From positions 4,139 to 68,138 of the forward strand of contig JAGLCR010000010.1 in NCBI GenBank assembly GCA_023146135.1: a stretch of DNA of 64,000 nt. Direction: 5' to 3'. Made by a program: the position numbers and the translations under genes. Positions 1 through 64,000 of this stretch are shown here, piece by piece. Position 1 is the stretch's first letter. Every line of letters begins with the position of its first letter. Source of the DNA: Bacteroidales bacterium (lineage in GTDB: Bacteria; Bacteroidota; Bacteroidia; Bacteroidales; UBA1556). The notes under the pieces were generated by a model, which was not told the DNA's origin, ran no database searches, and saw nothing but the letters and a program-made list of their open reading frames with translations.

Positions 1-172
1 GTAAATCATCTATTATTTCCTAAGAATAGTAATGAGTAGCAAAGCTAGAAAAAAATATAGCACCTTTATTAAGTGTAACTATTTCTATAGCTTTAGATAG
101 TTTCAAAAAAAATAGTACAAGCATGAAAATTGTCAATACCAGTGCTTTGTGAAATATTTTCTAAAATTGTTT

Positions 173-1828
173 TTATTCGGGAATACTCAGTAAACGATTC
201 CACCTTATTTTTCCATTGGTCCAACCATAATCCTTATCTAATGATAGCCATATTAATGAAGGTGAGCCTACAATGTGATCTTCAGGTACAAAGCCCCAAT
301 AACGAGAGTCGGCCGAATTATGACGATTGTCTCCCATCATCCAATAGTAATCCATTTTGAAGGTATACGAATTAGCAATTGCCCCATTGATATAAATGTC
401 CTTACCTTTTACTTCAAGTGTATTATTTTCATATACACCAATAATTCTACGGTATAGTGGTATTGTTTTTAGATTGATATCCACTGTCATATCTTTCTTA
501 GGAATTGTTATTGGGCCGAAATTATCTTGGTTCCATTTATAGTTTACCGTGTCGTAAGGAAATATCTCGGTATGAGAAGTAGTTGGAGTTATTAAAACTC
601 CTGCTCTTTGTGTTTTCTTCTCTAATATTGCCACATTTGGATTTTTACGCAACTTTTCAGCCATTCCTTCAGTAAGGTTTATCATGCCTAAAACACGATA
701 ATCTTTAGGTTTAATAATGGTGTCCATGGTTGAATAAGGTAAGTAATAATTAGGTATTATTAGATTACCATTCCGATCGGTAGAATTAATTGATCTTTGA
801 TATTGTTCTATTTCAACTGCCGATAATCCAAGTTCCGCTAGCATCTTAGGATTAAGATAATTATTTACCCCCACAATAAAGTATTCCGTTTCGTATTCGA
901 TAGGGTTTGCAGCTACTGAACCATTGATATATACTTGTTGGTCTTTTATTTGCAATTCATCACCAGCAATAGCAATACAACGTTTAATATAGTTCTCACG
1001 TTTGTCCACTGGACGAGCCACTATTGGGCCAAAAGGAATGCCAGTATTTTCGTTAATGCTTCGGGGGTTATTTACAGTTTTCCAACCAAATTGTCGAACC
1101 ATAGCATAATAGCTGCGGTCTTGCCGGTATAATGCAACAGTATCACCATCAGGATAGTTAAAGACTATTATATCATTATTTTTAATGGTGCTATAGCCAT
1201 CAAAACGATAATAAGGTAGTTTTATCCACTCCAAATACGATTTTGCTGTCAGGCTCATGGGCATAGTATGGTGTACAAAAGGAAAGCTCAGAGGTGTGTT
1301 TGGGATTTTTGCACCGTAGCCAAATTTATTAACAAATAGATAATCACCTACTAGTAACGACTTTTCCATGGAAGGGGTAGGAATAGTATATGCTTCGAAT
1401 ACAAATGTGCGAATGATTGTTGCCGCTACCACGGCAAAAATTATAGCATCTGTCCACTCTCTTATTTTCGATTTCTGAAATATTGGACGTTCCTCTTTAA
1501 TTTGATATTTTTCGTCCTCGCTAAAACCAAGGTAAGGCATGTAGGCAAAAGGAAAAACAGCAGCTAATGCCTGTTCCCAAAGAAGGTTTTTATTAAATGT
1601 TTTGGCGGTTTCTACAGTAAAAAGAAACCACATAAATACATTAATAAAGGGCATAAAAGCGAAAATTAACCACCATATAGGTTTCTCAATAATCTTAAGC
1701 CAGATATAGGCATTATAAAAAGGAACTAATGCCATCCATCCAGCATATCCTGCCTTTTCAAATATTTTCATTAATCCTACTAATGAGGCAACTAATGATA
1801 ATGATATAAAAATAAGTAATCCGTCCAT
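173..1828 (-). CDS. lepB: Signal peptidase I with N-terminal multi-TM extension
   Basis: 551-aa ORF. S26 motifs are the serine box [10 protein letters not shown] and the C-terminal [23 protein letters not shown]. The hydrophobic N-terminal ~90 aa resembles the small membrane module often fused to Bacteroidota LepB. Confidence 0.9.
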
Positions 1829-1884
1829 TGTATATATTGTTTTTTCTAAAACTCTTGTTTATAATATTTCTTATTTATTGAATG

Positions 1885-2607
1885 TTAAGATTTATTAAAT
1901 AATATATCTTTAAATTCAAACCATCCGTTTTTGCCAATAATCCACTCAGCAGCATATACTGCTCCTTTGGCAAAACCTGCGCGGCTTTTAGCGGTATGTT
2001 TTAATTCTATCTCGTCAATATCAGAGCTATATGTAATTGTGTGCGTACCAGGTGTTGAGTCAATTCTTTTCGACTCAATCCCCAATGTTGTATCGGTATT
2101 GGATTTTCCTTTTCCCCAATTGTCAATTTGATTAATTTCTTTAATAATAATGTCGGCAATGCTAATGGCAGTGCCACTTGGAGCGTCTAGTTTTTGAGTG
2201 TGATGAATTTCCTCCATTGATACATTGTACTCAGGGTAACCATTCATGAGTTTGGCTACCGTTTCGTTAATATGGAAGAATAGGTTTACTCCCACACTAA
2301 AATTACTACCAAATACAAAAGAATGATTTCCACGCAGACATTCATTTTTAAGGTCCTTTTTTTGCTCGTACCAGCCAGTTGTACCAACAATAATGGGGGT
2401 ATTATGGTTGAAGCATTTTTTGATATTTTCAATAACTGTAGCGGGTGTACTAAATTCGATAGCAACATCCGCTTTTGAGAAATCATCACCATATTTATCC
2501 CAGTCTTTCATATTATCTATTCGTGCAACAATGGTGTGATTTTGCTCGATGCATATCTTTTCAATCTCTTTCCCCATTTTACCATAACCCAATAGTGCAA
2601 TTTTCAT
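1885..2607 (-). CDS. dapB: 4-hydroxy-tetrahydrodipicolinate reductase
   Basis: Rossmann start MKIALLGYGKMG and DapB signature EEIHHTQKLDAPSGTA. I moved the start to the ATG at 2607 because the track's 21-aa N-terminal extension overlaps the upstream gene end. Confidence 0.9.
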   Translation of the reverse strand: MKIALLGYGKMGKEIEKICIEQNHTIVARIDNMKDWDKYGDDFSKADVAIEFSTPATVIENIKKCFNHNTPIIVGTTGWYEQKKDLKNECLRGNHSFVFGSNFSVGVNLFFHINETVAKLMNGYPEYNVSMEEIHHTQKLDAPSGTAISIADIIIKEINQIDNWGKGKSNTDTTLGIESKRIDSTPGTHTITYSSDIDEIELKHTAKSRAGFAKGAVYAAEWIIGKNGWFEFKDILFNKS

Positions 2608-2617
2608 AATCAATAGT

Positions 2618-3283
2618 TTAAAAAGAAAGTGTGAATGAAAGACCGGCATATGACGACTTGGAAGGGCCAAATCTTAAAGCTGGAGCAACAACAGGTGTTA
2701 CTTGAAGGCTCAAATCATCGCTTATATCGTAAGTGTAAAAATGTGCATCTACAATGGCATCTAAAATATTTAGTGTAAATACACCAGCTAATAATATGAT
2801 ATCTAGGTCTCGACTTTTCCAATAAGCATTTTTATAGACTCTTAGGTTCTCTGTGGTATATTCAGGCAGATCATCAATGGTGGATGGGTCGTCATCAATT
2901 CGCGCAATATAGGCGTCTCGATACTTAATATACTCACCATTATGTTTCACCAAAAAATAAGTAATGGTGCCAAATGCTACATAAATCACGGGTATTTTCC
3001 AATATTTTTTGTTGTAAGCTTGTCCTAAGCCAGGAATCGCTGTTGAAAGCCATCCCGCTCTCTTTGGAGAGTGGTAAGCAGTATCAACTACTTCTACAAC
3101 ATGAGCTTCTTCTAAAAAAATACTATCAGATTCAACTTGTGCTATCGAATTTTTACTTGGGAAAATGATAAATGCAATTAGAAAAAATACAAATGCAAAA
3201 ACTTTAGTCCACTTTATACTCGAGTGAGTTAGTAAAGAAGTGTGCTTTTTATTATTGCTATTGTATTGTTTTGACCAACGCAT
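2618..3283 (-). CDS. DUF5683-like membrane protein
   Basis: 221 aa with an N-terminal signal/TM and the motif AIPGLGQAYNKKYWKIPVIY, typical of the Bacteroidota protein found between parB and dapB. Confidence 0.7.
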   Translation of the reverse strand: MRWSKQYNSNNKKHTSLLTHSSIKWTKVFAFVFFLIAFIIFPSKNSIAQVESDSIFLEEAHVVEVVDTAYHSPKRAGWLSTAIPGLGQAYNKKYWKIPVIYVAFGTITYFLVKHNGEYIKYRDAYIARIDDDPSTIDDLPEYTTENLRVYKNAYWKSRDLDIILLAGVFTLNILDAIVDAHFYTYDISDDLSLQVTPVVAPALRFGPSKSSYAGLSFTLSF

Positions 3284-3292
3284 CCTTTTGGA

Positions 3293-4189
3293 TTATGAGT
3301 TCAAGATTTCGTTTAGTATTTGATCGAGCTTCTTGTCAGAATCAAATTCAATACTAATTTTGCCTTTTCCTTTATTATTGCGTTTAATTTCCACTGCAAC
3401 ATTAAGTTTTTTCTTAACCTTACTATTAAGTTGTTGATATTTATAAGGTAAGCTTAGGGGCTTCTTTTGAAGTTTTAATTCCTTATTTTGAATTTTACGA
3501 ACAATAGCCTCTACCTGACGAACCGACAGCTCTTTCTCAATGGTTTCTTTTAGTACAAATAATTGATCAGTAATATCTTCCATGCTAATTAGGGCACGGG
3601 CATGTCCCATAGAAACCAGCTCTTCTTTTAGGGCAAGCTGAATTTCAATAGGTAACTTTAGTAGTCGTAAATAATTGTTTACAGTGGCACGTTTTTTACC
3701 CACTCGCTTACTTAATTCTTCGTAGGATAAATTACATTCGTCAACAAGCTTTTGATAGCTGAAAGCAATTTCGATGGCATTTAAATCTTGACGTTGAATA
3801 TTTTCAACTAAAGCCATTTCCATTACCTGTACATCATCAGCTTCACGGATAAAGGCGGGGATGGATTTTAAGCCTGCCATTTTTGAAGCACGATATCGTC
3901 GCTCGCCAGTGATTAATTCAAATTTATTTTTCGCTGTTTTACGAACCGTAACTGGTTGAATGATACCATGATTTTTTATTGAGTCCGAAAGTTCAATAAG
4001 CTTATCTTCATCAAACTCTTTTCGTGGTTGATCAGGGTTAGTATTTATTTGACTTAAAAGAATATCAGAAATTGCACCTGCTACAGGAATATTTCCAATC
4101 TGTTCCGTTCTACTTGCAGATTTTTCCTCACGAGTATGCTCGCCAAATATTGCGTCCAAACCTCTTCCCAATGCTTTCTTTGCAGTCAT
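3293..4189 (-). CDS. parB: Chromosome partitioning protein ParB
   Basis: ParB/Spo0J motifs (IQPVTVRK, LITGERRYRASK, HTH region SYEELSKRVGKKRATVNNYLRLLKL). Start overlaps the parA stop by 1 nt. Confidence 0.92.
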   Translation of the reverse strand: MTAKKALGRGLDAIFGEHTREEKSASRTEQIGNIPVAGAISDILLSQINTNPDQPRKEFDEDKLIELSDSIKNHGIIQPVTVRKTAKNKFELITGERRYRASKMAGLKSIPAFIREADDVQVMEMALVENIQRQDLNAIEIAFSYQKLVDECNLSYEELSKRVGKKRATVNNYLRLLKLPIEIQLALKEELVSMGHARALISMEDITDQLFVLKETIEKELSVRQVEAIVRKIQNKELKLQKKPLSLPYKYQQLNSKVKKKLNVAVEIKRNNKGKGKISIEFDSDKKLDQILNEILNS

Positions 4190-4989
4190 TAGCTTACTTT
4201 TTTATCCTCATTTTTAATCTTAGTCATATCGTTACGTTGCAGTATTTCACGAGCAAGGTTAAGGTAATTGATAGAACCTTTACTATTTATATCATGCATC
4301 ATTATAGGATCGCCAAAACTTGGTGCTTCACCCAATCGGGTGTTTCTATGAATTACTGTGTCAAAAACCATTTTTTCAAAATGCAATCGTACATCTTGCA
4401 CCACTTGTTTGGCAAGACGTAAACGAGAGTCAAACATGGTTAATAAAATTCCTTCCACATCTAAATCAGGGTTCAAACGCTCTTGAACAATTCGTATCGT
4501 ACTCAGTAGTTTTCCGAGCCCTTCCAAAGCAAAGTATTCACATTGAACAGGTATCATTACGGAGTCTGATGCTGAAAGTGAGTTGATTGTGATTAAGCCC
4601 AAAGAAGGGGAGCAGTCGATGATAACAAAATCGTAATCATCTTTTATTTGATCAATTACTTTGCTCATCATTTTCTCCCTGTTTGGAAGGTTAATCATTT
4701 CTATCTCAGCACCAACTAAGTCGATATGTGCTGGTAAAAGATCTAACCCTGGTGTTTTTGTTTCAAGGATAATGTCTTTTGCCTTAATCTCGTCAATAAT
4801 ACATTCGTAAATACTTGTTTTTATATTTTTAGGATCGAAGCCAACGCCTGAAGTGGCATTTGCCTGAGGGTCAGCATCAATCAATAAGGTTTTATACTCT
4901 AGAATTGCTAATCCTGCACTTAAATTAATCGCTGTAGTGGTTTTACCCACGCCTCCTTTTTGGTTAGCTATTGAAATTACTTTTCCCAT
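4189..4989 (-). CDS. parA: ParA/Soj partitioning ATPase
   Basis: Deviant Walker A (ANQKGGVGKTTTAINL) and ParA-family length of 266 aa. Confidence 0.92.
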   Translation of the reverse strand: MGKVISIANQKGGVGKTTTAINLSAGLAILEYKTLLIDADPQANATSGVGFDPKNIKTSIYECIIDEIKAKDIILETKTPGLDLLPAHIDLVGAEIEMINLPNREKMMSKVIDQIKDDYDFVIIDCSPSLGLITINSLSASDSVMIPVQCEYFALEGLGKLLSTIRIVQERLNPDLDVEGILLTMFDSRLRLAKQVVQDVRLHFEKMVFDTVIHRNTRLGEAPSFGDPIMMHDINSKGSINYLNLAREILQRNDMTKIKNEDKKVS

Positions 4990-4995
4990 ATATAT

Positions 4996-5676
4996 TTATA
5001 TTGTTATCGTTTCTCCTAATTTGACAAACGTAAGTTTCTTGTCTTTATTTTCAAAAGCTTCTTTGGCTATTTTTTTATCAACTACGATATAGCCAAAAGT
5101 ATCATAATGCATAGCAATAATATTGTCACATGCAATAAATTCGCTAGCAATCACAGCCTCATTAATTCCCATGGTGAAATTGTCACCAATTGGTAGCAAT
5201 GCAAAATCAAGCTTCATAAGGCTTGGAATCAATTGCATATCCATCATCAATCCTGTATCACCTGCATGATAGAAGTTTCCTTCTTTGGTTTGCACCAAAA
5301 AACTTCCTGGATTTCCACCTGATGCGCCATCAGGCATAACAGACGAATGTTGTGCCGTAAAATAAGTTACAGTACCAAAATCAAAATCCCATTTGCCTCC
5401 AATATTCATGGGGTGACCATTATCAATTCCCTTAGCGGCAAACCAATTGATAATTTCAAAATTGGAAATTAGCTTAGCTCCCGTTCTCCTTGCGATACTT
5501 TCAACATCAGCTACATGATCTTCATGACCATGAGTAATCAATATATAATCCGCATCAATACTATTCACATCAATGTGAGATGCCAACTCATTAGGCGAAA
5601 TAAAAGGGTCGAAAAGAAGTTTCTTTCCCACAACTTCAATTAACCAACAAGCATGACCATAGTTTGTTATTTTCAT
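4996..5676 (-). CDS. Metal-dependent hydrolase, MBL fold (UPF0173-like)
   Basis: ILITHGHEDHVAD metallo-beta-lactamase motif; 226 aa. Confidence 0.8.
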   Translation of the reverse strand: MKITNYGHACWLIEVVGKKLLFDPFISPNELASHIDVNSIDADYILITHGHEDHVADVESIARRTGAKLISNFEIINWFAAKGIDNGHPMNIGGKWDFDFGTVTYFTAQHSSVMPDGASGGNPGSFLVQTKEGNFYHAGDTGLMMDMQLIPSLMKLDFALLPIGDNFTMGINEAVIASEFIACDNIIAMHYDTFGYIVVDKKIAKEAFENKDKKLTFVKLGETITI

Positions 5677-5765
5677 AGCTTCAGGAGTTTATGTGATTAA
5701 AAACATTGATATTCCACGCACAGAATATTAGCATTTGTTACTGCTAAAAGCAAGCACAAATATAT

Positions 5766-5795
5766 TAATAAAAAAGCCACCAAGGAGGTAGCTTT
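5766..5795 (-). terminator. Rho-independent terminator of the PUR-like gene
   Basis: On the minus strand AAAGCTACC / GGTGGCTTT forms a 9-bp stem (one G-U) with a 5-nt loop, followed by a T-run. It lies 19 nt after the stop codon at 5814. Confidence 0.6.
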
Positions 5796-5813
5796 ATATT
5801 TTTAATTTAACAA

Positions 5814-6125
5814 TTATTCTTTTGTATTGTCAGTAGGCTCTTCGTACGAATGATTAACAAACTCTTCTACCTCCTGATGTTCTTTTATGTAGTTAACTAC
5901 ACCATTTAACCCATCGGTAAATTTTTCAAAATCTTCTTTGTATAAAAATATCTTATGCTTTTCATAAAAAAACTTACCGTTTTCTCCATTTAAGCGTTTT
6001 TTGCTCTCGGTAAGAGTGATGTAATACTCACCTGATTTTGTTTCTTTTACATCAAAAAAATAGGTACGTTTTCCTGCTCTTACTGCCTTGGAAAAAATAT
6101 CATGCATATTGTTGTTGTTTTCCAT
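5814..6125 (-). CDS. PUR-alpha-like ssDNA/RNA-binding protein (DUF3276)
   Basis: 103 aa; KRTYFFDVKETKSGEYYITLTESKKR ... KHKIFLYKEDFEKF matches the bacterial PUR-repeat family pattern. Confidence 0.75.
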   Translation of the reverse strand: MENNNNMHDIFSKAVRAGKRTYFFDVKETKSGEYYITLTESKKRLNGENGKFFYEKHKIFLYKEDFEKFTDGLNGVVNYIKEHQEVEEFVNHSYEEPTDNTKE

Positions 6126-6195
6126 CTTGTCCTTATTTATACCCTTAATTATAGCTTATAAAATAATGTTGAATTACTTGTGCAATTATACTTTA

Positions 6196-6203
6196 CAAAT
6201 ATA
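6196..6203 (-). promoter_or_regulatory. Candidate Bacteroidota -7 box (TATATTTG)
   Basis: Exact TAnnTTTG on the minus strand, about 70 nt upstream of the ATG at 6125. Confidence 0.3.
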
Positions 6204-6389
6204 GATTTTTTCTAAAGGTATGCAAGGCATTTATAAAAAAAAGAATAAATATTTATCCACCATTAGCTTGTAATAGTCTCCAAGAGGTTTTTTTCTTGAT
6301 AGTATATTACCTAATTTCAAATTGTAAATACAACTTGTTGCATTTGAAAAAAAGACTACTTTTATATCCTCAAGTAAAACACAATTTGA

Positions 6390-7208
6390 ATGAAGAAAAT
6401 CATTATTATAATTATCCTTGCAATGGGCTTGACTAGTTTCGAATCACAAAGGGTAATTCCTTGTTATAGTTTTGGTTTTAAGGTGGATTATTTTACATAT
6501 GATATTCTTGGAAATACATACTTAGTTCATGAATCGGAACTTGTAAAATTAGAAGCAAAGAATAGCAGGGAAAAAACTACCTTTTCTAATCTTAGTTTGG
6601 GTGAAATAAGCACAATTGATGCATCTGATGCGATGAATTTACTAGTGTTTTATCAAGATTTTGCTAAAGTGCTTTTTCTGGACAATACGCTAAGTCTAAA
6701 GAAGAGTATAATTGATTTAGGCGAGTTAGGATTTCCAAATGCATCCTTGGCCTGTTTGTCATACAATAATGGCTTTTGGATTTTTGACCCAGTAAATCAA
6801 GAGCTTATTCGTATTAATCAATTTTTGGAAGTTGCAGAGCGAAGTGGAAATTTGAACCAAATTATTAATACTGAAATAGAGCCTGATCAATTATTAGAAG
6901 CAGGAAACAAGGTGTATTTAAAAGATAAAATTGAAGGTGTATTCATCTTTGATCGCTATGCGGGTTATCTAAAGCGAATGCCATTTACTAATATCGATGA
7001 TGTACATATAACAGATACAGAAGGACTAGTGTTCTTGAAAAATGACAGCCTGTTTAGTTATAATACCCAAAGCTTGAATTTGGATACTATGGCCCTTGTT
7101 ATTAAAAATATTAAACAAATATTCATTAAAAGCAATCATATTACTTTCCTAAAAGAAGATGGTAGTTTGTGTACTGATGGACTGAATTCACATAAAATCA
7201 CTTATTAA
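6390..7208 (+). CDS. Hypothetical secreted protein
   Basis: 272-aa ORF with an N-terminal signal-like segment (MKKIIIIIILAMGLTSF). No motif recognised. Confidence 0.6.
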   Translation: MKKIIIIIILAMGLTSFESQRVIPCYSFGFKVDYFTYDILGNTYLVHESELVKLEAKNSREKTTFSNLSLGEISTIDASDAMNLLVFYQDFAKVLFLDNTLSLKKSIIDLGELGFPNASLACLSYNNGFWIFDPVNQELIRINQFLEVAERSGNLNQIINTEIEPDQLLEAGNKVYLKDKIEGVFIFDRYAGYLKRMPFTNIDDVHITDTEGLVFLKNDSLFSYNTQSLNLDTMALVIKNIKQIFIKSNHITFLKEDGSLCTDGLNSHKITY

Positions 7209-7218
7209 ACAAAATGAA

Positions 7219-8946
7219 ATGTCAGAATTTATAATCAATATTGGGAAAATACTAACCTTAGTAGGGGCTTTGGGGCTTTTTCTATATGGAATGAAGTTGA
7301 TGAGTGAGGCTCTGCAAAAAGTAGCTGGTGGAAAAATGCGTCAGATTCTTGCAGCCATGACTAATAACCGAATAAAGGGAGTGCTCACAGGTATATTAGT
7401 AACTACAACAATTCAATCATCATCGGCTACTACTGTGATGGTGGTGAGCTTTGTAAATGCGGGACTAATTTCTTTAGTAGCTTCTGTGGGTATAATTATG
7501 GGTGCCAATATTGGAACTACTGTTACAGCGTGGATTATTGCTACCTTGGGTTTTAAAGTAAGTTTAAGCTTCCTTTCTCTTCCATTGATAGGTATTAGTT
7601 TTCCTCTGTTTTTCTCAAAAAATAGTGTACGCAAATCGTGGGGAGAATTTATTATTGGTTTTGCAATACTCTTTATTGGCTTGCAATTTATGAAAGAATC
7701 AGTGCCTGGTATTAATGGAGAAGGTGATGCTCTTAGTTTTTTAACTTCGTTTATTAATCTAGGGTACTTATCAACTTTAATATTTGTACTAGTGGGTACC
7801 ATTCTTACCATTATTATTCAGTCCTCAAGTGCTACAATGGCACTTACATTAGTAATGACGTATAATGGGTTAATACCATTTGAGTTGGCGGCGGCTATGG
7901 TTTTGGGTGAAAATATTGGTACTACGGTAACAGCAAATTTGGCTGCTGTGGTAGCAAATGTATCGGCAAAACGTACTGCTCGAGCTCACCTAATATTCAA
8001 TATATTTGGTGTTACATGGGTACTCTTGATATTCCCCTATTTTCTTCGCCTAATCGATTTGATTATGATGAGAAAGCATGGCGTTTCTATCTTGGATACT
8101 AATATTTCAAAAATAGAATTTAATGAAGTAAGGGAATTATACCCCATTGGATTAGCGCTATTTCATACCGTCTTTAATGTTATGAATACCATTATTCTTT
8201 TTGGTTTTGCTCCTTTTATTGCTAAAATTGCAACTAAGATGGTTCCAGATGATGGTGAGGATGATGAAGAGTTTAGACTTAAGTTCATTGATTCAAGCTT
8301 ATTTTCGACTAGTGAAATTGGCATTGTTCAAGCGAAAGAAGAAATTGCCCTTTTTGGAGAGCGGATACAGAAGATGTTTACATTTACTCAAAATATGATG
8401 GCTGAAAAAGAGTCTAAACTTATTGATAAGTTATTGGTAAGAGTCTCTAAATATGAAGAGATTACAGACGCTTTGGAAGTTGAAATTGCCGAGTATCTTA
8501 CTAAAATATCTGAGGGTGAAATTAGTCGTGATAGTTCGAAGAAGATTCGTGCAATGCTCAAAATGGTTGACGATATGGAAAGCATTGGTGATGCCATTTA
8601 TCAACTTTCAAAAGTGATGGAGGGCTTACGCCAAAGTAAATTGAAATTTACTGAGGATCAGTTGAGGCGCATTTCTGAGATGTTTGCCTTAGTATATGAT
8701 GCTTTAGAGGAAATGAATAATAACTTGAAGAAAGAATTCCTCGATGTTGATATTAGTAGGGCTTATGAAATAGAGGCACGCATTAACGAGATGAGAAACA
8801 AATTACGCCAACAGCATTTCGACGATCTGAAAGAGAAAAAGTATCGTCATAAAGTGGGCTCGTTTTATCGTGATATGTACTCCATTAGCGAACGTTTAGG
8901 TGATTATATTATTAACATTAGCGAAGCGATTGAAGAGTATCAATAG
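7219..8946 (+). CDS. Na/Pi cotransporter family protein with PhoU-like C-terminal domain
   Basis: 575 aa. Duplicated QSSSATT / QSSSATM motifs typical of the NptA family, followed by a helical PhoU-like C-terminus. Confidence 0.85.
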   Translation: MSEFIINIGKILTLVGALGLFLYGMKLMSEALQKVAGGKMRQILAAMTNNRIKGVLTGILVTTTIQSSSATTVMVVSFVNAGLISLVASVGIIMGANIGTTVTAWIIATLGFKVSLSFLSLPLIGISFPLFFSKNSVRKSWGEFIIGFAILFIGLQFMKESVPGINGEGDALSFLTSFINLGYLSTLIFVLVGTILTIIIQSSSATMALTLVMTYNGLIPFELAAAMVLGENIGTTVTANLAAVVANVSAKRTARAHLIFNIFGVTWVLLIFPYFLRLIDLIMMRKHGVSILDTNISKIEFNEVRELYPIGLALFHTVFNVMNTIILFGFAPFIAKIATKMVPDDGEDDEEFRLKFIDSSLFSTSEIGIVQAKEEIALFGERIQKMFTFTQNMMAEKESKLIDKLLVRVSKYEEITDALEVEIAEYLTKISEGEISRDSSKKIRAMLKMVDDMESIGDAIYQLSKVMEGLRQSKLKFTEDQLRRISEMFALVYDALEEMNNNLKKEFLDVDISRAYEIEARINEMRNKLRQQHFDDLKEKKYRHKVGSFYRDMYSISERLGDYIINISEAIEEYQ

Positions 8947-9156
8947 TGACTTGCTATTACAGCTTAGCTAGATAATAAATATCTCTTCAATTTGTGGTGT
9001 ATTATCAGGTGGAATATGAGTATAAAACCATTGTTTTAGCCCTAATAAAAGAGGTTTATGGTAGTATGATGCTACTCTTTACGCGTGTTATATTGCTGAT
9101 TTCGTAATTAATCTTAAAAATCACTCTTACCAACACATACTCATTATTATTATACT

Positions 9157-9164
9157 TACTTTTG
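9157..9164 (+). promoter_or_regulatory. Candidate -7 box (TACTTTTG)
   Basis: Exact TAnnTTTG 68 nt upstream of the ABC-F start. No clear -33 TTG. Confidence 0.3.
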
Positions 9165-9228
9165 CAAACTTTTTAGAGTGAATTAATTATTGCGGTAAAA
9201 CATTGAATTTCTGCAAACAACAATATAG

Positions 9229-10848
<1,620 letters not shown>

Positions 10849-10933
10849 CTTTATTCCTGACATTCAAAGGTGGGTTATTGTTTTATTATTGCCACAATGT
10901 CAAATTAATACGAAATATCAATAATAAAAAAAC

Positions 10934-10941
10934 TATCTTTG
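10934..10941 (+). promoter_or_regulatory. Candidate -7 box (TATCTTTG)
   Basis: Exact TAnnTTTG 53 nt upstream of the ATG at 10994. Confidence 0.35.
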
Positions 10942-10993
10942 CAAGATATTTATAATCAATACAAAACAATAATTAAAATACATAAAGAATTAT

Positions 10994-11446
10994 ATGGCTC
11001 GATCACAGGAAACATTTGGTAAGAAGGAAGTAAGAAATAAAAAAGAAAAAAAGCGTAAAGATAAAGAAGCAAAGCGTTTAGCTAAAAAAGAAACTGATAA
11101 AAAAGGTGGAGGCTTGGACGATATGATTGCTTATGTGGATGAAAATGGTATGATTGTAGATACACCACCAGATCCAACAAAAAAGAAGAAAGTGAAAGCC
11201 TCTGATATTGCGTTAGGAGTACCAAGTCGTGAACAAGAAGATTTTGATCCTATTAGAAAAGGAACGGTTACTTTCTTTAATGATTCTAAAGGTTTCGGTT
11301 TTATTAAAGACATAGAAACTAAAGAGAGCGTATTTGTTCATATTAATAATTGCATTGACGAAATTTCTGAAGATAATTTAGTGAGTTTCGAAGTTGAGCA
11401 AGGCCCAAAAGGATTAGCGGCAGTTCAAGTGAAACTTGTAAAGTAA
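10994..11446 (+). CDS. Cold-shock-domain protein with Lys-rich N-terminal extension
   Basis: The C-terminal ~65 aa form a CSD (GTVTFFNDSKGFGFIKD ... VFVHIN, i.e. RNP1/RNP2-like). The N-terminal ~85 aa are K/E-rich. Confidence 0.85.
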   Translation: MARSQETFGKKEVRNKKEKKRKDKEAKRLAKKETDKKGGGLDDMIAYVDENGMIVDTPPDPTKKKKVKASDIALGVPSREQEDFDPIRKGTVTFFNDSKGFGFIKDIETKESVFVHINNCIDEISEDNLVSFEVEQGPKGLAAVQVKLVK

Positions 11447-11471
11447 AGCTAGATTTATATAAAACATTGGA

Positions 11472-11500
11472 GGGGAGCATTTATATGCTTCCCTTTTTTT
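11472..11500 (+). terminator. Rho-independent terminator
   Basis: GGGGAGCAT / ATGCTTCCC forms a 9-bp stem (one G-U) with loop TTAT, then T7. It lies 26 nt after the stop. Confidence 0.75.
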
Positions 11501-11593
11501 GTTTACTTTAGAAAATGTAATTATTCCATATGTTGAACTTGGATTATAAAAAAAAATCTCCTAAAAAATCCATCAATACTATTAGATTTATCT

Positions 11594-11601
11594 TATTTTT
11601 G
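11594..11601 (+). promoter_or_regulatory. Candidate -7 box (TATTTTTG)
   Basis: Exact TAnnTTTG 40 nt upstream of the ATG at 11641. Confidence 0.3.
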
Positions 11602-11640
11602 TAATCCTTTATTTACAATAACCAAGAAACGAAATATATT

Positions 11641-12255
11641 ATGCACATAGCGATTGCAGGGAACATCGGTGCCGGTAAAACAAGTTTGACACGTTTACTA
11701 GCAAAGCATTTCAAATGGGAGCCTCATTATGAGGAAGTGGAAACAAATCCTTATCTTAATAGTTTTTATGAAGATATGCAACGTTGGTCTTTCAATTTGC
11801 AAATCTATTTTTTGAATAGTCGCTTTCGTCAAGTAGTAGAAATTCGTGATGGTGCAAAAACAGTAATTCAAGATCGTACTATTTATGAGGATGCTTATAT
11901 TTTTGCGCCTAACTTGCATGAAATGGGTTTAATGCCTACGCGTGATTATAAGAATTATGAGTCGCTTTTCGAGTTGATGAATTCTTTTATTAAAGCACCA
12001 GATTTATTAATATATCTTCGTTCGTCAGTGCCAAATTTGGTAAATCAAATCCAAATGCGAGGACGTGATTATGAGAACTCAATTCGTATCGATTACCTTA
12101 AAAGCTTGAATGAGCGATACGAAAAATGGATTAATAATTATGATTCGGGTAAGCTTTTGATTATTGATGTGGATAATATTGATTTTATTAATAATCCAAC
12201 CGATTTAGGTGGAATTATTGAAAGAATTAATGCCGAAATTAATGGCCTGTTCTAA
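11641..12255 (+). CDS. Deoxynucleoside kinase
   Basis: P-loop IAGNIGAGKTS, DRTIYED and the RGRDYE lid motif; 204 aa. Confidence 0.88.
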   Translation: MHIAIAGNIGAGKTSLTRLLAKHFKWEPHYEEVETNPYLNSFYEDMQRWSFNLQIYFLNSRFRQVVEIRDGAKTVIQDRTIYEDAYIFAPNLHEMGLMPTRDYKNYESLFELMNSFIKAPDLLIYLRSSVPNLVNQIQMRGRDYENSIRIDYLKSLNERYEKWINNYDSGKLLIIDVDNIDFINNPTDLGGIIERINAEINGLF

Positions 12256-12278
12256 CAGTCTTTTTGTAATAATACTCA

Positions 12279-13016
12279 ATGAAAATATTAGGCGTAATAC
12301 CATCTAGATATGCTTCAAGTCGTTTTCCTGGCAAGCCATTGGCAAGCATAGGTAACAAAACGATGGTGCAAACGGTGTATGCTCAAGCAACAAAGTCAAA
12401 GCTTTTAGATGCAGTATATGTGGCAACCGACCATCCATTGATTGAAGCTCATATTAAAGGTTTTGGAGGTAATGTTATGATGACATCGGAAAATCATCGT
12501 AATGGGACAGAGCGAATTTTCGAATTGCTTTCAAGCATATCTGAGGAATATGATGCCGTTGTGAATATTCAAGGTGATGAACCATTTATTCAACCAGAGC
12601 AGATTGATTTGCTTTGTGAAGCTATCTCGCAGCCAAGTGTTGATATTGCCACTTTAGCTAAAAAAATTACTCTTGAAGAGGAGTTGTTTAGCCCCGATGT
12701 AGTAAAAGTAATATTTAATAAAGAGCATAAGGCAACATATTTTAGTCGTCAAGCAATTCCTTATATTCGTTCAGTATCTCAAAACCAATGGATGTCTAAA
12801 TTCGACTTTTTTAAGCATATTGGTCTTTATGCATACAAAACAAAAGTTTTAAAAGAATTGGTTGAATTAATACCTTCTCTATTGGAGCAGGCTGAGTCCT
12901 TGGAGCAATTACGTTGGTTGGAAGCCGATTATAATATTTATATTAGTGAAACCGAAATGGAAACCTTTGGTATTGATAGGCCTGAGGATATTGAAAAAGC
13001 ACTAAATCATTTTTAA
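12279..13016 (+). CDS. kdsB: 3-deoxy-manno-octulosonate cytidylyltransferase
   Basis: IPSRYASSRFPGKPL and NIQGDEPFI motifs; 245 aa. Confidence 0.9.
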   Translation: MKILGVIPSRYASSRFPGKPLASIGNKTMVQTVYAQATKSKLLDAVYVATDHPLIEAHIKGFGGNVMMTSENHRNGTERIFELLSSISEEYDAVVNIQGDEPFIQPEQIDLLCEAISQPSVDIATLAKKITLEEELFSPDVVKVIFNKEHKATYFSRQAIPYIRSVSQNQWMSKFDFFKHIGLYAYKTKVLKELVELIPSLLEQAESLEQLRWLEADYNIYISETEMETFGIDRPEDIEKALNHF

Positions 13017-13017
13017 T

Positions 13018-14046
13018 ATGGATGTAGTTATTAGCCTTAGTAATTTATTATTTGAACACAATCGTATTGTGGTAAATGGTTTAGGCGTGTTCACAACAGA
13101 ATTGGTATCGGCTTATGTTCATCCTGTAGATCATTCTTTTAATCCAGAGTTTAAAAAAATTAAATTTGAAGTTAGTACTCAAATTCAAGATGATTTACTG
13201 GCGAAAACAATAGGTGGTGCTGACGCAAATGAAAGAATTGAAGATTTTGTGCGTGATGTTAAAAAGAATCTGAAGGCTGGACAGAAAATTCAACTAAAAA
13301 ATATTGGTTACTTATTTAGTCACCATACTGGTGAAATTATTTTAGAGCAAGATCACGCTTTTAATTATGTTAAAAAGAATTTTGGTTTACAATCTTTTAC
13401 TCAGAAACCTGTGAAAAAAACAGTCCCTTCTGAAAAACCGATAGCAGTATTGCCAAGTGTTAAAGAGAAAAGTAATAGTAAAGTAATAATAATTATTCTA
13501 TGGGTGTTGGCATTAGTTTTGGCAGGAGTAGCCTTTTGGCAAGCTGAAAATATAGGTTCTTTATTTGAAGATAAACCTGTAGCTGAAAATACTGTGGATG
13601 CTCTAGATGATAAGGAAGTTGTTGAGAATAGATCTTCTACTACCATATTGGTCGATTCTAGTATGGAGGAAGGGAATATATCTACTGATACTTTGCCGTC
13701 TGAAATAGTTATAAGTGATGGTGTGCTTGATACGGCAACTGTTTCTGATGAGATTCCAGTAGAAAATGCAGTTGTTGAAGAACCGAGCGAAGTAGCTAAG
13801 GTGGCTGTAAAGCACGATGGACCACGTTATTATGTGATAGCAGGTTGTTTTGAATCTAAGTTTAAGGCCAATAGGATGTTAGAGGAATTGAAAAGTGAAG
13901 GCTTTGAAAATGCCGTGCTTGATGGGAAAATTGGTCGTCTTCATAGAGTTTGTTACGATATATATGATAATCGTCCTCAAGCGAGTAACTATATGTTAAA
14001 ACTAAAAAAAGCAGGACGTAAAGGAGTTTGGATTCAAAAAAAATAA
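13018..14046 (+). CDS. SPOR-domain protein with HU-like N-terminal domain and one TM
   Basis: C-terminal SPOR-like region (YYVIAGCFESKFKANRMLEELKSEGF), central TM (IIIILWVLALVLAGVAFW) and an acidic linker. Confidence 0.7.
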   Translation: MDVVISLSNLLFEHNRIVVNGLGVFTTELVSAYVHPVDHSFNPEFKKIKFEVSTQIQDDLLAKTIGGADANERIEDFVRDVKKNLKAGQKIQLKNIGYLFSHHTGEIILEQDHAFNYVKKNFGLQSFTQKPVKKTVPSEKPIAVLPSVKEKSNSKVIIIILWVLALVLAGVAFWQAENIGSLFEDKPVAENTVDALDDKEVVENRSSTTILVDSSMEEGNISTDTLPSEIVISDGVLDTATVSDEIPVENAVVEEPSEVAKVAVKHDGPRYYVIAGCFESKFKANRMLEELKSEGFENAVLDGKIGRLHRVCYDIYDNRPQASNYMLKLKKAGRKGVWIQKK

Positions 14047-14118
14047 TTCATTTTTACTTCTAAATACAATTTCAAATTATAATATTAGGTTATTTTATAT
14101 CAATATATTTTATAATAA

Positions 14119-14808
14119 ATGGGCAATAAGAATAAGTTAGCAAAATTTGCCGAGTCGGCTGTTTTTCCTAATATGTTTCAACCAGACTATGAAGAAGTGA
14201 AGGATGGTTATGCTATGCAGGGGAAATGGTGCAGTGATTTTTTTAAGAATAAAAATGATTTGGTACTCGAACTTGGTTGTGGAAAAGGGGAGTATACTGT
14301 GGGCCTTGGTAGGAATTATCCCAATCGAAACTTTATTGGAGTCGATATTAAAGGAGCTAGAATTTGGCGAGGTTGCAAAACTTCGGTGGATGAAGGATTA
14401 AATAATGTGGCTTTCTTACGCCAAAAAATACAACTGATTTCCAATATGTTTACCCAAGATGAGGTAGCTGAAATATGGATTACTTTCCCAGATCCACAAC
14501 CCAAAGTAGCCAAACGACGGTTGACTTCTCCGCAATATATGGAACGGTATGCAAAAATATTAAAATCTGGAGGTATAATAAATTTTAAAACCGATAGTGA
14601 GCCCTTGTTTGATTATACTTTGGAGATGATAGAGGAGTATGGTCATGAGTTAATAGTATCGGTAAAGGATCTTTATTCTTCTGAAAGTTTTGAAGAGGTT
14701 AAGTCTATCCGAACTCATTACGAAAAGCTCTTTAACGATCAAGGTTTTGATATAAACTTTATGCAGTTTCGATTGAACTCGGAGTTTCATCAAAAACATA
14801 GACAATAA
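14119..14808 (+). CDS. trmB: tRNA (guanine-N7)-methyltransferase
   Basis: SAM motif VLELGCGKGEY and the FPDPQPK box; 229 aa. Confidence 0.88.
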   Translation: MGNKNKLAKFAESAVFPNMFQPDYEEVKDGYAMQGKWCSDFFKNKNDLVLELGCGKGEYTVGLGRNYPNRNFIGVDIKGARIWRGCKTSVDEGLNNVAFLRQKIQLISNMFTQDEVAEIWITFPDPQPKVAKRRLTSPQYMERYAKILKSGGIINFKTDSEPLFDYTLEMIEEYGHELIVSVKDLYSSESFEEVKSIRTHYEKLFNDQGFDINFMQFRLNSEFHQKHRQ

Positions 14809-15149
14809 TGAATATGTCTCAAGACGATAGTTTCTTTAATAAGGTATTTCAAGTATGTAAGCAGATACCAAAAGGGAAAGTTACATCATATGGTGCTATA
14901 GCAAAAGCTATTGGCTCTCCTCAATCGGCACGTATGGTTGGTTGGGCAATGAATAAGTCTTTTTCGTTTGAAGAATCAATTCCTGCACATAGAGTAGTCA
15001 ATAGAATAGGTATGCTTAGTGGAAAAAAGGCTTTTGGAAATCCTAATTTGATGCAGCAGTTATTGGAACAAGAAAGTATTCCTGTTAAGGACGATCAGGT
15101 TCAAGATTTTGAGAAGTACTTTTGGGACCCAATTATGCTTGATTTCTAG
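14808..15149 (+). CDS. Alkyltransferase-like (ATL) protein, MGMT DNA-binding domain without the acceptor Cys
   Basis: 113 aa with an MGMT C-terminal fold pattern, but the active site reads PAHRV (14982-14996) instead of PCHRV. TAATG overlap with trmB. Confidence 0.8.
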   Translation: MNMSQDDSFFNKVFQVCKQIPKGKVTSYGAIAKAIGSPQSARMVGWAMNKSFSFEESIPAHRVVNRIGMLSGKKAFGNPNLMQQLLEQESIPVKDDQVQDFEKYFWDPIMLDF

Positions 15150-15264
15150 GCTTATATTTATTTCCTTTTGATTTCTCCATTTTTTTAATTTTGGAGTCAA
15201 GAAAATAAATCAAGAATTAGCAGCTTTCTTTATTAATTTTACACCGAATTAAAACAATAAGATT

Positions 15265-15846
15265 ATGACACAAAAAAAATGGTTTATTCCAGTGGTTATC
15301 ATTGGAGCGATAGTAATTGCAGGGATGATGTTTGTAAGCTGGGCCAATGGAGTATATAATACTGCAGTGAGTTTGCAGGAAGATACAGATGCTCAATGGG
15401 GTAATGTGCAAGGAGCTTATCAGCGTAGAGCCGATTTGGTGCCACAGCTAGTAGCCACAGTTAAAGGGGCTGCAGAGAATGAGCATAAAATATTAACAGA
15501 GGTTACTCAAGCACGTGCAGGTATTGTAAATGCCACTACACCAGAGGATATGGAGTTGATGGGTAAAAAAATAAATACAGCTATTAATTTGGCATTTGAG
15601 GCTTATCCTGAGATAAAATCTACTCAGAATTTTCGAGATTTGCAAGCCCAACTTGAAGGTACAGAGAACCGTGTTTCAGTTGAGCGTCGCCGATATAACG
15701 AAACAGCAAAGGAGTTTAATAAGCATGTTCGTGGATTATTTAGACGATGGGCTTTAGGTGTTTTTGGTGCAGAAGACGAATTTTTAAAGAAAGAAATGTT
15801 TAAAGCATCGGCTGGCGCAGAAAATGCTCCTACGGTAGAATTTTAG
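15265..15846 (+). CDS. lemA: LemA family protein
   Basis: N-terminal TM plus the LemA pattern (YQRRADLVPQLV, RRRYNE); 193 aa. Confidence 0.88.
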   Translation: MTQKKWFIPVVIIGAIVIAGMMFVSWANGVYNTAVSLQEDTDAQWGNVQGAYQRRADLVPQLVATVKGAAENEHKILTEVTQARAGIVNATTPEDMELMGKKINTAINLAFEAYPEIKSTQNFRDLQAQLEGTENRVSVERRRYNETAKEFNKHVRGLFRRWALGVFGAEDEFLKKEMFKASAGAENAPTVEF

Positions 15847-15850
15847 TATT

Positions 15851-16297
15851 ATGGCTGAAAATATCTATAATTTTTTCAGTGAGGAGGCTAAGGGCTTAAT
15901 CGTTGACGAAGTAAAAAGAGCAGAGAAAGAAACTTCAGGTGAGATTCGTGTACATATTGATAATCACTGTAAAGGTGATGTGATGGACTGTGCGGCCTAT
16001 GTTTTTGAGAAATTAGAAATGCAGAAAACAGAGCTTCGAAATGGGGTGCTGTTTTACCTTGCAGTAAGAGATCATAAATTTGCCATATTAGGCGATGCAG
16101 GAATAAATGCTGCTGTACCTGATGATTTTTGGGATGAAGTAAAAAATCTAATGTTTGAAGAGTTCAAGCAAGGTCATTTTGCTGAAGGCTTGATTGATGG
16201 TATTCAGATGGCAGGAAGTAAGTTGAAAGAGTTTTTCCCTTATCTAGAGGGTGATGTTAATGAATTATCGGATGATATATCCTTTGGTAATAAATAG
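15851..16297 (+). CDS. TPM-domain protein (cytoplasmic type)
   Basis: 148 aa; SGEIRVHI ... FAILGDAGI is the TPM/TLP18.3-like pattern, in the conserved position after lemA. Confidence 0.75.
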   Translation: MAENIYNFFSEEAKGLIVDEVKRAEKETSGEIRVHIDNHCKGDVMDCAAYVFEKLEMQKTELRNGVLFYLAVRDHKFAILGDAGINAAVPDDFWDEVKNLMFEEFKQGHFAEGLIDGIQMAGSKLKEFFPYLEGDVNELSDDISFGNK

Positions 16298-16310
16298 AAA
16301 TTAAAATATT

Positions 16311-17132
16311 ATGACTTCAAAAAAAAGTGTTTTTATTTTATTATTGTTGCTGATTTCAAGTATTGCTTTTGCGCAATTTCCTCAGCGACCAAATCCCCCA
16401 AAGGCAGTTAACGATCTTGTAGGTATATTTTCCGAAAATGAAGCTCAGCAGTTAGAAGCCGATTTGCGAAGCTTTACCCGCGAAACTTCTACAGCCATTG
16501 TTGTGGCGGTGGTAAGCGACTTGCAGGGTATGGATCGGGCTGATTATACCATTAGCCTAGCTCATAAATGGGGTATAGGACAAAAAGGAAAGGACAACGG
16601 TATTTTGATTATGATTCAGCCTACGGGTGGAAAAGGTCAGCGTGATGCTTTTATTGCGGTTGGTTATGGGCTTGAAGGCGTGGTGCCTGATGCTATTGCT
16701 AATCAAATTATGAATAATGAGATGATTCCGCAGTTTGAAAAGGGTAATTATTTTCTTGGGGTAAGTGCTGCCGTAAATGTGTTGAAAGAAATAACCAAAG
16801 GAGAATATACAGCCGAGCAGTATGCAACAGCAGTACAACAGAGAAGGTCGGGAGGTTTATGGAAAATGTTGATGATGATAGGCGTTATGTTCATTTTTGT
16901 ATTCCTTAATATGGGAAGAGGAGCCTATCGTTATAGTCGAACCAATAATATGGGATTTTGGGCTGCAATGTTGCTAATGATGAATTCAGGTTCGCACCGA
17001 GGAAGTTATAGTAACTTTACTGGTGGAACTGGTGGTTTTGGTGGAGGTAGTAGTTTTGGTGGCGGCGGCGGCGGCTTCGGTGGATTTGGTGGTGGCGGAT
17101 TTGGCGGCGGCGGTGCTGGCGGTAGTTGGTAA
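16311..17132 (+). CDS. TPM-domain membrane protein (YgcG-like) with Gly-rich tail
   Basis: Signal peptide, TPM domain (VNDLVGIFSENEAQQLE ... GYGLEG), two TMs and a C-terminal GGFGG repeat tract. Confidence 0.8.
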   Translation: MTSKKSVFILLLLLISSIAFAQFPQRPNPPKAVNDLVGIFSENEAQQLEADLRSFTRETSTAIVVAVVSDLQGMDRADYTISLAHKWGIGQKGKDNGILIMIQPTGGKGQRDAFIAVGYGLEGVVPDAIANQIMNNEMIPQFEKGNYFLGVSAAVNVLKEITKGEYTAEQYATAVQQRRSGGLWKMLMMIGVMFIFVFLNMGRGAYRYSRTNNMGFWAAMLLMMNSGSHRGSYSNFTGGTGGFGGGSSFGGGGGGFGGFGGGGFGGGGAGGSW

Positions 17133-17198
17133 AACTCTTTTTTTGAATTGTAGTATCCTTATACAAAAAGTATAAATAAAAAATATAAACTCTAAAGT

Positions 17199-18368
17199 AT
17201 GTTTCCAACCTTAGGTCATTTAATTAATTATATATTTGGAACAAACATATTGTTTCCCATGCCCACCTATGGTTTTGTATTGGTGATGGCATTTTTAACT
17301 GGCGGCTTGGTTATTAGACAGGCCTTTATTTATCGAGAAAAGAATGGAGATATCGGGCCGAAAAAAGATAAAAGATTAGTTTCTGGACCAATCAATTATT
17401 CTGATTATTTATTGGGAGTGGTCTTTAATTTTATTGTTGGTTATAAAATTGGAGGCATCATTACTCAATACGACTTATTTACCAAAGGAGTGGATAGTTA
17501 CATATTTTCCACTTTAGGAAGCTTATGGATAGGATTGTTAGTTGCAGGACTTACCGCGGCATATTCTTATTATCAGGCCAAACAAAAATATAGTCCTGAG
17601 AAAGTGTATGAAGAAATGGATGTTTATCCACATTCATTATGGCTTAACATTATGGTTGTTGCTGCTTTTTCAGGTATCATTGGCGCCAAGCTTTTTGATA
17701 TTCTTGAAAATCTAGACTCTTTCTTTCAAGATCCCTTAGCACAGTTATTCTCCAGTGGAGGTTTTACTTTTTACGGTGGTTTAATAATAGGTGTTCTTGG
17801 CGTTTTTATGTTTGCGCGAAAGCAAAAAATAAATATTCTGATTTTGATGGATGCTGCAGCGCCAGCAATATTAGTGGCTTACGCTGTGGGCCGAATGGCA
17901 TGTATGCTTTCAGGCGATGGTTGCTGGGGAATTCCAAACCCGGAGCCTAAACCCGAAATGTTAGCCTTTCTTCCCGACTGGATGTGGGCATACGATTTTC
18001 CACATAATGTAATTAAGGAAGGAGTTCCTATTCCTACTTGCCATGGCGATTATTGTTATATGTTAGACGTGCCTGTTTTTCCAACTCCATTTTATGAAAG
18101 CTCTTTAAGCTTATTATTTGCTATTATTGTTTGGAACTTGAAAGGAGTTGTTAAGGCTGGTGGAGTTTTGTTTTTTCTAATGCTTATTATGAATGGAATA
18201 ACACGCTTCTTTATCGAAAAAATTAGAGTAAATAACACTTATGAGCTGGGTAGTTATCATATTACACAGGCGGAAATTATATCATCTTTATTAGTAATAG
18301 GTGGGGTGATTGGAATTTATTTTATGAACCGGATTTATCAAAATAATAATGCAAGAAAATATCTTTAG
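17199..18368 (+). CDS. lgt: Prolipoprotein diacylglyceryl transferase
   Basis: Polytopic membrane protein with GGFTFYGGLIIGV and GRMACMLSGDGCWG motifs. At 389 aa it is longer than E. coli Lgt. Confidence 0.85.
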   Translation: MFPTLGHLINYIFGTNILFPMPTYGFVLVMAFLTGGLVIRQAFIYREKNGDIGPKKDKRLVSGPINYSDYLLGVVFNFIVGYKIGGIITQYDLFTKGVDSYIFSTLGSLWIGLLVAGLTAAYSYYQAKQKYSPEKVYEEMDVYPHSLWLNIMVVAAFSGIIGAKLFDILENLDSFFQDPLAQLFSSGGFTFYGGLIIGVLGVFMFARKQKINILILMDAAAPAILVAYAVGRMACMLSGDGCWGIPNPEPKPEMLAFLPDWMWAYDFPHNVIKEGVPIPTCHGDYCYMLDVPVFPTPFYESSLSLLFAIIVWNLKGVVKAGGVLFFLMLIMNGITRFFIEKIRVNNTYELGSYHITQAEIISSLLVIGGVIGIYFMNRIYQNNNARKYL

Positions 18369-19341
18369 CTTCTTATTCGAGAACAGTAGTGATGCAATTT
18401 TCTTATCAGATTCTTTTGGTGATATTATTGAGGTGAATAGTATTGCCTGTAATCTAATGGGTTATGAAAAAGACGAGCTTCTTAGTCTAAATTTTAGAGA
18501 AATAAAATCACCTAGATATAGAAATATATTTAGTGAAAATATTCAAAATATTATTACGAATAAGGTTTATACATACGAAACCGAACATATTAAAAAAAAT
18601 GGTGATGTTTGTCCCATCGAAATTAAAAGTAGGCTAGCAGAATATAATGGAAAGCAAGTTATTATATCTGTTGCTAGAAATATTCATAGGCGAAAGGCGT
18701 ATGAGCAAAAACTGCTACAAACAATAATTAAAACAGAGGAGAAAGAAAGAAAACGTTTTGCTGAGGATCTTCATGATGGTTTAAGTCCCATATTGTCTAC
18801 AATAAAACTTTATGCCGATTTGCTTAAAAAGGATGATTTTAAACAAACGAGTAAAGAGCAAATAATAAATGATATAGAAGAGTTAGCCGAATTATCAATT
18901 TCAACAGCAAAAGAAATAGCTAATAATATTACTCCTAATATTTTACACGACTTGGGTTTGGTTTCGGCTATTAAAGAGTTCTGCAATTACATTAATAATA
19001 CAAAAAAAATAAGAATAGAATTAAATACAGATAAATATGAACCCTGTAATAATGATTTGGTCGAATCGGTTATTTTTCAGGCTGTAAAAGAGTTGATAAA
19101 TAATGCGTTAAAGCATTCTGAAGCTGATGTTGTTGTATTGGAACTTAAGAGTAACAATAATCAAATAATACTTTATTATAAAGATGATGGGATTGGATTT
19201 AATGTGAATAATGTAATAGGAAGTAGTGGAGGTTTAGGACTTAATAATATTACTAATAAGATTAAGTCAATAAAAGGTAATTGCGATTTTAGCAGTCGTG
19301 AGAATAAAGGTTTAATATTTATGGCAGTAATAAAACTTTAA
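18349..19341 (+). CDS. Cytoplasmic PAS sensor histidine kinase (HisKA_3 type)
   Basis: PAS region followed by the H-box FAEDLHDGLSPIL and an HATPase region (NNALKHS, DDGIGF, GGLGLNN). No TM. Overlaps the lgt end by 20 nt. Confidence 0.85.
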   Translation: MQENIFSFLFENSSDAIFLSDSFGDIIEVNSIACNLMGYEKDELLSLNFREIKSPRYRNIFSENIQNIITNKVYTYETEHIKKNGDVCPIEIKSRLAEYNGKQVIISVARNIHRRKAYEQKLLQTIIKTEEKERKRFAEDLHDGLSPILSTIKLYADLLKKDDFKQTSKEQIINDIEELAELSISTAKEIANNITPNILHDLGLVSAIKEFCNYINNTKKIRIELNTDKYEPCNNDLVESVIFQAVKELINNALKHSEADVVVLELKSNNNQIILYYKDDGIGFNVNNVIGSSGGLGLNNITNKIKSIKGNCDFSSRENKGLIFMAVIKL

Positions 19342-19343
19342 TA

Positions 19344-19970
19344 ATGGAAATAATAGGAGTTATAATAGCTGATGATCATATAATATTTCGCAAAGGGTTA
19401 AGAACGGTGCTTAATGAAATATCGTTTGTCAAAGTGCTCGACGAAGCATCAGATGGACAAGATGTATTAAGGGTAATGAAAATAAACCCAGCCGATATTA
19501 TTTTGATGGATATAAATATGCCTGGTATGAATGGTATTGATGCCACAAAAAAAGTAAAAGAAAAGTATCCAGATACCGAGATTATTGCATTGACTATGCA
19601 TGAGGAAATAGGTTATTTTAATAGAATGATAGAAGCAGGAGCAAAAGGTTTTTTGCAAAAAAAAACTACTAAGGATCAGCTAGCTACTGCAATAAAAAAT
19701 GTATTCTATGGTGAAACATACTTCTCCGAAGAATTTGTGATAAGCACACAAAAGAATGTAGATGTAAAAGCTCCATCTATTTCGATAAGCGATAGAGAAA
19801 AAGATGTGTTAAAACTCATTGCTAAGGGTTATTCGAATGTAGAGATTGCTGAAAAACTGCATATTAGCAAACGAACTATTGATGGACATAAGGCAAGGTT
19901 ATTTGATAAAACAGGAGCTAAGAATGCTCCCAACCTGATTATGTTTGCTTTGAAAAATGGACTTATTTAA
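19344..19970 (+). CDS. NarL/LuxR-type response regulator
   Basis: Receiver (ADDH..., ILMDINMPGMNG) plus a C-terminal LuxR HTH (SDREKDVLKLIAKGYSNVEIAEKLHISKRTIDGH). Confidence 0.9.
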   Translation: MEIIGVIIADDHIIFRKGLRTVLNEISFVKVLDEASDGQDVLRVMKINPADIILMDINMPGMNGIDATKKVKEKYPDTEIIALTMHEEIGYFNRMIEAGAKGFLQKKTTKDQLATAIKNVFYGETYFSEEFVISTQKNVDVKAPSISISDREKDVLKLIAKGYSNVEIAEKLHISKRTIDGHKARLFDKTGAKNAPNLIMFALKNGLI

Positions 19971-20425
19971 AAAGGTTTCAATATCATTAAAAGTATGTAC
20001 TATTAATTCTCCTGAATCTTTGATTTCGTAGATATTCTTATCGAGATCATAAACTTAAATTTACTTAAATAAAAAATTTCCTGTCTGCAAAATGATAAAG
20101 AAAACATGATTTTGTGTTATCAATAATTTCATTTGTGCTTTGCCATTTTCAAGCAATTGGTCTAGCCCCCTATAATTCTGTCCTACTTATTAGGGAGCTA
20201 ATACACAATGCAAAATACCTAAGTAAAAAACAATTTCGAAAATCTTAAATATTTCTTATTTATAAATAATAGAAATTCAAGTAATTACATTTATCTGGAT
20301 AAGATAGTCCTGCATGTTTTATTTTGTGTATCCTTAGTGTAATCAGTATGTTACAATATGAGTGTTAGGTATAAATACGCTAAAAAAAAATACATAATAC
20401 TCTACCCCACGTCTCCATGCTCTTC

Positions 20426-20433
20426 TACATTTG
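20426..20433 (+). promoter_or_regulatory. Candidate -7 box (TACATTTG) for the hydrogenase/signalling cluster
   Basis: Exact TAnnTTTG 48 nt upstream of the ATG at 20481, at the end of a 510-bp ORF-free region. Confidence 0.35.
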
Positions 20434-20480
20434 CCGTATAAATATATCGAAATATAGTAATTATAAAAAACTAATAAACC

Positions 20481-20975
20481 ATGAAAGTAACAAAGAAAAT
20501 TTTAATCGTAGATGATGATATCGATGTGATTAATATCGTAGAAACAATTCTTAGAAATGAAGGTTATACAGTTATTTCGGCAGGAAGTAAAGAAGAAGGT
20601 ATTGAATTAGCGAAAAAGCAAAAACCAGATTTAGCAATTTGTGACGTAATGATGTCGACACACTATGAAGGTTTCGAGTTGGCGCGTGAATTTGCAACAA
20701 ACGAATTATTCGAAGAAATGCCTGTTATAATGCAGACTTCAATTAGTGTATTTGCCTCAAAGGATGAAGATTCAATGAGATTTGCAAGATACTATCGTTC
20801 TGAAATGAATAATCATGATTTAGATGTTTTATTGGTTGAAAATACCAGAATAGGAGATGCAGGGATTGACTATAAAGATGAATCAGGAAAGCTGATTTGG
20901 GTTCCAGTGAAAGCCTTCATTAAAAAGCCAGTAAAAGCCAAGGTGCTTATTGCAAACATTGAGAAATTTATTTAA
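20481..20975 (+). CDS. Stand-alone response-regulator receiver with enlarged alpha4-beta5 region
   Basis: IVDDD, phospho-acceptor context PDLAICDVMM, T/S position MQTS and conserved Lys in FIKKP. About 60 aa separate the last two where ~20 is usual. No output domain. Confidence 0.85.
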   Translation: MKVTKKILIVDDDIDVINIVETILRNEGYTVISAGSKEEGIELAKKQKPDLAICDVMMSTHYEGFELAREFATNELFEEMPVIMQTSISVFASKDEDSMRFARYYRSEMNNHDLDVLLVENTRIGDAGIDYKDESGKLIWVPVKAFIKKPVKAKVLIANIEKFI

Positions 20976-21038
20976 GAAATAAGCACAATATAGTTTTAAT
21001 AGAGCTACTTACGAATATTGAAATTACATAAAATTCAG

Positions 21039-21485
21039 ATGAAACAAATCTTTGAGAAATATATACATGCAGGAAGAGATAGCCTAATTCCAATCCTGCA
21101 AGAAGTACAAGAGGAAGATGGCTTTTTGTCAGAAAATGCCATAGTTGAGATAGGGAAATTATTAAATCTACCCGTAAGTAAGATTTATGGTGTTGCTACA
21201 TTTTATAATCAATTTCGATTTCAACCAAAAGGTAAACATCATGTACAAGTATGTAGAGGTACAGCCTGCCATGTTTTGGGTTCTGCAAATGTTCTTCAAG
21301 AGCTTGAGAAGACATTGAAAATAAAAAATGATGAGACTTCTCGCGACGGGAATTTTAGCTTGGAAGTAGTAGCTTGTATAGGTGCATGTGGTTTAGCCCC
21401 AGTTATTTCCATTAATGGCGAATTTCATGCAAAGGTAACCACTGCATCAATTAAAGAAATCATTAACAATTTGAATCAAAAGTAA
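21039..21485 (+). CDS. hydC: [FeFe]-hydrogenase NuoE-like [2Fe-2S] subunit (HydC type)
   Basis: NuoE/thioredoxin-like 2Fe-2S Cys pattern (CRGTACHV ... CIGACGLAP). The ATG at 21039 is preferred over the track's TTG at 21018. Confidence 0.85.
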   Translation: MKQIFEKYIHAGRDSLIPILQEVQEEDGFLSENAIVEIGKLLNLPVSKIYGVATFYNQFRFQPKGKHHVQVCRGTACHVLGSANVLQELEKTLKIKNDETSRDGNFSLEVVACIGACGLAPVISINGEFHAKVTTASIKEIINNLNQK

Positions 21486-23419
21486 TGAATTTGACAAAAC
21501 AATATATAATACAAGAACTATTGTCAAATCCAACTAAGGATTTTTCAAATACGGATATTATTAAGAATCTCAATAGAGAGATTGTTTCAAAACCTGTAAT
21601 ATTTGTTGGTACTGGTACCTGTGGGTTAGGAGCTGGGGCCGACAAAACTCTTAAAGCTGTTATATCATATTTAAATACGGCTCAAATAGATGCAGATATT
21701 ATTGAAACTGGATGCATTGGTCTATGTTCGTCAGAACCATTGATGGATGTGCAATTGCCAGGTCACAATAGGATTTGTTTTGAGAAAGCTACTGCTGATA
21801 AAGTTGTAGGTGTTTTAGATAGTGTTTTTGATAATAAAGATGACACTAAATTAGAAAGTGCTCTTTGTCAATTTCCTTCCAAAGAAAACCACTCTTGGAA
21901 AAATATTTCTAATATAAATGAATTGCCATTTTTCAAACCTCAATTTAGAATTGTACTTAAAAACTGTGGTATTGTAAATCCTATTAGTATTGATGAGTAT
22001 GTGGCAAGTGGAGGATATACCGGTTTTCTACAGCTTATTAAAAGTGAAAATGCCAAAGAAGTATGCAATATAGTTGAGAAAAGTGGATTACGAGGTAGAG
22101 GTGGTGGTGGTTTCCTTACGGGTAAGAAATGGAAATTTGCGTTAAATACACCCGCAAACCAGAAATACCTTATCTGTAATGCCGATGAAGGAGACCCAGG
22201 TGCTTTTATGGATAGAGCTGTAATTGAAGGAGATCCTCACCGACTTATTGAAGGTATGGCAATAGCTGCTTTTGGTATAGGTGCAACTAAATCATATGTT
22301 TATATTAGAGCAGAGTATCCTCTTGCTATCAAGAGACTTAATATAGCATTAGAACAAGCTAAGGAATATGGTATACTGGGTGAAAATGTATTTGGTACAG
22401 GAGTAAATTTTGAAATAAAAGTAAAAACAGGTGCTGGAGCATTTGTTTGTGGTGAAGAAACAGCATTGATAAATAGTATTGAAGGTAAAAGGGGAATGCC
22501 TCGCCCTCGCCCTCCATTTCCTGCTGTAAGTGGATTGTTTGGGAAACCCACTATTATTAATAATGTAGAGTCATTATCTAATCTTCCTTTTATAATAAAA
22601 GAAGGGGATGATAAGTTTGCTGCAATTGGAACAGAAAAAAGTAAAGGGACTAAAGTTTTTGCTCTTTCTGGTAAAATAGCAAAGACTGGGCTTGTTGAAA
22701 TCCCAATGGGTACAAGTGTTAGAGAGGTAGTGTTTGATATTGCAGGAGGGGTTCCTGATAATAAAAAGTTTAAGTCTGTACAAATTGGTGGTCCTTCAGG
22801 AGGTTGTATTACGGAGCAGAACCTTGATATTCCAATAGAATACGAATCGCTTATTGAAGTTGGAGCCATGATGGGCTCCGGAGGTCTTGTGGTAATGGAC
22901 GAGGATACTTGTATGGTGGATGTTGCAAAATTCTTTATGGATTTTATTCAACGTGAAAGCTGTGGTAAATGTATTCCATGCCGCGAAGGAACAAGAAGAA
23001 TGCTTGAAATACTTGAGGATATTACTCATAAACCTAATACAACTAAAAAGCATGAAGCTCTTCGTAGGTTCAAAGGCGTGACACAGCTCGAACGCCTTGG
23101 TAAAGTTATAAAAGAGACTTCTTTGTGTGGCCTTGGGCAAACAGCTCCAAATCCTGTGTTGAGTACAATTAAATGGTTTAGAGAAGAGTATGAGGAGCAT
23201 ATTTTTGAACGTAAGTGCGCGGCAAATGTTTGTACCGAACTAAGAGTGTTTACTATTGATGTTGATATGTGTACTGGATGTACCATTTGTGCCAAAAAAT
23301 GCCCTACTGATGCAATTATTGGAAGCAGAAAAGCACCACATTTTGTTGTCGAAGACAAATGTATCGCTTGTGGAACTTGCTTCGATGTATGTAAATTTGA
23401 TGCTATCACTATTTCTTAA
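21485..23419 (+). CDS. hydB: [FeFe]-hydrogenase NuoF-like flavin/NAD(H) subunit (HydB type)
   Basis: 644 aa: N-terminal 2Fe-2S-like domain, NuoF core (GLRGRGGGGF, SCGKCIPCREG) and two C-terminal ferredoxin motifs (CTGCTICAKKCP, CIACGTCFDVC). Start overlaps the hydC stop. Confidence 0.9.
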   Translation: MNLTKQYIIQELLSNPTKDFSNTDIIKNLNREIVSKPVIFVGTGTCGLGAGADKTLKAVISYLNTAQIDADIIETGCIGLCSSEPLMDVQLPGHNRICFEKATADKVVGVLDSVFDNKDDTKLESALCQFPSKENHSWKNISNINELPFFKPQFRIVLKNCGIVNPISIDEYVASGGYTGFLQLIKSENAKEVCNIVEKSGLRGRGGGGFLTGKKWKFALNTPANQKYLICNADEGDPGAFMDRAVIEGDPHRLIEGMAIAAFGIGATKSYVYIRAEYPLAIKRLNIALEQAKEYGILGENVFGTGVNFEIKVKTGAGAFVCGEETALINSIEGKRGMPRPRPPFPAVSGLFGKPTIINNVESLSNLPFIIKEGDDKFAAIGTEKSKGTKVFALSGKIAKTGLVEIPMGTSVREVVFDIAGGVPDNKKFKSVQIGGPSGGCITEQNLDIPIEYESLIEVGAMMGSGGLVVMDEDTCMVDVAKFFMDFIQRESCGKCIPCREGTRRMLEILEDITHKPNTTKKHEALRRFKGVTQLERLGKVIKETSLCGLGQTAPNPVLSTIKWFREEYEEHIFERKCAANVCTELRVFTIDVDMCTGCTICAKKCPTDAIIGSRKAPHFVVEDKCIACGTCFDVCKFDAITIS

Positions 23420-23430
23420 AGAAACAACAG

Positions 23431-25149
23431 ATGAAAATTACCGTAAATAATAAAATAATAGAAGCTAATAATGGTGAAACCATATTAGATGCTCTGACTC
23501 GTGAAGGAATAAAGGTTCCAACACTTTGCCACTTGAAAAACATGATGCCCACAGGTGCTTGTAGAATGTGTGTAGTCGAGGATGTTGACTCGGGGAAGCT
23601 AGTAACATCATGCTCTTCACCTGTATACGAAGGCTTAGAGGTGAAAACTCATTCGGCTAGAGTAAACGAGTCGAGAAAAACAATTGTAGAACTATTGCTC
23701 TCTAATCATCCAGACGATTGTTTGTATTGCGTTCGAAATGGAAACTGTGAGCTTCAAGGTCTTTCTGAAGAATTATCGATAACAGAACGTCGTATTAGAG
23801 GAAGAAAGAATAAGCAAGCTCTTGATAGATCAAGTTCTAGTATTGTAAGAGACCCTGAGAAGTGTATTTTGTGCGGTCGTTGTGTTAGAATATGTGAAGA
23901 GGTAATGGGTGTTGCTTGTATTGATTTCGTGCAGCGGGGTAATCAAACGGTTGTGGGAACGGCTTTTGATAATGGTCTAAATACTTCTAGTTGTGTAAAT
24001 TGTGGGCAATGTATAATGGTATGCCCTACAGGAGCTTTAACTGAGAAAAACCATTTTGCAGAAATAAAGCAGGCTTTACAAAATCCAAATATTAAAGTAG
24101 CGATTCAGTATGCACCGTCTATTTCTGTTTCCATAGCCGAAGAATTTGGCATGAAACCAGGTATTGATATTAATGGTATTATGAATGCGGCTATTCGTAA
24201 AATAGGTTTTGACTATGTTTTTGATACTACTTTTGGTGCTGACCTTACCATAATGGAAGAATCATCTGAACTTATTGATAGAATAGTTAATAATGGCAAA
24301 CTGCCTCTAATAACGAGCTGTTGCCCAGGATGGGTGAAATATGCAGAGGAATTTGCCCCTGACTTTATTGATAATATTTCATCGTGTAAGTCGCCACAAC
24401 AGATGACAGGAGCGGTTATTAAAAGCTACTTTATTGAAAAAGAGAAAATAAAAACAGAGGACCTGTATTCAGTAGCTATTATGCCATGTACAGCAAAGAA
24501 GTTTGAAGGGCAGAGGGAAGAAATGACTCAAAATGGAATCTCTGATGTTGATGCTGTTCTTACTACACGTGAGTTTGTTAAGCTTATAAAAATGTATGGT
24601 ATTGATATTCATAACCTAAATTCTGAAGTAGCTAACAACCCTTTGGGCTCAAGAACATCGGCCGGTAAACTTTTTGGAACAACTGGTGGTGTTGCTGAGG
24701 CTGCAATTAGAACTGCACATTACAAACTTACTGGCAAAGAATTAATAGAGTTTAAGATAGAAGCTCTTCGGGATTTCAAAAATAGAAAAGAAACTATAAT
24801 TAAAATTGGTGATTTAGAACTAGGGGTTGCAGTTGTAAATGGTTTAGCAAACGCTAAAGAGTTGCTTGATGAAATACGTGCAGGAAGAAATGACATTCAA
24901 TTTATTGAAGTAATGGCTTGTCCTGGTGGTTGCGTTGGTGGCGGTGGTCAGCCCATAAAAATGGATGAAGAAGCAATAAGGATTCGGGCGAAGTCATTGT
25001 ATAGTATTGATGATAAGGAGTCGTTAAAAGCATCGCATAAAAATCCAGATGTTCAGAAATTATATGCTGACTTCCTTGATGAGCCTTTAAGCGAAAAAGC
25101 TCATAAGCTTCTACATACTCATTATCAGAAACGTGAAGTAATAAAATAA
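23431..25149 (+). CDS. hydA: [FeFe]-hydrogenase catalytic subunit
   Basis: 572 aa with an N-terminal 2Fe-2S ferredoxin, HPDDCLYCVRNGNCELQ, and two 4Fe-4S motifs. H-cluster motifs are L1 TSCCPGWV, L2 MPCTAKKFE and L3 EVMACPGGCVGGGGQP. Confidence 0.93.
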   Translation: MKITVNNKIIEANNGETILDALTREGIKVPTLCHLKNMMPTGACRMCVVEDVDSGKLVTSCSSPVYEGLEVKTHSARVNESRKTIVELLLSNHPDDCLYCVRNGNCELQGLSEELSITERRIRGRKNKQALDRSSSSIVRDPEKCILCGRCVRICEEVMGVACIDFVQRGNQTVVGTAFDNGLNTSSCVNCGQCIMVCPTGALTEKNHFAEIKQALQNPNIKVAIQYAPSISVSIAEEFGMKPGIDINGIMNAAIRKIGFDYVFDTTFGADLTIMEESSELIDRIVNNGKLPLITSCCPGWVKYAEEFAPDFIDNISSCKSPQQMTGAVIKSYFIEKEKIKTEDLYSVAIMPCTAKKFEGQREEMTQNGISDVDAVLTTREFVKLIKMYGIDIHNLNSEVANNPLGSRTSAGKLFGTTGGVAEAAIRTAHYKLTGKELIEFKIEALRDFKNRKETIIKIGDLELGVAVVNGLANAKELLDEIRAGRNDIQFIEVMACPGGCVGGGGQPIKMDEEAIRIRAKSLYSIDDKESLKASHKNPDVQKLYADFLDEPLSEKAHKLLHTHYQKREVIK

Positions 25150-25205
25150 GCTGTTTATTAATTCGAAGATTTACAAAGTCAACAACTTAAAAAGACAATA
25201 GTATA

Positions 25206-27185
25206 ATGCATAATTTTTCAAATGATAATCCACTAGTTTATACCGTAAAAGGCTTGTGTCGTGTTTGTTATACTTGCGTGCGTGAATGTCCTGTTAAAGC
25301 TATTAAGATAATTAGTGGTCAAGCAGAGATAATCACAGAAAGGTGTATTGCATGTGGAAACTGTGTAATAGTGTGTAGTCAGGGAGCCAAAACTTATTAT
25401 TCGTCGATTGAAAAAGTGGAGGATATACTTTTGAATAATAAGCAGAAGATATTATGTGTTGCTCCAAGCTTTGCCGCTGAATTTACTGAAATTGAAAATT
25501 ATAGGATTTTTGTGGGGATGGCAAAAGAATTGGGGTTTGATTTAGTTACAGAGGTGTCTTTTGGTGCTGATTTGGTAGCACAGGCTTATAAGAACGTATT
25601 TGAAAATGAGAGTACAAAAACAATAATAACATCGGATTGCCCTGCTATTGTAAATTATATTAAGCAATATCACCCCAATCTGGTTGAATTTCTTGCTCCA
25701 ATCGTTTCACCAGCCATTGCCATTGCAAAGGTTCTTAAGAAGAAGTATAATAATGATGCTCAATTAGTATTTGTAGGCCCTTGCGTGGCAAAGAAAGCAG
25801 AGTCTGAAAGTTTTGATGAGAATCTTACATTTTCTGAGCTTAGACTGATGTTTGAAAAGCACAATATAATTCCAGATAGAGTAACTGCTGCTGATTTTGA
25901 TAAACCAATATCTGGAAAAGGAGCTTTTTTTCCAGTTAATCATGGCTTACTAAAAAGTCTAAATAAGACAGAGGGTTTTGGAAAAGGAGAAGTAATAACT
26001 GCTGAAGGAAAGACAAAGTTTCGAGAAGCAATACAAGAGTTTGAGAATGGTGTTCTAAAGAATCAACATCTTGAATTATTGTGCTGCGATGGATGTATTG
26101 AAGGTCCTGGAATGTCTGTAAAAGGACAAAAGTTGGTTAAAAGGATGAAGATTAGTGAGTATGTGAATAACAAACTTAATAAGCTTGATAATGAAGAATG
26201 GGAGAAAGAAAAAGAGCAATACTCTAAATTGGATTTAACAAGAGAATTTTGTACAAATGACCAAAGATTACCTCAGCCGAATGAATATGAGATAAATAAC
26301 ATTCTTATTTCAATGGGAAAAGTTAAAGATAAAGATATGCTCAACTGCGGTGCTTGTGGATATGAAACATGTAAAGCCTATGCAAGTGCAGTGGTTGAAG
26401 GACTAGCAGAAACAGAAATGTGCTTACCTTATGCTATTGAAAAACTGCATAAGTCCAATGAAGAACTTCATCAATCAAATATGCAATTGTCGGATACCAA
26501 GGTAGCATTAAAACAATCAGAAAAGCTTGCTAGCATGGGGCAGTTGTCAGCAGGAATAGCTCATGAACTTAATAACCCACTTGGTATTATTACTCTTTAT
26601 AGTAGTATTCTCAAAGATGAATTAAATAATAAAAGTGAACTTTTTGAGGATATTGAAATTATAAACGAACAGGCCGAACGTTGTAAAACAATAGTCGAAG
26701 GCCTACTGAATTTTGCTCGAAAAAATAAAGTAACGCTGAAAGAAACTAATATTGTAGAGTTTATAGAAAAAAGCTTCAAATCTTTTGTTAAACCCGATGA
26801 TATTCAAATAGAATTTAACTACGATATTAAGTGTCAGTTGGTGAAATTAGATGTCGAGCAAATGATGCAAGCGATAACTAATATTGAAAAAAATGCGGTT
26901 GAAGCTATGCCAAATGGTGGACTAATTGCTATTAGTATTAATGAAGTTAAAGGTAGTTTTATTATTAAAATATCAGATACAGGTGCAGGTATTGCCAAAG
27001 AAAATTTAGAAAAAATATTTACGCCTTTCTTTACTACTAAAGGTGTTAATAAAGGTACTGGACTTGGATTGCCTCTAGTGTATGGAATTGTAAAAATGCA
27101 TAAGGGAAAGATAAATGTACAATCAAATAATCAGCCTGACAATGGTAGTACAGGTACTACCTTCACTATTACTTTACCAAAGTAA
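25206..27185 (+). CDS. Sensory-type [FeFe]-hydrogenase-like domain fused to histidine kinase (HydS-like kinase)
   Basis: Two Fer4 motifs (C18-C28, C47-C57) and an H-domain paralogue (SFGADL, TSDCPAIV, GPCVAKKAE, ELLCCDGC). These are followed by Cx2Cx4Cx16C (C381-C406), the H-box SAGIAHELNNPL, the N-box NAVEAM and G-boxes DTGAGI / GTGLGL. Confidence 0.88.
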   Translation: MHNFSNDNPLVYTVKGLCRVCYTCVRECPVKAIKIISGQAEIITERCIACGNCVIVCSQGAKTYYSSIEKVEDILLNNKQKILCVAPSFAAEFTEIENYRIFVGMAKELGFDLVTEVSFGADLVAQAYKNVFENESTKTIITSDCPAIVNYIKQYHPNLVEFLAPIVSPAIAIAKVLKKKYNNDAQLVFVGPCVAKKAESESFDENLTFSELRLMFEKHNIIPDRVTAADFDKPISGKGAFFPVNHGLLKSLNKTEGFGKGEVITAEGKTKFREAIQEFENGVLKNQHLELLCCDGCIEGPGMSVKGQKLVKRMKISEYVNNKLNKLDNEEWEKEKEQYSKLDLTREFCTNDQRLPQPNEYEINNILISMGKVKDKDMLNCGACGYETCKAYASAVVEGLAETEMCLPYAIEKLHKSNEELHQSNMQLSDTKVALKQSEKLASMGQLSAGIAHELNNPLGIITLYSSILKDELNNKSELFEDIEIINEQAERCKTIVEGLLNFARKNKVTLKETNIVEFIEKSFKSFVKPDDIQIEFNYDIKCQLVKLDVEQMMQAITNIEKNAVEAMPNGGLIAISINEVKGSFIIKISDTGAGIAKENLEKIFTPFFTTKGVNKGTGLGLPLVYGIVKMHKGKINVQSNNQPDNGSTGTTFTITLPK

Positions 27186-27222
27186 AAAAAATATTGTAAA
27201 ACAAAAAGGTAAAACAAATATT

Positions 27223-27618
27223 ATGGATACTCAAAACAAAACGATACTAATAGTTGACGATGATCAAGATTGTCTTAATCTTGTAAAGTTTCACTGCGAA
27301 CGATTTGGATTTAATACTATTACAGCTGAAAGTCAGAAGGAATGTGAAGAAATAATTGAGACTCAAAAACCTGATCTTGCAATTTTCGATTTGATGATGG
27401 AAAATGATGATAGTGGCTTTATACTGTCTTATAAATTGAAAAAAAAATATCCCGATGTTCCAGTAATTCTTGCCACAGCAGCATCTTCAGTTAGTGGGTA
27501 CATTTTCGAATTGGAGAATGAGACGGACAAAAGTTGGATGAAAGCAGATGTGTTTATGGAGAAAAATATTCGTCCCGATCAACTACATAGGGAGATAAAT
27601 AAACTATTGAAGCTGTAA
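27223..27618 (+). CDS. Stand-alone response-regulator receiver
   Basis: MDTQNKTILIVDDD ... KPDLAIFDLMM, a paralogue of the 20481 receiver. The ATG at 27223 is chosen because the track's start at 27115 overlaps the upstream kinase. Confidence 0.85.
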   Translation: MDTQNKTILIVDDDQDCLNLVKFHCERFGFNTITAESQKECEEIIETQKPDLAIFDLMMENDDSGFILSYKLKKKYPDVPVILATAASSVSGYIFELENETDKSWMKADVFMEKNIRPDQLHREINKLLKL

Positions 27619-27655
27619 GTTGTATTATATTTTATAAGAAGTAATTGAAATAATT

Positions 27656-28768
27656 ATGGAAAAACTAAGAATACTAATCGTTGATGATGAACAAGGCATT
27701 AGAACAGGAATAAGAAGGGGGCTAAGAGGTTTAGTTGTCTCTTTTCCTTTTCACGATGACGATTTTGAATATGATATAATTGATGCCGAAACTGGAGAAG
27801 AGGCTTTGTCAATAATAGAAAATGAGCTTGTTGATATAGTTTTACTTGATAATAAACTGCCAGGAATAGAAGGGATAGAAGTATTAGAGATAATAAAGGA
27901 AAGAAAATACGACTTGTCAGTGATGATGATAACATCTTATGCTTCAATAGAGTTGGCCGTTAAGGCTACTAATAATGGCGCTTTTAATTTTGTCCCAAAG
28001 CCATTTACTAAGCAAGAGCTTACTACTGCAATTGAAAGTATTACTAAGCACTTATTTTTAAAACGAATGACCAGAAAGATGAAAGCAGAAGGAAAAAAAA
28101 TACGATTTCAGTTTCTTTCTGTGCTATCTCACGAACTAAAGTCACCAATAAATACGGTAGAAAGCTATTTGCGAATAATACAAGATAGGCAAGCAGGTGA
28201 CAATATTGATGCTTACGATACTATGGTAAAACGGTCTTTGGATAGATTAGAATCTATGCGAACACTTATTATGGACATGCTTGATTTTACTCGAATAGAG
28301 TCGGGTAGGAAGGCGAGAAATATTACTGATATTGATATAATTGATATTGCCAAAACAGCAATTTATTCCGTTGAAATAGCAGCAAAAGCGAAGGGTATTC
28401 ACATCCTTATGAATTTCCCAAAAACACTTTACCTTAAAGCAGATGCTTCTGATTTTGAAATAATATTCAATAATTTGCTCTCAAATGCAGTAAAGTACAA
28501 TAAGGAGTCTGGGGAAATAATTATTTCAATCAATGAACAAGATAGTCAAATTAAGATTGTAGTTGAGGATACTGGTATTGGAATGAATGTAAAGGAGAAG
28601 TCGCACCTTTTTGAAGAGTTTATGAGAGCTAAAAATGTAAAGACAAGGAATATTTCGGGTACAGGGCTTGGTTTATCAATTATGAAGAAAATAGTTGATC
28701 TTAATAAGGGCTCTATCGAAGTAGAGAGTACTCCCGATATTGGTTCAAAGTTTACTGTGATTATATAA
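27656..28768 (+). CDS. Receiver-histidine kinase hybrid (REC-HisKA-HATPase)
   Basis: N-terminal receiver (ILIVDDE, VLLDNKLPG, FVPKP), H-box LSVLSHELKSPIN, and HATPase motifs (NAVKYN, DTGIGM, GTGLGLSI). Confidence 0.88.
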   Translation: MEKLRILIVDDEQGIRTGIRRGLRGLVVSFPFHDDDFEYDIIDAETGEEALSIIENELVDIVLLDNKLPGIEGIEVLEIIKERKYDLSVMMITSYASIELAVKATNNGAFNFVPKPFTKQELTTAIESITKHLFLKRMTRKMKAEGKKIRFQFLSVLSHELKSPINTVESYLRIIQDRQAGDNIDAYDTMVKRSLDRLESMRTLIMDMLDFTRIESGRKARNITDIDIIDIAKTAIYSVEIAAKAKGIHILMNFPKTLYLKADASDFEIIFNNLLSNAVKYNKESGEIIISINEQDSQIKIVVEDTGIGMNVKEKSHLFEEFMRAKNVKTRNISGTGLGLSIMKKIVDLNKGSIEVESTPDIGSKFTVII

Positions 28769-29137
28769 TTCACCTTTTATAGGAGCGTAAACTCTATTTA
28801 TGTAACAACCTATTCAAGAAGAAGAGGGTGTAGTATAATACAACTTGGCTTTATGCGAAAAGTTTTCTGTAAAATGAGATAGATATTTTGTGCTTTTTCT
28901 CAAATTATGAGGTTTATTCACAAACTTTCGTTGCAGCAATATGAAAATAACTGTACCAAATATAAGTATTAGGTACATGCTAATTTATATATTGCTATCT
29001 TTTGGATTGATAACATATGTCCAAATCAACCTATTGTAATGTTGATTATATTTGGAAGGTGTAGCAATCAGGCAAATAATAAAAGAATAATTTTGCCCTG
29101 ATTTATTTCATAGTTTTGTAGGCATAGGCAATAATCT

Positions 29138-29145
29138 TAAATTTG
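29138..29145 (+). promoter_or_regulatory. Candidate -7 box (TAAATTTG) abutting the TPR-kinase start
   Basis: Exact TAnnTTTG ending 3 nt before the ATG at 29149, at the end of a 374-bp gap. Confidence 0.35.
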
Positions 29146-29148
29146 ATA

Positions 29149-31449
29149 ATGAAGCAATATTTCAAGACTTTAGTATTCATTATTTTTCTTCTAGTTTCAA
29201 TCTCAGAAGTAAAAAGTCAAAGCGATTTAAAACAATCGATCCAGCAAGATATTTCTCGTATTGATAGTCTTATACAAAAAGGTGATTTAGTAAATGCAAA
29301 CTTGCAACTAAAGAAGAGTATAGCAATGTCTCAAAAACATAGATTGCGTCCATTTTTACCTGATCTTTATTGGTTTAAGGGGGGGTTGAAATGTAAAGAA
29401 AAATTGTATAGAGATGCTTTTTCGGCCTATTATAGAGCGTATGCCATAAGTGTGTTGATGGAGGATTCCTTGGATGTTTTCATGTCATTATATCACCTAA
29501 GTAAATTTTATGTCTGCTCAGGCGACACCTTTGATATGAAGCCTTTTTATATTAAGAGCCTTGAGTACCTTAAAGAGGGGCTGCCATTTGTACCAGCAGT
29601 TAATGACTCTTTAAGTCTTGCTAAATATTATTATAAACTGGCTACAGCCTATTCTAGTACGGATGATTGGAACTCTGCAGTGACGTATTATTTAATGTCA
29701 AAAACTATAGCTCAAAATAAAAATAATCAATCATTGACAATTAGTATATTGGATGGTGTTTCTAGATCAAATATTGAGCTAGGGGAATATCCAATAGCAA
29801 TCAATTATTTGAATGAGCTTATACAAATATACCAGTCTCAAGGCGAATCGGATAAGATATTTGATGCTATTATAGAATTGTCTGATAGTTACTATAGTAT
29901 GAGAAAATATAGTGATGCAGTTATTCATTTGAAGTCAATAGTTGACGCAAAGAATGCCCCTCAGGATGCACAACTCCAAGCAATGATTAGACTTGCGAAA
30001 GTAAATATGCAAATAGGAGAGGATGGTCGGGCTGATGCTTTAGAGTATCTTAATGAATCGATTGCTTTGTCCAGGGTGTTAAATGATATAGAATCAGAGG
30101 TATATGCCTTGAATTTATTAGCTGTTTATTATAATATATTAGGTGATTTAATAAATACTGAAAAAGCTAATAAAAAGGCTGTTGAATTACTACTGATAGA
30201 TAAGCATTATAATTCTAAAATGTTGGTGTACAGTATGTCAATTGCTATTTATAAAAAGAAAAAGGATTATAGTAAAGTATCAGAATATCAAGAATTGTAT
30301 ATAGATGCCAATAAGCAGAAAAGTGAAGATGCATATCAGAAATTAAATGTAGAGAAAAAGGAGACTAAGCATCTTGCTAATACGGAAAGCAAACTCATGG
30401 TTGCTATTTTCTTAGAGGCAATTAAGAATCTTAATGATTCAGTTGTAAAGCGTGAAGCAGAAAATCGAGAAACAAAACGAGATCGCAATTACTTATTTGC
30501 GTTTGTAATTATAGGTTTAGTAATTTTAATTATTGTAGTCGTTTTTTATTTTTCCTTGCGAAAGAAAAGTAAAGCTTTGGTAGATAAAAACAATATTATT
30601 ATTAAAGCACACAAAAAAACAGAAGATGTTTTACTAAAGTTGAAGAAAACACAAGCTCAGTTAATAGAGTCGGAGCGGCTGGCTTCACTGGGTGAACTTA
30701 CTGCTGGCATTGCCCACGAGATACGCAATCCACTAAATTTTGTAAATAACTTTTCGAGTCTTAATGTGGAATTATCTGAGGAATTGCAAACTGAAATTGA
30801 TGAGCATATTAAGGATGAAGAATTATTGGAAGATTTGTCTGAAATAACAGATATGATTTCGAATAATAGTAAAAAAATTAATGATCATGGTGAACGTGCT
30901 TCACGTATTATCAAGCAAATGTTGGACTCATCGCGAAAGGGGAGCGATCATTTTGAAGAAACTGAGATTAGCCTTCTAGTTGAAGAAACAGCTAAGCTTG
31001 CTTATCAAGGAGTGAGGGGTAAATATATTAATTTCTCTGCTGATATGGTCTTTGATTTTGATAAACTAGTTGGTAGAAGGAGCGTTGCAGTAGATGGGCT
31101 AGGGAGGGTAATTATTAACCTAGTAACTAACTCATGCCATGCCCTATTGGAAAAGGCTAAAACAGATAAAGAATTTAAACCAAAGTTATTGGTTCAAACT
31201 AAAGATGCTGCTGATTATTTCGATATTATTATTGAGGATAATGGTATTGGTATGAGTGATGATTTGAAAGCAAAAATATTTGATCCCTTTTTTACAACCA
31301 AACCCACAGGTGAAGGTACAGGCTTAGGATTAACAATGAGTTTTGATATTTTAACTAATGTGCATAAAGGTTCAATAATAGTGGAGTCTAAGCTAGGTGA
31401 ATTTACACGTTTTACATTACGAATCCCTAAAAAAAAGAAGAGCATATAA
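29149..31449 (+). CDS. TPR-repeat sensor histidine kinase (signal peptide, ~450-aa extracytoplasmic TPR region, one TM)
   Basis: Signal peptide MKQYFKTLVFIIFLLVSISEVKSQ, TPR-like helical repeats, TM YLFAFVIIGLVILIIVVVFYF, H-box TAGIAHEIRNPLNF, and HATPase motifs (DNGIGM, GTGLGL). The ATG at 29149 is preferred over the TTG at 29143. Confidence 0.85.
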   Translation: MKQYFKTLVFIIFLLVSISEVKSQSDLKQSIQQDISRIDSLIQKGDLVNANLQLKKSIAMSQKHRLRPFLPDLYWFKGGLKCKEKLYRDAFSAYYRAYAISVLMEDSLDVFMSLYHLSKFYVCSGDTFDMKPFYIKSLEYLKEGLPFVPAVNDSLSLAKYYYKLATAYSSTDDWNSAVTYYLMSKTIAQNKNNQSLTISILDGVSRSNIELGEYPIAINYLNELIQIYQSQGESDKIFDAIIELSDSYYSMRKYSDAVIHLKSIVDAKNAPQDAQLQAMIRLAKVNMQIGEDGRADALEYLNESIALSRVLNDIESEVYALNLLAVYYNILGDLINTEKANKKAVELLLIDKHYNSKMLVYSMSIAIYKKKKDYSKVSEYQELYIDANKQKSEDAYQKLNVEKKETKHLANTESKLMVAIFLEAIKNLNDSVVKREAENRETKRDRNYLFAFVIIGLVILIIVVVFYFSLRKKSKALVDKNNIIIKAHKKTEDVLLKLKKTQAQLIESERLASLGELTAGIAHEIRNPLNFVNNFSSLNVELSEELQTEIDEHIKDEELLEDLSEITDMISNNSKKINDHGERASRIIKQMLDSSRKGSDHFEETEISLLVEETAKLAYQGVRGKYINFSADMVFDFDKLVGRRSVAVDGLGRVIINLVTNSCHALLEKAKTDKEFKPKLLVQTKDAADYFDIIIEDNGIGMSDDLKAKIFDPFFTTKPTGEGTGLGLTMSFDILTNVHKGSIIVESKLGEFTRFTLRIPKKKKSI

Positions 31450-31477
31450 ATGCTAACTAAAAAAAATCAGAACGAAA

Positions 31478-32641
31478 ATGAGCGAAGTATTTAAGATATT
31501 ATGTGTAGATGATGAGCCTGATATGGAGATGCTTATTCGTCAAAAGTACCGCAAAGAAATACGAAAGGGAATTTATGATTTCTATTTTGCTTTAGATGGA
31601 GAAAAAGCCCTTGACTTGCTAAACGAGTATAAAGATATCTATTTGGTGCTCTCTGATATTAATATGCCAGTGATGGATGGATTGAGTTTGTTAAATGAAA
31701 TTCAGAAGTTGGAAAAGCCTGAAATGAAAGTAGTAATGGTATCGGCATATGGAGATATGCAAAATATTCGTACTGCCATGAATCGTGGTGCTTTTGATTT
31801 TATCAATAAACCTATTGATTTTGAAGACTTTACCAAAACCATAGAAAAAGCTCATCTTGAGATTAATCGTATTCAAAAGCAAGTTCAAACGGCACATGTT
31901 TTAGAGGTGGTTGAAGATGATTTGTCGGCAGCAGCCAAAATTCAAGATGGCCTATTGCCAAAACTTAGTGGTTTGTTTAAGGCAAATGAGCGATTAAATG
32001 TGGCTAGTTTTATTAAGCCAGCACGTTGGGGTGGTGGCGATTTTTATGATGTATTTGCCATTGACGATAAGCGAATAGGTTTTATTATTGCTGATGTATC
32101 GGGCAAAGGAATTCCTGCCGCTGTATTTATGTACTTAAGCCGCACAACGCTACGTATATATAGTAGTTTATACGAAAATCCCTCAGATGTTCTTTCCGCT
32201 GCCAACGAATACCTTAATGTTGATAATGATAGCTCTATGTTTGTAACCGTTTTTTATGCGGTATTAAATACAGAAACAAATGAGTTTATGTATAGTAATG
32301 CAGGTCACAACCCACCTTACTTAATAAGCAATGGTGAAATATCGGCAATGCCGATTACTAAAAATATGGCGCTTGGTGTAATGCCATCATTACCTTATGC
32401 AGATTTAACTATAAGCCTTAAGTCAGGCGATAAGTTTTTTATGTTTACCGACGGGGTGAGCGAATGCATGAATGAGGCGAATGAAGAGTATGGTGAAGAG
32501 CGAATTGAGCAGTTTTTGAGCGATCATATTAATGAAGATGTAGTTACGCTAGTGGATAAAATGAATAATGTATTGAGTAGGTATCAAGGCAATGCCGAGC
32601 AGCATGATGATATTACGATGCTTAGTTTTCAGTTTGATTAG
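31478..32641 (+). CDS. Response regulator with PP2C/SpoIIE-type Ser/Thr phosphatase output
   Basis: Receiver (LCVDDE, VLSDINMPVMDG, FINKP) followed by PP2C motifs (GGDFYDV, IADVSGKG, FTDGVSE, DDITMLSF). Confidence 0.88.
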   Translation: MSEVFKILCVDDEPDMEMLIRQKYRKEIRKGIYDFYFALDGEKALDLLNEYKDIYLVLSDINMPVMDGLSLLNEIQKLEKPEMKVVMVSAYGDMQNIRTAMNRGAFDFINKPIDFEDFTKTIEKAHLEINRIQKQVQTAHVLEVVEDDLSAAAKIQDGLLPKLSGLFKANERLNVASFIKPARWGGGDFYDVFAIDDKRIGFIIADVSGKGIPAAVFMYLSRTTLRIYSSLYENPSDVLSAANEYLNVDNDSSMFVTVFYAVLNTETNEFMYSNAGHNPPYLISNGEISAMPITKNMALGVMPSLPYADLTISLKSGDKFFMFTDGVSECMNEANEEYGEERIEQFLSDHINEDVVTLVDKMNNVLSRYQGNAEQHDDITMLSFQFD

Positions 32642-32643
32642 TT

Positions 32644-32668
32644 AAAAAATCAGGAAGTGTGATTTTTT
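32644..32668 (+). terminator. Weak A/T hairpin after the phosphatase gene
   Basis: AAAAAATCA / TGATTTTTT is a perfect 9-bp stem with a 7-nt loop starting 3 nt after the stop. It is AU-rich and therefore weak. Confidence 0.35.
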
Positions 32669-32868
32669 AAGGTATTAATCAATCAATAAGCAGCTTTTTT
32701 TTGGTTTGCATTTAAAAAATGATAAAACTAGAAAATGGCACCTTGTGAATAGTGTATAAATGTCTAAAATTCAAATGTATAATAAGTATAAAGAAAACCA
32801 GAATACGGACTTTATAAATATCTATATATTTTAGTTGATAAAACTAATAAATGATAGAAATAAAATCG

Positions 32869-32876
32869 TAAATTTG
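32869..32876 (+). promoter_or_regulatory. Candidate -7 box (TAAATTTG)
   Basis: Exact TAnnTTTG 66 nt upstream of the sucD ATG. Confidence 0.35.
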
Positions 32877-32941
32877 TCACTTCGAAAAATAAACACGTCT
32901 TTTTTAATAAAAGATTAGAACCCCAAATAAAACACATTATT

Positions 32942-33811
32942 ATGAGTGTATTAGTAAATAAAGATTCAAAAGTTATTGTTCAGGGCTTTACCGGAGGTGA
33001 AGGAACATTCCATGCTGGACAAATGATTGATTATGGTACCAATGTAGTTGGTGGAGTAACTCCAGGAAAAGGTGGTCAAGAGCATCTTGGAAAACCTGTT
33101 TTTAATACTGTTAAAGATGCCGTTGATAAAGCACAGGCTGATACTTCAGTTATTTTTGTGCCACCACCATTTGCAGCAGATGCAATAATGGAAGCTGCCG
33201 AGGCAGGTATTAAAGTGATTATTTGTATTACCGAAGGACTTCCTACTAAGGATATGGTTGCGGTTAAAGAATTTTTATCAGATAAAGATTGTCGTTTAGT
33301 TGGACCTAACTGTCCAGGAGTTATTACTCCAGGTGAGGCTAAAGTAGGTATCATGCCAGGATTTATCCATCAAAAAGGTAGAGTAGGTATTGTTTCTCGT
33401 TCAGGAACTTTAACATATGAAGCTGTAGATCAATTGACTAAAATTGGCTTAGGTCAAACAACAGCTATCGGTATTGGTGGTGACCCAATTATTGGAACTA
33501 CCACTCGTGATGCAGTGGAGCTTTTGATGAATGATCCAGAAACTGAAGGAATTGTAATGATTGGTGAGATTGGTGGAAACATGGAGGCTGATGCTGCTTA
33601 TTGGATTAAAGAAAATGGAACAAAGCCTGTAGTGAGTTTTATCGCTGGTGCTACTGCTCCTAAAGGTCGCACAATGGGTCATGCCGGTGCTATCGTTGGT
33701 GGAACTGCTGATACTGCTGAAGCTAAGAAAGAGATTCTTACTGAGTGCGGAGTTCATGTAGTTGATTCTCCAGCTGATTTAGGAACTAAAATGGCTGAGC
33801 TTCTGAAATAA
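32942..33811 (+). CDS. sucD: Succinate--CoA ligase subunit alpha
   Basis: SRSGTLTYE and phosphohistidine loop MGHAGAIV; 289 aa. Confidence 0.93.
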
Positions 33812-33833
33812 GAGTTTAAGAAATATATACTGA

Positions 33834-33868
33834 AAGGTGAATCTATTATGGGTTCACCTTTTTTTTTT
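33834..33868 (+). terminator. Rho-independent terminator of sucD
   Basis: AAGGTGAA / TTCACCTT is an 8-bp stem with an 11-nt loop, running into a T10 tract. Confidence 0.75.
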
Positions 33869-33870
33869 AA

Positions 33871-34278
33871 TTATTTTGTATTAATTTCTAGATGCTTTTG
33901 CTCAACTGTTTCACATATTTCATTGAATAAAGTATCGGGATAGTACCGCCGAGTATGGCTGACTGTGCTTGGTGCCGGTAGCTTATCATCTAAATTGTAA
34001 TCCAAGAAAAAAAGTAGATCAAGTCGTATGCGACAAAGAGCGATAAGCTTACGGTCGCTACTGATATTTTCATGTGTGCGGATAAAACAAAGTTTGAAGA
34101 AAACTACAGGGTCAAGAGACTCTTTCCCCTTTTTGCCATATAAAGACTCGGTAAGTTTATAAATAAAACTGAAATCAATACTTCTTTTCAGTTTACGGTA
34201 GTAATTGTTTGACGGAATTCGTCTCGATAATTGAATAGCAGTAAATAGCTTTTCTTCATATTTCTTTTTTCCTTGCAT
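33871..34278 (-). pseudogene. Truncated IS5/IS1182-type transposase (N-terminal DUF772-like fragment only)
   Basis: 135 aa; GKESLDPVVFFKLCFIRTHENISSDRKL ... LPAPSTVSHTRR matches the InsH-type N-terminal domain. No DDE domain follows and the ORF stops 3 nt from the sucD terminator. Confidence 0.7.
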
Positions 34279-34356
34279 AATATGAACATTTATTGGTTTC
34301 GGTTTCAGCTTACGAATATATGAAAAATACAGCTAATAGTCAAGTCTATTAATAGC

Positions 34357-36111
34357 TTAAAATAGTGCCATATAGCCAAAGTGTATTTTTGCTTGACTAA
34401 ATTCTATGGGATTACCTAATTGTTGGCCCAATGCATAAGAAATCGCAAATATTCCAGCCTTTGTTTCGAAGCTTAAACCTGCACCAAAACCCATGGGTTG
34501 GTCGTAGGTAGTTTGGGCGCCTGCGCTGTTTTCAACATAAGCTTTATTCCAAAATACACTAATAAATGAGTTGCGCTCCAATAGTAATCGCCATTCTAAA
34601 GTAAGAATAGAGTAGGTAGAGGCATAAATACTTTCTTCATTAAACCCCCTGAAGTCAGAAAAACCACCAATGCGAAATAACTCGTTGGTGAAGAGATTAT
34701 CTCCTTGGAGCATTTCTGACATACTCCATATTCGTAGTGTTTGCCTGCGAAATATTGGAATAAAATATTCCAAATGGGCTTTTAGTTTTACTTGTTGACT
34801 TGCCATGGGTATCGAATCGTAAAACTCATCCTTGATGTCATGCTGCCGGATAATATTTTTTGAACCATATCCGGCCGAAATGTTTATCCTCCAGCCTTTA
34901 CGGGGGTTAAACAAATAATCGAATCGAGATATATTCGCTTCCAAATTTCCCATGTTCGATCTAATATCTAGCATATCATTATTTGTGGGGATGCCATTTA
35001 CAAGCTCGTTACTCAACATAGTAGATGAAAATAAGTCGGCTGATATTTTGATGTAATCTGTACCATTAATAATAAAACGAACTCCAGGTTTATTGCTGAG
35101 GTTTATGAAATTAGTATCTTGTTTAAAAAGCTTGAATGTATAATCAACTCCAATGGGGCTATTGAAAAGATAGGGGTAGGCAAAACCAATATCAAGATTT
35201 TGTGAGCCACTTCCAGGGCTCTTCCAATTTAGACTTATCATTTCGCCACGCTTAAATGAGTTGAAAAGCTTCAATTTAAGATTGCCCGTTAGCATCATCT
35301 TATTGTCAATACTGCTTTTTGGTTGTAAACCTACGATACCATCAAATATATTGGTCTTTCGTTTCGCAAGATTTAGATTTATACTGGCTTTTTGCTTCTC
35401 AAATGCAACATAGAATGCTTTTTTCTCATAAGCAAAAGGCATACTTGCCAATTTATTTTTTATTCTTCCAATTTTTTCTTCATTATATAAGTCTCCTGGT
35501 TTGATATCTAAAAGCTGATATATGTAGTTGTGGTGAATATCGTTAAATCCATTAAGCATGATTGTGTCAATATATATTTGTGGACCTTTTTCAAGCTTGA
35601 AAACTGCAGAAATTGCTTGTTTGTTTACTTTTATGCTATCCAAAGTAATAGAGGCAAATGGATAGCCATGGTTCTCATAATACCTTATAACGGTTTCCTC
35701 AATTTGCAGTAGGTGAGCATAATTAAAATCGCTATCTTGAAAATGATTTTCTTGAAACCCTATATCGCTAATTGCTAAGGTGCTTAGATTGCCCTTGCCC
35801 AATCGTTCCCATTGGTATTTACTATTTAGTGAAATGTAGAAAATCTCATTTTTCTCACTAATAGTAGATGAGTCAATGCTTGCTAATACATAGGATTGTG
35901 CTTGAAGTTTCATGATGACCTCTTGAACTGCTTTTGTTCTGTAGGAGTCAGAAATATAGTTTGTTCGATATTTAATATTGTCGATAATTGACTGCTCGCT
36001 ATTTAATGAAGCTTTTATCTCCAGTTTATACTCTTTTTGGGCGTAGCTTTTGTTCCCAATCAAAATTTGAGATGCTAAGTAAATAAAGAATAGTGATAGG
36101 AATAGTTTCAT
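34357..36111 (-). CDS. Omp85-family outer-membrane protein with POTRA-like region
   Basis: Signal peptide, POTRA-like segment (VIRYYENHGYPFASITLDS ... KLEKGPQIYID), beta-barrel-like alternating C-terminal half, and an aromatic terminus (GYMALF). Confidence 0.65.
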   Translation of the reverse strand: MKLFLSLFFIYLASQILIGNKSYAQKEYKLEIKASLNSEQSIIDNIKYRTNYISDSYRTKAVQEVIMKLQAQSYVLASIDSSTISEKNEIFYISLNSKYQWERLGKGNLSTLAISDIGFQENHFQDSDFNYAHLLQIEETVIRYYENHGYPFASITLDSIKVNKQAISAVFKLEKGPQIYIDTIMLNGFNDIHHNYIYQLLDIKPGDLYNEEKIGRIKNKLASMPFAYEKKAFYVAFEKQKASINLNLAKRKTNIFDGIVGLQPKSSIDNKMMLTGNLKLKLFNSFKRGEMISLNWKSPGSGSQNLDIGFAYPYLFNSPIGVDYTFKLFKQDTNFINLSNKPGVRFIINGTDYIKISADLFSSTMLSNELVNGIPTNNDMLDIRSNMGNLEANISRFDYLFNPRKGWRINISAGYGSKNIIRQHDIKDEFYDSIPMASQQVKLKAHLEYFIPIFRRQTLRIWSMSEMLQGDNLFTNELFRIGGFSDFRGFNEESIYASTYSILTLEWRLLLERNSFISVFWNKAYVENSAGAQTTYDQPMGFGAGLSFETKAGIFAISYALGQQLGNPIEFSQAKIHFGYMALF

Positions 36112-36126
36112 TAATAATAAGTTTTT

Positions 36127-36804
36127 TTACGGATTCCAATCAATAGGTTTTTCACCCATCTTAATAAGGTAGTTATTGGTTTGCGAAAAATGTTTGCAGC
36201 CCAAGAAACCTCTATGTGCCGAAAGGGGAGAAGGGTGAACAGATTTAAGGATAAGGTGTTTTTCTTGGTCGATTAGTTCAGCCTTTTTTTGAGCAAAAGC
36301 TCCCCAAAGAAGAAAAACAACATGTTCCAATTCCTCTGATACTTTTTTTATAGTTTGATTAGTAAATATTTCCCAACCTTTTTTTTGGTGCGAACCTGCT
36401 TGGTGCGCTCGCACACTTAATGTGGCATTTAATAAAAGAACTCCTTGCTTTGCCCAGCTAGTTAAATCCCCCTTAGTTGGTGCAGCGATCCCAACATCAC
36501 TTTGCAATTCTTTATAGATGTTTCGTAGTGAAGGTGGAATCTTAACTCCTTCAGGAACTGAGAAACATAATCCGTGTGCTTGATTTGGGCCATGGTATGG
36601 GTCTTGGCCGATAATAACTACCTTCACATTATTAAAAGGGGTATTATTATATGCAGAAAACATTAAGTCTCCAGGAGGATACACAATGTGCTCCATCTTT
36701 TCTCTCACAAGAAATTCCTTAAGCTGAACAAAATAATCTTGTTCAAACTCAGGCGTCAAAACTTCCTTCCAGCTATCTTCGATTTGTATATTTTTAGTGC
36801 TCAT
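36127..36804 (-). CDS. ung: Uracil-DNA glycosylase
   Basis: [14 protein letters not shown] and HPSPLSA motifs; 225 aa. Confidence 0.93.
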
Positions 36805-36903
36805 AGTATGTTCTAATTGAATTACTAAAATAGCAAAAAAGAAGCCTTGTTAACAATTGAACTTAGAGAATTTAATAAATCTTTATCAAAGATTAAAAAT
36901 TCG

Positions 36904-36911
36904 TAAATTTG
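36904..36911 (+). promoter_or_regulatory. Candidate -7 box (TAAATTTG)
   Basis: Exact TAnnTTTG 42 nt upstream of the ATG at 36953. Confidence 0.3.
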
Positions 36912-36952
36912 CACGGAAATATTTCGAAAAATAAATAATTGAATTATATAAT

Positions 36953-37087
36953 ATGAAGAAGCTAGTTATAGCATTGCTAATAATTTTTACTGCTGGAATT
37001 GTACTATCATCTTGTTCGTCGAGAGGGCCAAGATGTCCTGGTATGTATAGCAAAACAACACATCAAGAAGTTCAAAAACCAATGTAA
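36953..37087 (+). CDS. Small putative lipoprotein (44 aa), absent from the ORF track
   Basis: Hand translation gives MKKLVIALLIIFTAGIVLSSCSSRGPRCPGMYSKTTHQEVQKPM. It has a lipobox-like LSSC, a -7 box upstream, and lies below the track's 60-aa cutoff. Confidence 0.35.
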   Translation: MKKLVIALLIIFTAGIVLSSCSSRGPRCPGMYSKTTHQEVQKPM

Positions 37088-37094
37088 GACTGAT

Positions 37095-37841
37095 TTGAAA
37101 ATCATCCAACATATTATTTTTGTTACGCTTTTATTTGCCTTTACGATTTCAAATGCTCAAGAGCTTGAAAAGTCGGAAGTAGGGTTTATATATAAGCGTG
37201 AAAAAAGTATGGGTATTGCTCTTAATACCGATGGCTGGGGATTTGATTATAGGATTGGCTTTTTTAAGACAGGTTATAAAAAACGTACCTTGGATTTCAG
37301 TTTTTCTTTTATCCGAGATCCAAAGGAAGTACGATATTACAATACTCAAGATCAGTCATCAAAGAGTTTTGTTTATGGTAAGGAGCAAAACTTTTATTCA
37401 TTACGTGTTCTATATGGAATGCAAAAAGATTTATCCAATAAACCCTATTGGGGCGGTGTAGATATCCGCTGGTTAAATCTTTTCGGTTTTAATTTAGGGA
37501 TTGGCAAACCTATTTATTTGTATGTAGTTGATCAAGGAAATGATGGAGTTTTAGCCTTGGAACGTTATGATGCTAGTAAGCATGATTTATCAATTATATA
37601 TGGTCGAGGCCCTTTTACCAAAGGCTTTAATGAACTGGAGGTTTTTCCAGGTATAAGTTTTAAAACTGCGCTTAATGTAGAATATGGGGCTATCCCAGAA
37701 AAAACAAGGTCCATTGAGGCTGGAGTTATTTTTAACGGTTATCTCCGTCCTTATCGAATTATGGCTTATACAGAACATCGATACTTCGATATGAGCGTAT
37801 ATGTTTCTTTTAATTTTGGAAGTCGATTTAATAGAAAGTAG
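37095..37841 (+). CDS. Hypothetical secreted/outer-membrane protein
   Basis: The track ORF begins at 36999, but that N-terminus overlaps the small lipoprotein ORF. A TTG at 37095 yields a proper signal peptide (M)KIIQHIIFVTLLFAFTISNAQE. The start is uncertain. Confidence 0.55.
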   Translation: MKIIQHIIFVTLLFAFTISNAQELEKSEVGFIYKREKSMGIALNTDGWGFDYRIGFFKTGYKKRTLDFSFSFIRDPKEVRYYNTQDQSSKSFVYGKEQNFYSLRVLYGMQKDLSNKPYWGGVDIRWLNLFGFNLGIGKPIYLYVVDQGNDGVLALERYDASKHDLSIIYGRGPFTKGFNELEVFPGISFKTALNVEYGAIPEKTRSIEAGVIFNGYLRPYRIMAYTEHRYFDMSVYVSFNFGSRFNRK

Positions 37842-38025
37842 ATAATATTTTACTCAATTAAAAGACTGATAAATGCTTTAGTATAAGTCGTTAATAATAG
37901 TTCGTTAATTGTGGATTAAAGCTTGCTTAGTTTATCCAATAAATATTTGGAGATATATAAAAAAAGTGTACCTTGTGCAGGTATAATAAGAATAAATAAA
38001 TTAACATAACATACTGAATATTAAT

Positions 38026-40863
38026 ATGAAAAAAGGATTACTATTTTATAGTTTACTGTCATTTATAAGTGTAGGTGCAGTAGTGTTTATGCTTTTAAAA
38101 ACATCTGAAACCCAAGTTTCGTATTCAGATAAGCAATCTGATGTTTATAATGAGCAAGGTATTAATGGAGCTGTTGAGTATTATAACAAACTCAAAGCTG
38201 ATCCAATTACAGGTCAGATTGACCCAAAAATTGTTGCCCAAACTCGTGATGAAGTGAAGGCTATGGCTAGCTTCAAAGGTTCTAGTTTGAGTTGGGATGA
38301 AATGGGTCCAAATAATGTTGGTGGCCGCGTAAGAGGATTAATAGTTGATAAGGATACTCCTACAACATTGTATGCTGGTGGTGTAAGTGGAGGTTTATGG
38401 AAATCTACTACTTCAGGTCAGTCATGGGTGAAGATACCATTATCTGATAATATTGCTATTTCTTGTATAGCTCAAGCGCCAAATGGAGACATTTATGTTG
38501 GTACTGGTGAAGGCTTGTCTCAACCTAATTATTCAAACGTGAATAGTGGAATGTATGGGCAAGGTATTTATCATTCAACTGATGGCATTACATTTACTCT
38601 TATAGCTTCTACAAGTACATGGAATATAGTTAATAGAATTGCTGTGGATAAAGACGGTGTTGTTTATGCCGCTACTCAAACAGCTTTATATATGAAAACT
38701 AGTTCAGGATGGTCAAAAATAAAGAATGGTACATTTAAAGATGTAAAAGTTGCTCCAAATTCAACACGAGTTGTTGCTACACAAGGTGGTAATGTTTGGA
38801 TAACTGATGATGCTGGTGTCAATTTTACAAAGAAATCATTCTCTGGTGTTGGTCGCGCTGAAATAGGAATATCTCCATCTGATGATGATGTAATATATGC
38901 TGTTCTTGCTGGAAGTCAAGGTGATTTCAAAGGTATTCACCAAACAACTGATGGTGGAGCAAGCTGGACACAAGTAGCAATAGGGAATAGCCCTTCATTC
39001 GATTTATTTGGTGGAAATAACCAAGGATGGTATGATAACGTTTGTATGGTTAGTGCTGGAAATTCAGATGTTGTTTACGTAGGTGGTATTGATATGTGGA
39101 AAGGTACTAAAACAAGCAGTGGAGCTTTTAGTTGGACTAGGATTACTGCTTGGAATTATCCTGAAACTCACCCAAGTTATGTGCATGCCGATCAGCATGT
39201 ATATGCTCAAGTGCCTGGTCAAAATAATACATTTTATGCAGGTACTGATGGTGGAATTTTCAAAACAACTAACGGAGGTGCTAGTTTTACTACTTTAAAT
39301 AAGAACTTTAATGTTACGCAGTTTTATGCCTTAGGTAATCACCCTGGGGGTGGCGTAATAGGTGGTGCTCAAGATAATGGTACCGTATTTATGGATTTCT
39401 CTGGTAATAATCCGTTACAAGGCCGTAAGGTTAATGGTGGTGATGGAGGATGGGCTGCGGCCTCATTCCTTAATCAAGAGGTTATTTTTACAACAATTTA
39501 CTATTCTGCAGTTTATCGTTCATCCGATTTGGGACAAACAAACCAAGGTCCTTCTGATAATCAAAATAAAGCTGATTTTTATAATCAAACTATGATTGAT
39601 GCAAATGTACATGCTCAATCTGGTGGAGGCCCATTTGTTTCGAATGTGATATTATGGGAAACAATAGATTTCCAAAATAGTGTTGATTCTATTCGTTTTA
39701 TTGCTGATCAAGATTATAGCATCGGTGATACTATAATTGCTCGAAGTGCTAAAAATAATAGATATCCTTCAGAGCATATTTTATCAGCACCTATTGCTGA
39801 TGAAGATACAATGTATGTGATTGACCCAGTTCAGTCGCGTCTTTTCTTCGGTACAAAAAATAAAATATACATGACTCCTGAAGCGCTTTACTTTAAAAAT
39901 AACACTCCAAGTTGGTATGTTGTTGCCACAACTGCAGGTACAGTTAATAAACTTCGTATTTCGAAAGATGGAAATGATCTTTTTTATACAGTTAATAACA
40001 AGCTATATCGTTTGAGTGGTTTACATACTGCAGTAGATTCTGCATCTATGGATGTTTCTGGTGCTAATTATCAATTAACAAATAGTCTTGTATTTTCAGG
40101 TGGAACATTTATTTCGTCAATTGTTATTGATCCTGCTGATGCAAATCGTGTAGGAGTTACTTTAGGTGGATATACAAATTCATATAAGCATGTATATTAT
40201 TCAACTAATGCTACCTCAGCAACTCCAACCTTTACTGCTAAAGGTGGTGATTTACCTAGTACTTTACCTGTTTATGCCGGTGTGATTCCAGTAAACAACT
40301 CTAAAAAGATGATTATTGGTACCGAGTATGGTATGATGATGACTGATGATATCACAGCTGCCAATCCAACTTGGGTAATGGTAAACGGCGGTATTGAGGA
40401 GAAAGTACCTGTGTTTATGCTTGATCAACAAAGAGACCAACTAGCTTGGCGTCAGATTGTGACTTATGATGGTGCTAATCCTGTTTACACTGTTTATCCA
40501 GGTATTTATAATTATGGAACAATCTATGCCGCTACTCATGGTAGAGGATTCTTTAAGACTGAACATTATGTAGGTATGCCTGAGCAAGGTATTGCTAATA
40601 AAGCTAAGAAACAGAGTCTTAAATTGTATCCAAACCCTGTAGTAGATTATGCGACAATAGAGTTTAAGCTTAATAAAGTATCTGATGTGAATATTCGTAT
40701 ATATGATGTGAGCGGAAGAATGGTTAAAGAGTTGAATTATAACAAACGACCTGCAGGTTTATTAAAGCAACGTATTGCTCTTAATGATTTGAGTAAAGGT
40801 GCTTATTTTATGACTATGCAAGCTGGAAACCAATCGACAACAAATAAGTTTATTGTCCGATAA
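38026..40863 (+). CDS. BNR/Asp-box beta-propeller protein with T9SS type-A C-terminal sorting domain
   Basis: 945 aa with a signal anchor and repeated SxDxGxxW/F boxes (STDGITFT, TTDGGASWT, TTNGGASFT, SSDLGQTN). C-terminal LKLYPNPVVDYATIEF ... GAYFMTMQAGNQSTTNKFIV is the Por secretion tail pattern. Confidence 0.8.
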   Translation: MKKGLLFYSLLSFISVGAVVFMLLKTSETQVSYSDKQSDVYNEQGINGAVEYYNKLKADPITGQIDPKIVAQTRDEVKAMASFKGSSLSWDEMGPNNVGGRVRGLIVDKDTPTTLYAGGVSGGLWKSTTSGQSWVKIPLSDNIAISCIAQAPNGDIYVGTGEGLSQPNYSNVNSGMYGQGIYHSTDGITFTLIASTSTWNIVNRIAVDKDGVVYAATQTALYMKTSSGWSKIKNGTFKDVKVAPNSTRVVATQGGNVWITDDAGVNFTKKSFSGVGRAEIGISPSDDDVIYAVLAGSQGDFKGIHQTTDGGASWTQVAIGNSPSFDLFGGNNQGWYDNVCMVSAGNSDVVYVGGIDMWKGTKTSSGAFSWTRITAWNYPETHPSYVHADQHVYAQVPGQNNTFYAGTDGGIFKTTNGGASFTTLNKNFNVTQFYALGNHPGGGVIGGAQDNGTVFMDFSGNNPLQGRKVNGGDGGWAAASFLNQEVIFTTIYYSAVYRSSDLGQTNQGPSDNQNKADFYNQTMIDANVHAQSGGGPFVSNVILWETIDFQNSVDSIRFIADQDYSIGDTIIARSAKNNRYPSEHILSAPIADEDTMYVIDPVQSRLFFGTKNKIYMTPEALYFKNNTPSWYVVATTAGTVNKLRISKDGNDLFYTVNNKLYRLSGLHTAVDSASMDVSGANYQLTNSLVFSGGTFISSIVIDPADANRVGVTLGGYTNSYKHVYYSTNATSATPTFTAKGGDLPSTLPVYAGVIPVNNSKKMIIGTEYGMMMTDDITAANPTWVMVNGGIEEKVPVFMLDQQRDQLAWRQIVTYDGANPVYTVYPGIYNYGTIYAATHGRGFFKTEHYVGMPEQGIANKAKKQSLKLYPNPVVDYATIEFKLNKVSDVNIRIYDVSGRMVKELNYNKRPAGLLKQRIALNDLSKGAYFMTMQAGNQSTTNKFIVR

Positions 40864-40887
40864 CTCATTAATAATATTTCTAAAAAA

Positions 40888-40918
40888 AGCCCTTTGCATT
40901 TAGCAAAGGGCTTTTTTT
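40888..40918 (+). terminator. Rho-independent terminator
   Basis: AGCCCTTTGC / GCAAAGGGCT is a perfect 10-bp stem with loop ATTTA, an A-run before and a T7 after. Confidence 0.8.
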
Positions 40919-40981
40919 GTGTTGCTGCGAAAATATCACAAAAAAAAAGTAGATTAATGCTGTTAAGTTTCAAACATATTT

Positions 40982-40989
40982 TACCTTTG
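40982..40989 (+). promoter_or_regulatory. Candidate -7 box (TACCTTTG)
   Basis: Exact TAnnTTTG 35 nt upstream of the ATG at 41024. Confidence 0.35.
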
Positions 40990-41023
40990 TCAATCTAATA
41001 TTTAACATTTAAAAAAAGCTAAT

Positions 41024-42250
41024 ATGGCTGAAGTAAATCAAATGGTAGTAGTTGGTAATCGTGGAAAAAAAGTACGTTCTGATTGCTATGTGGAATTGCA
41101 ATTAACAAATGACGGAGGCGTTGCTATAGAATTAAAATCCAAAGTGGAGGTGATGTTTGGTAAAGCAAACAGAAAATTGATTCGAGATATTTTTGATTTC
41201 TTTGAGATAAATAATGCAAAGGTTTATGTTGAAGAGGGTGGAGCGTTACCTTTGGTAATTGCTGCCCGTGTGGAGGCTGCCATTAAGTTGTTGCTTAAAT
41301 CGGATAAGGATTATCTATTGGATATGATTGATGAGAATAAAAACCAAACAGATAGGTCGGATCACCGAATTTCTCGATTATACTTACCAGGAAATAAACC
41401 CAGCATGATGATTAATGCTGGAATTCATCAACCCAATGGCATTATTTTGGACCTTGAAGATGCAGTAGCTCATGACAAAAAATACGAAACACGATTTCTT
41501 GTGCGTAATGTACTTCGTGGTATGAATTTCTATGGTGCTGAGCGAATGTTACGTATTAATCAAATACCTATGGGCTTGGACGATTTAGATTTTGTAGTGC
41601 CACATTTTGTAAATTTAATATTGATTCCAAAATGTGAAAGTGCCAATCAGATTCAGCAAGTAAATGAGCGTATTGATGCTATTAAGAAGGAGAAAAATAT
41701 TGATTATCAAATATGGCTAATGCCCATAGTGGAGTCAGCTTTGGGTGTTATAAAGGCATATGAAATTGCATCAGCCTCCGACAATGTGGTTGCAATGGCA
41801 ATTGGTTTAGAAGATTATACTGCTGATTTGGGAACAAAGCGTACTGATGAAGGTATAGAGTCATTCTATGCTCGTTCGCAGGTGGTTAATGCTTGTCGTG
41901 CTGCAAGGATACAGCCTATTGATTCCGTATTTTCTGATGTGTCAGATATGGAAGCTCTAGCAAGAAATGTGCAAGTTTCTAAAAGTCTAGGTTTTGATGG
42001 TATGGGGTGTATTCACCCTCGACAGATTCCTGTTATTCATCAAAATTTTGCTCCTTCAGAAGCAGAGATTTTGAAAGCAAAAAGAATAGTTGATGCTTTT
42101 ATTAAAGCTACAGAGAAGGGACTAGGTGTTGTTTCCTTAGGTACAAAAATGATTGATCCTCCCGTAGTAAAACGTGCTGAAAACACTTTGAATATGGCTA
42201 TTTCTTTGGAGATGGTTCCTTCCAATTGGCATGATACGTTTGAGGCATAA
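41024..42250 (+). CDS. citE: Citrate lyase acyl-carrier (gamma, CitD) fused to citryl-CoA lyase (beta, CitE)
   Basis: The first ~95 aa align by eye to E. coli CitD, including the prosthetic-group Ser context (KVRSDCYVEL vs LESGDVMIRI; GGALPLVIAARVEAA vs KGALDCILRARLEAL). The remainder is CitE/HpcH-like (RLYLPGNKP ... ILDLEDAV). Confidence 0.8.
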   Translation: MAEVNQMVVVGNRGKKVRSDCYVELQLTNDGGVAIELKSKVEVMFGKANRKLIRDIFDFFEINNAKVYVEEGGALPLVIAARVEAAIKLLLKSDKDYLLDMIDENKNQTDRSDHRISRLYLPGNKPSMMINAGIHQPNGIILDLEDAVAHDKKYETRFLVRNVLRGMNFYGAERMLRINQIPMGLDDLDFVVPHFVNLILIPKCESANQIQQVNERIDAIKKEKNIDYQIWLMPIVESALGVIKAYEIASASDNVVAMAIGLEDYTADLGTKRTDEGIESFYARSQVVNACRAARIQPIDSVFSDVSDMEALARNVQVSKSLGFDGMGCIHPRQIPVIHQNFAPSEAEILKAKRIVDAFIKATEKGLGVVSLGTKMIDPPVVKRAENTLNMAISLEMVPSNWHDTFEA

Positions 42251-42256
42251 ATATAA

Positions 42257-43837
42257 ATGATTAAAAAGATGAGCAAGCAAAATATTAAGCTAGTAAAAAA
42301 TGCTGCAGGGCGATTGGTTCCTTTAGAGATTAATGGAGAAAAACAAATCCCATTTATGGGAGTAGGAAAATACATTCCTACGGGTCGCCGTTATGGTCCG
42401 CCTTTATCCTCCTGTGCTAATTTTCCTGATGATGGAAACAAGTTAGTTGCCGATCTCAAGGAGGCTTTAGTAAAGTCAGGACTAAAGGATGGAATGACTA
42501 TTTCGACGCATCATCATTTTCGTAATGGTGATTTAATTGCAAATCAGATATTTGATATTGCACATGATTTGGGGGTGAAAGATTTAAGATGGTTTCCATC
42601 GGCATCATTTCCCTGTCAGGCACATTTGACTCAGTATTTAGAGGATGGAACAATTAATCGAATTGAGGGAAGCATGAATGGTGCTCTAGGAAAATTTGCT
42701 TCTGAGGGTAAAATGAAAGGTATTGGTGTTTTGCGATCTCATGGCGGTCGTTATCAGGCTGTTCAAGATGGTGAAGTACATATCGATATTGCAGTAATTG
42801 CAGCTCCCACAGCTGATGCTTTTGGAAATGCTAATGGTGTAAATGGGCCCGCTGCAAGTGGGCTTTTAGGCTTTGCCTTAGCCGACTCGCAATTTGCTGA
42901 TAAGGTAATTGTGGTAACGGATAATTTGGTGCCATTCCCTTGTATTCCCTGGCAAATTCATGGTAATTATGTAGATTATACAGTGAAAGTTGATAAGGTA
43001 GGTGATGCTGATAAGATTGTTTCGGGAACTACGAATATTACTAAGAGCCCAGACCGACTGCTAATAGCTGAGTTAACAGCAAAGTTTTGCGAGGCAAGTA
43101 AGATTATTTTTGATGGTTTTAGCTATCAAGCTGGAGCAGGTGGAACTTCTTTATCTATAGGATTGTATTTTGAAGAGATTCTTCGTCGAAATAATTGGAA
43201 AGCTCGATTTATTAGGGCAGGCAGTAATAAGTATCCAGTAAAAATGCTTGAGGATGGTATTGTTGATTATATTCTAGATGGACAAACGTTTGATTTAGAG
43301 GGTGTTCGTTCCATGCGTGAAAATGCTAACCATGTTGATACTAGCCCGTTTACAAGTTATAATTATCATGGAAAAGGAAATTTTGCCTCCATGATTGATG
43401 TGGTGGTTCTTGGAGCTACTGAGGTTGATGTGAATTTCAATGCCAATGTGGTAACTCATTCAGACGGTTATCTTCTTCATGGTATTGGAGGTTGGCAGAA
43501 TTGTTTGTTTGGTAAAACGGTAATTCTTCCAATTCCACTATTTAGAGATCGTATTCCTATCATTGTTGATGAGGTAACTACTTTGTGTGGCCCTGGTGAA
43601 TTAATCGACGTGATAGTAACTGAGCGGGGAGTAGCAGTTAATCCTCTTCGAAAAGACTTAATTGAGAAAGCTGAAAAAGCTGGTTTTCCACTTAAGACTA
43701 TTCAAGAGTTGAAAGACGAAGCAGAAAAGATATGCGGTGTTGCAGAAAAGCCCGAGCTTGATGATGAAGTAATCGCAGTAATTAAATGGGTGGATGGAAC
43801 GGTAATTGATTCAGTAAGGAAGGTCAAAACAAGGTAA
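42257..43837 (+). CDS. citF: Citrate lyase alpha subunit (citrate CoA-transferase)
   Basis: 526 aa, CitF length, positioned directly after citE. CoA-transferase-like repeats (GGRYQAVQDGEV, AGAGGTSLS). Confidence 0.8.
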   Translation: MIKKMSKQNIKLVKNAAGRLVPLEINGEKQIPFMGVGKYIPTGRRYGPPLSSCANFPDDGNKLVADLKEALVKSGLKDGMTISTHHHFRNGDLIANQIFDIAHDLGVKDLRWFPSASFPCQAHLTQYLEDGTINRIEGSMNGALGKFASEGKMKGIGVLRSHGGRYQAVQDGEVHIDIAVIAAPTADAFGNANGVNGPAASGLLGFALADSQFADKVIVVTDNLVPFPCIPWQIHGNYVDYTVKVDKVGDADKIVSGTTNITKSPDRLLIAELTAKFCEASKIIFDGFSYQAGAGGTSLSIGLYFEEILRRNNWKARFIRAGSNKYPVKMLEDGIVDYILDGQTFDLEGVRSMRENANHVDTSPFTSYNYHGKGNFASMIDVVVLGATEVDVNFNANVVTHSDGYLLHGIGGWQNCLFGKTVILPIPLFRDRIPIIVDEVTTLCGPGELIDVIVTERGVAVNPLRKDLIEKAEKAGFPLKTIQELKDEAEKICGVAEKPELDDEVIAVIKWVDGTVIDSVRKVKTR

Positions 43838-43840
43838 TTA

Positions 43841-46800
43841 CTAATTTCTTACCTTAATACTTACCTTGATATTATCATAATACATTTCGGTACCATGAGT
43901 GTTCCAAAGGTAGAGTTTTAACTCATCACATTTGGAACTTTCGTTTTTAAGGAAAATAGTTTTGCTTGCAGTAATTTTTTTCCATTGGCGATCGGTACTA
44001 AAATTATCATTCATGATATTGAAATCGCCCCAAGCGAGATTTCCACTTTGGTTACTTACAGAGGCAACAAGTAATGGATTTTGTTTTCCAACTTCATCTA
44101 TCAAAACCATAAACGAAACCTCAAAATAAATTTTTGTGATGCCTTCTTCCAACTTGATAGTTGGTATGAAACTCCCATATTCATGATTCTTCCTTAAAAT
44201 TAAGGAATACTTTCCTCGATAAGCTTCTTTACTTGTAGTATCATTCACAAAATAATTGGGAATTGTTTTCTCAAAATCGAAATTAAGGTTTACCAAGTTT
44301 TTGATATTTGTATTAATCCCATTACTTAAACCCATAAAAGAAAACTGATTAAGATTCTTAAAATCAGAGAGTTCCTTTTTAAGTTGGGCTTTAATTTGTT
44401 GGTTTTCAATTTTTACCAGATGCATAGTGTCGTGAATACGATAAAGAATGTCTGAGGCTAAATAATAATTACCATGAATATAATCACGAATATCGCGGTT
44501 GTTACGCATAAATGCCATCCTTTGTTGGCTGTGAAAGCTACTAGAAGTATCGAGCAAGCCGCCTTGCCAACTAACCTCAGTAGGACAATTGATTTGATAT
44601 TGATTTTGTAAATAATTAATAAATGTGGGTGTAATATCTGCGTGAGTAGAGATGCCACCAAAGTCTTTAGCTTTTTTTAGCAAGGGTGAATATATAATAA
44701 GTGGAGTGTGATAAACATCAATCTGACTTGAACGGTCAAATATTATTCCTCGATGGTCGCCAGTAATGACAAAAATAGTATTTTCAAAATCCTTTCTTTT
44801 CTTGTAAGCTTCAAAAAATTTACGAAGCTCATCATCGAAATAAATAAAGGTGGATAGTTTCTTCTGATTTTTAATATAGGATGCCATTTCCTTTTTTTCA
44901 ACACCAACATCTTTCAAACGCTCCAATACTCGTTGCATATAGTAATCTTGATTTTTTACATTAAATGGCGAATGTGTTGAAAGGGTTAAGTATATTGAAA
45001 GGTAAGCTTGCGTTGAGTCAGGAATAGTCTGAAATGTACTTTCTAAGACTGCGCCATCGGAGTAACCCCATGAAAAGCCATTCTTATTTGGGGGGATAGA
45101 ATCATTGGAATCGAAATGGTGAATAATTGTATCTATATTATTCAAATTCATAAAGATATCCATATTATTAAAATGGGGCCAGCCGCCATAAAAGAAACGA
45201 GTTGCATAGTTGTTTTTCGCCAAAATATTGATAAGACTCTTATGCTCGGGCATGTCAAGGTTTAAGTCTAAAAAGCCTTTTTTACTATAGGGTAGTGAGC
45301 CTAAAACTGAGGGGAGAACACCAAATGTACGTTCAGCAGTAGCAAGATTATTTCGCCAATACAAACTGTGTTCTGTTAATGAGTCGAGAAATGGGGTGAA
45401 GCTTGTTTTGTATGTATAAGGGCCAGAAACAGGTGTGCATAAGCTTTCCACAATTATGAAAACTATATTTGGTTTGTTCCCGTTTTTTGTTTTATTGAAA
45501 AATGAACCTATCGGGTCACCCTGGTCTGGATTTCGAAGAAATGGATAGTTTAAGCTCAGGTATTTTCGGTCGTTGAATACCTTTTTGTATGATTTTATTG
45601 AGCTGCCAAGAGTTGCCAAATCAAGGTCCTTACTTGGCTTGTAGCGTATAAGGTCTTTAACAAAATAAATAAATTTGTTATTTGAGTATAGATATTCTGT
45701 CTCACTACTGTAGGTTTTTTCTTTGGGTATAAATACATTATGAGCTAAGCCTAAAGAAAATGCTGTGAATGAAGCAAATATAATAAACAGTCTTTTGTGC
45801 TTAATATGCTTTGTAAATAGTAAGCTACCATTAAACAATACGATGGCAATAAAAAATGGCATTAGGTTTAATAGTGAAAATTCTGTTGTATTTGAAAGCT
45901 CAAGCATACTTTCCAATGAATATGCATAAACAACTCGGTCGAGTAGGGTAAGTGTAAGGTCGTAATATTGAATGAGAGAAATGCTGCTAATGATTATTAA
46001 GTTGATAATGATAATTACTAATGTTTTAGCAAGTGTTTTCGAAAGTCGATATAGTCCAATAAAAGGAATTAGAAGTATTCCAATAAATCCTAAACTAAGT
46101 AGTAAGTCAATGCTAGTTGCCCCTAGCAGTGAGTTTATGTCCACATCAACTAGTTCATGGTGAAGGTGTAAAATATTGTATTCATATATCCGCAGGAGTA
46201 CTGATATCAATAAGAAGATAGTAGCAATCTTTATTAAGCTTTTGCTTGCATTATGTACCCAAAGATAGTTTTTTGAGTTGATGTGATTAACAATTTTACT
46301 TGCCTTATTCAAGATTATTAAATAATTAGTCACAATCCATTTCAATATAAAGGCAATTAGTGTGGCGAAAACAACAAATGATATAGCCCATAAAACAGTT
46401 AGTATAGGATTGTTAGAGTTGTCAGCCAAGTTTATAAACGGGCGACGTAAAAAACCGTGTATTGCAAATAAATACATTGATATATTACCAAAAAATAGAA
46501 ATCCCTTATAAGCATATGAATTCCTTTTGCCTTTAAGCAAAGAAAAATAGATAAGGGCAAGCATCCAAATAGTAAATAGTAGTTGCGAAAAATACCAAAT
46601 ATTAAGAAAGAAATTACTTAGTCCAAAAACTAATAAGGCAATGATGCCATAAATACGATTATAGGTGAAAGAGCCCTTTGATGCTAATATCATCCCTAAA
46701 CTGAAAACCGGAATATTTCCCAAGAAAAAGAAATATAAACTACTATAATGTATTATAAACCATGGATTAAAAAAGAAAAGAATGATGTAGCTGATAACTG

Positions 46801-47389
46801 AAATGCCAACTAAGGCAATATTTCCATATTTTTTTTGAAGACTTAATAAAAATGGAAACACAAGGTATAGCTGAACAATCATGGAGTAAAACCACCATGG
46901 ACCGCTAAGGGAAAAAACTTCTTGAGGAACAAAGTTTGATAGGAATGTGATTTTCAATAAATAAGCCCCAAAAACCTGCATATTTATATCATAATCATAG
47001 TAGAAAACTCTTACAAAGGAATAGAATAGAAAAATAGCAAAAAAGAAAGTGGGCCAAAGCTTACTTATTCTCTTATAAACAAAGCTGCTCCAATTAATTG
47101 TTTTGTTTTGGTATGCTTTCATTAGTCCATAACCACTAATAAAAAGGAATAATTGTACCCCAAAATGCCCCCAAAAAGAGAGTATTAGATTTGGTGCGTC
47201 AAGTGGTTGCTGTTGTATTCCATTTATTAAGCTATTGACACCTTTAATGGAGAATATAAACTCATTTTCAGTAGCAAAAGGCCTTATCCAATGAAAGAAA
47301 TTATGAAAGACAATGAGTAGGATACCCACACCTTTAATAATATTGCTGTCCTCAATGGAAAACCCCTGAATCTTATATTTTAGCTTCAT
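43841..47389 (-). CDS. Fusion: acyltransferase-3 membrane domain + LtaS/OpgB-like sulfatase-fold transferase + C-terminal beta-rich domain
   Basis: 1182 aa. AT3 pattern at the N-terminus (IKGVGILLIVFHNFFHW, LFLFISGYGL) and about 15 predicted TM segments in total. Sulfatase-fold motifs are NIVFIIVESL (~45440-45470), LATAERTFGVL (candidate Thr nucleophile) and ITGDHRG (~44755-44765). The last ~180 aa are soluble and unassigned. Confidence 0.75.
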   Translation of the reverse strand: MKLKYKIQGFSIEDSNIIKGVGILLIVFHNFFHWIRPFATENEFIFSIKGVNSLINGIQQQPLDAPNLILSFWGHFGVQLFLFISGYGLMKAYQNKTINWSSFVYKRISKLWPTFFFAIFLFYSFVRVFYYDYDINMQVFGAYLLKITFLSNFVPQEVFSLSGPWWFYSMIVQLYLVFPFLLSLQKKYGNIALVGISVISYIILFFFNPWFIIHYSSLYFFFLGNIPVFSLGMILASKGSFTYNRIYGIIALLVFGLSNFFLNIWYFSQLLFTIWMLALIYFSLLKGKRNSYAYKGFLFFGNISMYLFAIHGFLRRPFINLADNSNNPILTVLWAISFVVFATLIAFILKWIVTNYLIILNKASKIVNHINSKNYLWVHNASKSLIKIATIFLLISVLLRIYEYNILHLHHELVDVDINSLLGATSIDLLLSLGFIGILLIPFIGLYRLSKTLAKTLVIIIINLIIISSISLIQYYDLTLTLLDRVVYAYSLESMLELSNTTEFSLLNLMPFFIAIVLFNGSLLFTKHIKHKRLFIIFASFTAFSLGLAHNVFIPKEKTYSSETEYLYSNNKFIYFVKDLIRYKPSKDLDLATLGSSIKSYKKVFNDRKYLSLNYPFLRNPDQGDPIGSFFNKTKNGNKPNIVFIIVESLCTPVSGPYTYKTSFTPFLDSLTEHSLYWRNNLATAERTFGVLPSVLGSLPYSKKGFLDLNLDMPEHKSLINILAKNNYATRFFYGGWPHFNNMDIFMNLNNIDTIIHHFDSNDSIPPNKNGFSWGYSDGAVLESTFQTIPDSTQAYLSIYLTLSTHSPFNVKNQDYYMQRVLERLKDVGVEKKEMASYIKNQKKLSTFIYFDDELRKFFEAYKKRKDFENTIFVITGDHRGIIFDRSSQIDVYHTPLIIYSPLLKKAKDFGGISTHADITPTFINYLQNQYQINCPTEVSWQGGLLDTSSSFHSQQRMAFMRNNRDIRDYIHGNYYLASDILYRIHDTMHLVKIENQQIKAQLKKELSDFKNLNQFSFMGLSNGINTNIKNLVNLNFDFEKTIPNYFVNDTTSKEAYRGKYSLILRKNHEYGSFIPTIKLEEGITKIYFEVSFMVLIDEVGKQNPLLVASVSNQSGNLAWGDFNIMNDNFSTDRQWKKITASKTIFLKNESSKCDELKLYLWNTHGTEMYYDNIKVSIKVRN

Positions 47390-47460
47390 ATACTACTATT
47401 ATCAAAGTGGGCAAAGGTAATTATTTTCACTTGGGTAAATATCAAATATAGGAATTAAAC

Positions 47461-47468
47461 TATCTTTG
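47461..47468 (+). promoter_or_regulatory. Candidate -7 box (TATCTTTG) abutting the prmC start
   Basis: Exact TAnnTTTG ending 4 nt before the ATG at 47473. Confidence 0.35.
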
Positions 47469-47472
47469 TAGC

Positions 47473-48345
47473 ATGCAAGTATCAAGTAATAGAATTGATG
47501 ATATTCGTAAGTATTATACGAATAGTTTGGCAGAGGTGCTCTCTGAAAGGGAAGCTAAGTATATGGTAGATTCTGTATTGTCGTATTACACAAATATTCC
47601 GGCATTACAACTTGCTATAAATTTGGATAAAAGAGTAGGAGAGTCTTTGCTATTGAAGATTCATTTTGCCGTAAAAGACTTGCTAAAATTTCGGCCTTTG
47701 CAATATGTGCTTGGTGAAACGGAGTTTTATGGAATGCGCTTTTTTGTGAATGAATCAGTTTTAATTCCTAGGCCTGAGACTGAAGAATTGGTGGAGCTTA
47801 TTGTTGCAGATAATTCCGTAGTGAAAAAGAAACTACGAATTCTTGATGTGGGAACGGGTAGTGGGTGTATTGCAGTGAGCCTATCTAAAAGTGTGGATGC
47901 AAAGGTGTTTGCATTGGATGTTTCAGAAAAAGCTTTAACTATTGCTAGTAAAAATGCAGTAATAAATAATGCTTCTGTTCAACAGCTTAAGGTAGACGTT
48001 CTTGATAAGCTAGCTGTCAAGCAATTGCCTGATAATTTGGATATTATAGTTAGCAACCCTCCTTATGTGCGAAAGCAGGAGAAGCAATATATGCAGAATA
48101 ATGTATTGGAATATGAGCCTGATTTGGCGCTTTTTGTGGAGGATTTGGACCCTTTGATTTTTTATAAGGCCATAACGCATATCGCCATAACCCAACTTGC
48201 AAAACAGGGCCAACTTTGGTTTGAAATAAATGAGTATTTAGCGCAAGAAACAAAGGGGCTTTTGGAAAAATATTTTAATAATGTTGAACTTATTAGCGAT
48301 TATAAATCAAAACCACGTTTTATTAAAGCCTCTGGTGTCAAATAA
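47473..48345 (+). CDS. prmC: Release-factor glutamine N5-methyltransferase
   Basis: SAM motif ILDVGTGSGCI and catalytic IVSNPPYV; 290 aa. Confidence 0.9.
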   Translation: MQVSSNRIDDIRKYYTNSLAEVLSEREAKYMVDSVLSYYTNIPALQLAINLDKRVGESLLLKIHFAVKDLLKFRPLQYVLGETEFYGMRFFVNESVLIPRPETEELVELIVADNSVVKKKLRILDVGTGSGCIAVSLSKSVDAKVFALDVSEKALTIASKNAVINNASVQQLKVDVLDKLAVKQLPDNLDIIVSNPPYVRKQEKQYMQNNVLEYEPDLALFVEDLDPLIFYKAITHIAITQLAKQGQLWFEINEYLAQETKGLLEKYFNNVELISDYKSKPRFIKASGVK

Positions 48346-48646
48346 AGTAGTCAACTACTGCGGTTTCTAATTTTAGGCTGCCTAAATATGATAGTACCTC
48401 TTTGTGTTTTGGGTGAATTTGATAGCGTTGTAAATCATCATTATTCTCAAAACTAACACTTAGCGAAAGGTCAAATGCAGTCGGTCTAGTGCTGAAATTA
48501 GTACCTGTTTCTAGACTTACAATCTCATCGATACTGTCGGGTAATTTATTGAGTCTAAGGGTGATTTCTTTTACTATCTCTGTTTTTTCAAACTCTGAAT
48601 AGCTTTTGTTTAAGCGTATAAATACAATGTGTTTTAGCATAAGCAA
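48338..48646 (-). CDS. Dabb (stress-responsive A/B-barrel) domain protein
   Basis: 102 aa; LKHIVFIRL ... YQIHPKHKEV pattern. Its 3' end overlaps the prmC 3' end by 8 nt (convergent). Confidence 0.75.
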   Translation of the reverse strand: MLMLKHIVFIRLNKSYSEFEKTEIVKEITLRLNKLPDSIDEIVSLETGTNFSTRPTAFDLSLSVSFENNDDLQRYQIHPKHKEVLSYLGSLKLETAVVDYFI

Positions 48647-48738
48647 TAAGTGTTAAAAATTATTTGTACAAAAGTAGTGAATCTGCTTTATCTAGCTAAT
48701 AATTTAATAAATTTACACATTCTTAAAACAGATGAAGT

Positions 48739-48966
48739 ATGCAGGAAGTAACTTCCAATAATAAGCAATTGATTGAGTTAATCGAGACGAAAATGCCTTT
48801 TGGTAAATATAAAGGTAGGCTCATAATAGACCTTCCAGAGCCCTATTTAGTGTGGTTTCGTCAAAAGGGATTTCCAGATGGAAAAATCGGAGGCTTGCTA
48901 CAATTGTGTTATGAGATAAAATTAAATGGCTTAGAACAAATGGTTAAATCAATAAAATATAAATAA
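48739..48966 (+). CDS. DUF3820 family protein
   Basis: 75 aa; MPFGKYKGRLIIDLPEPYLVWF pattern. Confidence 0.7.
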   Translation: MQEVTSNNKQLIELIETKMPFGKYKGRLIIDLPEPYLVWFRQKGFPDGKIGGLLQLCYEIKLNGLEQMVKSIKYK

Positions 48967-48968
48967 TT

Positions 48969-50354
48969 ATGAATATTAAAAGTGCGCTAATTTTAGGACT
49001 AGCATTTCTTAGCTTTAATGTAGCGGCTCAGGAAAATATTAGTACTGAGATGCTAAAAAAAATGCAAGAAAGCTATCAGTCGAACCCTAGCTCCAAAGCT
49101 TTGGAGAATGCGGTGAGTAGTAATAGTATTAAAAACTTGGCTGTAAATCGTGAAAACTTAGGTAAGGTAGATACCTATTATTCAAATCGTGTAAAGACCA
49201 AGGGAGTTACTAATCAACATAAGTCGGGTCGTTGTTGGTTATTTACGGGGCTGAATGTGTTGCGACCAGTAGTAATAAACAAATTAAATATTGATGGCTT
49301 TGAGTTTTCTCAAGCATATTTATTTTTCTATGATCAGTTAGAAAAATCGAATCTATTTATGGAGGGGATTATCGCAACAGCTGATAAACCTATGGATGAT
49401 AGAAAAGTAGATTGGTTTTTTAGTAATCCAATTGGAGATGGGGGGCAATGGACAGGCTTAGTTGATTTGGTTCAAAAGTATGGTGCAGTTCCCTCCACTG
49501 TGATGCCTGAAAGTTATAATGCAAATAATACATCGATGTTGAGTAAACTGCTTCGACGAAAATTGCGTGAGAATGGCCTAGAGTTGCGTGCAATGGCTGC
49601 TATTGGTAAAAAAGAAGCTGCCTTGCGATTAAGAAAAGAAGAAATGCTTTCTGATATTTATAAAATTTTAGCTCTTAGTTTGGGACAGCCTCCTGCAGAA
49701 TTTCAATGGAGATACAAAAAGTCTGATGGTAGCATCAGTGAATTAAAAATCTATACCCCTCAATCATTTTATAAAGAGTTTGTGGCTGTTGAATTGACTG
49801 ATTATATCATGTTTATGAATGATCCAACACGTGAATATTATAAGCTCTATGAGATTGAATATGATCGTCATCGTATGGATGGACAAAACTGGAAGTATAT
49901 AAATTTGCCAATTGAAGAGATTAAGGAATTTGCAAAAGCGTCAATTTTAGATAATGAAGCAATGTATTTTTCTTGTGATGTGGGTAAACAATTGGATGGT
50001 GCACGAGGTTATTTAGATGTGAATAATTACGATTATGGTACTTTGCTCGGTGTGGAATTTGGTATGGATAAAAAGCAACGTATTGCTACGCACGAAAGTG
50101 GTTCTTCTCATGGAATGACGCTAGTAGCCGTTGATGTGAATAATGATGGTACAATTAATAAGTGGTTGTTAGAAAATAGTTGGGGTATGAAAGGCTATAA
50201 AGGTCATCTGATAATGACTGATGAGTGGTTTACTGAATATATGTTTCGTTTAGTAGTTAATAAGAAATATGTTGATGCTAAAACCTTGGAAATATTGAAT
50301 CAAAAACCATTACTTTTACCTCCTTGGGATCCAATGTTTACTCCAGAACCTTAA
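48969..50354 (+). CDS. pepC: Aminopeptidase C / bleomycin-hydrolase-type C1 peptidase with signal peptide
   Basis: Active-site QHKSGRCWLF and the later HGMTLVAVD ... NSWG; 461 aa. Confidence 0.88.
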   Translation: MNIKSALILGLAFLSFNVAAQENISTEMLKKMQESYQSNPSSKALENAVSSNSIKNLAVNRENLGKVDTYYSNRVKTKGVTNQHKSGRCWLFTGLNVLRPVVINKLNIDGFEFSQAYLFFYDQLEKSNLFMEGIIATADKPMDDRKVDWFFSNPIGDGGQWTGLVDLVQKYGAVPSTVMPESYNANNTSMLSKLLRRKLRENGLELRAMAAIGKKEAALRLRKEEMLSDIYKILALSLGQPPAEFQWRYKKSDGSISELKIYTPQSFYKEFVAVELTDYIMFMNDPTREYYKLYEIEYDRHRMDGQNWKYINLPIEEIKEFAKASILDNEAMYFSCDVGKQLDGARGYLDVNNYDYGTLLGVEFGMDKKQRIATHESGSSHGMTLVAVDVNNDGTINKWLLENSWGMKGYKGHLIMTDEWFTEYMFRLVVNKKYVDAKTLEILNQKPLLLPPWDPMFTPEP

Positions 50355-50582
50355 AATATCTTTCTTGGTGAAACTAGCAATGGGAGAAAATGATTCCCAA
50401 AATTAGAAATATTAAGAATTTGAATTCAATATACTTCTATAATAAATAGAAAGACAAGTATATACATAATTTGGCATGTAAGTTGCTTATCATCACTCGA
50501 GGATTTAGTAATAATTACAGATAATAAAGGTAGGAGTTTGTTAAAATGTAAAATCAATCAAGCTAAATTTTTGAAAAAAATC

Positions 50583-50611
50583 AGACCATCTTTTCGGTGG
50601 TCTATTTTTTT
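50583..50611 (+). terminator. Orphan Rho-independent terminator in the pepC-ispE gap
   Basis: AGACCATC / GGTGGTCT is an 8-bp stem (one G-U) with loop TTTTC, then T7. It lies 229 nt after the pepC stop. Confidence 0.6.
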
Positions 50612-50683
50612 GTTTAAAAACCACCTATTAATATACTTCCTATTCATGTATTTATTAGTTTTACACTTTCAATTTAATAATAT

Positions 50684-51490
50684 ATGATACGGTTTGCTCC
50701 AGCAAAAATAAATATTGGATTAAAGGTGTTGAACAAACGTTCTGACTCCTATCATAATTTAGATAGTATTTTCTATCCAATTCCATTATACGATATATTA
50801 GAGTTTGGTCTGTCAGATGAGTTTGATTTAGTTACTACAGGTTTGTCAGTGTCTGGCAATGTAGATGATAATCTTATTTTTAAGGCCTTTGAGTTAATGC
50901 GGAATTATCATAATATTGGAGGCTTGAAAGTGCATCTTCATAAGCTAATACCAATGGGAGCTGGCTTAGGAGGAGGCTCTTCTGATGCAGCGAATACTTT
51001 AATAGCAATTAACCAATTATACAACCTTCATCTTGATGATGATACTTTGGTGAAATACGCTCTGGAATTGGGTGCCGACTGTCCATTTTTTATTTATCAG
51101 AAACCTTTGCGTGCAATGGAAACAGGGTCAAGGTTTCAGGATCTGAGTCTTGATTTAAGTGGTAATTATTTGGTGCTTGTAAAACCAAATATTCATATTT
51201 CTACCGCTGAGGCATATGCAGGCGTAGCTTTAGAAGGTCAAGATGCCAATCTTGACATGGAGTTGCTTAATGAACCTGATTTATGGAAGGATAAGTATAT
51301 CAACTCATTTGAAAAGCATTTATTTCAATCATACCCGCTATTGGCAAACTTGAAAGACTCCTTGTACAATCAAGGAGCATTTTTTGCTTCTATGTCGGGA
51401 AGTGGTTCTACTATTTATGGACTGTTTAAGGATAAGCCTGACATTCCTGAGGCGTGGGAGCAATATTTTGTGTTTATCAGTAAGCTGTAA
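50684..51490 (+). CDS. ispE: 4-diphosphocytidyl-2-C-methyl-D-erythritol kinase
   Basis: N-terminal APAKINIGLKV and GHMP motif PMGAGLGGGSSDAA. Confidence 0.9.
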   Translation: MIRFAPAKINIGLKVLNKRSDSYHNLDSIFYPIPLYDILEFGLSDEFDLVTTGLSVSGNVDDNLIFKAFELMRNYHNIGGLKVHLHKLIPMGAGLGGGSSDAANTLIAINQLYNLHLDDDTLVKYALELGADCPFFIYQKPLRAMETGSRFQDLSLDLSGNYLVLVKPNIHISTAEAYAGVALEGQDANLDMELLNEPDLWKDKYINSFEKHLFQSYPLLANLKDSLYNQGAFFASMSGSGSTIYGLFKDKPDIPEAWEQYFVFISKL

Positions 51491-51549
51491 AATAGTCTGT
51501 TAGAATATTTTTATAGTAGTAGTTATATATTTCAATTTTTACAAAAAAT

Positions 51550-52626
51550 CTATTTCGGTGCTAGTCGTACTAGTAATACTGCTAATATAGCAAATAGAAA
51601 ATTAGGAATCCATACAGCAACAAAAGGAGATAAAGTGCCGAAAGTGGCAAATACCGTTGATATTTGCATAAAAATAATATATGCGAAGCTAATCAAAATC
51701 CCGAATGCTAGATGCAGCCCTATGCCTCCACGAGATTTGCGGCTTGAAAGAGATGCTCCAATAATCGTTAGTATTAATGTCGCAAAAGGAAACGATACTC
51801 TTTTGTGTCGTTCCACTTCGTAAAACTTAATGTTTTTTGAACCCTTAATTTTTTCTGACTCTATAAAACTATCGAGCTCAAAATAGTTCATAACATCCAT
51901 ACGTTTAATTCTCGATGAAAAGTCGCTAGGTATTACGTTAAGTGCAATAGCAAGGGTATCACCATATTCATAGCTAATAGAGTCTAAAGCTATATTGTAA
52001 ATCATATAATGGTGCACTTCCCAACTGTTTGATAAGCTATCGAATGTTATATCTCGAGCCTTCATTTTATAAAACATTTGATGTTTACTTACTTTTTCCA
52101 TAGTAAAACCCCGGCCTCTATTATCATCATTATTAAAGCTTTCTACATATAATAATGTACCTGGGCTATTTTGCACATGAATGTTTCGACTGTTATTATT
52201 ATGCTTCGAAAAAATATACTTGTCTTCAAAAGCATAACGAATTTTATTAGTTTGAGGAATCAGAAAGTTAGCCAAGTAAAAAGAAAGTACAGCTAGGAAA
52301 GTAGCCGCTACAAGATAGGGGCGTAATAGCCTTCTAAAACTAATACCACTACTTAAAATTGCAATTATTTCTGTGTTTGCTGCTATTTTAGATGTAAAAA
52401 ACACTACCGCAATAAATGTGAATAGTGAGCTAAACATATTTGTAAAGTATGGTATAAATGTGAGATAGTAAGAAAAAACAATTTCTTTTAGGGGAGCTTG
52501 GTTTTTCAGAAAGTCATCAAGTTTCTCAGAAATATCGAAAATAATCACAATTACAATGATGAGAATCATCGTAAAGAAGAAGGTCCCAAGGAATTTTTTA
52601 ATGATGTACCAATCTATTTTTTTCAT
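51550..52626 (-). CDS. LptF/LptG-family LPS export permease
   Basis: 358 aa with YjgP/YjgQ architecture: 3 TMs, a periplasmic beta-jellyroll region, then 3 TMs. Confidence 0.8.
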   Translation of the reverse strand: MKKIDWYIIKKFLGTFFFTMILIIVIVIIFDISEKLDDFLKNQAPLKEIVFSYYLTFIPYFTNMFSSLFTFIAVVFFTSKIAANTEIIAILSSGISFRRLLRPYLVAATFLAVLSFYLANFLIPQTNKIRYAFEDKYIFSKHNNNSRNIHVQNSPGTLLYVESFNNDDNRGRGFTMEKVSKHQMFYKMKARDITFDSLSNSWEVHHYMIYNIALDSISYEYGDTLAIALNVIPSDFSSRIKRMDVMNYFELDSFIESEKIKGSKNIKFYEVERHKRVSFPFATLILTIIGASLSSRKSRGGIGLHLAFGILISFAYIIFMQISTVFATFGTLSPFVAVWIPNFLFAILAVLLVRLAPK

Positions 52627-52732
52627 AGAATAAAATCAAGCATTCTTCTGCAAAACTACACTTTTAGACGAACAAACGCTTTAAACTATTATTTGTTTTA
52701 TATAAGAGTGTTTCTTTGAGCTTTTTTGGGAG

Positions 52733-53833
52733 CTAAGCAATACGGTATAGTTTTCCTGGTAATGACTTTACAGCTCCTTTAAATTCGAGACTCAGTAACA
52801 ATGAAGCTGTTTTTGAAATACTTATTTTACTATTTAGACTTATCTCGTCAATGGAGTGTTCGCTACTGTCCATAATAACTTCAATGATTTTTTGTTCTTC
52901 AGTAGAAAAATCGATAAATAATGCTTTTTGCACTTGCTGTTCTTTGGCTTCAAGTTCTTCCCAATTTAATGCCTTTGTAAAATCTTTACCATTGTTGATT
53001 AGTTGGGCGATATTATTCTTAATCAAATTATTGCATCCTCTTGATAGTTCGTCATCAGGTCTGCCCGGAAAAGCCATTACATCACGATTATAATCAAAAG
53101 CAAGCTTGGCCGTAATAAGTGAGCCCCCCGAAGCTTTTGATTCAATTACAATAGTGGCATCAGATATACCAGCAACGATACGGTTACGCATGGGGAAATT
53201 AGTTCGGTCGGGTTCTGTTCCAGGAAGAAACTCTGTAAGTAAACCTCCTGTGGATAGCATGCGTTCAGCAACTTTTTTATTCTGAGCAGGGTAAAGCCTA
53301 TCCAATCCATGACCTAATACTCCAACGGTTTTTAATCCATTGTTCATGGCTGCTTGATGACTGCATACATCAATTCCATAGGCGAGTCCACTTATAACTA
53401 ATGCACCTGTTGGAGCGATAGCTTTAAGTAGTTTTTCGCAAATACTTTTTCCATGTTCAGATGGAGTTCTTGTTCCAACAATACTAACTACCTTAGGAAT
53501 GTTGAAATTTGCATCTCCTTTGAAATATAGTAAAGTAGGGCCATCGATACAGTGCTTTAAGCGGTTTGGATAGTTCTTGTCTTGAAAAAACAGAGTAGTA
53601 ATATTATTCTTTTCGATATATGCGATTTCTTTTTCAGCCTTTTGCAATACCTTTTGGTTTTTTAAAGAATTGATAATACGCATGCCAATACCAGGAATCA
53701 ATAATAATTCTTTGCTATTTACCTTAAATACTTCTTCTGCACTGCCAAGATGCTGAATTAACTTTTTTGCAGAAATATGTCCTATTTCTGGTACAAGGGT
53801 CAAAGCAATTTGATATAATAGTTGGCTATTCAT
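52733..53833 (-). CDS. dprA: DNA-processing protein DprA
   Basis: VISGLAYGIDVCSHQAA and VIESKASGGSLITA motifs. The ATG at 53833 is preferred over the track's TTG at 53875. Confidence 0.88.
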   Translation of the reverse strand: MNSQLLYQIALTLVPEIGHISAKKLIQHLGSAEEVFKVNSKELLLIPGIGMRIINSLKNQKVLQKAEKEIAYIEKNNITTLFFQDKNYPNRLKHCIDGPTLLYFKGDANFNIPKVVSIVGTRTPSEHGKSICEKLLKAIAPTGALVISGLAYGIDVCSHQAAMNNGLKTVGVLGHGLDRLYPAQNKKVAERMLSTGGLLTEFLPGTEPDRTNFPMRNRIVAGISDATIVIESKASGGSLITAKLAFDYNRDVMAFPGRPDDELSRGCNNLIKNNIAQLINNGKDFTKALNWEELEAKEQQVQKALFIDFSTEEQKIIEVIMDSSEHSIDEISLNSKISISKTASLLLSLEFKGAVKSLPGKLYRIA

Positions 53834-53936
53834 AGGTATTTCAATACTTTTTTTTATTTGTGCTAAAATATTCAAAATAATTCAGAAAAATGATAAAGAT
53901 TATTATTTCAATACTCAAAAAACTAAATTATTTATT

Positions 53937-53944
53937 TAATTTTG
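53937..53944 (+). promoter_or_regulatory. Candidate -7 box (TAATTTTG)
   Basis: Exact TAnnTTTG that overlaps the track's TTG start at 53942, which argues for the ATG at 53957 as the true start. Confidence 0.35.
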
Positions 53945-53956
53945 CTATTCTCGAAA

Positions 53957-55042
53957 ATGAATTTGATGGAAAATGGTTATTCTAAAGTTTTAATTGCCCC
54001 TTTGGACTGGGGATTAGGTCATGCAGCACGTTGCATACCATTGATACATATGTTTTTGGAGCAGGGTAAAAGTATTGCTGTTGCTTCAAGTGGAGGAGCT
54101 TTAGCTATGCTAAAGGAGGAGTTTCCAAACTTACTATTCTACGATTTGCCCCCATATGATGTACATTATGAGTATAACTCAATGGCTGTAAATATGATTT
54201 TGCAACTTCCCAAAATGCGTAAAGCCATGTTAAATGAGAATAGAGCCTTGCATGAAATCCTGAAAACTTTTCCTGCAGACTTAATTGTTTCGGATAATAG
54301 GTATGGGGTAAATCATCCAAGCATACCTTCCGTTTTTATTGGTCACCAATTGGCTATACAACTACCTGTTAAGGCAAAGATGTTTTCTAAGCTGACTTTT
54401 AAATGGCATGAGTCCATGCTTAAACCCTTTAATCAGATTTGGATACCCGATTTTGATGCCAATCCTAATTTATCGGGCGTTTTGTCTCATGGTGTTTCAT
54501 TAAAAACAAAGTCTTTTTTTATTGGCCCTTTGAGTCGTTTCAAATATGTTTCAAATATCGATGAGGATTTGCCTTTACTGATTATGTTATCAGGACAAGA
54601 GCCGCGAAGAAGCCAGTTCGAGCAGGTTATTATTAAGCAGTTAGAAAATTGGAAAGAGGAAGTTGTTCTTTTACGTGGCTTACCCAACGAAAAAGAAGTG
54701 TTGAAGAGTCCTTATCCCAATTTGCAAATATTTAATCATTTGCCTACTTCTCAACTGGAGAAACTGCTTCGGAGAGCCAGTCGTATTATCTGTCGTTCAG
54801 GTTATAGCAGTATTATGGATCTTGCAGCCTTACGAAAAAAAGTTTTGTTTATTCCCACAACTGGGCAAACGGAACAAGAGTATTTAGCCGTATATCATGC
54901 TAAGAAAGGAAATGCATTATTTACGACGGAGAATGCAAATAATATTTTGGATAAATTGAAACAGCTTGATTTAATGTTGCCAATAAAATTAGAGAATAAT
55001 CGATTGGAATACTTAATAAATCACGCACTTAAAGAATTGTAA
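53957..55042 (+). CDS. GT-B glycosyltransferase (MurG/GT28-like)
   Basis: N-terminal LIAPLDWGLGHAARCIPL and C-terminal RSGYSSIMDL ... IPTTGQTEQ pattern. Confidence 0.7.
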   Translation: MNLMENGYSKVLIAPLDWGLGHAARCIPLIHMFLEQGKSIAVASSGGALAMLKEEFPNLLFYDLPPYDVHYEYNSMAVNMILQLPKMRKAMLNENRALHEILKTFPADLIVSDNRYGVNHPSIPSVFIGHQLAIQLPVKAKMFSKLTFKWHESMLKPFNQIWIPDFDANPNLSGVLSHGVSLKTKSFFIGPLSRFKYVSNIDEDLPLLIMLSGQEPRRSQFEQVIIKQLENWKEEVVLLRGLPNEKEVLKSPYPNLQIFNHLPTSQLEKLLRRASRIICRSGYSSIMDLAALRKKVLFIPTTGQTEQEYLAVYHAKKGNALFTTENANNILDKLKQLDLMLPIKLENNRLEYLINHALKEL

Positions 55043-55049
55043 TAATAGC

Positions 55050-55550
55050 ATGTCGAGAACTAAGGATATATTAGATAATTTGGACGAGCTGGCGGAAGAA
55101 GCATTGCCAAGCACACGTAAACTATTTAAAAATTTAAAAAGACGGAGACCGAAAAACCTAGATACCATTGTGCACAATGCTCATGATGAAGTGTTTGAGT
55201 ATATCGATTGTTTGGAGTGTGGGAATTGTTGTAAAAGTTTGGGTCCTCGCATTACTGATGTGGATATTGCTCGATTGGCCAAATATCTTAAAATGAAGCC
55301 CGGTAAGATGATTGAGCAGTATTTTAGGATGGATGAAGATGGGGATTATGTATTTAAAACAATGCCTTGCCCATTTTTAATGGACGATAACTATTGTATG
55401 GTTTATGATTCAAGGCCCATTGCTTGTCGAGATTACCCACATACCGATCGAAAGCGATTTTACCAACTACTCGACATCAGTCAAAAGAATGTGGAAACTT
55501 GCCCGGCAGTATATGATATTGTGGAACGTATTAAAGCTTCGTTTGAGTAA
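55050..55550 (+). CDS. YkgJ-family cysteine-cluster protein
   Basis: CLECGNCCKS plus a distal CPFL ... C ... CRDYP pattern; 166 aa. Confidence 0.75.
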   Translation: MSRTKDILDNLDELAEEALPSTRKLFKNLKRRRPKNLDTIVHNAHDEVFEYIDCLECGNCCKSLGPRITDVDIARLAKYLKMKPGKMIEQYFRMDEDGDYVFKTMPCPFLMDDNYCMVYDSRPIACRDYPHTDRKRFYQLLDISQKNVETCPAVYDIVERIKASFE

Positions 55551-55602
55551 AAAATATGATGAAATAGATTGGGATGAGAATCTTAGTTATTATAATTAGG
55601 AT

Positions 55603-57927
55603 TTAATAAACTATAAACTGATATTTATATAAAGCACTCTGATTAATCATATTAGTTTTAATTGTAAGCTCGAATGAATAGCTTCCTTTCGAAAGATTTT
55701 CAGTTTGAACTAAAAGATAAATAGTGCCATTTTCACCAGGTTGATAACTGTTTTGCTTGAGTTGTGTACTTACAAATGGTGAGTTGGAAGTTATGGATTT
55801 TATTTCCAATTCTGCTTTTCCAACATTCGTAAATTCCAATCTGTAAACTCCTCGTTGTCCTTGTTTTATACTATCGGGACTTAGAGAAGTGGTTTTTATT
55901 TTGAATATGGGAAACTCCTTATTACTAAGGTCATTATCAATGGTGTTTCCCGAGCTGTAAAGAATGATTTGTATTTTACGTTCCATCGCAGCAGCGCGAC
56001 TATATACAGAGTTTCGTTTGTCGTTTGGATTATCACTCACAAAGTCTGCTGACTGACTGTCGCCTAGGGGGTCTTCAAAAATCGTAATGCTTCCGCCATT
56101 CTTCGCTCTGTTAGCAAAGTAGGGTAGGAAGTATCCATTATCATAACTCTTTAGGTAGTTGATAAGACTTGCTATTCGGCGTTTTGATAAATTCAAATTA
56201 TAGTCAGATGTATTGAGTGGACTTGCATAACCTCTTATTTTTAGTCGGATATCCTTACCTTTTTCTAATTCGCTTTTTAATAGGGCGGCTAGCTTTTCCA
56301 AATCCTCAAATCCATGTCCTACATAGTTCTCAAAGAAATTATTTACATCGTCGATAGCTTGTTTTGCTTTATCTCCTTTTAAACCCTTGGAATATTCTTT
56401 CTTGTACTTTTCCTTTAGTTTGAAATAATTATTTAAGAGGTCTTGATAGTTTTTATTGGTGGTGGAGCTTGTTGATCGTGGGTTAGGAATGTCATTATGA
56501 AAATATAAGGTTAGTGGTAAGAGCTTTTGTATCTTTTCTTCTATGCTGTCGAGTTTAGTGCTATCAGTAGAAATGCTGTCGATAAATAATGGTTTCTCAA
56601 TGGGTTCGAGATTTACGTAGTAAATATCGTTACAACAGTTTTCGGCATCACCGTGATAAAATGAGCCTATTCTATTCGAACTAAGCCACGCTTCATTACT
56701 TTCGGGCTTGGAGTAATAATAATTATCGTTACTAGTTGAGTTAATTGGTAACCCTAGGTTTTTTGGTGTAGTCCAAGAGTTTAAGCCTCCTGAAGTGCTG
56801 AATATATCCAAGCCTCCAAACCCTTGATGCCAGTCGGAACTAAAGTATAGAATCTGATTTTTAGAATCGTAATTTGGTGTAATTTCAGATCCTTTGGTAT
56901 TGATAATACTTCCCAAATTGGTTACTTCTTGAAACTTATCATCTTTTATAATAACGTACCACAAATCCATTGCGCCAAAGCCTCCAGGTTTGTTGGAGGA
57001 AAAGTATAAGATGTCAAAACCATTAGCTCGAGCCAAAAAAGGTTGGGTGGAGGAATAGTCAGGCGTGTTAATTTTATTATTTAGCCTTTTAGCCTTTTTC
57101 CATTTACCATTTTTGTATTCGCTATAATATATGGCACAATTGCCCACCGAACCATTCAAATCTTCACATATAGTAAAATACGATTTTCTGAAATTGTGAT
57201 TAAAGCAAATATTTGCCACAAAATCATAGTTTGATTGAAGCCGTTTGCTGTAGATCGATGGGGTAGAAACTCCTCTTTCTGAGGTTTTACTAATCATAAT
57301 GTCAGAGATGTAGCTTTGGCTAAAAATACTTTCGAAAGTATCCTTAAATACATTTTGATATCTTGAAAATACTAGCTCGCTACTATTGAGTGGGACAGGG
57401 TTAAACTCAGAATACTCAGTGTTTATAGGGGCTAATAGATGTTCAATCACGATGTTTGCTGAGTCGTTTTTATACCGATTGGCAAATGTGCATGAAGTAA
57501 TTTCATTTTTTGCTTGAGCCAGTAGGCTTGAGTTTTTGCCAATGGTAAGGAAAAATTCAAAATCGCTAATTGCTTCACTATAGTATCCAAGATTTTTCTT
57601 AGCTAATCCTAAGTAAAAAGCTGCCTCTGGGTATTCTCCTTTCGAGTCAAGTGTTTTTACTTTCTGTAAACAGTATCGTGCTCTTTGATAGTTTAATAAG
57701 TAATGATTGCATAATGCATATTTATAAGCAAGATCGATTTGGTTGCTGTCAATATCGAGTAATGATTTGTAAAGTTGAGCGGCTTGATAATAACTACCAT
57801 TTATCATCATTTCGTCGGCTTGAGTTTTCGTTTTGTCATTTTCGAAAGAATTCTGTGCATAAATATTCATATTCGTCAAAATGACAAATCCTATAAAGGC
57901 GAATATTTTTACAATTTGAATTCTCAT
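55603..57927 (-). CDS. OmpA-family protein with TPR and TolB-like beta-propeller regions
   Basis: Signal peptide MRIQIVKIFAFIGFVILTNMNIYAQ (ATG at 57927), TPR-like N-terminus, WD40-like PD40 repeats and an OmpA-like region (IRGYASPLNTSDYNLNLSKRR). Confidence 0.8.
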   Translation of the reverse strand: MRIQIVKIFAFIGFVILTNMNIYAQNSFENDKTKTQADEMMINGSYYQAAQLYKSLLDIDSNQIDLAYKYALCNHYLLNYQRARYCLQKVKTLDSKGEYPEAAFYLGLAKKNLGYYSEAISDFEFFLTIGKNSSLLAQAKNEITSCTFANRYKNDSANIVIEHLLAPINTEYSEFNPVPLNSSELVFSRYQNVFKDTFESIFSQSYISDIMISKTSERGVSTPSIYSKRLQSNYDFVANICFNHNFRKSYFTICEDLNGSVGNCAIYYSEYKNGKWKKAKRLNNKINTPDYSSTQPFLARANGFDILYFSSNKPGGFGAMDLWYVIIKDDKFQEVTNLGSIINTKGSEITPNYDSKNQILYFSSDWHQGFGGLDIFSTSGGLNSWTTPKNLGLPINSTSNDNYYYSKPESNEAWLSSNRIGSFYHGDAENCCNDIYYVNLEPIEKPLFIDSISTDSTKLDSIEEKIQKLLPLTLYFHNDIPNPRSTSSTTNKNYQDLLNNYFKLKEKYKKEYSKGLKGDKAKQAIDDVNNFFENYVGHGFEDLEKLAALLKSELEKGKDIRLKIRGYASPLNTSDYNLNLSKRRIASLINYLKSYDNGYFLPYFANRAKNGGSITIFEDPLGDSQSADFVSDNPNDKRNSVYSRAAAMERKIQIILYSSGNTIDNDLSNKEFPIFKIKTTSLSPDSIKQGQRGVYRLEFTNVGKAELEIKSITSNSPFVSTQLKQNSYQPGENGTIYLLVQTENLSKGSYSFELTIKTNMINQSALYKYQFIVY

Positions 57928-57931
57928 AATA

Positions 57932-58954
57932 TTAAAAAATAGGACAAGGCATGGAGGTTGTTTTACGTACTTTATGTTTGTCAATGCTAAATATAATCGA
58001 TATTTCGTAGCCGCCTAAGTAATTACTGGCAGAGCGCAGGCCTGAAAGGTTGAAGTCATAGCTTCCCATGATTTTAAACTTTTTATAGTCAAGCCCAAAT
58101 TGTAAGATTAGCGCATCTGCATTACGACCAAATAAGCCAAAATTAATTGCGGTGAAATTATGACTATTGGGATGTACAATATATTTATATCGTAATCCTA
58201 ATGTTAATTCACTAAATGGTCCTTGTTGAGCAAAGTAGATGCTTGGAAAAAGGGCATTATTGCCATCTAAGTCGATTTGCACCTCAGAATAAGCTAAAAT
58301 TTTGATTGCAAGATTCACTTTCGTGTCATTCATTAAGCTTTGTGCGGGTTGATTAATATGCCATACGGATACTCCTGTATTGAAGTTCAAATTACTGTTT
58401 GCAATAGAAAACCAATGAACTCCTGCAGAAATATCGAAGTAAGTAAAATTGGATTGCGAAAAGTACTCGCCGTTTTGAATATTAGGGTCGTGGGCATTTC
58501 CATTCCATTGATTGGGAAAGTATAAGTGCGTATAATCAATTGACCGTTGAGAGAAAAATAGTTGAGCGCCAAATGATAATAGGTTTCTATTTCGTCTATT
58601 AAGTGCTTTTATATAGGAAAATGAAATAGCACCCTGAGTGGTTCCAAAATGAGAGTCACCAGCTTCGTCATTATTGAAAACCAGTCCCAAACCAAAAATA
58701 TCCCTTTGTCGCTTACGTTTCCATAATTGCATATCTACAGCCGCTGAGTAGGTTTTATAGGGTACTGTTACTGACGCCCATTGGCTCCGGTGATTGAGTA
58801 TGAATCGATATTTGGCATCGCTAAATCCACTAAGGGCAGGGTTGAGGTTCAATGGTGAGTTTAAGTATTGAGAAAAGTGTATATCTTGAGCATAGCTGTT
58901 TACTCCAATAACCCAAGAGGCTAGTAATATCAGTATGCCAAGTCCTTTTCTCAT
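57932..58954 (-). CDS. PorP/SprF-family T9SS membrane protein
   Basis: 340 aa; QDIHFSQYLNSPLNLNPALSG N-terminal signature and beta-barrel character. Confidence 0.85.
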   Translation of the reverse strand: MRKGLGILILLASWVIGVNSYAQDIHFSQYLNSPLNLNPALSGFSDAKYRFILNHRSQWASVTVPYKTYSAAVDMQLWKRKRQRDIFGLGLVFNNDEAGDSHFGTTQGAISFSYIKALNRRNRNLLSFGAQLFFSQRSIDYTHLYFPNQWNGNAHDPNIQNGEYFSQSNFTYFDISAGVHWFSIANSNLNFNTGVSVWHINQPAQSLMNDTKVNLAIKILAYSEVQIDLDGNNALFPSIYFAQQGPFSELTLGLRYKYIVHPNSHNFTAINFGLFGRNADALILQFGLDYKKFKIMGSYDFNLSGLRSASNYLGGYEISIIFSIDKHKVRKTTSMPCPIF

Positions 58955-58961
58955 CTACCCT

Positions 58962-61900
58962 TTAGCGTATCAATGTAATATTTCCTTTTTTTCTAAAAAT
59001 CTCTTTATTATAACAGGTTATAACTAAGTGATAAACAAATACTCCAGGATTGGCATTTTGTCCTCTAAAAGTACCATTCCAACCATTATCCAAGTTTGTG
59101 GTTTCAAAAACCAACTCTCCCCAGCGATCATATATTCTAAAATCTACTTCGTAAGCAACATTGCTTTTAACAAATAGCACATCGTTTTTACCATCATTAT
59201 TGGGCGTAAAGGCATTTGGTACATATATATAGGGTTCGTCACAAACTACATCTAAAACCCATATTGTAACCGAATCGCGCCAAGTACATCCCCATTGATC
59301 GTGTACTTCTACAAAATAAGTGGTCGTTTGGTCTGGAGTTGCATTACATGAGTTTGATGTAGGATTGTCGAGACCCGTATTTGGTGTCCATAGGTAACTA
59401 TAGTTGCCATTAAGAATGGAGGAGTGAATAGGAACCGTTTGACCTTGATAAATTGTATCGTCGTTCCAAGCATTAAACGTAATGTAGATAGACGAGTCAA
59501 TAAGGACTACAGTGTCTGAAAGGCTACAGTTGTTAGCGTCCTTTAGTTGAACAATAAAAGTACCGTCGCATAATTGTGTCGCAGGGTTAGTAGTTTGATT
59601 TGAGGGATCGTTCCATTGCCAAGTATATGGAGGAGTTCCTCCGGTAGGATTACACCATGCTTCTCCGATACATGCCTGTGCGCATGGAATATTCTTTTTT
59701 GCCTTCGAGCTAGTTAATAAAGGAGGGTTGATTAAGGCAACAGTGTCTTTCGTAAAACAACCGTCAGCATCGGTTACTGTTATAACGTATGTTCCACCAC
59801 CCAAGTTGTTTATTTGATTTCCATTCATGCCATTATCCCAAGAATATATATAAGGCGATAGACCTCCTGTGGCAATTACATCAATGTACCCATTAGCATC
59901 ATTATGACATAATGGGTGTTGTATATTTTGCTGTTGAATATGAATGCGTACATCTACCAATACACTATCTATATCACCACAGCCTTGCCAAAATGCACGA
60001 ATATAAAAATAGGTTGGTCCACTCACCGATACAGTTAAAGTGCTATCAGAGGTACTTGTATTAAGAGTATCGTTAAAATTACTACTGCTTGACCATTGGA
60101 ATTGCAAATTTGGTGAGTTACTTTGGGCTGTGAGTGTAATTATGCCTTGACAAAGCGAGGTGTCGTTTCCTGCGAAAACATCAATATCATATACTTTTAC
60201 AAATTGTCGTAGAGTATCGGTGCATTGACCATTAGTAATGGCCATATTATACCATGTGTCGGCAAGAGGAAAGGCTATTGGGTTTGACACTGTTGTGTCA
60301 GATAGAGCGCTAGCATTTGTCCAGTGATATAATACGGAAGGATCGTTAATGGGTAAAATGCCAATTTGGGTAAAATCAAATTTACAAATGCTTTTTGAAG
60401 GTATGGTGTCGATGGAGCCTGATAGCATTGCAATTTGCTGGACTATAGTATCAGACAAGTTACAACTTTGGTTATCATTAATAATTAATGTTACAAAATA
60501 AATTCCTGACTGAGTGTAAATATGGCTAGGTGAGTGTAGGTTAGAGCTAGTGCCATCACCAAAGTCCCATAAAAAACTTGTTGTTGCAGGGTGGGTGAGG
60601 TAGGAGGTATTGTTAAAGTCAATTGTATCTGGGGCACATCCAACCGGAGGTTGTACAAAATCGGCTACGATGGCCGGAATGTCAAAATCAAATTTGAAAA
60701 CACCATTATTACAATTACTGCTATTATTTGTATTAGAATGTGCATTAGTAGTTGTGGGAAAATCGGAATGGCCTCCGCATCCAGCACAAACAGCTTGGTA
60801 TATGCGCCCTTTATGATCAAATCGGCTAGTGCCTCCATCCACATGCTCATGAGATTGTGCTCCACCGTAAAATGTTCCATAATCTAATCCAGAAGCGTCA
60901 TCTTTCATTACCATAACATAATAGTCGGATCCATCGGTGGTGCTTTGAAAAGCATTATTACTAATGGGTAACCCGTTAGTGGTGGACCATGTTCCATTAG
61001 TAAGCCCACCCCAGGCCGAAAGGTAAATTCGGTTACATAAGTCGACCATAAATGCTGAAGGAGAAACATCTACTCCTGTTGTTCCATTTCCCCATGTGGT
61101 TGACCATAGAATGTTGCTTATTTGAGGGTCGAGTTTGGTGATAAACTGACCATCACCAGGACTATTCCATAAAGCATTATATATCAAAGTGCTGCCAGTA
61201 TCAGATGTTTGCCCAAAGACGTAGGCATTATCAAATTTATCAAGATCGATAAAGTAAGATTGATCATAAGCAGGGGTGCCAAAATAGCTATTATGAATTA
61301 GGTTTGAGCCATTGGAGTTGATTTTTGCAATAAAACCATCGGTCAATCCTCCTTGATAATTTGTGTGTAAGGCTCCAAATGTGGTGTTTAGATTGAGTGA
61401 TGATGTACCTCCAGTAATATAAATGTCTTGATTTTGGTCAACAGCAACACTATAGATGGCATCACTTGCACTTCCTCCATAATAGGAGCTCCAGATAAGG
61501 TTGGACAGGTTATTATCAAATTTGGCAACCATGCCGTCTTGACCTCCAGCATTGCTTGATTGGAAGCTTAAGAAGGTAATCGGGATGTTATTAGATATTG
61601 TACTACTTACTATAATTGGATTGTTATTTTTGTCTATTACGATTTCGCCCCGAAGTTCGTCGGCATAATTCTTCAAAAGGCTTGTTGAGGTATTAAGTCC
61701 ATCATTTCCAGTTCCTCCAAAAAAAGTGGAGGCGATAATTTGTGTACCTGTACTATTTAACCTTGTGATAAAAATATCGCTACCATTTGAAAAGTTGATT
61801 GCGGAAGTTAAAATATATCCAGTGCCACCATTAAAACTAGTGTCGTAACCAGATGGGCTAACGGGAAAGTCGCTAGAACCCGTAACACCCATAACGAAAA

Positions 61901-62939
61901 GCTCGTCATTACTATTAACAATCAGGCTGCTAGGGACTTCTGAATTACTTCCTCCCAGGTATGTGGAGTAGATTAATTGAGTACCATTAGTGTCATATTT
62001 TGAAATTACAATATCGCAACTTCCACCTGAAAAGGTAGTGTCGAGGGCGCCTGTTGTGTAAGGATAGCCATTGCCAAAGGAACTACCACCTGCAAATAAA
62101 TATCCCTGTGAGTCAAAAGTTGCTGAATAACCCCAATTATCTGAGGTGGATCCAGAATAAGAGCCGAAAATTAAAACGGGATCGATAACTAATTTCCATT
62201 CAGGATTATATCCATTGGGAAAATGAAATGTGAGTTGGTTTTCTTCTAAATGGTATTGGCAGGCAACGTCAATATGATTTCCATCATTATCAATTTGATA
62301 TGAATATGGGGCCATCTCGATAATCTTATTTACAGACGTTTTTATGATTAGTTTGCCCGATTGAATGCTTAGCTTATCCACACCTTCGTATTCCAATACT
62401 ATACTGTTTGCCAAAGCATGTGGCTCAACAATGAAGTCCCATTTTAGAAAGCCCTCTTGCTGATATAATTTCAGATCTATTCCTTGATAAAGATTTAGGT
62501 ATTTGATAGATTGATAGGTTTTTACGTTTGAGGCCCACTTGTGTTTATCATTTCCAATAATGTAATTCTCATAATAATCGTATGGCTTATGAGCTTCGGT
62601 CTTAACTTCAGAATTGGCTCCTATAAAGTGTACTTTATAGATATGATGCCGTACTTGAGAAGGGAAGGGGATACCTTTTTCCATATTGGTACCTGCTTGA
62701 CTTTTGTAATCTGCAATGGCTTTTATATCATCAGGGTTTTTTAGATCAAATGTGAGGGTGTTTCTCTCAATCCATAGGTTTCCTGTGCTAATTGGAGCCT
62801 TATATAGTACTTGCTCGGGCCATTGGTTTTTGTTTTCAATAAAAGCAGCCTTTCTAAAACTAAGGGTGTCTTTTTCTAAAGCATTGACATTTAGTGCTGT
62901 AAATAAAATTAGAATACTTATTAGTACTTGTTTTGTCAT
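58962..62939 (-). CDS. Large T9SS type-B cargo: SBBP beta-propeller repeats, PKD domain, SprB repeats, gliding-motility-type C-terminal domain
   Basis: 1325 aa. Repeated YLGGS / YFGG propeller units, a PKD signature (WDFGDGTSS) and SprB-type repeats (CHNDANGYIDVIATGGLSPYIYSW). The C-terminus (PNAFTPNNDGKNDVLFV ... YDRWGELVF) is the type-B CTD pattern. Confidence 0.85.
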   Translation of the reverse strand: MTKQVLISILILFTALNVNALEKDTLSFRKAAFIENKNQWPEQVLYKAPISTGNLWIERNTLTFDLKNPDDIKAIADYKSQAGTNMEKGIPFPSQVRHHIYKVHFIGANSEVKTEAHKPYDYYENYIIGNDKHKWASNVKTYQSIKYLNLYQGIDLKLYQQEGFLKWDFIVEPHALANSIVLEYEGVDKLSIQSGKLIIKTSVNKIIEMAPYSYQIDNDGNHIDVACQYHLEENQLTFHFPNGYNPEWKLVIDPVLIFGSYSGSTSDNWGYSATFDSQGYLFAGGSSFGNGYPYTTGALDTTFSGGSCDIVISKYDTNGTQLIYSTYLGGSNSEVPSSLIVNSNDELFVMGVTGSSDFPVSPSGYDTSFNGGTGYILTSAINFSNGSDIFITRLNSTGTQIIASTFFGGTGNDGLNTSTSLLKNYADELRGEIVIDKNNNPIIVSSTISNNIPITFLSFQSSNAGGQDGMVAKFDNNLSNLIWSSYYGGSASDAIYSVAVDQNQDIYITGGTSSLNLNTTFGALHTNYQGGLTDGFIAKINSNGSNLIHNSYFGTPAYDQSYFIDLDKFDNAYVFGQTSDTGSTLIYNALWNSPGDGQFITKLDPQISNILWSTTWGNGTTGVDVSPSAFMVDLCNRIYLSAWGGLTNGTWSTTNGLPISNNAFQSTTDGSDYYVMVMKDDASGLDYGTFYGGAQSHEHVDGGTSRFDHKGRIYQAVCAGCGGHSDFPTTTNAHSNTNNSSNCNNGVFKFDFDIPAIVADFVQPPVGCAPDTIDFNNTSYLTHPATTSFLWDFGDGTSSNLHSPSHIYTQSGIYFVTLIINDNQSCNLSDTIVQQIAMLSGSIDTIPSKSICKFDFTQIGILPINDPSVLYHWTNASALSDTTVSNPIAFPLADTWYNMAITNGQCTDTLRQFVKVYDIDVFAGNDTSLCQGIITLTAQSNSPNLQFQWSSSSNFNDTLNTSTSDSTLTVSVSGPTYFYIRAFWQGCGDIDSVLVDVRIHIQQQNIQHPLCHNDANGYIDVIATGGLSPYIYSWDNGMNGNQINNLGGGTYVITVTDADGCFTKDTVALINPPLLTSSKAKKNIPCAQACIGEAWCNPTGGTPPYTWQWNDPSNQTTNPATQLCDGTFIVQLKDANNCSLSDTVVLIDSSIYITFNAWNDDTIYQGQTVPIHSSILNGNYSYLWTPNTGLDNPTSNSCNATPDQTTTYFVEVHDQWGCTWRDSVTIWVLDVVCDEPYIYVPNAFTPNNDGKNDVLFVKSNVAYEVDFRIYDRWGELVFETTNLDNGWNGTFRGQNANPGVFVYHLVITCYNKEIFRKKGNITLIR

Positions 62940-62986
62940 TTATATGGTTTTGTATTATAAACTAAACACTTTTACTATTAGATATA

Positions 62987-62994
62987 CAAATCTA
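62987..62994 (-). promoter_or_regulatory. Candidate -7 box (TAGATTTG)
   Basis: Exact TAnnTTTG on the minus strand, 48 nt upstream of the ATG at 62939. Confidence 0.3.
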
Positions 62995-63250
62995 AGAAAA
63001 ATAATGATGCTCTTATTAGCTATCATTAAGGATGACAAAACTCGGGCTTATGTAGTTGCCTTGTAATTGTTAATATGGTAAAATAATTGTGATTTATATA
63101 GGAAAATCAGTACTGACAAAATTGCAGTGCGAGTCTTTTATATAAAAGATATTCAGTAGTATATAAACTGTAATTAAAGTTATAGTATAAGTATGAAATT
63201 TTGTAAAATAATTATTGGTTTTCATTTTACTTTATTACAAATAATAAAGT

Positions 63251-63286
63251 AAATGCCCACAAATGAATTAGCTTTTGTGGGCATTT
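63251..63286 (-). terminator. Terminator hairpin after carB
   Basis: AAATGCCCACAAA / TTTGTGGGCATTT is a perfect 13-bp stem with a 10-nt loop, 22 nt after the carB stop. The minus-strand downstream flank is T-rich. Confidence 0.6.
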
Positions 63287-63307
63287 ACAATAAAATAAAA
63301 TTTAGGT

Positions 63308-64000
63308 TTATTCTTTAATATACTCATTCCAACTTTTGATTTGGATATCCTTTTTTTCAACGGTGCAAAAGGCTGTAATATAAGCACTGGCCAATCGGGC
63401 GTTCGTAATAATTGGTATGTTCAAATCAATAGCCCTTCTACGGATGATGTAGTCGTTGTTAAGTTCAGAGCTATCAAGGTTTTTTGGGATATTAACCACG
63501 AAGTCAATCATGCTCTTTTGTAGTAAATCTAAAGAGTTTGGCTTTTTGTCTTCATCAGGCCAATGTACGCTTATGCATTCTATCCCATGACTTTCAAGAA
63601 AGGAGGCAGATCCGGGGGTGGCGTATAATTGCAGGCCTCTAGCTTTCATTAAACGACACGAATTTAGTAATTCAACTTTGGATTTAATGTCTCCTGTAGA
63701 TAAAAGTACACCTTTAGATGGTATTCTATAACCTACAGACATCATGGCCTTTAGAATTGTTTCATAATATTCATCACCTATGCATCCTACTTCTCCTGTT
63801 GATGCCATATCAACACCCAAAACAGGGTCGGCTTTAGTGAGGCGAGAAAACGAAAACTGCGAAGCTTTTACCCCAATATGTTCCACGTCAAAAATAGATT
63901 TATTGGGTTTTTCCACCTTTTCACCTAGCATAATACGGGTTGCCATTTCGATAAAGTTTTGATCTAATATTTTTGATACAAATGGAAAGCTTCTTGAAGC
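63308..64000 (-). CDS. carB: Carbamoyl-phosphate synthase large subunit, C-terminal part (partial; continues beyond the window)
   Basis: MGS-like allosteric domain. The frame stays open upstream of the track's Met to the window edge (ASRSFPFVSKILDQNFIE-MATRIMLGEK), matching the CarB FPFVSK ... region. Confidence 0.85.
   Translation of the reverse strand, partial: ASRSFPFVSKILDQNFIEMATRIMLGEKVEKPNKSIFDVEHIGVKASQFSFSRLTKADPVLGVDMASTGEVGCIGDEYYETILKAMMSVGYRIPSKGVLLSTGDIKSKVELLNSCRLMKARGLQLYATPGSASFLESHGIECISVHWPDEDKKPNSLDLLQKSMIDFVVNIPKNLDSSELNNDYIIRRRAIDLNIPIITNARLASAYITAFCTVEKKDIQIKSWNEYIKE

Follow-up and report, generated by a model that had tools for sequence, protein, structure and literature searches.

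The hydrogenase genes of this Bacteroidales contig lie in a conserved cassette at positions 18345–28768 of the window (the whole 64,000-nt stretch of DNA analyzed here), which appears to be a self-contained, horizontally portable unit combining an HydCBA hydrogenase with its own sensing and regulatory genes. We regard the explanation as a whole, comprising the cassette, a sensor, a relay, a NarL-type output and backbone neighbors, as probable, though well short of certain. Synteny across relatives delimits the unit, which is counted as ten genes and runs, on the forward strand, in the order PAS-HisKA_3 kinase, NarL/GerE-type HTH regulator, stand-alone receiver REC1, HydC, HydB, HydA, hydrogenase-like histidine kinase (HydS-HK), second stand-alone receiver REC2 and REC-HisKA-HATPase kinase (REC-HK). 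Its homology to the loci of relatives begins at 18345, and the upstream junction with the backbone is sharp to 1–2 bp (18343/18345). Among close relatives, the ten-gene block is found in four other genomic contexts with different flanks on both sides, and the identities of its proteins to their orthologs co-vary, a signal of co-inheritance. The block itself contains no integrase or transposase genes, and the repeats at its junctions are only chance AT-rich 9-mers. Maturase genes (hydEFG) are absent from the 64,000-nt window, and an Rfam search of the whole window returned no RNA families; the long intergenic regions are therefore not known riboswitches or sRNAs.

The structural genes are hydC (21039–21485), hydB (21485–23419) and hydA (23431–25149), with a 1-bp overlap between the first two and an 11-bp gap between the last two. 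HydC, which probably starts at ATG 21039 (148 aa, following the gene call in a related locus), is a NuoE-like [2Fe-2S] subunit (Pfam 2Fe-2S_thioredx, 6.6e-52). HydB is a NuoF-like FMN/NADH subunit with extra Fe-S domains (Complex1_51K, NADH_4Fe-4S and Fer4), and its best PDB matches are the B subunits of bifurcating enzymes, including those of A. woodii and T. kivui and T. maritima HydB. The catalytic subunit HydA (Fe_hyd_lg_C and SSU domains) carries canonical TSCCP, MPC and MACPGGC motifs; in its translation, ITSCCPGW, IMPCTAKKFE and EVMACPGGCVGGGGQP correspond to the H-cluster signatures L1 (TSCCP), L2 (MPCxxKxxE) and L3 (ExMACxxGCxxGGGQP). Its NCBIfam score for NF040763 is 790 (cut-off 765), and its best PDB matches (8a6t, 7q4v and 7p5h) are each a bifurcating HydA. 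Judged by these family and motif matches, HydA is a group A3 [FeFe] hydrogenase (‘A6’, NADH-dependent, in NCBIfam). NuoF-like HydB and NuoE-like HydC share one operon, as expected of HydABC enzymes, and HydCBA is predicted to be an electron-bifurcating or confurcating [FeFe] hydrogenase.

The next gene encodes HydS-HK (25206–27185), in which Pfam analysis and motif inspection revealed an N-terminal 2x[4Fe-4S] domain (PF04060 match), an H-domain (TSDCP, GPC and ELLCCDGC), a Cx2Cx4Cx16C motif, a helical linker, and HisKA (His453) and HATPase domains. We compared 82 orthologs from more than 10 phyla. The H-cluster ligands C300, C355, C499 and C503 occur in 82/82 sequences, and K358, E361, the eight N-terminal cysteines and C381, C384, C389 and C406 are likewise invariant. 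The same is true of His453, N563, DxGxG (591–595), FTPFFTTK and GxGxG (617–621), which together represent the H-box histidine and the N, G1, F and G2 boxes of a class I HisKA kinase. While the four ligand cysteines are kept, Cys299 and the Met353/Met497 pair are gone, as expected of HydS: the proton-relay position 299 is D, T, S, N or A but never Cys (Asp in the window's protein), Met353 is replaced by Gly in all 82 sequences and Met497 by Leu in 81. No Pfam match was found in HydS-HK for a C-terminal PAS domain of the M2f/TmHydS type, and HisKA and HATPase stand there instead. By NCBIfam, the kinase core is AtoS/ZraS-like; such kinases usually partner NtrC-type regulators. An AF2 monomer model shows confident H- and ATPase domains and a helix (407–472) between the last cysteine and the DHp; the linker and DHp (409–469) fall below pLDDT 50, so that the model gives weak support to a continuous signaling helix. 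A PDB sequence search yielded no HydS-type structure for comparison.

By these motif features, HydS-HK matches the putative sensory [FeFe] group C of HydDB, whose members (C1 ‘histidine kinase-linked’ and C3 ‘phosphatase-linked’; TmHydS, R. albus HydS and HfsB) are proposed sensors (PMC5037454, PMC8163306). Both share the N-terminal 2x[4Fe-4S] domain, the four H-domain cysteine ligands and the C-terminal Cx2Cx4Cx16C motif (PMC8163306, PMC5037454), lack Cys299, and share an operon with a group A hydrogenase; Met353 is Gly as in TmHydS (PMC8163306). HydS-HK differs from these proteins in having no PAS domain, with its transmitter fused directly after the Fe-S motif, in the Asp at position 299 of the window's protein, in the Met497 to Leu exchange, which recalls the group D enzyme TamHydS, and in lacking a conserved PP2C or Ser/Thr kinase partner. 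PMC11406978 reports that best matches to HydDB C3 carry a His-kinase domain and that C1 members carry HATPase_c. HydS-HK is a putative H2 sensor kinase whose sensor looks functional, and the cytoplasmic H2/redox-sensing role that the initial annotation gave to the H-domain kinase is plausible in light of the invariant H-cluster ligands and kinase motifs.

The position of the HydS-HK gene directly after hydA (HydCBA lies upstream of HydS-HK in 57/64 loci) and its complete H-cluster site could also indicate that the protein acts chiefly as a fourth HydABC subunit, structural or catalytic (‘BfuT’), with the kinase and receivers acting post-translationally, for example through binding of REC1/REC2 to HydABC, rather than on transcription. 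Asp at position 299, present in 47/82 sequences, fits such a role; to our knowledge, no residue other than Asp is known to support proton transfer in group A enzymes when it replaces Cys299. PMC11406978 also treats the protein as subunit T, and the core module described below lacks an output domain in most phyla. We nonetheless consider this reading improbable: the exchanges at Met353 and Met497, together with loss of the rest of the proton pathway, resemble the slow sensory enzymes TmHydS and TamHydS (PMC8163306), the invariant kinase boxes argue for signaling, and lineage-specific transcription factors recur beside the module (NarL-type here, NtrC-type in two other loci).

The putative sensor kinase is part of a six-gene core, HydCBA, HydS-HK, REC and REC-HK, that recurs in more than 10 phyla (79 genome loci). 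A small REC follows HydS-HK in most loci, and in 69 of 72 REC-HK is encoded at a distance of up to 2.5 kb on the downstream side of HydS-HK. In the window, the former is REC2 (27223–27618, 131 aa), which comes immediately after HydS-HK and whose start at ATG 27223 leaves it without overlap with the kinase gene, and the latter (27656–28768) is a receiver-regulated second kinase of a PhoR/PnpS-like subfamily (Pfam, NCBIfam) and the last cassette gene. REC1 (20481–20975, 164 aa) opens the hydrogenase transcription unit and is a paralog of REC2, its best match (41% identity). It carries an approximately 45-aa insertion after beta-4, retains the DD, D57, T/S87 and K109 equivalents, and is conserved upstream of HydC in one Bacteroidota sub-lineage; another Bacteroidota variant has a second, divergently encoded HydS-like gene in the place of REC1. 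When aligned with CheY, each of the five receivers has the acidic pair, Asp57, Thr/Ser87 and Lys109 positions expected of phosphorylatable receivers. In most phyla the six-gene core is found without NarL, and the nearby output in other phyla is NtrC-type (two loci), a REC-Ser/Thr kinase (locus L071) or a REC-formate channel. Since these outputs vary among phyla, the core has no fixed output.

Downstream of the cassette, on the same strand, lie genes for a TPR-HisKA-HATPase kinase (TPR-HK, 29149–31449) and a REC-SpoIIE/PP2C phosphatase (REC-PP2C, 31478–32641). The initial annotation joined them with the genes from 20481 onward into one branched phosphorelay (20481–32641), in which H2 and an envelope cue would lead to dephosphorylation by REC-PP2C without a transcription factor. 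Much of its description is borne out by the ORF list, Pfam and the translations, including nine same-strand ORFs with the domains it named, hydrogenase structural genes amid several kinases and receivers, and the H-boxes quoted for the H-domain and TPR kinases. The last two genes are not syntenic with the conserved hydrogenase block, however. In two relatives without hydrogenase genes (L091 and L092), the backbone reads LemA-TPM-TPM-LGT-TPR-HK-REC-PP2C-SucD, with positional orthologs of the TPR kinase directly after LGT, followed by REC-PP2C homologs of 67–70% identity. The two genes are also paired in L093 (REC-PP2C, 49% identity), and none of the REC-PP2C homologs in L091–L093 is near hydrogenase genes. 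These relatives were reached by a REC-PP2C search and contig look-ups; a metagenome scan with the TPR kinase gave weak kinase-core matches only and no orthologs. Of the 79 HydS-HK loci, none contains TPR-HK and only two have any PP2C gene within 10 kb, arguing against the adjacency typical of phosphatase-linked (HydDB C3/hfs-type) loci.

The TPR kinase comprises a signal peptide (3–23), a periplasmic TPR region and a TM segment (447–470), and, like REC-HK, aligns with all kinase boxes. Its H-box resembles that of HydS-HK, to which it is 37% identical over the kinase core, because both belong to the AtoS/ZraS-like subfamily. This likeness had been taken as a sign of common receivers, but the TPR-kinase H-box is identical in L091–L093, that is, in genomes without HydS-HK or a hydrogenase neighbor. 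The cassette and the pair are further split by a spacer of 380 bp (28769–29148; the previous figure of 374 bp, ending at 29142, is corrected by placing the TPR-kinase start at ATG 29149), which has no homolog in any locus fetched and contains four TAnnTTTG −7-like boxes of its own (29047–29145) and a hairpin (29066–29103). We searched the spacer for a 5′ remnant of the TPR-kinase gene and found none; the gene is complete, with a sensor domain that evolves fast (22–23% identity). REC-PP2C has the REC and SpoIIE/PP2C domains of partner-switching RsbU/RssB-like proteins, and its best NCBIfam match, Pseudomonas-type RssB, is below the cut-off; no STAS-domain or anti-sigma substrate is encoded adjacent to it, the next genes being SucD, a DUF772 fragment and Omp85, so any substrate would be encoded at another site. 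The TPR kinase and REC-PP2C belong to the genomic backbone as an envelope-sensing pair of their own; they adjoin the cassette only as a result of its insertion between LGT and the pair. The REC-Ser/Thr kinase that follows the core in L071 makes an output by protein phosphorylation conceivable in principle; a nine-gene relay ending in REC-PP2C is nevertheless disfavored by synteny, as well as by the co-inherited HTH regulator upstream, and we consider it very unlikely indeed. Adjacency in one genome implied such a relay, whereas synteny points to two unrelated modules joined by insertion.

The statement that the region lacks an HTH domain holds within 20481–32641, but a syntenic REC-GerE regulator of the NarL/LuxR family (19344–19970; Response_reg and GerE) is encoded 510 bp upstream on the same strand. 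It follows, after a 2-bp gap, the first cassette gene (18349–19341; PAS_9, HisKA_3 and HATPase_c), an arrangement characteristic of NarL/LuxR-type pairs. This PAS kinase is cytoplasmic, its gene begins with a 20-bp overlap with the end of LGT, and its orthologs (48–79% identity) occupy the same position in eight loci. An NreB-like Fe-S PAS oxygen sensor was ruled out, since the PAS region (aa 1–120) has only C34 and C88. The best NCBIfam matches of the regulator are of the MctR, UvrY and NarL types. Its orthologs (62–86% identity) lie alongside the hyd block, and at least 21 contigs, matched by exact size, carry both a NarL homolog and HydS-HK. The link was also seen in two of three further loci checked; four loci have a REC1-type block without the NarL pair in their flanks, and one ortholog of the regulator is an orphan. 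We infer that the co-inherited NarL-type regulator is the DNA-binding output of the cassette in this Bacteroidales lineage.

HisKA_3 kinases normally pair with NarL-family regulators, so the regulator may answer to the PAS kinase only and not to HydS-HK. The cassette would then have two independent inputs, with PAS-HisKA_3/NarL controlling transcription by a non-H2 cytoplasmic signal and HydS-HK/REC/REC-HK serving an unlinked regulator or non-transcriptional targets. The different subfamilies of HydS-HK (AtoS/ZraS-like) and REC-HK (PhoR-like) and the lack of NarL beside the core in most phyla are consistent with this arrangement. We judge it unlikely, however, as the two modules are co-inherited, with divergence co-varying down to about 55% identity, move together between contexts, and the block encodes no other output domain.

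The preferred reading, a NarL-type output of the cassette, is consistent with the 510-bp control region upstream of REC1 (19971–20480), which we scanned for motifs and −7 boxes. It contains a half-site, AAAATACCTAA (20212–20222), and a degenerate palindrome, GGTATAAATACG (20368–20379), with one mismatch to GGTR-N4-YACC, followed downstream by a Bacteroidota-type −7 box, TACATTTG (20426–20433). Among NarL-bearing loci, GGTR-N4-YACC occurs nine times in 12 orthologous intergenic regions (6.5 kb) versus 76 times in 1.67 Mb elsewhere, an approximately 30-fold enrichment upstream of the operon (Poisson 4e-11), and it was recovered in two held-out loci. A perfect 14-bp palindrome, AGGTR-N3-5-YACCT, was dropped for this core because the held-out loci had one-base variants at the outer positions. 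GGTR-N4-YACC is therefore a candidate operator of the cassette. Scans for sigma-70 promoters and terminators gave counts near shuffled expectation in this AT-rich Bacteroidota genome; promoters were scored by the TAnnTTTG −7 motif instead, which provides consensus-level evidence only.

We propose that HydS-HK is a group-C-type sensory hydrogenase in which a histidine-kinase transmitter replaces the usual C-terminal PAS domain. Reaction of H2 at its slow, proton-relay-deficient H-cluster would determine the redox state of its accessory Fe-S clusters. One of these, the Cx2Cx4Cx16C cluster, precedes the phospho-accepting His453 by about 47 residues, with one helical linker in between, and the redox state of the clusters would switch the balance between autokinase and phosphatase activities. 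From the invariant adjacency of the genes, the phosphoryl group would pass from HydS-HK to REC2 and/or the receiver of REC-HK, a presumed second-tier kinase, with REC1 as a possible further acceptor or sink. The NarL regulator, fed by this relay or in parallel by its own PAS-HisKA_3 kinase, would bind GGTR-N4-YACC approximately 50–110 bp upstream of the REC1-hydCBA promoter and thereby tune hydrogenase expression to H2 and redox state. A broader reading, which is possible but which we hold only tentatively, is that the HydS-HK/REC/REC-kinase trio constitutes a universal H2-gated two-tier cascade plugging into lineage-specific outputs, here as a complete transferable H2-responsive switch with GGTR-N4-YACC as its operator; the cassette would then correspond, among [FeFe] systems, to HoxBC-HoxJ-HoxA, with a single polypeptide carrying both sensor and kinase.

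The [NiFe] regulatory hydrogenase system sets hydrogenase transcription via a histidine kinase and a response regulator. The logic of these group 2b systems (HoxBC-HoxJ-HoxA/HupUV-HupT-HupR), in which a slow hydrogenase senses H2 for a kinase and regulator, is the same (PMC5037454), but metal center and fold are unrelated to HydS-HK, the sensor is in complex with a kinase that is a protein of its own, and the cassette includes two kinases as well as three additional receivers. The Firmicutes hfsABCD and R. albus hydS-hydA2 clusters also encode a HydS-type protein beside the hydrogenase thought to be regulated (PMC11837493). They combine PAS-HydS with a serine phosphatase (HfsC), whereas the PP2C in the window is a coincidental neighbor and the cassette would signal by His-Asp phosphotransfer. 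The bacteriophytochrome-ExsF-ExsG system is a trio of sensor histidine kinase, stand-alone REC and REC-HisKA-HATPase protein, with ExsG of the HWE type; its three-gene wiring resembles HydS-HK/REC2/REC-HK with a different input domain.

The layout of hydCBA with a kinase-fused sensor is already known in silico, and the window is a further example. The available sections of PMC11406978 describe ‘BfuT’ sub-type V (in silico, 2024), bfuCBA with a group C3 hydrogenase carrying a histidine-kinase domain, in Hydrogenedentota, Caldithrix abyssi and some Bacteroidota, phyla that four of our loci also represent. Hence, the earlier remark that no characterized Bacteroidota example is known must be qualified: the layout has been reported there in silico for cultured members. 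The gene order (hydC-hydB-hydA-sensor kinase) is the same; those sections treat BfuT as a subunit and do not use the term ‘response regulator’. What the cassette adds to the BfuT description given there is a REC and a REC-kinase conserved downstream of the sensor, the NarL pair at the upstream end, REC1 and a candidate operator.

We know of no HydS-type protein that has been demonstrated experimentally to signal. The fusion of a HydS domain to a histidine kinase allows signaling to be assayed in a single protein, by comparing autophosphorylation in the presence and absence of H2, and for HydS signaling the cassette points to specific receivers, one transcription factor and a candidate operator. 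PMC11406978 reports the kinase-fused sensor with hydCBA in cultured Bacteroidota (Perlabentimonas, Tenuifilum and Williamwhitmania). The occurrence of this layout in cultured Bacteroidota and in many phyla of anaerobes means that the outcome would bear on how fermenters set H2 production against H2 partial pressure.

For this uncultured Bacteroidales bacterium, the ORF listing and Pfam searches bear out the nine same-strand genes and the domains reported in the initial annotation: the stand-alone receiver REC1 (20481-20975); HydC, a thioredoxin-like 2Fe-2S protein whose start is most likely ATG 21039 (corrected); NuoF-like HydB; HydA, with an H-domain and a small-subunit domain; the 659-aa HydS-HK (25206-27185), which combines a pair of ferredoxin-type 4Fe-4S motifs with an [FeFe]-hydrogenase H-domain, the Fe-S motif PF04060 and the HisKA and HATPase domains; a second stand-alone receiver, REC2; the REC-HisKA-HATPase kinase REC-HK (27656-28768); a TPR-HisKA-HATPase kinase with a signal peptide; and a REC-SpoIIE/PP2C protein (31478-32641). 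The start of REC2 was corrected to ATG 27223, so that it does not overlap the HydS-HK kinase, and that of the TPR kinase to ATG 29149, so that the long gap measures 380 bp. A PAS-HisKA_3 kinase (18349-19341) and, after it, a NarL-family REC-GerE regulator (19344-19970) are encoded directly 5' of the nine genes on this strand; the reported absence of an HTH domain thus holds only within 20481-32641. HydA carries canonical motifs (TSCCP, MPCTAKKFE, MACPGGCVGGGGQP) and exceeds the NCBIfam cut-off for 'NADH-dependent [FeFe] hydrogenase, group A6', and the best matches of HydA and HydB are the structurally solved bifurcating HydABC enzymes. Each of the five receivers has the acidic pair together with Asp57, Thr/Ser87 and Lys109. 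REC1 and REC2 are mutual best matches (41% identity) with an insertion after beta-4 in both; in REC1 and its orthologues this is a conserved stretch of about 45 residues between beta-4 and beta-5, and it is shorter in the paralogue REC2.

Using the HydS-HK alignment to query one genome per species, we found relatives in about 564 stretches and compared the best 80 loci, whose ORFs were labelled by domain queries drawn from the window. These best 80 of about 564 loci belong to Bacteroidota, Hydrogenedentota, Planctomycetota, Myxococcota, Desulfobacterota, Calditrichota, Fibrobacterota, Acidobacteriota, Verrucomicrobiota, Spirochaetota, Thermoleophilia and Melainabacteria, and the order HydC-HydB-HydA-[HydS-HK]-REC-[REC-HK] recurs in the best loci. 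Within a 79-locus set, HydC, HydB and HydA lie upstream of HydS-HK in 57 of 64 loci, and a REC-kinase follows within 2.5 kb downstream in 69 of the 72 with enough flank. The closest relatives (70-81% HydS-HK identity) all carry a PAS-HisKA_3 kinase, a NarL-type regulator, a 365-1000 bp gap, a REC of 164-166 aa, HydC, HydB, HydA, HydS-HK, a 130-aa REC and REC-HK. The flanks of this block differ on both sides among them, with LGT, ResB/CcsA, a TonB-type receptor or rhodaneses at the 5' end and unrelated genes at the 3' end. Across loci, the identities of all block proteins drop together (NarL regulator from 86% to 62%, PAS kinase from 79% to 48%, HydS-HK from 81% to 54%), which indicates co-inheritance. 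In one cassette variant, L094, a START-domain gene (9371-9967) separates the PAS kinase from the NarL regulator, and a radical-SAM/BATS gene resembling the maturases HydE/HydG (19223-20633) comes directly 3' of REC-HK; the window contains no maturase gene.

Homologues of REC-PP2C with 67-70% identity occur in two metagenomic contigs, L091 and L092, in the order LemA, TPM, TPM, LGT, TPR-kinase, REC-PP2C, SucD and, on the minus strand, DUF772, Omp85 and UDG. This order agrees with the window flanks at 15265-18368 and 29149-36804, and blastn alignments of both contigs to the window are colinear over 13036-18343 and 30637-40553. Homology to this backbone ends at 18343, and homology to the PAS-kinase start of other cassettes begins at 18345. 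LGT and the TPR kinase are -4 or +12 bp apart in the two contigs; in the window they are separated by the 10.4-kb cassette and the 380-bp spacer, of which no homologue was found among the loci compared. The window TPR kinase is intact, with a kinase half 61-65% identical to its orthologues in both contigs. The same pairing of TPR kinase and REC-PP2C, again with no hydrogenase genes nearby, recurs in L093, which is more distant (49% identity). The most parsimonious reading of these alignments is that the cassette was inserted into an LGT/TPR-kinase/REC-PP2C backbone; neither repeats nor a recombinase were found at its junctions. The initial annotation had joined all nine genes in one branched phosphorelay ending in PP2C. 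Such boundaries are not supported, since the TPR-kinase/REC-PP2C pair is a backbone feature that occurs without hydrogenase genes in L091-L093; nor is PP2C as the end point, given that any PP2C lies near only two of the 79 HydS-HK loci and a TPR kinase near none.

The resemblance between the H-boxes of HydS-HK and the TPR kinase had also been read as a hint that the two could share receivers. It says nothing on that point: L091 and L092 have the window's TPR-kinase H-box unchanged and L093 departs from it at a single residue (E to Q), and no HydS-HK is nearby in any of the three. The two kinases share an NCBIfam subfamily (AtoS, ZraS, VirA-like, CckA), REC-HK is PhoR/PnpS-like, and the kinase core of HydS-HK is 37% identical to that of the TPR kinase and 27% to that of REC-HK; the H-box similarity is therefore of subfamily level.

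Several other features of the window deserve mention. The periplasmic TPR region (29149-30480) is only 22-23% identical to that of L091 and L092, an input domain evolving unusually fast. A DUF772 transposase fragment of 135 aa (33871-34278, minus strand) occupies the same position in both contigs (132-133 aa) and is therefore an old retained remnant, not a recent insertion. Within 1-8000, minus-strand genes (173-5676), including ParB (3293-4189) and ParA (4189-4989), give way to the plus strand from 6390, and GC skew changes sign with a cumulative minimum near 6 kb; the chromosomal origin of replication may lie here. Citrate-lyase genes at 41024-43837, encoding a fused ACP (CitD-like) and CitE-like beta subunit of 408 aa and then CitF, would fit a fermentative lifestyle.

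The H-cluster motifs of HydS-HK read TSDCP, GPCVAKKAE and ELLCCDGC. Residue conservation was scored over 82 aligned family members, of which 81-82 retain the four Cys that ligate the H-cluster, K358, E361, the eight N-terminal Cys, all four Cys of the Cx2Cx4Cx16C motif, the phospho-accepting His453 and the N/G1/G2 boxes. Met353 is replaced by Gly in all 82 and Met497 by Leu in 81, and the position of the proton-relay Cys299 never holds Cys (Asp in 47, Thr in 20, Ser in 11, Asn and Ala in 2 each). Such substitutions typify TmHydS and TamHydS, the slow 'sensory' enzymes (PMC8163306); unlike these, HydS-HK has no PAS domain, and its transmitter directly follows the Fe-S part. The last cluster Cys, C406, and His453 are 47 residues apart, and an AF2 monomer model predicts, at low confidence, helices over 407-472.

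Contrary to the earlier proposal that the system has no DNA-binding output, the co-inherited NarL-type HTH regulator is, judged by its conserved neighbourhood, part of the cassette. REC-GerE genes accompany eight of the 79 HydS-HK loci. Among 52 NarL homologues (at least 62% identity, contigs of at least 10 kb), at least 21 lie on contigs identical in length to one bearing a HydS-HK match and were taken as sharing it. Three unmatched homologues were examined: those of L094 and L095 belong to a full block, and that of L096 is an orphan. The intergenic regions between the regulator and REC1 contain a core palindrome, GGTR-N4-YACC, with nine matches in 12 regions (6.5 kb) against 76 in 1.67 Mb elsewhere, an enrichment of about 30-fold (Poisson about 4e-11). 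L086 and L023 have perfect copies. L094 and L095, both fetched after the motif had been defined, also carry it, and no perfect palindrome was found upstream of REC1 in loci that have REC1 without the NarL pair. The window has a one-mismatch copy, GGTATAAATACG (20368-20379), at -113, nearly the position of that in its closest relative, L083 (-110), together with an upstream half-site, AAAATACCTAA (20212-20222), and a Bacteroidota-type -7 box, TACATTTG (20426-20433). We infer that the palindrome is a candidate operator bound by the NarL regulator. In other phyla, NtrC-type sigma-54 activators lie nearby (L048, L051), and the core seems to serve for sensing and relay, coupling to effectors that vary with the lineage. 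A Myxococcota MAG (L048) encodes, 15 bp upstream of HydS-HK, a REC fused to a PF01226 formate/nitrite transporter (8667-9959), apparently a channel gated by phosphorylation inside a hydrogen-sensor cluster. In a Verrucomicrobiota MAG, a REC-eukaryotic-type Ser/Thr protein kinase (L071:14177-15535) directly follows HydS-HK, REC, REC-HK and REC; protein-phosphorylation outputs thus do occur with the HydS-HK module in some phyla.

We propose that H2 at the HydS H-cluster would set the redox state of the accessory clusters and thereby alter the autokinase or phosphatase activity of HydS-HK, which would pass phosphoryl groups to REC2 and/or the receiver of REC-HK, a second-tier kinase. REC1, co-produced with the hydrogenase, could serve as a sink or provide feedback. 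The state would be read out in this lineage by the NarL regulator, at the candidate operator 5' of REC1-hydCBA, with input from the relay, its own PAS kinase or both. Least secure is the link from HisKA-type kinases to a NarL-type regulator. The usual partners of such regulators are HisKA_3 kinases, so two parallel inputs stand as a serious, if rather unlikely, rival.

HydDB divides [FeFe] group C into C1, 'histidine kinase-linked (putative)', chemotactic C2 and phosphatase-linked C3 (PMC5037454). Where C1 systems have been described, an adjacent gene encodes the kinase (PMC8542988, PMC6163223, PMC7768429); in HydS-HK it is fused. A 2024 Hydrogenedentota survey reported group C proteins with HATPase_c or His-kinase domains adjoining bfuCBA ('BfuT', sub-type V) and found this layout in Caldithrix abyssi as well; three cultured Bacteroidota, of the genera Tenuifilum (T. 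thalassicum), Perlabentimonas (P. gracilis) and Williamwhitmania (W. taraxaci), share it but have another bfuT upstream (PMC11406978). The window's lineage has REC1 in place of the second HydS-like gene seen in many Bacteroidota loci. This divergently encoded gene lies 5' of hydC in L010 (3775-5724, minus strand), L039 (3533-5410, minus), L020 (3366-5258, minus) and about 20 other Bacteroidota loci, adjoined in some by an extra HydC; it encodes 625-650 aa with 2x[4Fe-4S], an H-domain and a PF04060 motif, and Pfam gave no match to its last ~200 aa. A further rival reading, in which 'BfuT', here HydS-HK, is a subunit with post-translational control, seems less probable still than parallel inputs. 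Firmicutes hfs/HydS systems pair PAS-HydS with a serine phosphatase (PMC11837493), an adjacency that defines them and has no conserved counterpart for HydS-HK. The nearest functional analogue of the cassette is the [NiFe] HoxBC-HoxJ-HoxA sensor.

By its gene content, then, the system is of a known kind, described earlier in silico. The analysis adds to it a conserved extension by REC and REC-kinase, a NarL pair inherited with the rest, a candidate operator and evidence of portability. To a hydrogenase specialist it will be unsurprising, yet it offers a clean system in which to test whether HydS proteins signal.

Follow-up and report, generated by a model that had tools for sequence, protein, structure and literature searches.

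We conclude that hydS-HK, encoded in the window (the whole 64,000-nucleotide stretch of DNA analyzed), is probably a cytoplasmic and dimeric, H2-responsive histidine kinase that would tune the trimeric hydrogenase HydABC to H2, a reading that we favor with some reserve. The first-pass annotation had described a 659-aa ORF in which an [FeFe]-hydrogenase H-cluster domain is fused directly to a histidine kinase transmitter, and every residue and coordinate that it quoted was borne out when the sequence was read again. The product, which lacks a transmembrane segment (maximum KD19 1.9), has an exact database match in MCK5856279.1 (NCBI "4Fe-4S binding protein") and is laid out as follows.

25206..27185, + strand: hydS-HK, 659-aa soluble sensory-type [FeFe] hydrogenase–histidine kinase fusion (ORF, translation, Pfam)
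25248..25388, + strand: N-terminal 2x[4Fe-4S] ferredoxin-type domain, aa 15-61, C18/21/24/28 and C47/50/53/57 (Pfam Fer4/Fer4_10)
25446..26108, + strand: H-domain, aa 81-301 (Pfam Fe_hyd_lg_C; alignments to CpI, TmHydA, and the HydA of the window; fold match)
26340..26429, + strand: C-terminal Cx2Cx4Cx16C [4Fe-4S] domain, aa 379-408, C381, C384, C389, and C406 (PF04060 "FeS", E 5.6e-11)
26424..26534, + strand: helical linker from C406 to the DHp, aa 407-443, Leu at 414, 421, 428, and 435
26535..27179, + strand: transmitter, HisKA/DHp aa 444-506 (H453) and HATPase_c aa 549-658 (Pfam)

All four domain types that had been read from the sequence were matched by their Pfam profiles (Fe_hyd_lg_C, Fer4, HisKA, and HATPase_c), with scores far beyond chance: Fe_hyd_lg_C spans its full profile (E 1.8e-41), and the transmitter scores E 3e-14 for HisKA and E 9e-23 for HATPase_c. 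The H-domain motifs lie at residues 118 (SFGADL), 142 (TSDCPAIV), 191 (GPCVAKKAE), and 290 (ELLCCDGC), and the corresponding motifs of the neighboring HydA (TFGADL, TSCCPGWV, MPCTAKKFE, and EVMACPGGC) are likewise present; C381, C384, C389, and C406 are encoded within nt 26346-26423, and D144 is GAT at 25635-25637. The claim of a clear paralogue of HydA holds for these motifs, although overall identity is only 24% over 324 residues (E 1e-18). In an AlphaFold2 monomer model, the H-domain reached a pLDDT of about 90. Foldseek aligned the model with solved [FeFe] hydrogenases across some 400-450 columns (E 1e-20 to 1e-16), and its C-terminus matched the ZraS kinase core. The linker and DHp had a pLDDT of 36-50 with broken helices. 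We regard this region of the model as unreliable, draw no argument about a continuous helix from it, and count its low confidence against the H2-kinase reading.

The predicted H-cluster ligands C145, C193, C294, and C297 all align to their counterparts in CpI, C300, C355, C499, and C503 (HMMER and MAFFT), and they are invariant both in 120 close homologues and in 82 sequences that represent over 10 phyla. In the 82 sequences, the same is true of K196, G191, S168, and P169. K196, A86-P87-S88, and S168-P169, which correspond to CpI K358, A230-P231-S232, and S323-P324, are invariant in alignment A1; A86-P87-S88 is conserved together with the H-cluster Cys and the pocket residues among close homologues, and across more than 200 homologues the H-cluster Cys and the [2Fe]-pocket are invariant. 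The Cys of the flanking clusters are kept nearly as strictly. Those of the N-terminal domain are conserved in 119-120 of the 120 close homologues, wherever the N-terminus is present, and in 73-82 of the 82 sequences across phyla, where the exceptions are gaps only; those of the C-terminal Cx2Cx4Cx16C motif are found in 120/120 and 81-82/82, respectively.

Retention of the four Cys had been claimed correctly, but the L3 motif is not collinear with that of group A: both HMMER and MAFFT place a one-residue deletion there, which makes C294-x2-C297 the ligand pair in place of a Cx3C. An alternative assignment, with C293 as the C499 equivalent, would keep the Cx3C spacing; we rejected it because C293 varies (kept in 68 of the 82 sequences; A, S, or F in 14), while C294 is invariant. 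All structurally characterized enzymes have Cx3C, and the spacing therefore counts against the H2-kinase reading. It also bears on another explanation, in which the H-domain would carry no [2Fe] subcluster, as in Nar1/IOP-like proteins, and would serve as an Fe–S sensor of O2, NO, or iron that shuts down an oxygen-labile hydrogenase operon. Besides the shortened L3 spacing, this is favored by the deviation of TSDCP, GPC, and CCDGC from the published signatures, by the statement in PMC11406978 that the P1-P3 H-cluster signatures are hardly detectable in C1-classed proteins, and by a divergent PAS-type paralogue in the related loci that has truly lost a ligand: its alignment lacks the C499-equivalent Cys, which makes it an example of relaxed constraint. 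We nevertheless consider this explanation distinctly unlikely. The four ligands, the counterpart of K358 (K196), and the backbone motifs that contact CN– and CO are invariant across phyla; Cx2C and Cx3C variants of L3 coexist within the same sensory clade; and Thermotoga maritima HydS (TmHydS), which deviates in a similar way (Ala, Gly, and Ser at the three second-sphere sites), incorporates a functional H-cluster. We infer that an H-cluster is inserted into hydS-HK as well. Because hydE, hydF, and hydG were found neither in the window (Pfam, run on nearly every ORF of 100 aa or more) nor in the 10 kb past its 5' end, the capacity for maturation is only assumed, which weighs against the H2-kinase reading; the adjacent canonical HydA would need HydE, HydF, and HydG too.

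Relative to CpI, three second-sphere positions differ (C299 to D144, M353 to G191, and M497 to L292). These substitutions had been recognized in the first-pass annotation and stand; the accompanying view of the Asp as a sign of slow catalysis does not. CpI with Asp at position 299 stays 30-90% active, the sole substitution of this kind to do so (PMC6226526), and Asp at the proton-relay position, which is invariant within the hydS-HK clade, does not by itself indicate slow catalysis. The remainder of the group A proton pathway (E279/E282/S319/R286) is not kept: alignments place A164 at S319 and a gap or Asn at R286, and the positions of E279 and E282 have no conserved Glu. Given this loss, the domain architecture, the ligand conservation, and the second-sphere changes, the sequence supports assignment of hydS-HK to the sensory-type [FeFe] hydrogenase pattern (groups C/D, HydS-like). 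A group C (HydS) pattern had been proposed at the outset, and architecture, ligands, and second-sphere changes do fit TmHydS and Thermoanaerobacter mathranii HydS (TamHydS).

Tolerance of Asp in CpI is also one of the points in favor of a mainly catalytic role, in which hydS-HK would be a fourth catalytic or electron-transfer subunit of HydABC and its kinase activity secondary. In PMC11406978, such a protein is named the T subunit ("BfuT") of BfuABC sub-types IV and V, and in most loci the gene follows closely on hydA (56 nt apart in the window). Against this stand the missing remainder of the proton pathway, the slow turnover of the characterized relatives, and the results of the structure searches, where the matches included solved HydABC complexes but no HydS-like chain. 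In addition, the sensor recurs with transcription activators and cyclic-di-GMP enzymes, which suits an input domain and not a complex subunit. Of the explanations weighed here, we give this one the least credence and regard it as improbable.

H453 sits in SAGIAHELNNPL. The remaining transmitter boxes are N563, D591xGxG595, and G617xGxG621, and H453, E454, N457, P458, N563, D591, G593, G595, G617, G619, and G621 are all invariant in the 82 sequences. The transmitter, which the first-pass annotation had called complete, thus has the makeup of a complete class I histidine kinase module and is predicted to autophosphorylate. Its best PDB match is ZraS (9jfj, E 3.5e-31), with KinB and others also matched, and the NCBIfam models for AtoS and ZraS gave E 1e-48 to 1e-56, under their cutoffs. 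C406 and H453 lie 47 residues apart in 204 of the 228 fused homologues, and in 225 of the 228 the spacing is 33, 40, 47, 54, or 68, such that the other classes equal 47 plus or minus multiples of 7. Because these lengths are quantized in heptads, the sensor and the kinase appear to be rigidly coupled.

The genes around hydS-HK are as follows.

18349-19341, + strand: PAS-HisKA_3-HATPase kinase, of the NarL-type pair upstream (Pfam)
19344-19970, + strand: REC-GerE/LuxR regulator, its partner in the NarL-type pair (Pfam)
20481..20975, + strand: receiver with a C-terminal extension, 164 aa, first gene of the putative operon (Pfam)
21018-21485, + strand: hydC, trimeric [FeFe] hydrogenase subunit gene (Pfam)
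21485-23419, + strand: hydB, trimeric [FeFe] hydrogenase subunit gene (Pfam)
23431-25149, + strand: hydA, catalytic HydA (Pfam; NCBIfam NF040763 cutoff passed)
27223..27618, + strand: stand-alone receiver, 131 aa, 37 nt 3' of hydS-HK (Pfam Response_reg)
27656..28768, + strand: REC-HisKA-HATPase_c second kinase, 370 aa, with an N-terminal receiver (Pfam)
29143-31449, + strand: TPR-HisKA-HATPase kinase, adjacent signaling gene (Pfam)
31478-32641, + strand: REC-PP2C/SpoIIE phosphatase, adjacent signaling gene (Pfam)

Immediately 5' of hydS-HK, hydCBA (21018..25149) encodes a trimeric NADH/ferredoxin-type (bifurcating-type) [FeFe] hydrogenase, whose HydA matches NF040763, "NADH-dependent [FeFe] hydrogenase, group A6". 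The intergenic gaps in the window are 37-56 nt. The cassette hydC-hydB-hydA-hydS/HK-REC-REC/HK is found in about 70 of the 82 loci across phyla. Taken individually, the hydCBA genes lie upstream of hydS-HK in 67-77 of the 82 loci, the stand-alone receiver downstream in 73, and the REC-HisKA-HATPase_c gene downstream in 79. We moved the start of the stand-alone receiver from 27115 to 27223, following homologues of 129-131 aa; it is a candidate phospho-acceptor of hydS-HK, and by eye the downstream receivers carry acidic, Thr/Ser, and Lys receiver residues of the usual kind. The 164-aa receiver gene is kept only in close Bacteroidales relatives (14 of the 82 loci). The TPR kinase and the REC-PP2C phosphatase were rejected as members of the system because they are absent from this position in nearly all 82 loci. 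No DNA-binding output belongs to the conserved cassette in the 82 loci, which counts against the H2-kinase reading in that its regulated target is reached by inference. The only DNA-binding protein near the cassette is the REC-GerE/LuxR regulator, and the NarL-type pair to which it belongs is conserved in loci L001 and L002 and in 5-9 further loci.

Upstream of the putative operon, we found two candidate control elements.

20367..20380, + strand: candidate operator AGGTATAAATACGC, RGGT-N6-ACCY with one mismatch, about 114 bp 5' of the first gene
20426-20433: Bacteroidetes-type -7 box, TAcaTTTG

Perfect, position-conserved copies of RGGT-N6-ACCY occur at -109 to -121 in four related loci (L001, L002, L008, and L012), and 15 upstream regions contained 6 matches, compared with 0.013 expected per 300 bp. 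The motif is not enriched across the window itself; conservation among related loci extends only to its placement ahead of the operon. A sigma-70 promoter/terminator scan of 19300-33200, of a kind that does not cover Bacteroidota promoters, gave counts near shuffled expectation.

We propose that the input of hydS-HK would consist of the two F-clusters, the H-cluster site, and the C-terminal [4Fe-4S] cluster, in a module that binds H2 and slowly turns it over. The signal could be a redox change of the H-cluster or another cluster, or a conformational change in the sensor module, and it would pass from the C-terminal cluster domain along an unbroken coiled-coil helix, whose heptad register is fixed, to the DHp helix that bears H453. 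The kinase, if H2 dependent as proposed, would then shift its autokinase/phosphatase balance in one direction or the other, and phosphoryl groups may be passed to the stand-alone receiver, the receiver of the REC-kinase, or both. The system would in this way match the expression or the activity of the co-transcribed HydABC, the presumed target, to the H2 partial pressure. Of note, under 1 atm H2 the C-terminal cluster of TamHydS is not reduced and hardly affects catalysis (PMC13104023), which argues against a simple trigger in which an electron reaches the C-terminal cluster. We put forward, tentatively and with somewhat less than even expectation, a more specific version: H2 at the Asp-relay H-cluster would alter His autophosphorylation, the C-terminal [4Fe-4S] cluster would act mechanically and not by redox, a heptad-locked coil would carry the signal, and the kinase would feed a relay of receiver and REC-kinase that is conserved over more than 10 phyla. 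If borne out, this would be the first demonstrated signaling mechanism of any [FeFe] sensory hydrogenase, and it would explain why the C-terminal cluster is conserved despite H2 not reducing it.

The TamHydS results can also be taken to favor a sensor of cellular redox state. Here the F-clusters would equilibrate with the pool of reduced ferredoxin (or an NADH-linked pool), the kinase would report on that pool, and the H-cluster would be no more than an electron sink or source, setting the mid-point through H+/H2. Two conserved ferredoxin-type clusters lie where the module meets the protein surface, electrons in TamHydS travel mainly through the N-terminal clusters, which, unlike the C-terminal cluster, become reduced under H2 (PMC13104023), and the operon partner HydABC uses both ferredoxin and NADH. 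Pure ferredoxin sensing, however, needs no [2Fe]-pocket (K196, APS, SP, and the bridging Cys) strictly conserved in every lineage, and we judge this explanation unlikely, though less so than the other two alternatives. It is compatible with an H2 sensor because a single module would bring H2 and ferredoxin into equilibrium.

Far from being rare, the fusion is common: full-length hydS/HK proteins occur in more than 10 phyla, with few exceptions as part of the hydC-hydB-hydA-hydS/HK-REC-REC/HK cassette. Other outputs are joined to the Fer4-H-FeS module as well, namely HisKA_3 kinases, sigma-54 activators, PAS plus sigma-54 activators, and GGDEF/HD-GYP proteins, and from these combinations it appears to be a portable input domain. 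How [FeFe] sensory hydrogenases transmit their signal is at stake; the 2026 study of TamHydS refuted the cluster-reduction model and called for interaction partners to be identified (PMC13104023). A kinase-fused HydS, in which the fused output enzyme offers a direct in vitro read-out and candidate partners are encoded next door, could be an experimentally tractable form of [FeFe] H2 sensor. The family is widespread among anaerobic Bacteroidota and many other phyla, and since it is encoded beside a bifurcating hydrogenase that sets fermentation balance, it probably controls how fermenters respond when H2 accumulates in sediments, digesters, and guts. This significance is not specific to the window.

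An H2-sensing role for this class has been predicted independently, and the idea of a kinase-fused H2 sensor had already been put forward as a prediction. HydDB (2016) defined [FeFe] group C1 as "histidine kinase-linked (putative)" (PMC5037454), with Petrimonas mucosa ING2E5A_0849 as an example (PMC7768429); like hydS-HK, C1 is a predicted H2 sensor acting via histidine kinases, and the P. mucosa gene, also from Bacteroidales, adjoins a bifurcating Hnd/HydABC. In PMC11406978 (2024), a group C3 protein with a histidine kinase domain, BfuT, is encoded downstream of bfuA, and the fusion is reported 3' of the genes for bifurcating hydrogenases in Hydrogenedentota, Calditrichota, and Bacteroidota, some Bacteroidota having a second bfuT upstream of bfuC. 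The same paper names Caldithrix abyssi, Perlabentimonas gracilis, Tenuifilum thalassicum, and Williamwhitmania taraxaci, which are candidate cultivable carriers. BfuT resembles hydS-HK as a sensory [FeFe] hydrogenase with a histidine kinase directly 3' of a trimeric bifurcating hydrogenase (bfuA/hydA), and both features, the fusion at this position and the second upstream copy, recur in the loci that we surveyed, some of which belong to Hydrogenedentota and Calditrichota (46-48% identity). We base the equivalence on architecture, synteny, and taxonomy (BfuT WP_006928132.1), and the published description of BfuT is bioinformatic only. Rarity and novelty had thus been overestimated in the first-pass annotation, and hydS-HK is one ordinary member of a widespread, already predicted family. 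The heptad steps of the linker, the invariant relay Asp, and the sigma-54 and GGDEF/HD-GYP fusions may be new details; the passages on BfuT in PMC11406978 make no mention of the REC and REC-kinase genes, linker periodicity, or the relay Asp. Assignment to C1 or C3 is ambiguous in the literature, since C1 is the group named "kinase-linked", while PMC11406978 classes kinase-domain fusions beside A3 enzymes as C3 and its best C1 reference has no HATPase_c.

The Cx2Cx4Cx16C motif defines groups C and D (PMC8163306), and TmHydS and TamHydS were the sole characterized [FeFe] sensory hydrogenases as of April 2026; both have low turnover. TmHydS (group C, M2f) shares with hydS-HK the N-terminal 2x[4Fe-4S] domain, an H-domain with all ligands, and the C-terminal Cx2Cx4Cx16C motif, as well as, by published description, Gly at M353 and a non-Cys residue at C299. 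The two differ in the published residues Ala131 (Asp144 in hydS-HK) and Ser267 (Leu292) and in output, a PAS domain in TmHydS and a kinase in hydS-HK. TamHydS (group D, M2e) has the same three-part sensor module; one of its N-terminal clusters is ligated by C20 and its C-terminal cluster by C379, and hydS-HK has Cys nearby at 18 and 381. In contrast to the kinase-fused hydS-HK with its Gly, it has no fused output domain and Ser/Thr at M353. The statement that studied members have a PAS domain or no output, with kinase signaling only predicted, agrees with the literature searched, in which no relevant paper combined [FeFe], sensory, and autophosphorylation and no kinase-fused member was characterized biochemically. 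On the kinase side, the most similar transmitters are those of ZraS/AtoS/NtrB-type HisKA kinases, which are anchored in the membrane and take periplasmic or PAS inputs, whereas hydS-HK is soluble with a metallocluster input. The closest parallel in logic comes from the [NiFe] regulatory systems HoxBC-HoxJ-HoxA of Cupriavidus necator and HupUV-HupT-HupR (HydDB group 2b), in which a low-activity hydrogenase acts as H2 sensor and is coupled to a histidine kinase that controls hydrogenase genes (PMC5037454, PMC5665086). Their metal site and fold are unrelated to those of hydS-HK, and their sensor and PAS-containing kinase are separate polypeptides with a known response regulator, whereas hydS-HK would combine sensor and kinase in a single polypeptide.

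The first-pass annotation had described an [FeFe]-hydrogenase domain joined to a histidine kinase, and translation of the ORF reproduced its 659 residues and its motifs: two CxxCxxCxxxC motifs (C18/21/24/28 and C47/50/53/57), SFGADL (118), TSDCPAIV (142), GPCVAKKAE (191), ELLCCDGC (290), C381/384/389/406 (nt 26346–26423), the D144 codon GAT (25635–25637), and H453 within SAGIAHELNNPL. The canonical group A motifs of the neighbouring HydA were recovered as well. The product, hydS-HK, is identical to NCBI MCK5856279.1 ("MAG: 4Fe-4S binding protein [Bacteroidales bacterium]"), from a 239,918-bp metagenomic scaffold, and because its N terminus agrees with that of the family, the start codon can be trusted. 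Pfam matched all four predicted domain types (Fer4, Fe_hyd_lg_C, HisKA, HATPase_c) and one more:

25206–27185, + strand: hydS-HK ORF, 659 residues
Residues 15–61: Fer4 motifs (E 3.5e-07)
Residues 81–301: Fe_hyd_lg_C, full profile covered (E 1.8e-41)
Residues 379–408: PF04060 "FeS" (E 5.6e-11)
Residues 444–506: HisKA (E 3e-14)
Residues 549–658: HATPase_c (E 9e-23)

No transmembrane segment was found in hydS-HK, and no NCBIfam model spans the HydS-kinase fusion. In the AlphaFold2 model the H-domain has a pLDDT of ~90; Foldseek aligned ~400–450 columns of the model with the solved [FeFe] hydrogenases CbA5H, HydABC HydA, DdH, and CpI (E 1e-20 to 1e-16), and its C terminus with the ZraS kinase core. 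Every feature by which the sensory [FeFe] class and class I histidine kinases can be recognised in sequence was found in hydS-HK, which supports the earlier reading of a candidate H2 sensor kinase. Most likely, at moderate confidence, hydS-HK is an H2-responsive cytoplasmic histidine kinase.

Active-site residues were placed in the numbering of the C. pasteurianum enzyme CpI by aligning hydS-HK with HMMER to CpI, T. maritima HydA, and further solved enzymes, and with MAFFT to the window HydA. C145, C193, C294, and C297 align with the H-cluster ligands C300, C355, C499, and C503, bearing out the claim that all four are retained, and the [2Fe] pocket is represented by K196 (CpI K358), A86-P87-S88 (A230-P231-S232), and S168-P169 (S323-P324). 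The proton-relay residue C299 is D144, the second-sphere residues M353 and M497 are G191 and L292, and S319 of the proton pathway is A164; the E279 and E282 positions have no conserved Glu in the hydS-HK alignments, and R286 is a gap or Asn. Judged by these residues, the active site is sensory-type overall. A one-residue deletion in the H-cluster motif L3 relative to group A yields the ligand pair C294-x2-C297. We rejected C293 as the L3 ligand, which would restore Cx3C, because 14 of 82 sequences have Ala, Ser, or Phe there; both spacings are present in the wider sensory clade. D144, C145, C193, K196, C294, C297, H453, and all four Cys of the C-terminal motif did not vary among 120 close homologues (56–100% identity). 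Across 82 sequences drawn from GTDB genomes of >10 phyla, the H-cluster ligands, K196, G191, and every kinase box were likewise invariant. A reading of hydS-HK as an Fe-S sensor that resembles Nar1 and lacks the [2Fe] subsite is quite improbable given this invariant [2Fe] pocket.

The relay Asp had also been taken as a mark of slow catalysis. The residue is present, but does not by itself carry that interpretation: Asp is the sole substitution at this position that keeps CpI and CrHydA1 30–90% active (PMC6226526), so D144 alone is no evidence for slow chemistry. In CpI C299D the carboxylate hydrogen-bonds the adt amine (PMC6226526), and that structure (6glz) was among the best PDB sequence matches of hydS-HK. 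Asp occupies the position in 120/120 close homologues and in 46/82 sequences across phyla (the remainder T, S, or N), and more distant sensory modules mostly have P, A, T, S, or C; on this distribution, the relay Asp is specific to a Bacteroidota-centred clade.

We surveyed the best 150 representatives (50% identity) of the sensor module (residues 1–415). The same kinase type was present in 42; most of the other 108 were shorter than 630 aa (69 were 560–629 aa) and were taken as PAS type from their length and likeness to one scanned paralogue. Longer representatives without that kinase carry a HisKA_3 kinase, a sigma-54 activator AAA+ with HTH, PAS plus a sigma-54 activator, or GGDEF plus HD-GYP. 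All of these varied-output database proteins (P0142, P0167, P0179, P0209, P0180, P0181, P0185, P0217, P0254, and P0137) retain Fer4, H-domain, and Cx2Cx4Cx16C. The sigma-54 AAA+ fusions, with or without PAS and with an HTH domain recognised in most cases, would be one-component H2-responsive enhancer-binding proteins, and we found no discussion of them in the literature searched. Reuse of a single input domain with different signalling outputs is a classical hallmark of sensors. It is very doubtful that hydS-HK is a catalytic "T subunit" of HydABC, since the proton pathway is missing and the module recurs on transcription factors.

A second HydS paralogue (35–41% identity to hydS-HK), divergently oriented upstream of hydC, was seen in ~20 Bacteroidales loci and is absent from the window. 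The PAS-type copy in locus L030 (3073–4938, − strand) has equivalents in L009, L010, L013, L017, L020, and others; in L030, the one locus examined, it gave a weak PAS match and no kinase, and a SpoIIE/PP2C gene follows it. Many of these paralogues have Asn or Asp in place of the C499-equivalent Cys (L3 = FNIFYNE-GC) and ANCP as L1, and so may bind no normal H-cluster. This ligand loss shows that the kinase-fused form is more strongly constrained to the full ligand set.

In 204 of 228 direct fusions, 47 residues separate the final Cys of the C-terminal cluster motif from the phospho-His. Just four other lengths recur (33, 40, 54, and 68), each differing from 47 by a multiple of 7, and three sequences are off register; the hydS-HK linker has Leu at 414, 421, 428, and 435. 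Such heptad quantisation would be expected of a continuous coiled-coil signalling helix, which would link the C-terminal cluster domain mechanically with helix 1 of the DHp. In the Thermoanaerobacter mathranii enzyme TamHydS, this cluster stayed unreduced under 1 atm H2 and had hardly any effect on catalysis, and the authors concluded that it may have a structural role in signalling (PMC13104023). Taken together, the linker and the unreduced TamHydS cluster favor a conformational signal relayed by the cluster domain rather than electrons reaching the cluster. Sensing of ferredoxin or the redox pool through the F-clusters, which is compatible with H2 sensing, is an unlikely but credible role for hydS-HK.

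The best 120 database matches all share the full-length architecture, and screening one genome for each GTDB species gave 80 loci, all near-full-length fusions except L081, a contig-end fragment. The fusion-bearing taxa were Bacteroidota, Hydrogenedentota, Planctomycetota, Myxococcota, Desulfobacterota, Calditrichota, Acidobacteriota, Verrucomicrobiota, Fibrobacterota, Thermoleophilia, Melainabacteria, and Spirochaetota. Mapping the window proteins onto 82 loci revealed a conserved cassette, hydC-hydB-hydA-hydS/HK-REC(~130 aa)-REC/HisKA/HATPase, with HydA (77/82), HydB (68/82), and HydC (67/82) upstream and the stand-alone REC (73/82) and REC-kinase (79/82) downstream. In the window, the gaps from hydA through hydS-HK and REC to the REC-kinase are 56, 37, and 37 nt, and HydA scored above the NCBIfam cutoff for "NADH-dependent [FeFe] hydrogenase, group A6". 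Because homologues have 129–131 aa, the true REC start is the ATG at 27223; a start at 27115 (167-aa ORF 27115–27618, overlapping the hydS-HK end by 71 nt) was rejected. We propose that hydS-HK would signal the H2 partial pressure to the neighbouring receiver and REC-kinase, and that the final effect would be tuning of the co-transcribed bifurcating hydrogenase. Within this scheme we infer that an H-cluster is inserted and that the kinase depends on H2, as well as the direction of the response, which proteins accept the phosphoryl group, and what is regulated. No hydE, hydF, or hydG turned up in the 64-kb window or in the 10 kb beyond its 5′ end. No DNA-binding protein belongs to the conserved cassette in the 82 loci. 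In close Bacteroidales relatives, including one 4.27-Mb contig, three more upstream genes are common (a receiver, a PAS-HisKA_3 kinase, and a REC-GerE regulator), and the REC-GerE protein is a candidate DNA-binding output in the window's clade.

Loci with the PAS-HisKA_3/REC-GerE pair also have a position-conserved RGGT-N6-ACCY palindrome upstream of the REC-hydCBA-hydS operon, a candidate operator for the LuxR-type regulator of that pair. In L001, L002, L008, and L012 it lies roughly 110–120 bp before the first gene of the operon, and 15 upstream regions held 6 perfect matches (0.013 expected per 300 bp). The window copy and other window genes are as follows:

20367–20380: RGGT-N6-ACCY palindrome, one mismatch
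20426–20433: Bacteroidetes-type −7 box TAcaTTTG, after the palindrome
29143–32641: TPR-HisKA-HATPase kinase and REC-PP2C (SpoIIE-type) phosphatase, after the cassette
32942–33811: lone succinyl-CoA ligase alpha-type gene
33871–34278, − strand: DUF772 transposase-domain ORF, 135 aa, just past the ligase gene
41024–42250, + strand: citrate lyase ORF, ACP (gamma) domain fused to HpcH/HpaI beta subunit
42257–43837, + strand: CitF alpha subunit, next gene (citrate lyase genes together at 41024–43837)
38026–40863 and 55603–62939: several large genes for type IX secretion, cargo as well as machinery (Por_Secre_tail, PorP/SprF)

The TPR-kinase and REC-PP2C genes are not conserved with the cassette across the 82 loci, and no anti-sigma or STAS partner was seen near REC-PP2C. 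The latter echoes the PP2C gene after the PAS-type paralogue in L030, a hint of a possible link between kinase-type and phosphatase-type outputs in the window genome. The DUF772 ORF is probably a transposase fragment marking the end of the conserved region. The type IX secretion genes, which include a 1325-aa protein with CHU_C, SprB, and PKD domains, and a GC content of 34.8% are Bacteroidota-like.

hydS-HK is an unexceptional representative of a large family that had already been predicted, and a HydS-kinase fusion would not in itself surprise a specialist. HydDB (PMC5037454) names a subgroup C1 "histidine kinase-linked (putative)". In PMC11406978 (2024), the kinase-domain fusion is "BfuT" of sub-type V clusters, classed C3 with Caldithrix abyssi as representative, and some Bacteroidota have a second bfuT upstream of bfuC; both points match the surveyed loci. 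Petrimonas mucosa has a C1 enzyme beside Hnd genes (PMC7768429). Three details appear undiscussed in the literature searched and could steer experiments: the linker locked to heptad steps, the Asp specific to the Bacteroidota-centred clade, and the conserved pair of REC and REC-kinase. We found no kinase-activity test of a fused sensory [FeFe] hydrogenase in that literature, in line with the earlier statement that signalling by such fusions is predicted; kinase fusions offer the most direct way to learn how [FeFe] H2 sensors signal. Among sensory [FeFe] enzymes, only TmHydS (Thermotoga maritima) and TamHydS have been studied biochemically. In agreement with the annotation, neither carries a kinase: TmHydS has a PAS output and TamHydS no fused output. 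hydS-HK differs from both in its kinase. The [NiFe] regulatory hydrogenase is a functional analogue, but its kinase, HoxJ/HupT, is a separate protein, whereas that of hydS-HK is fused.
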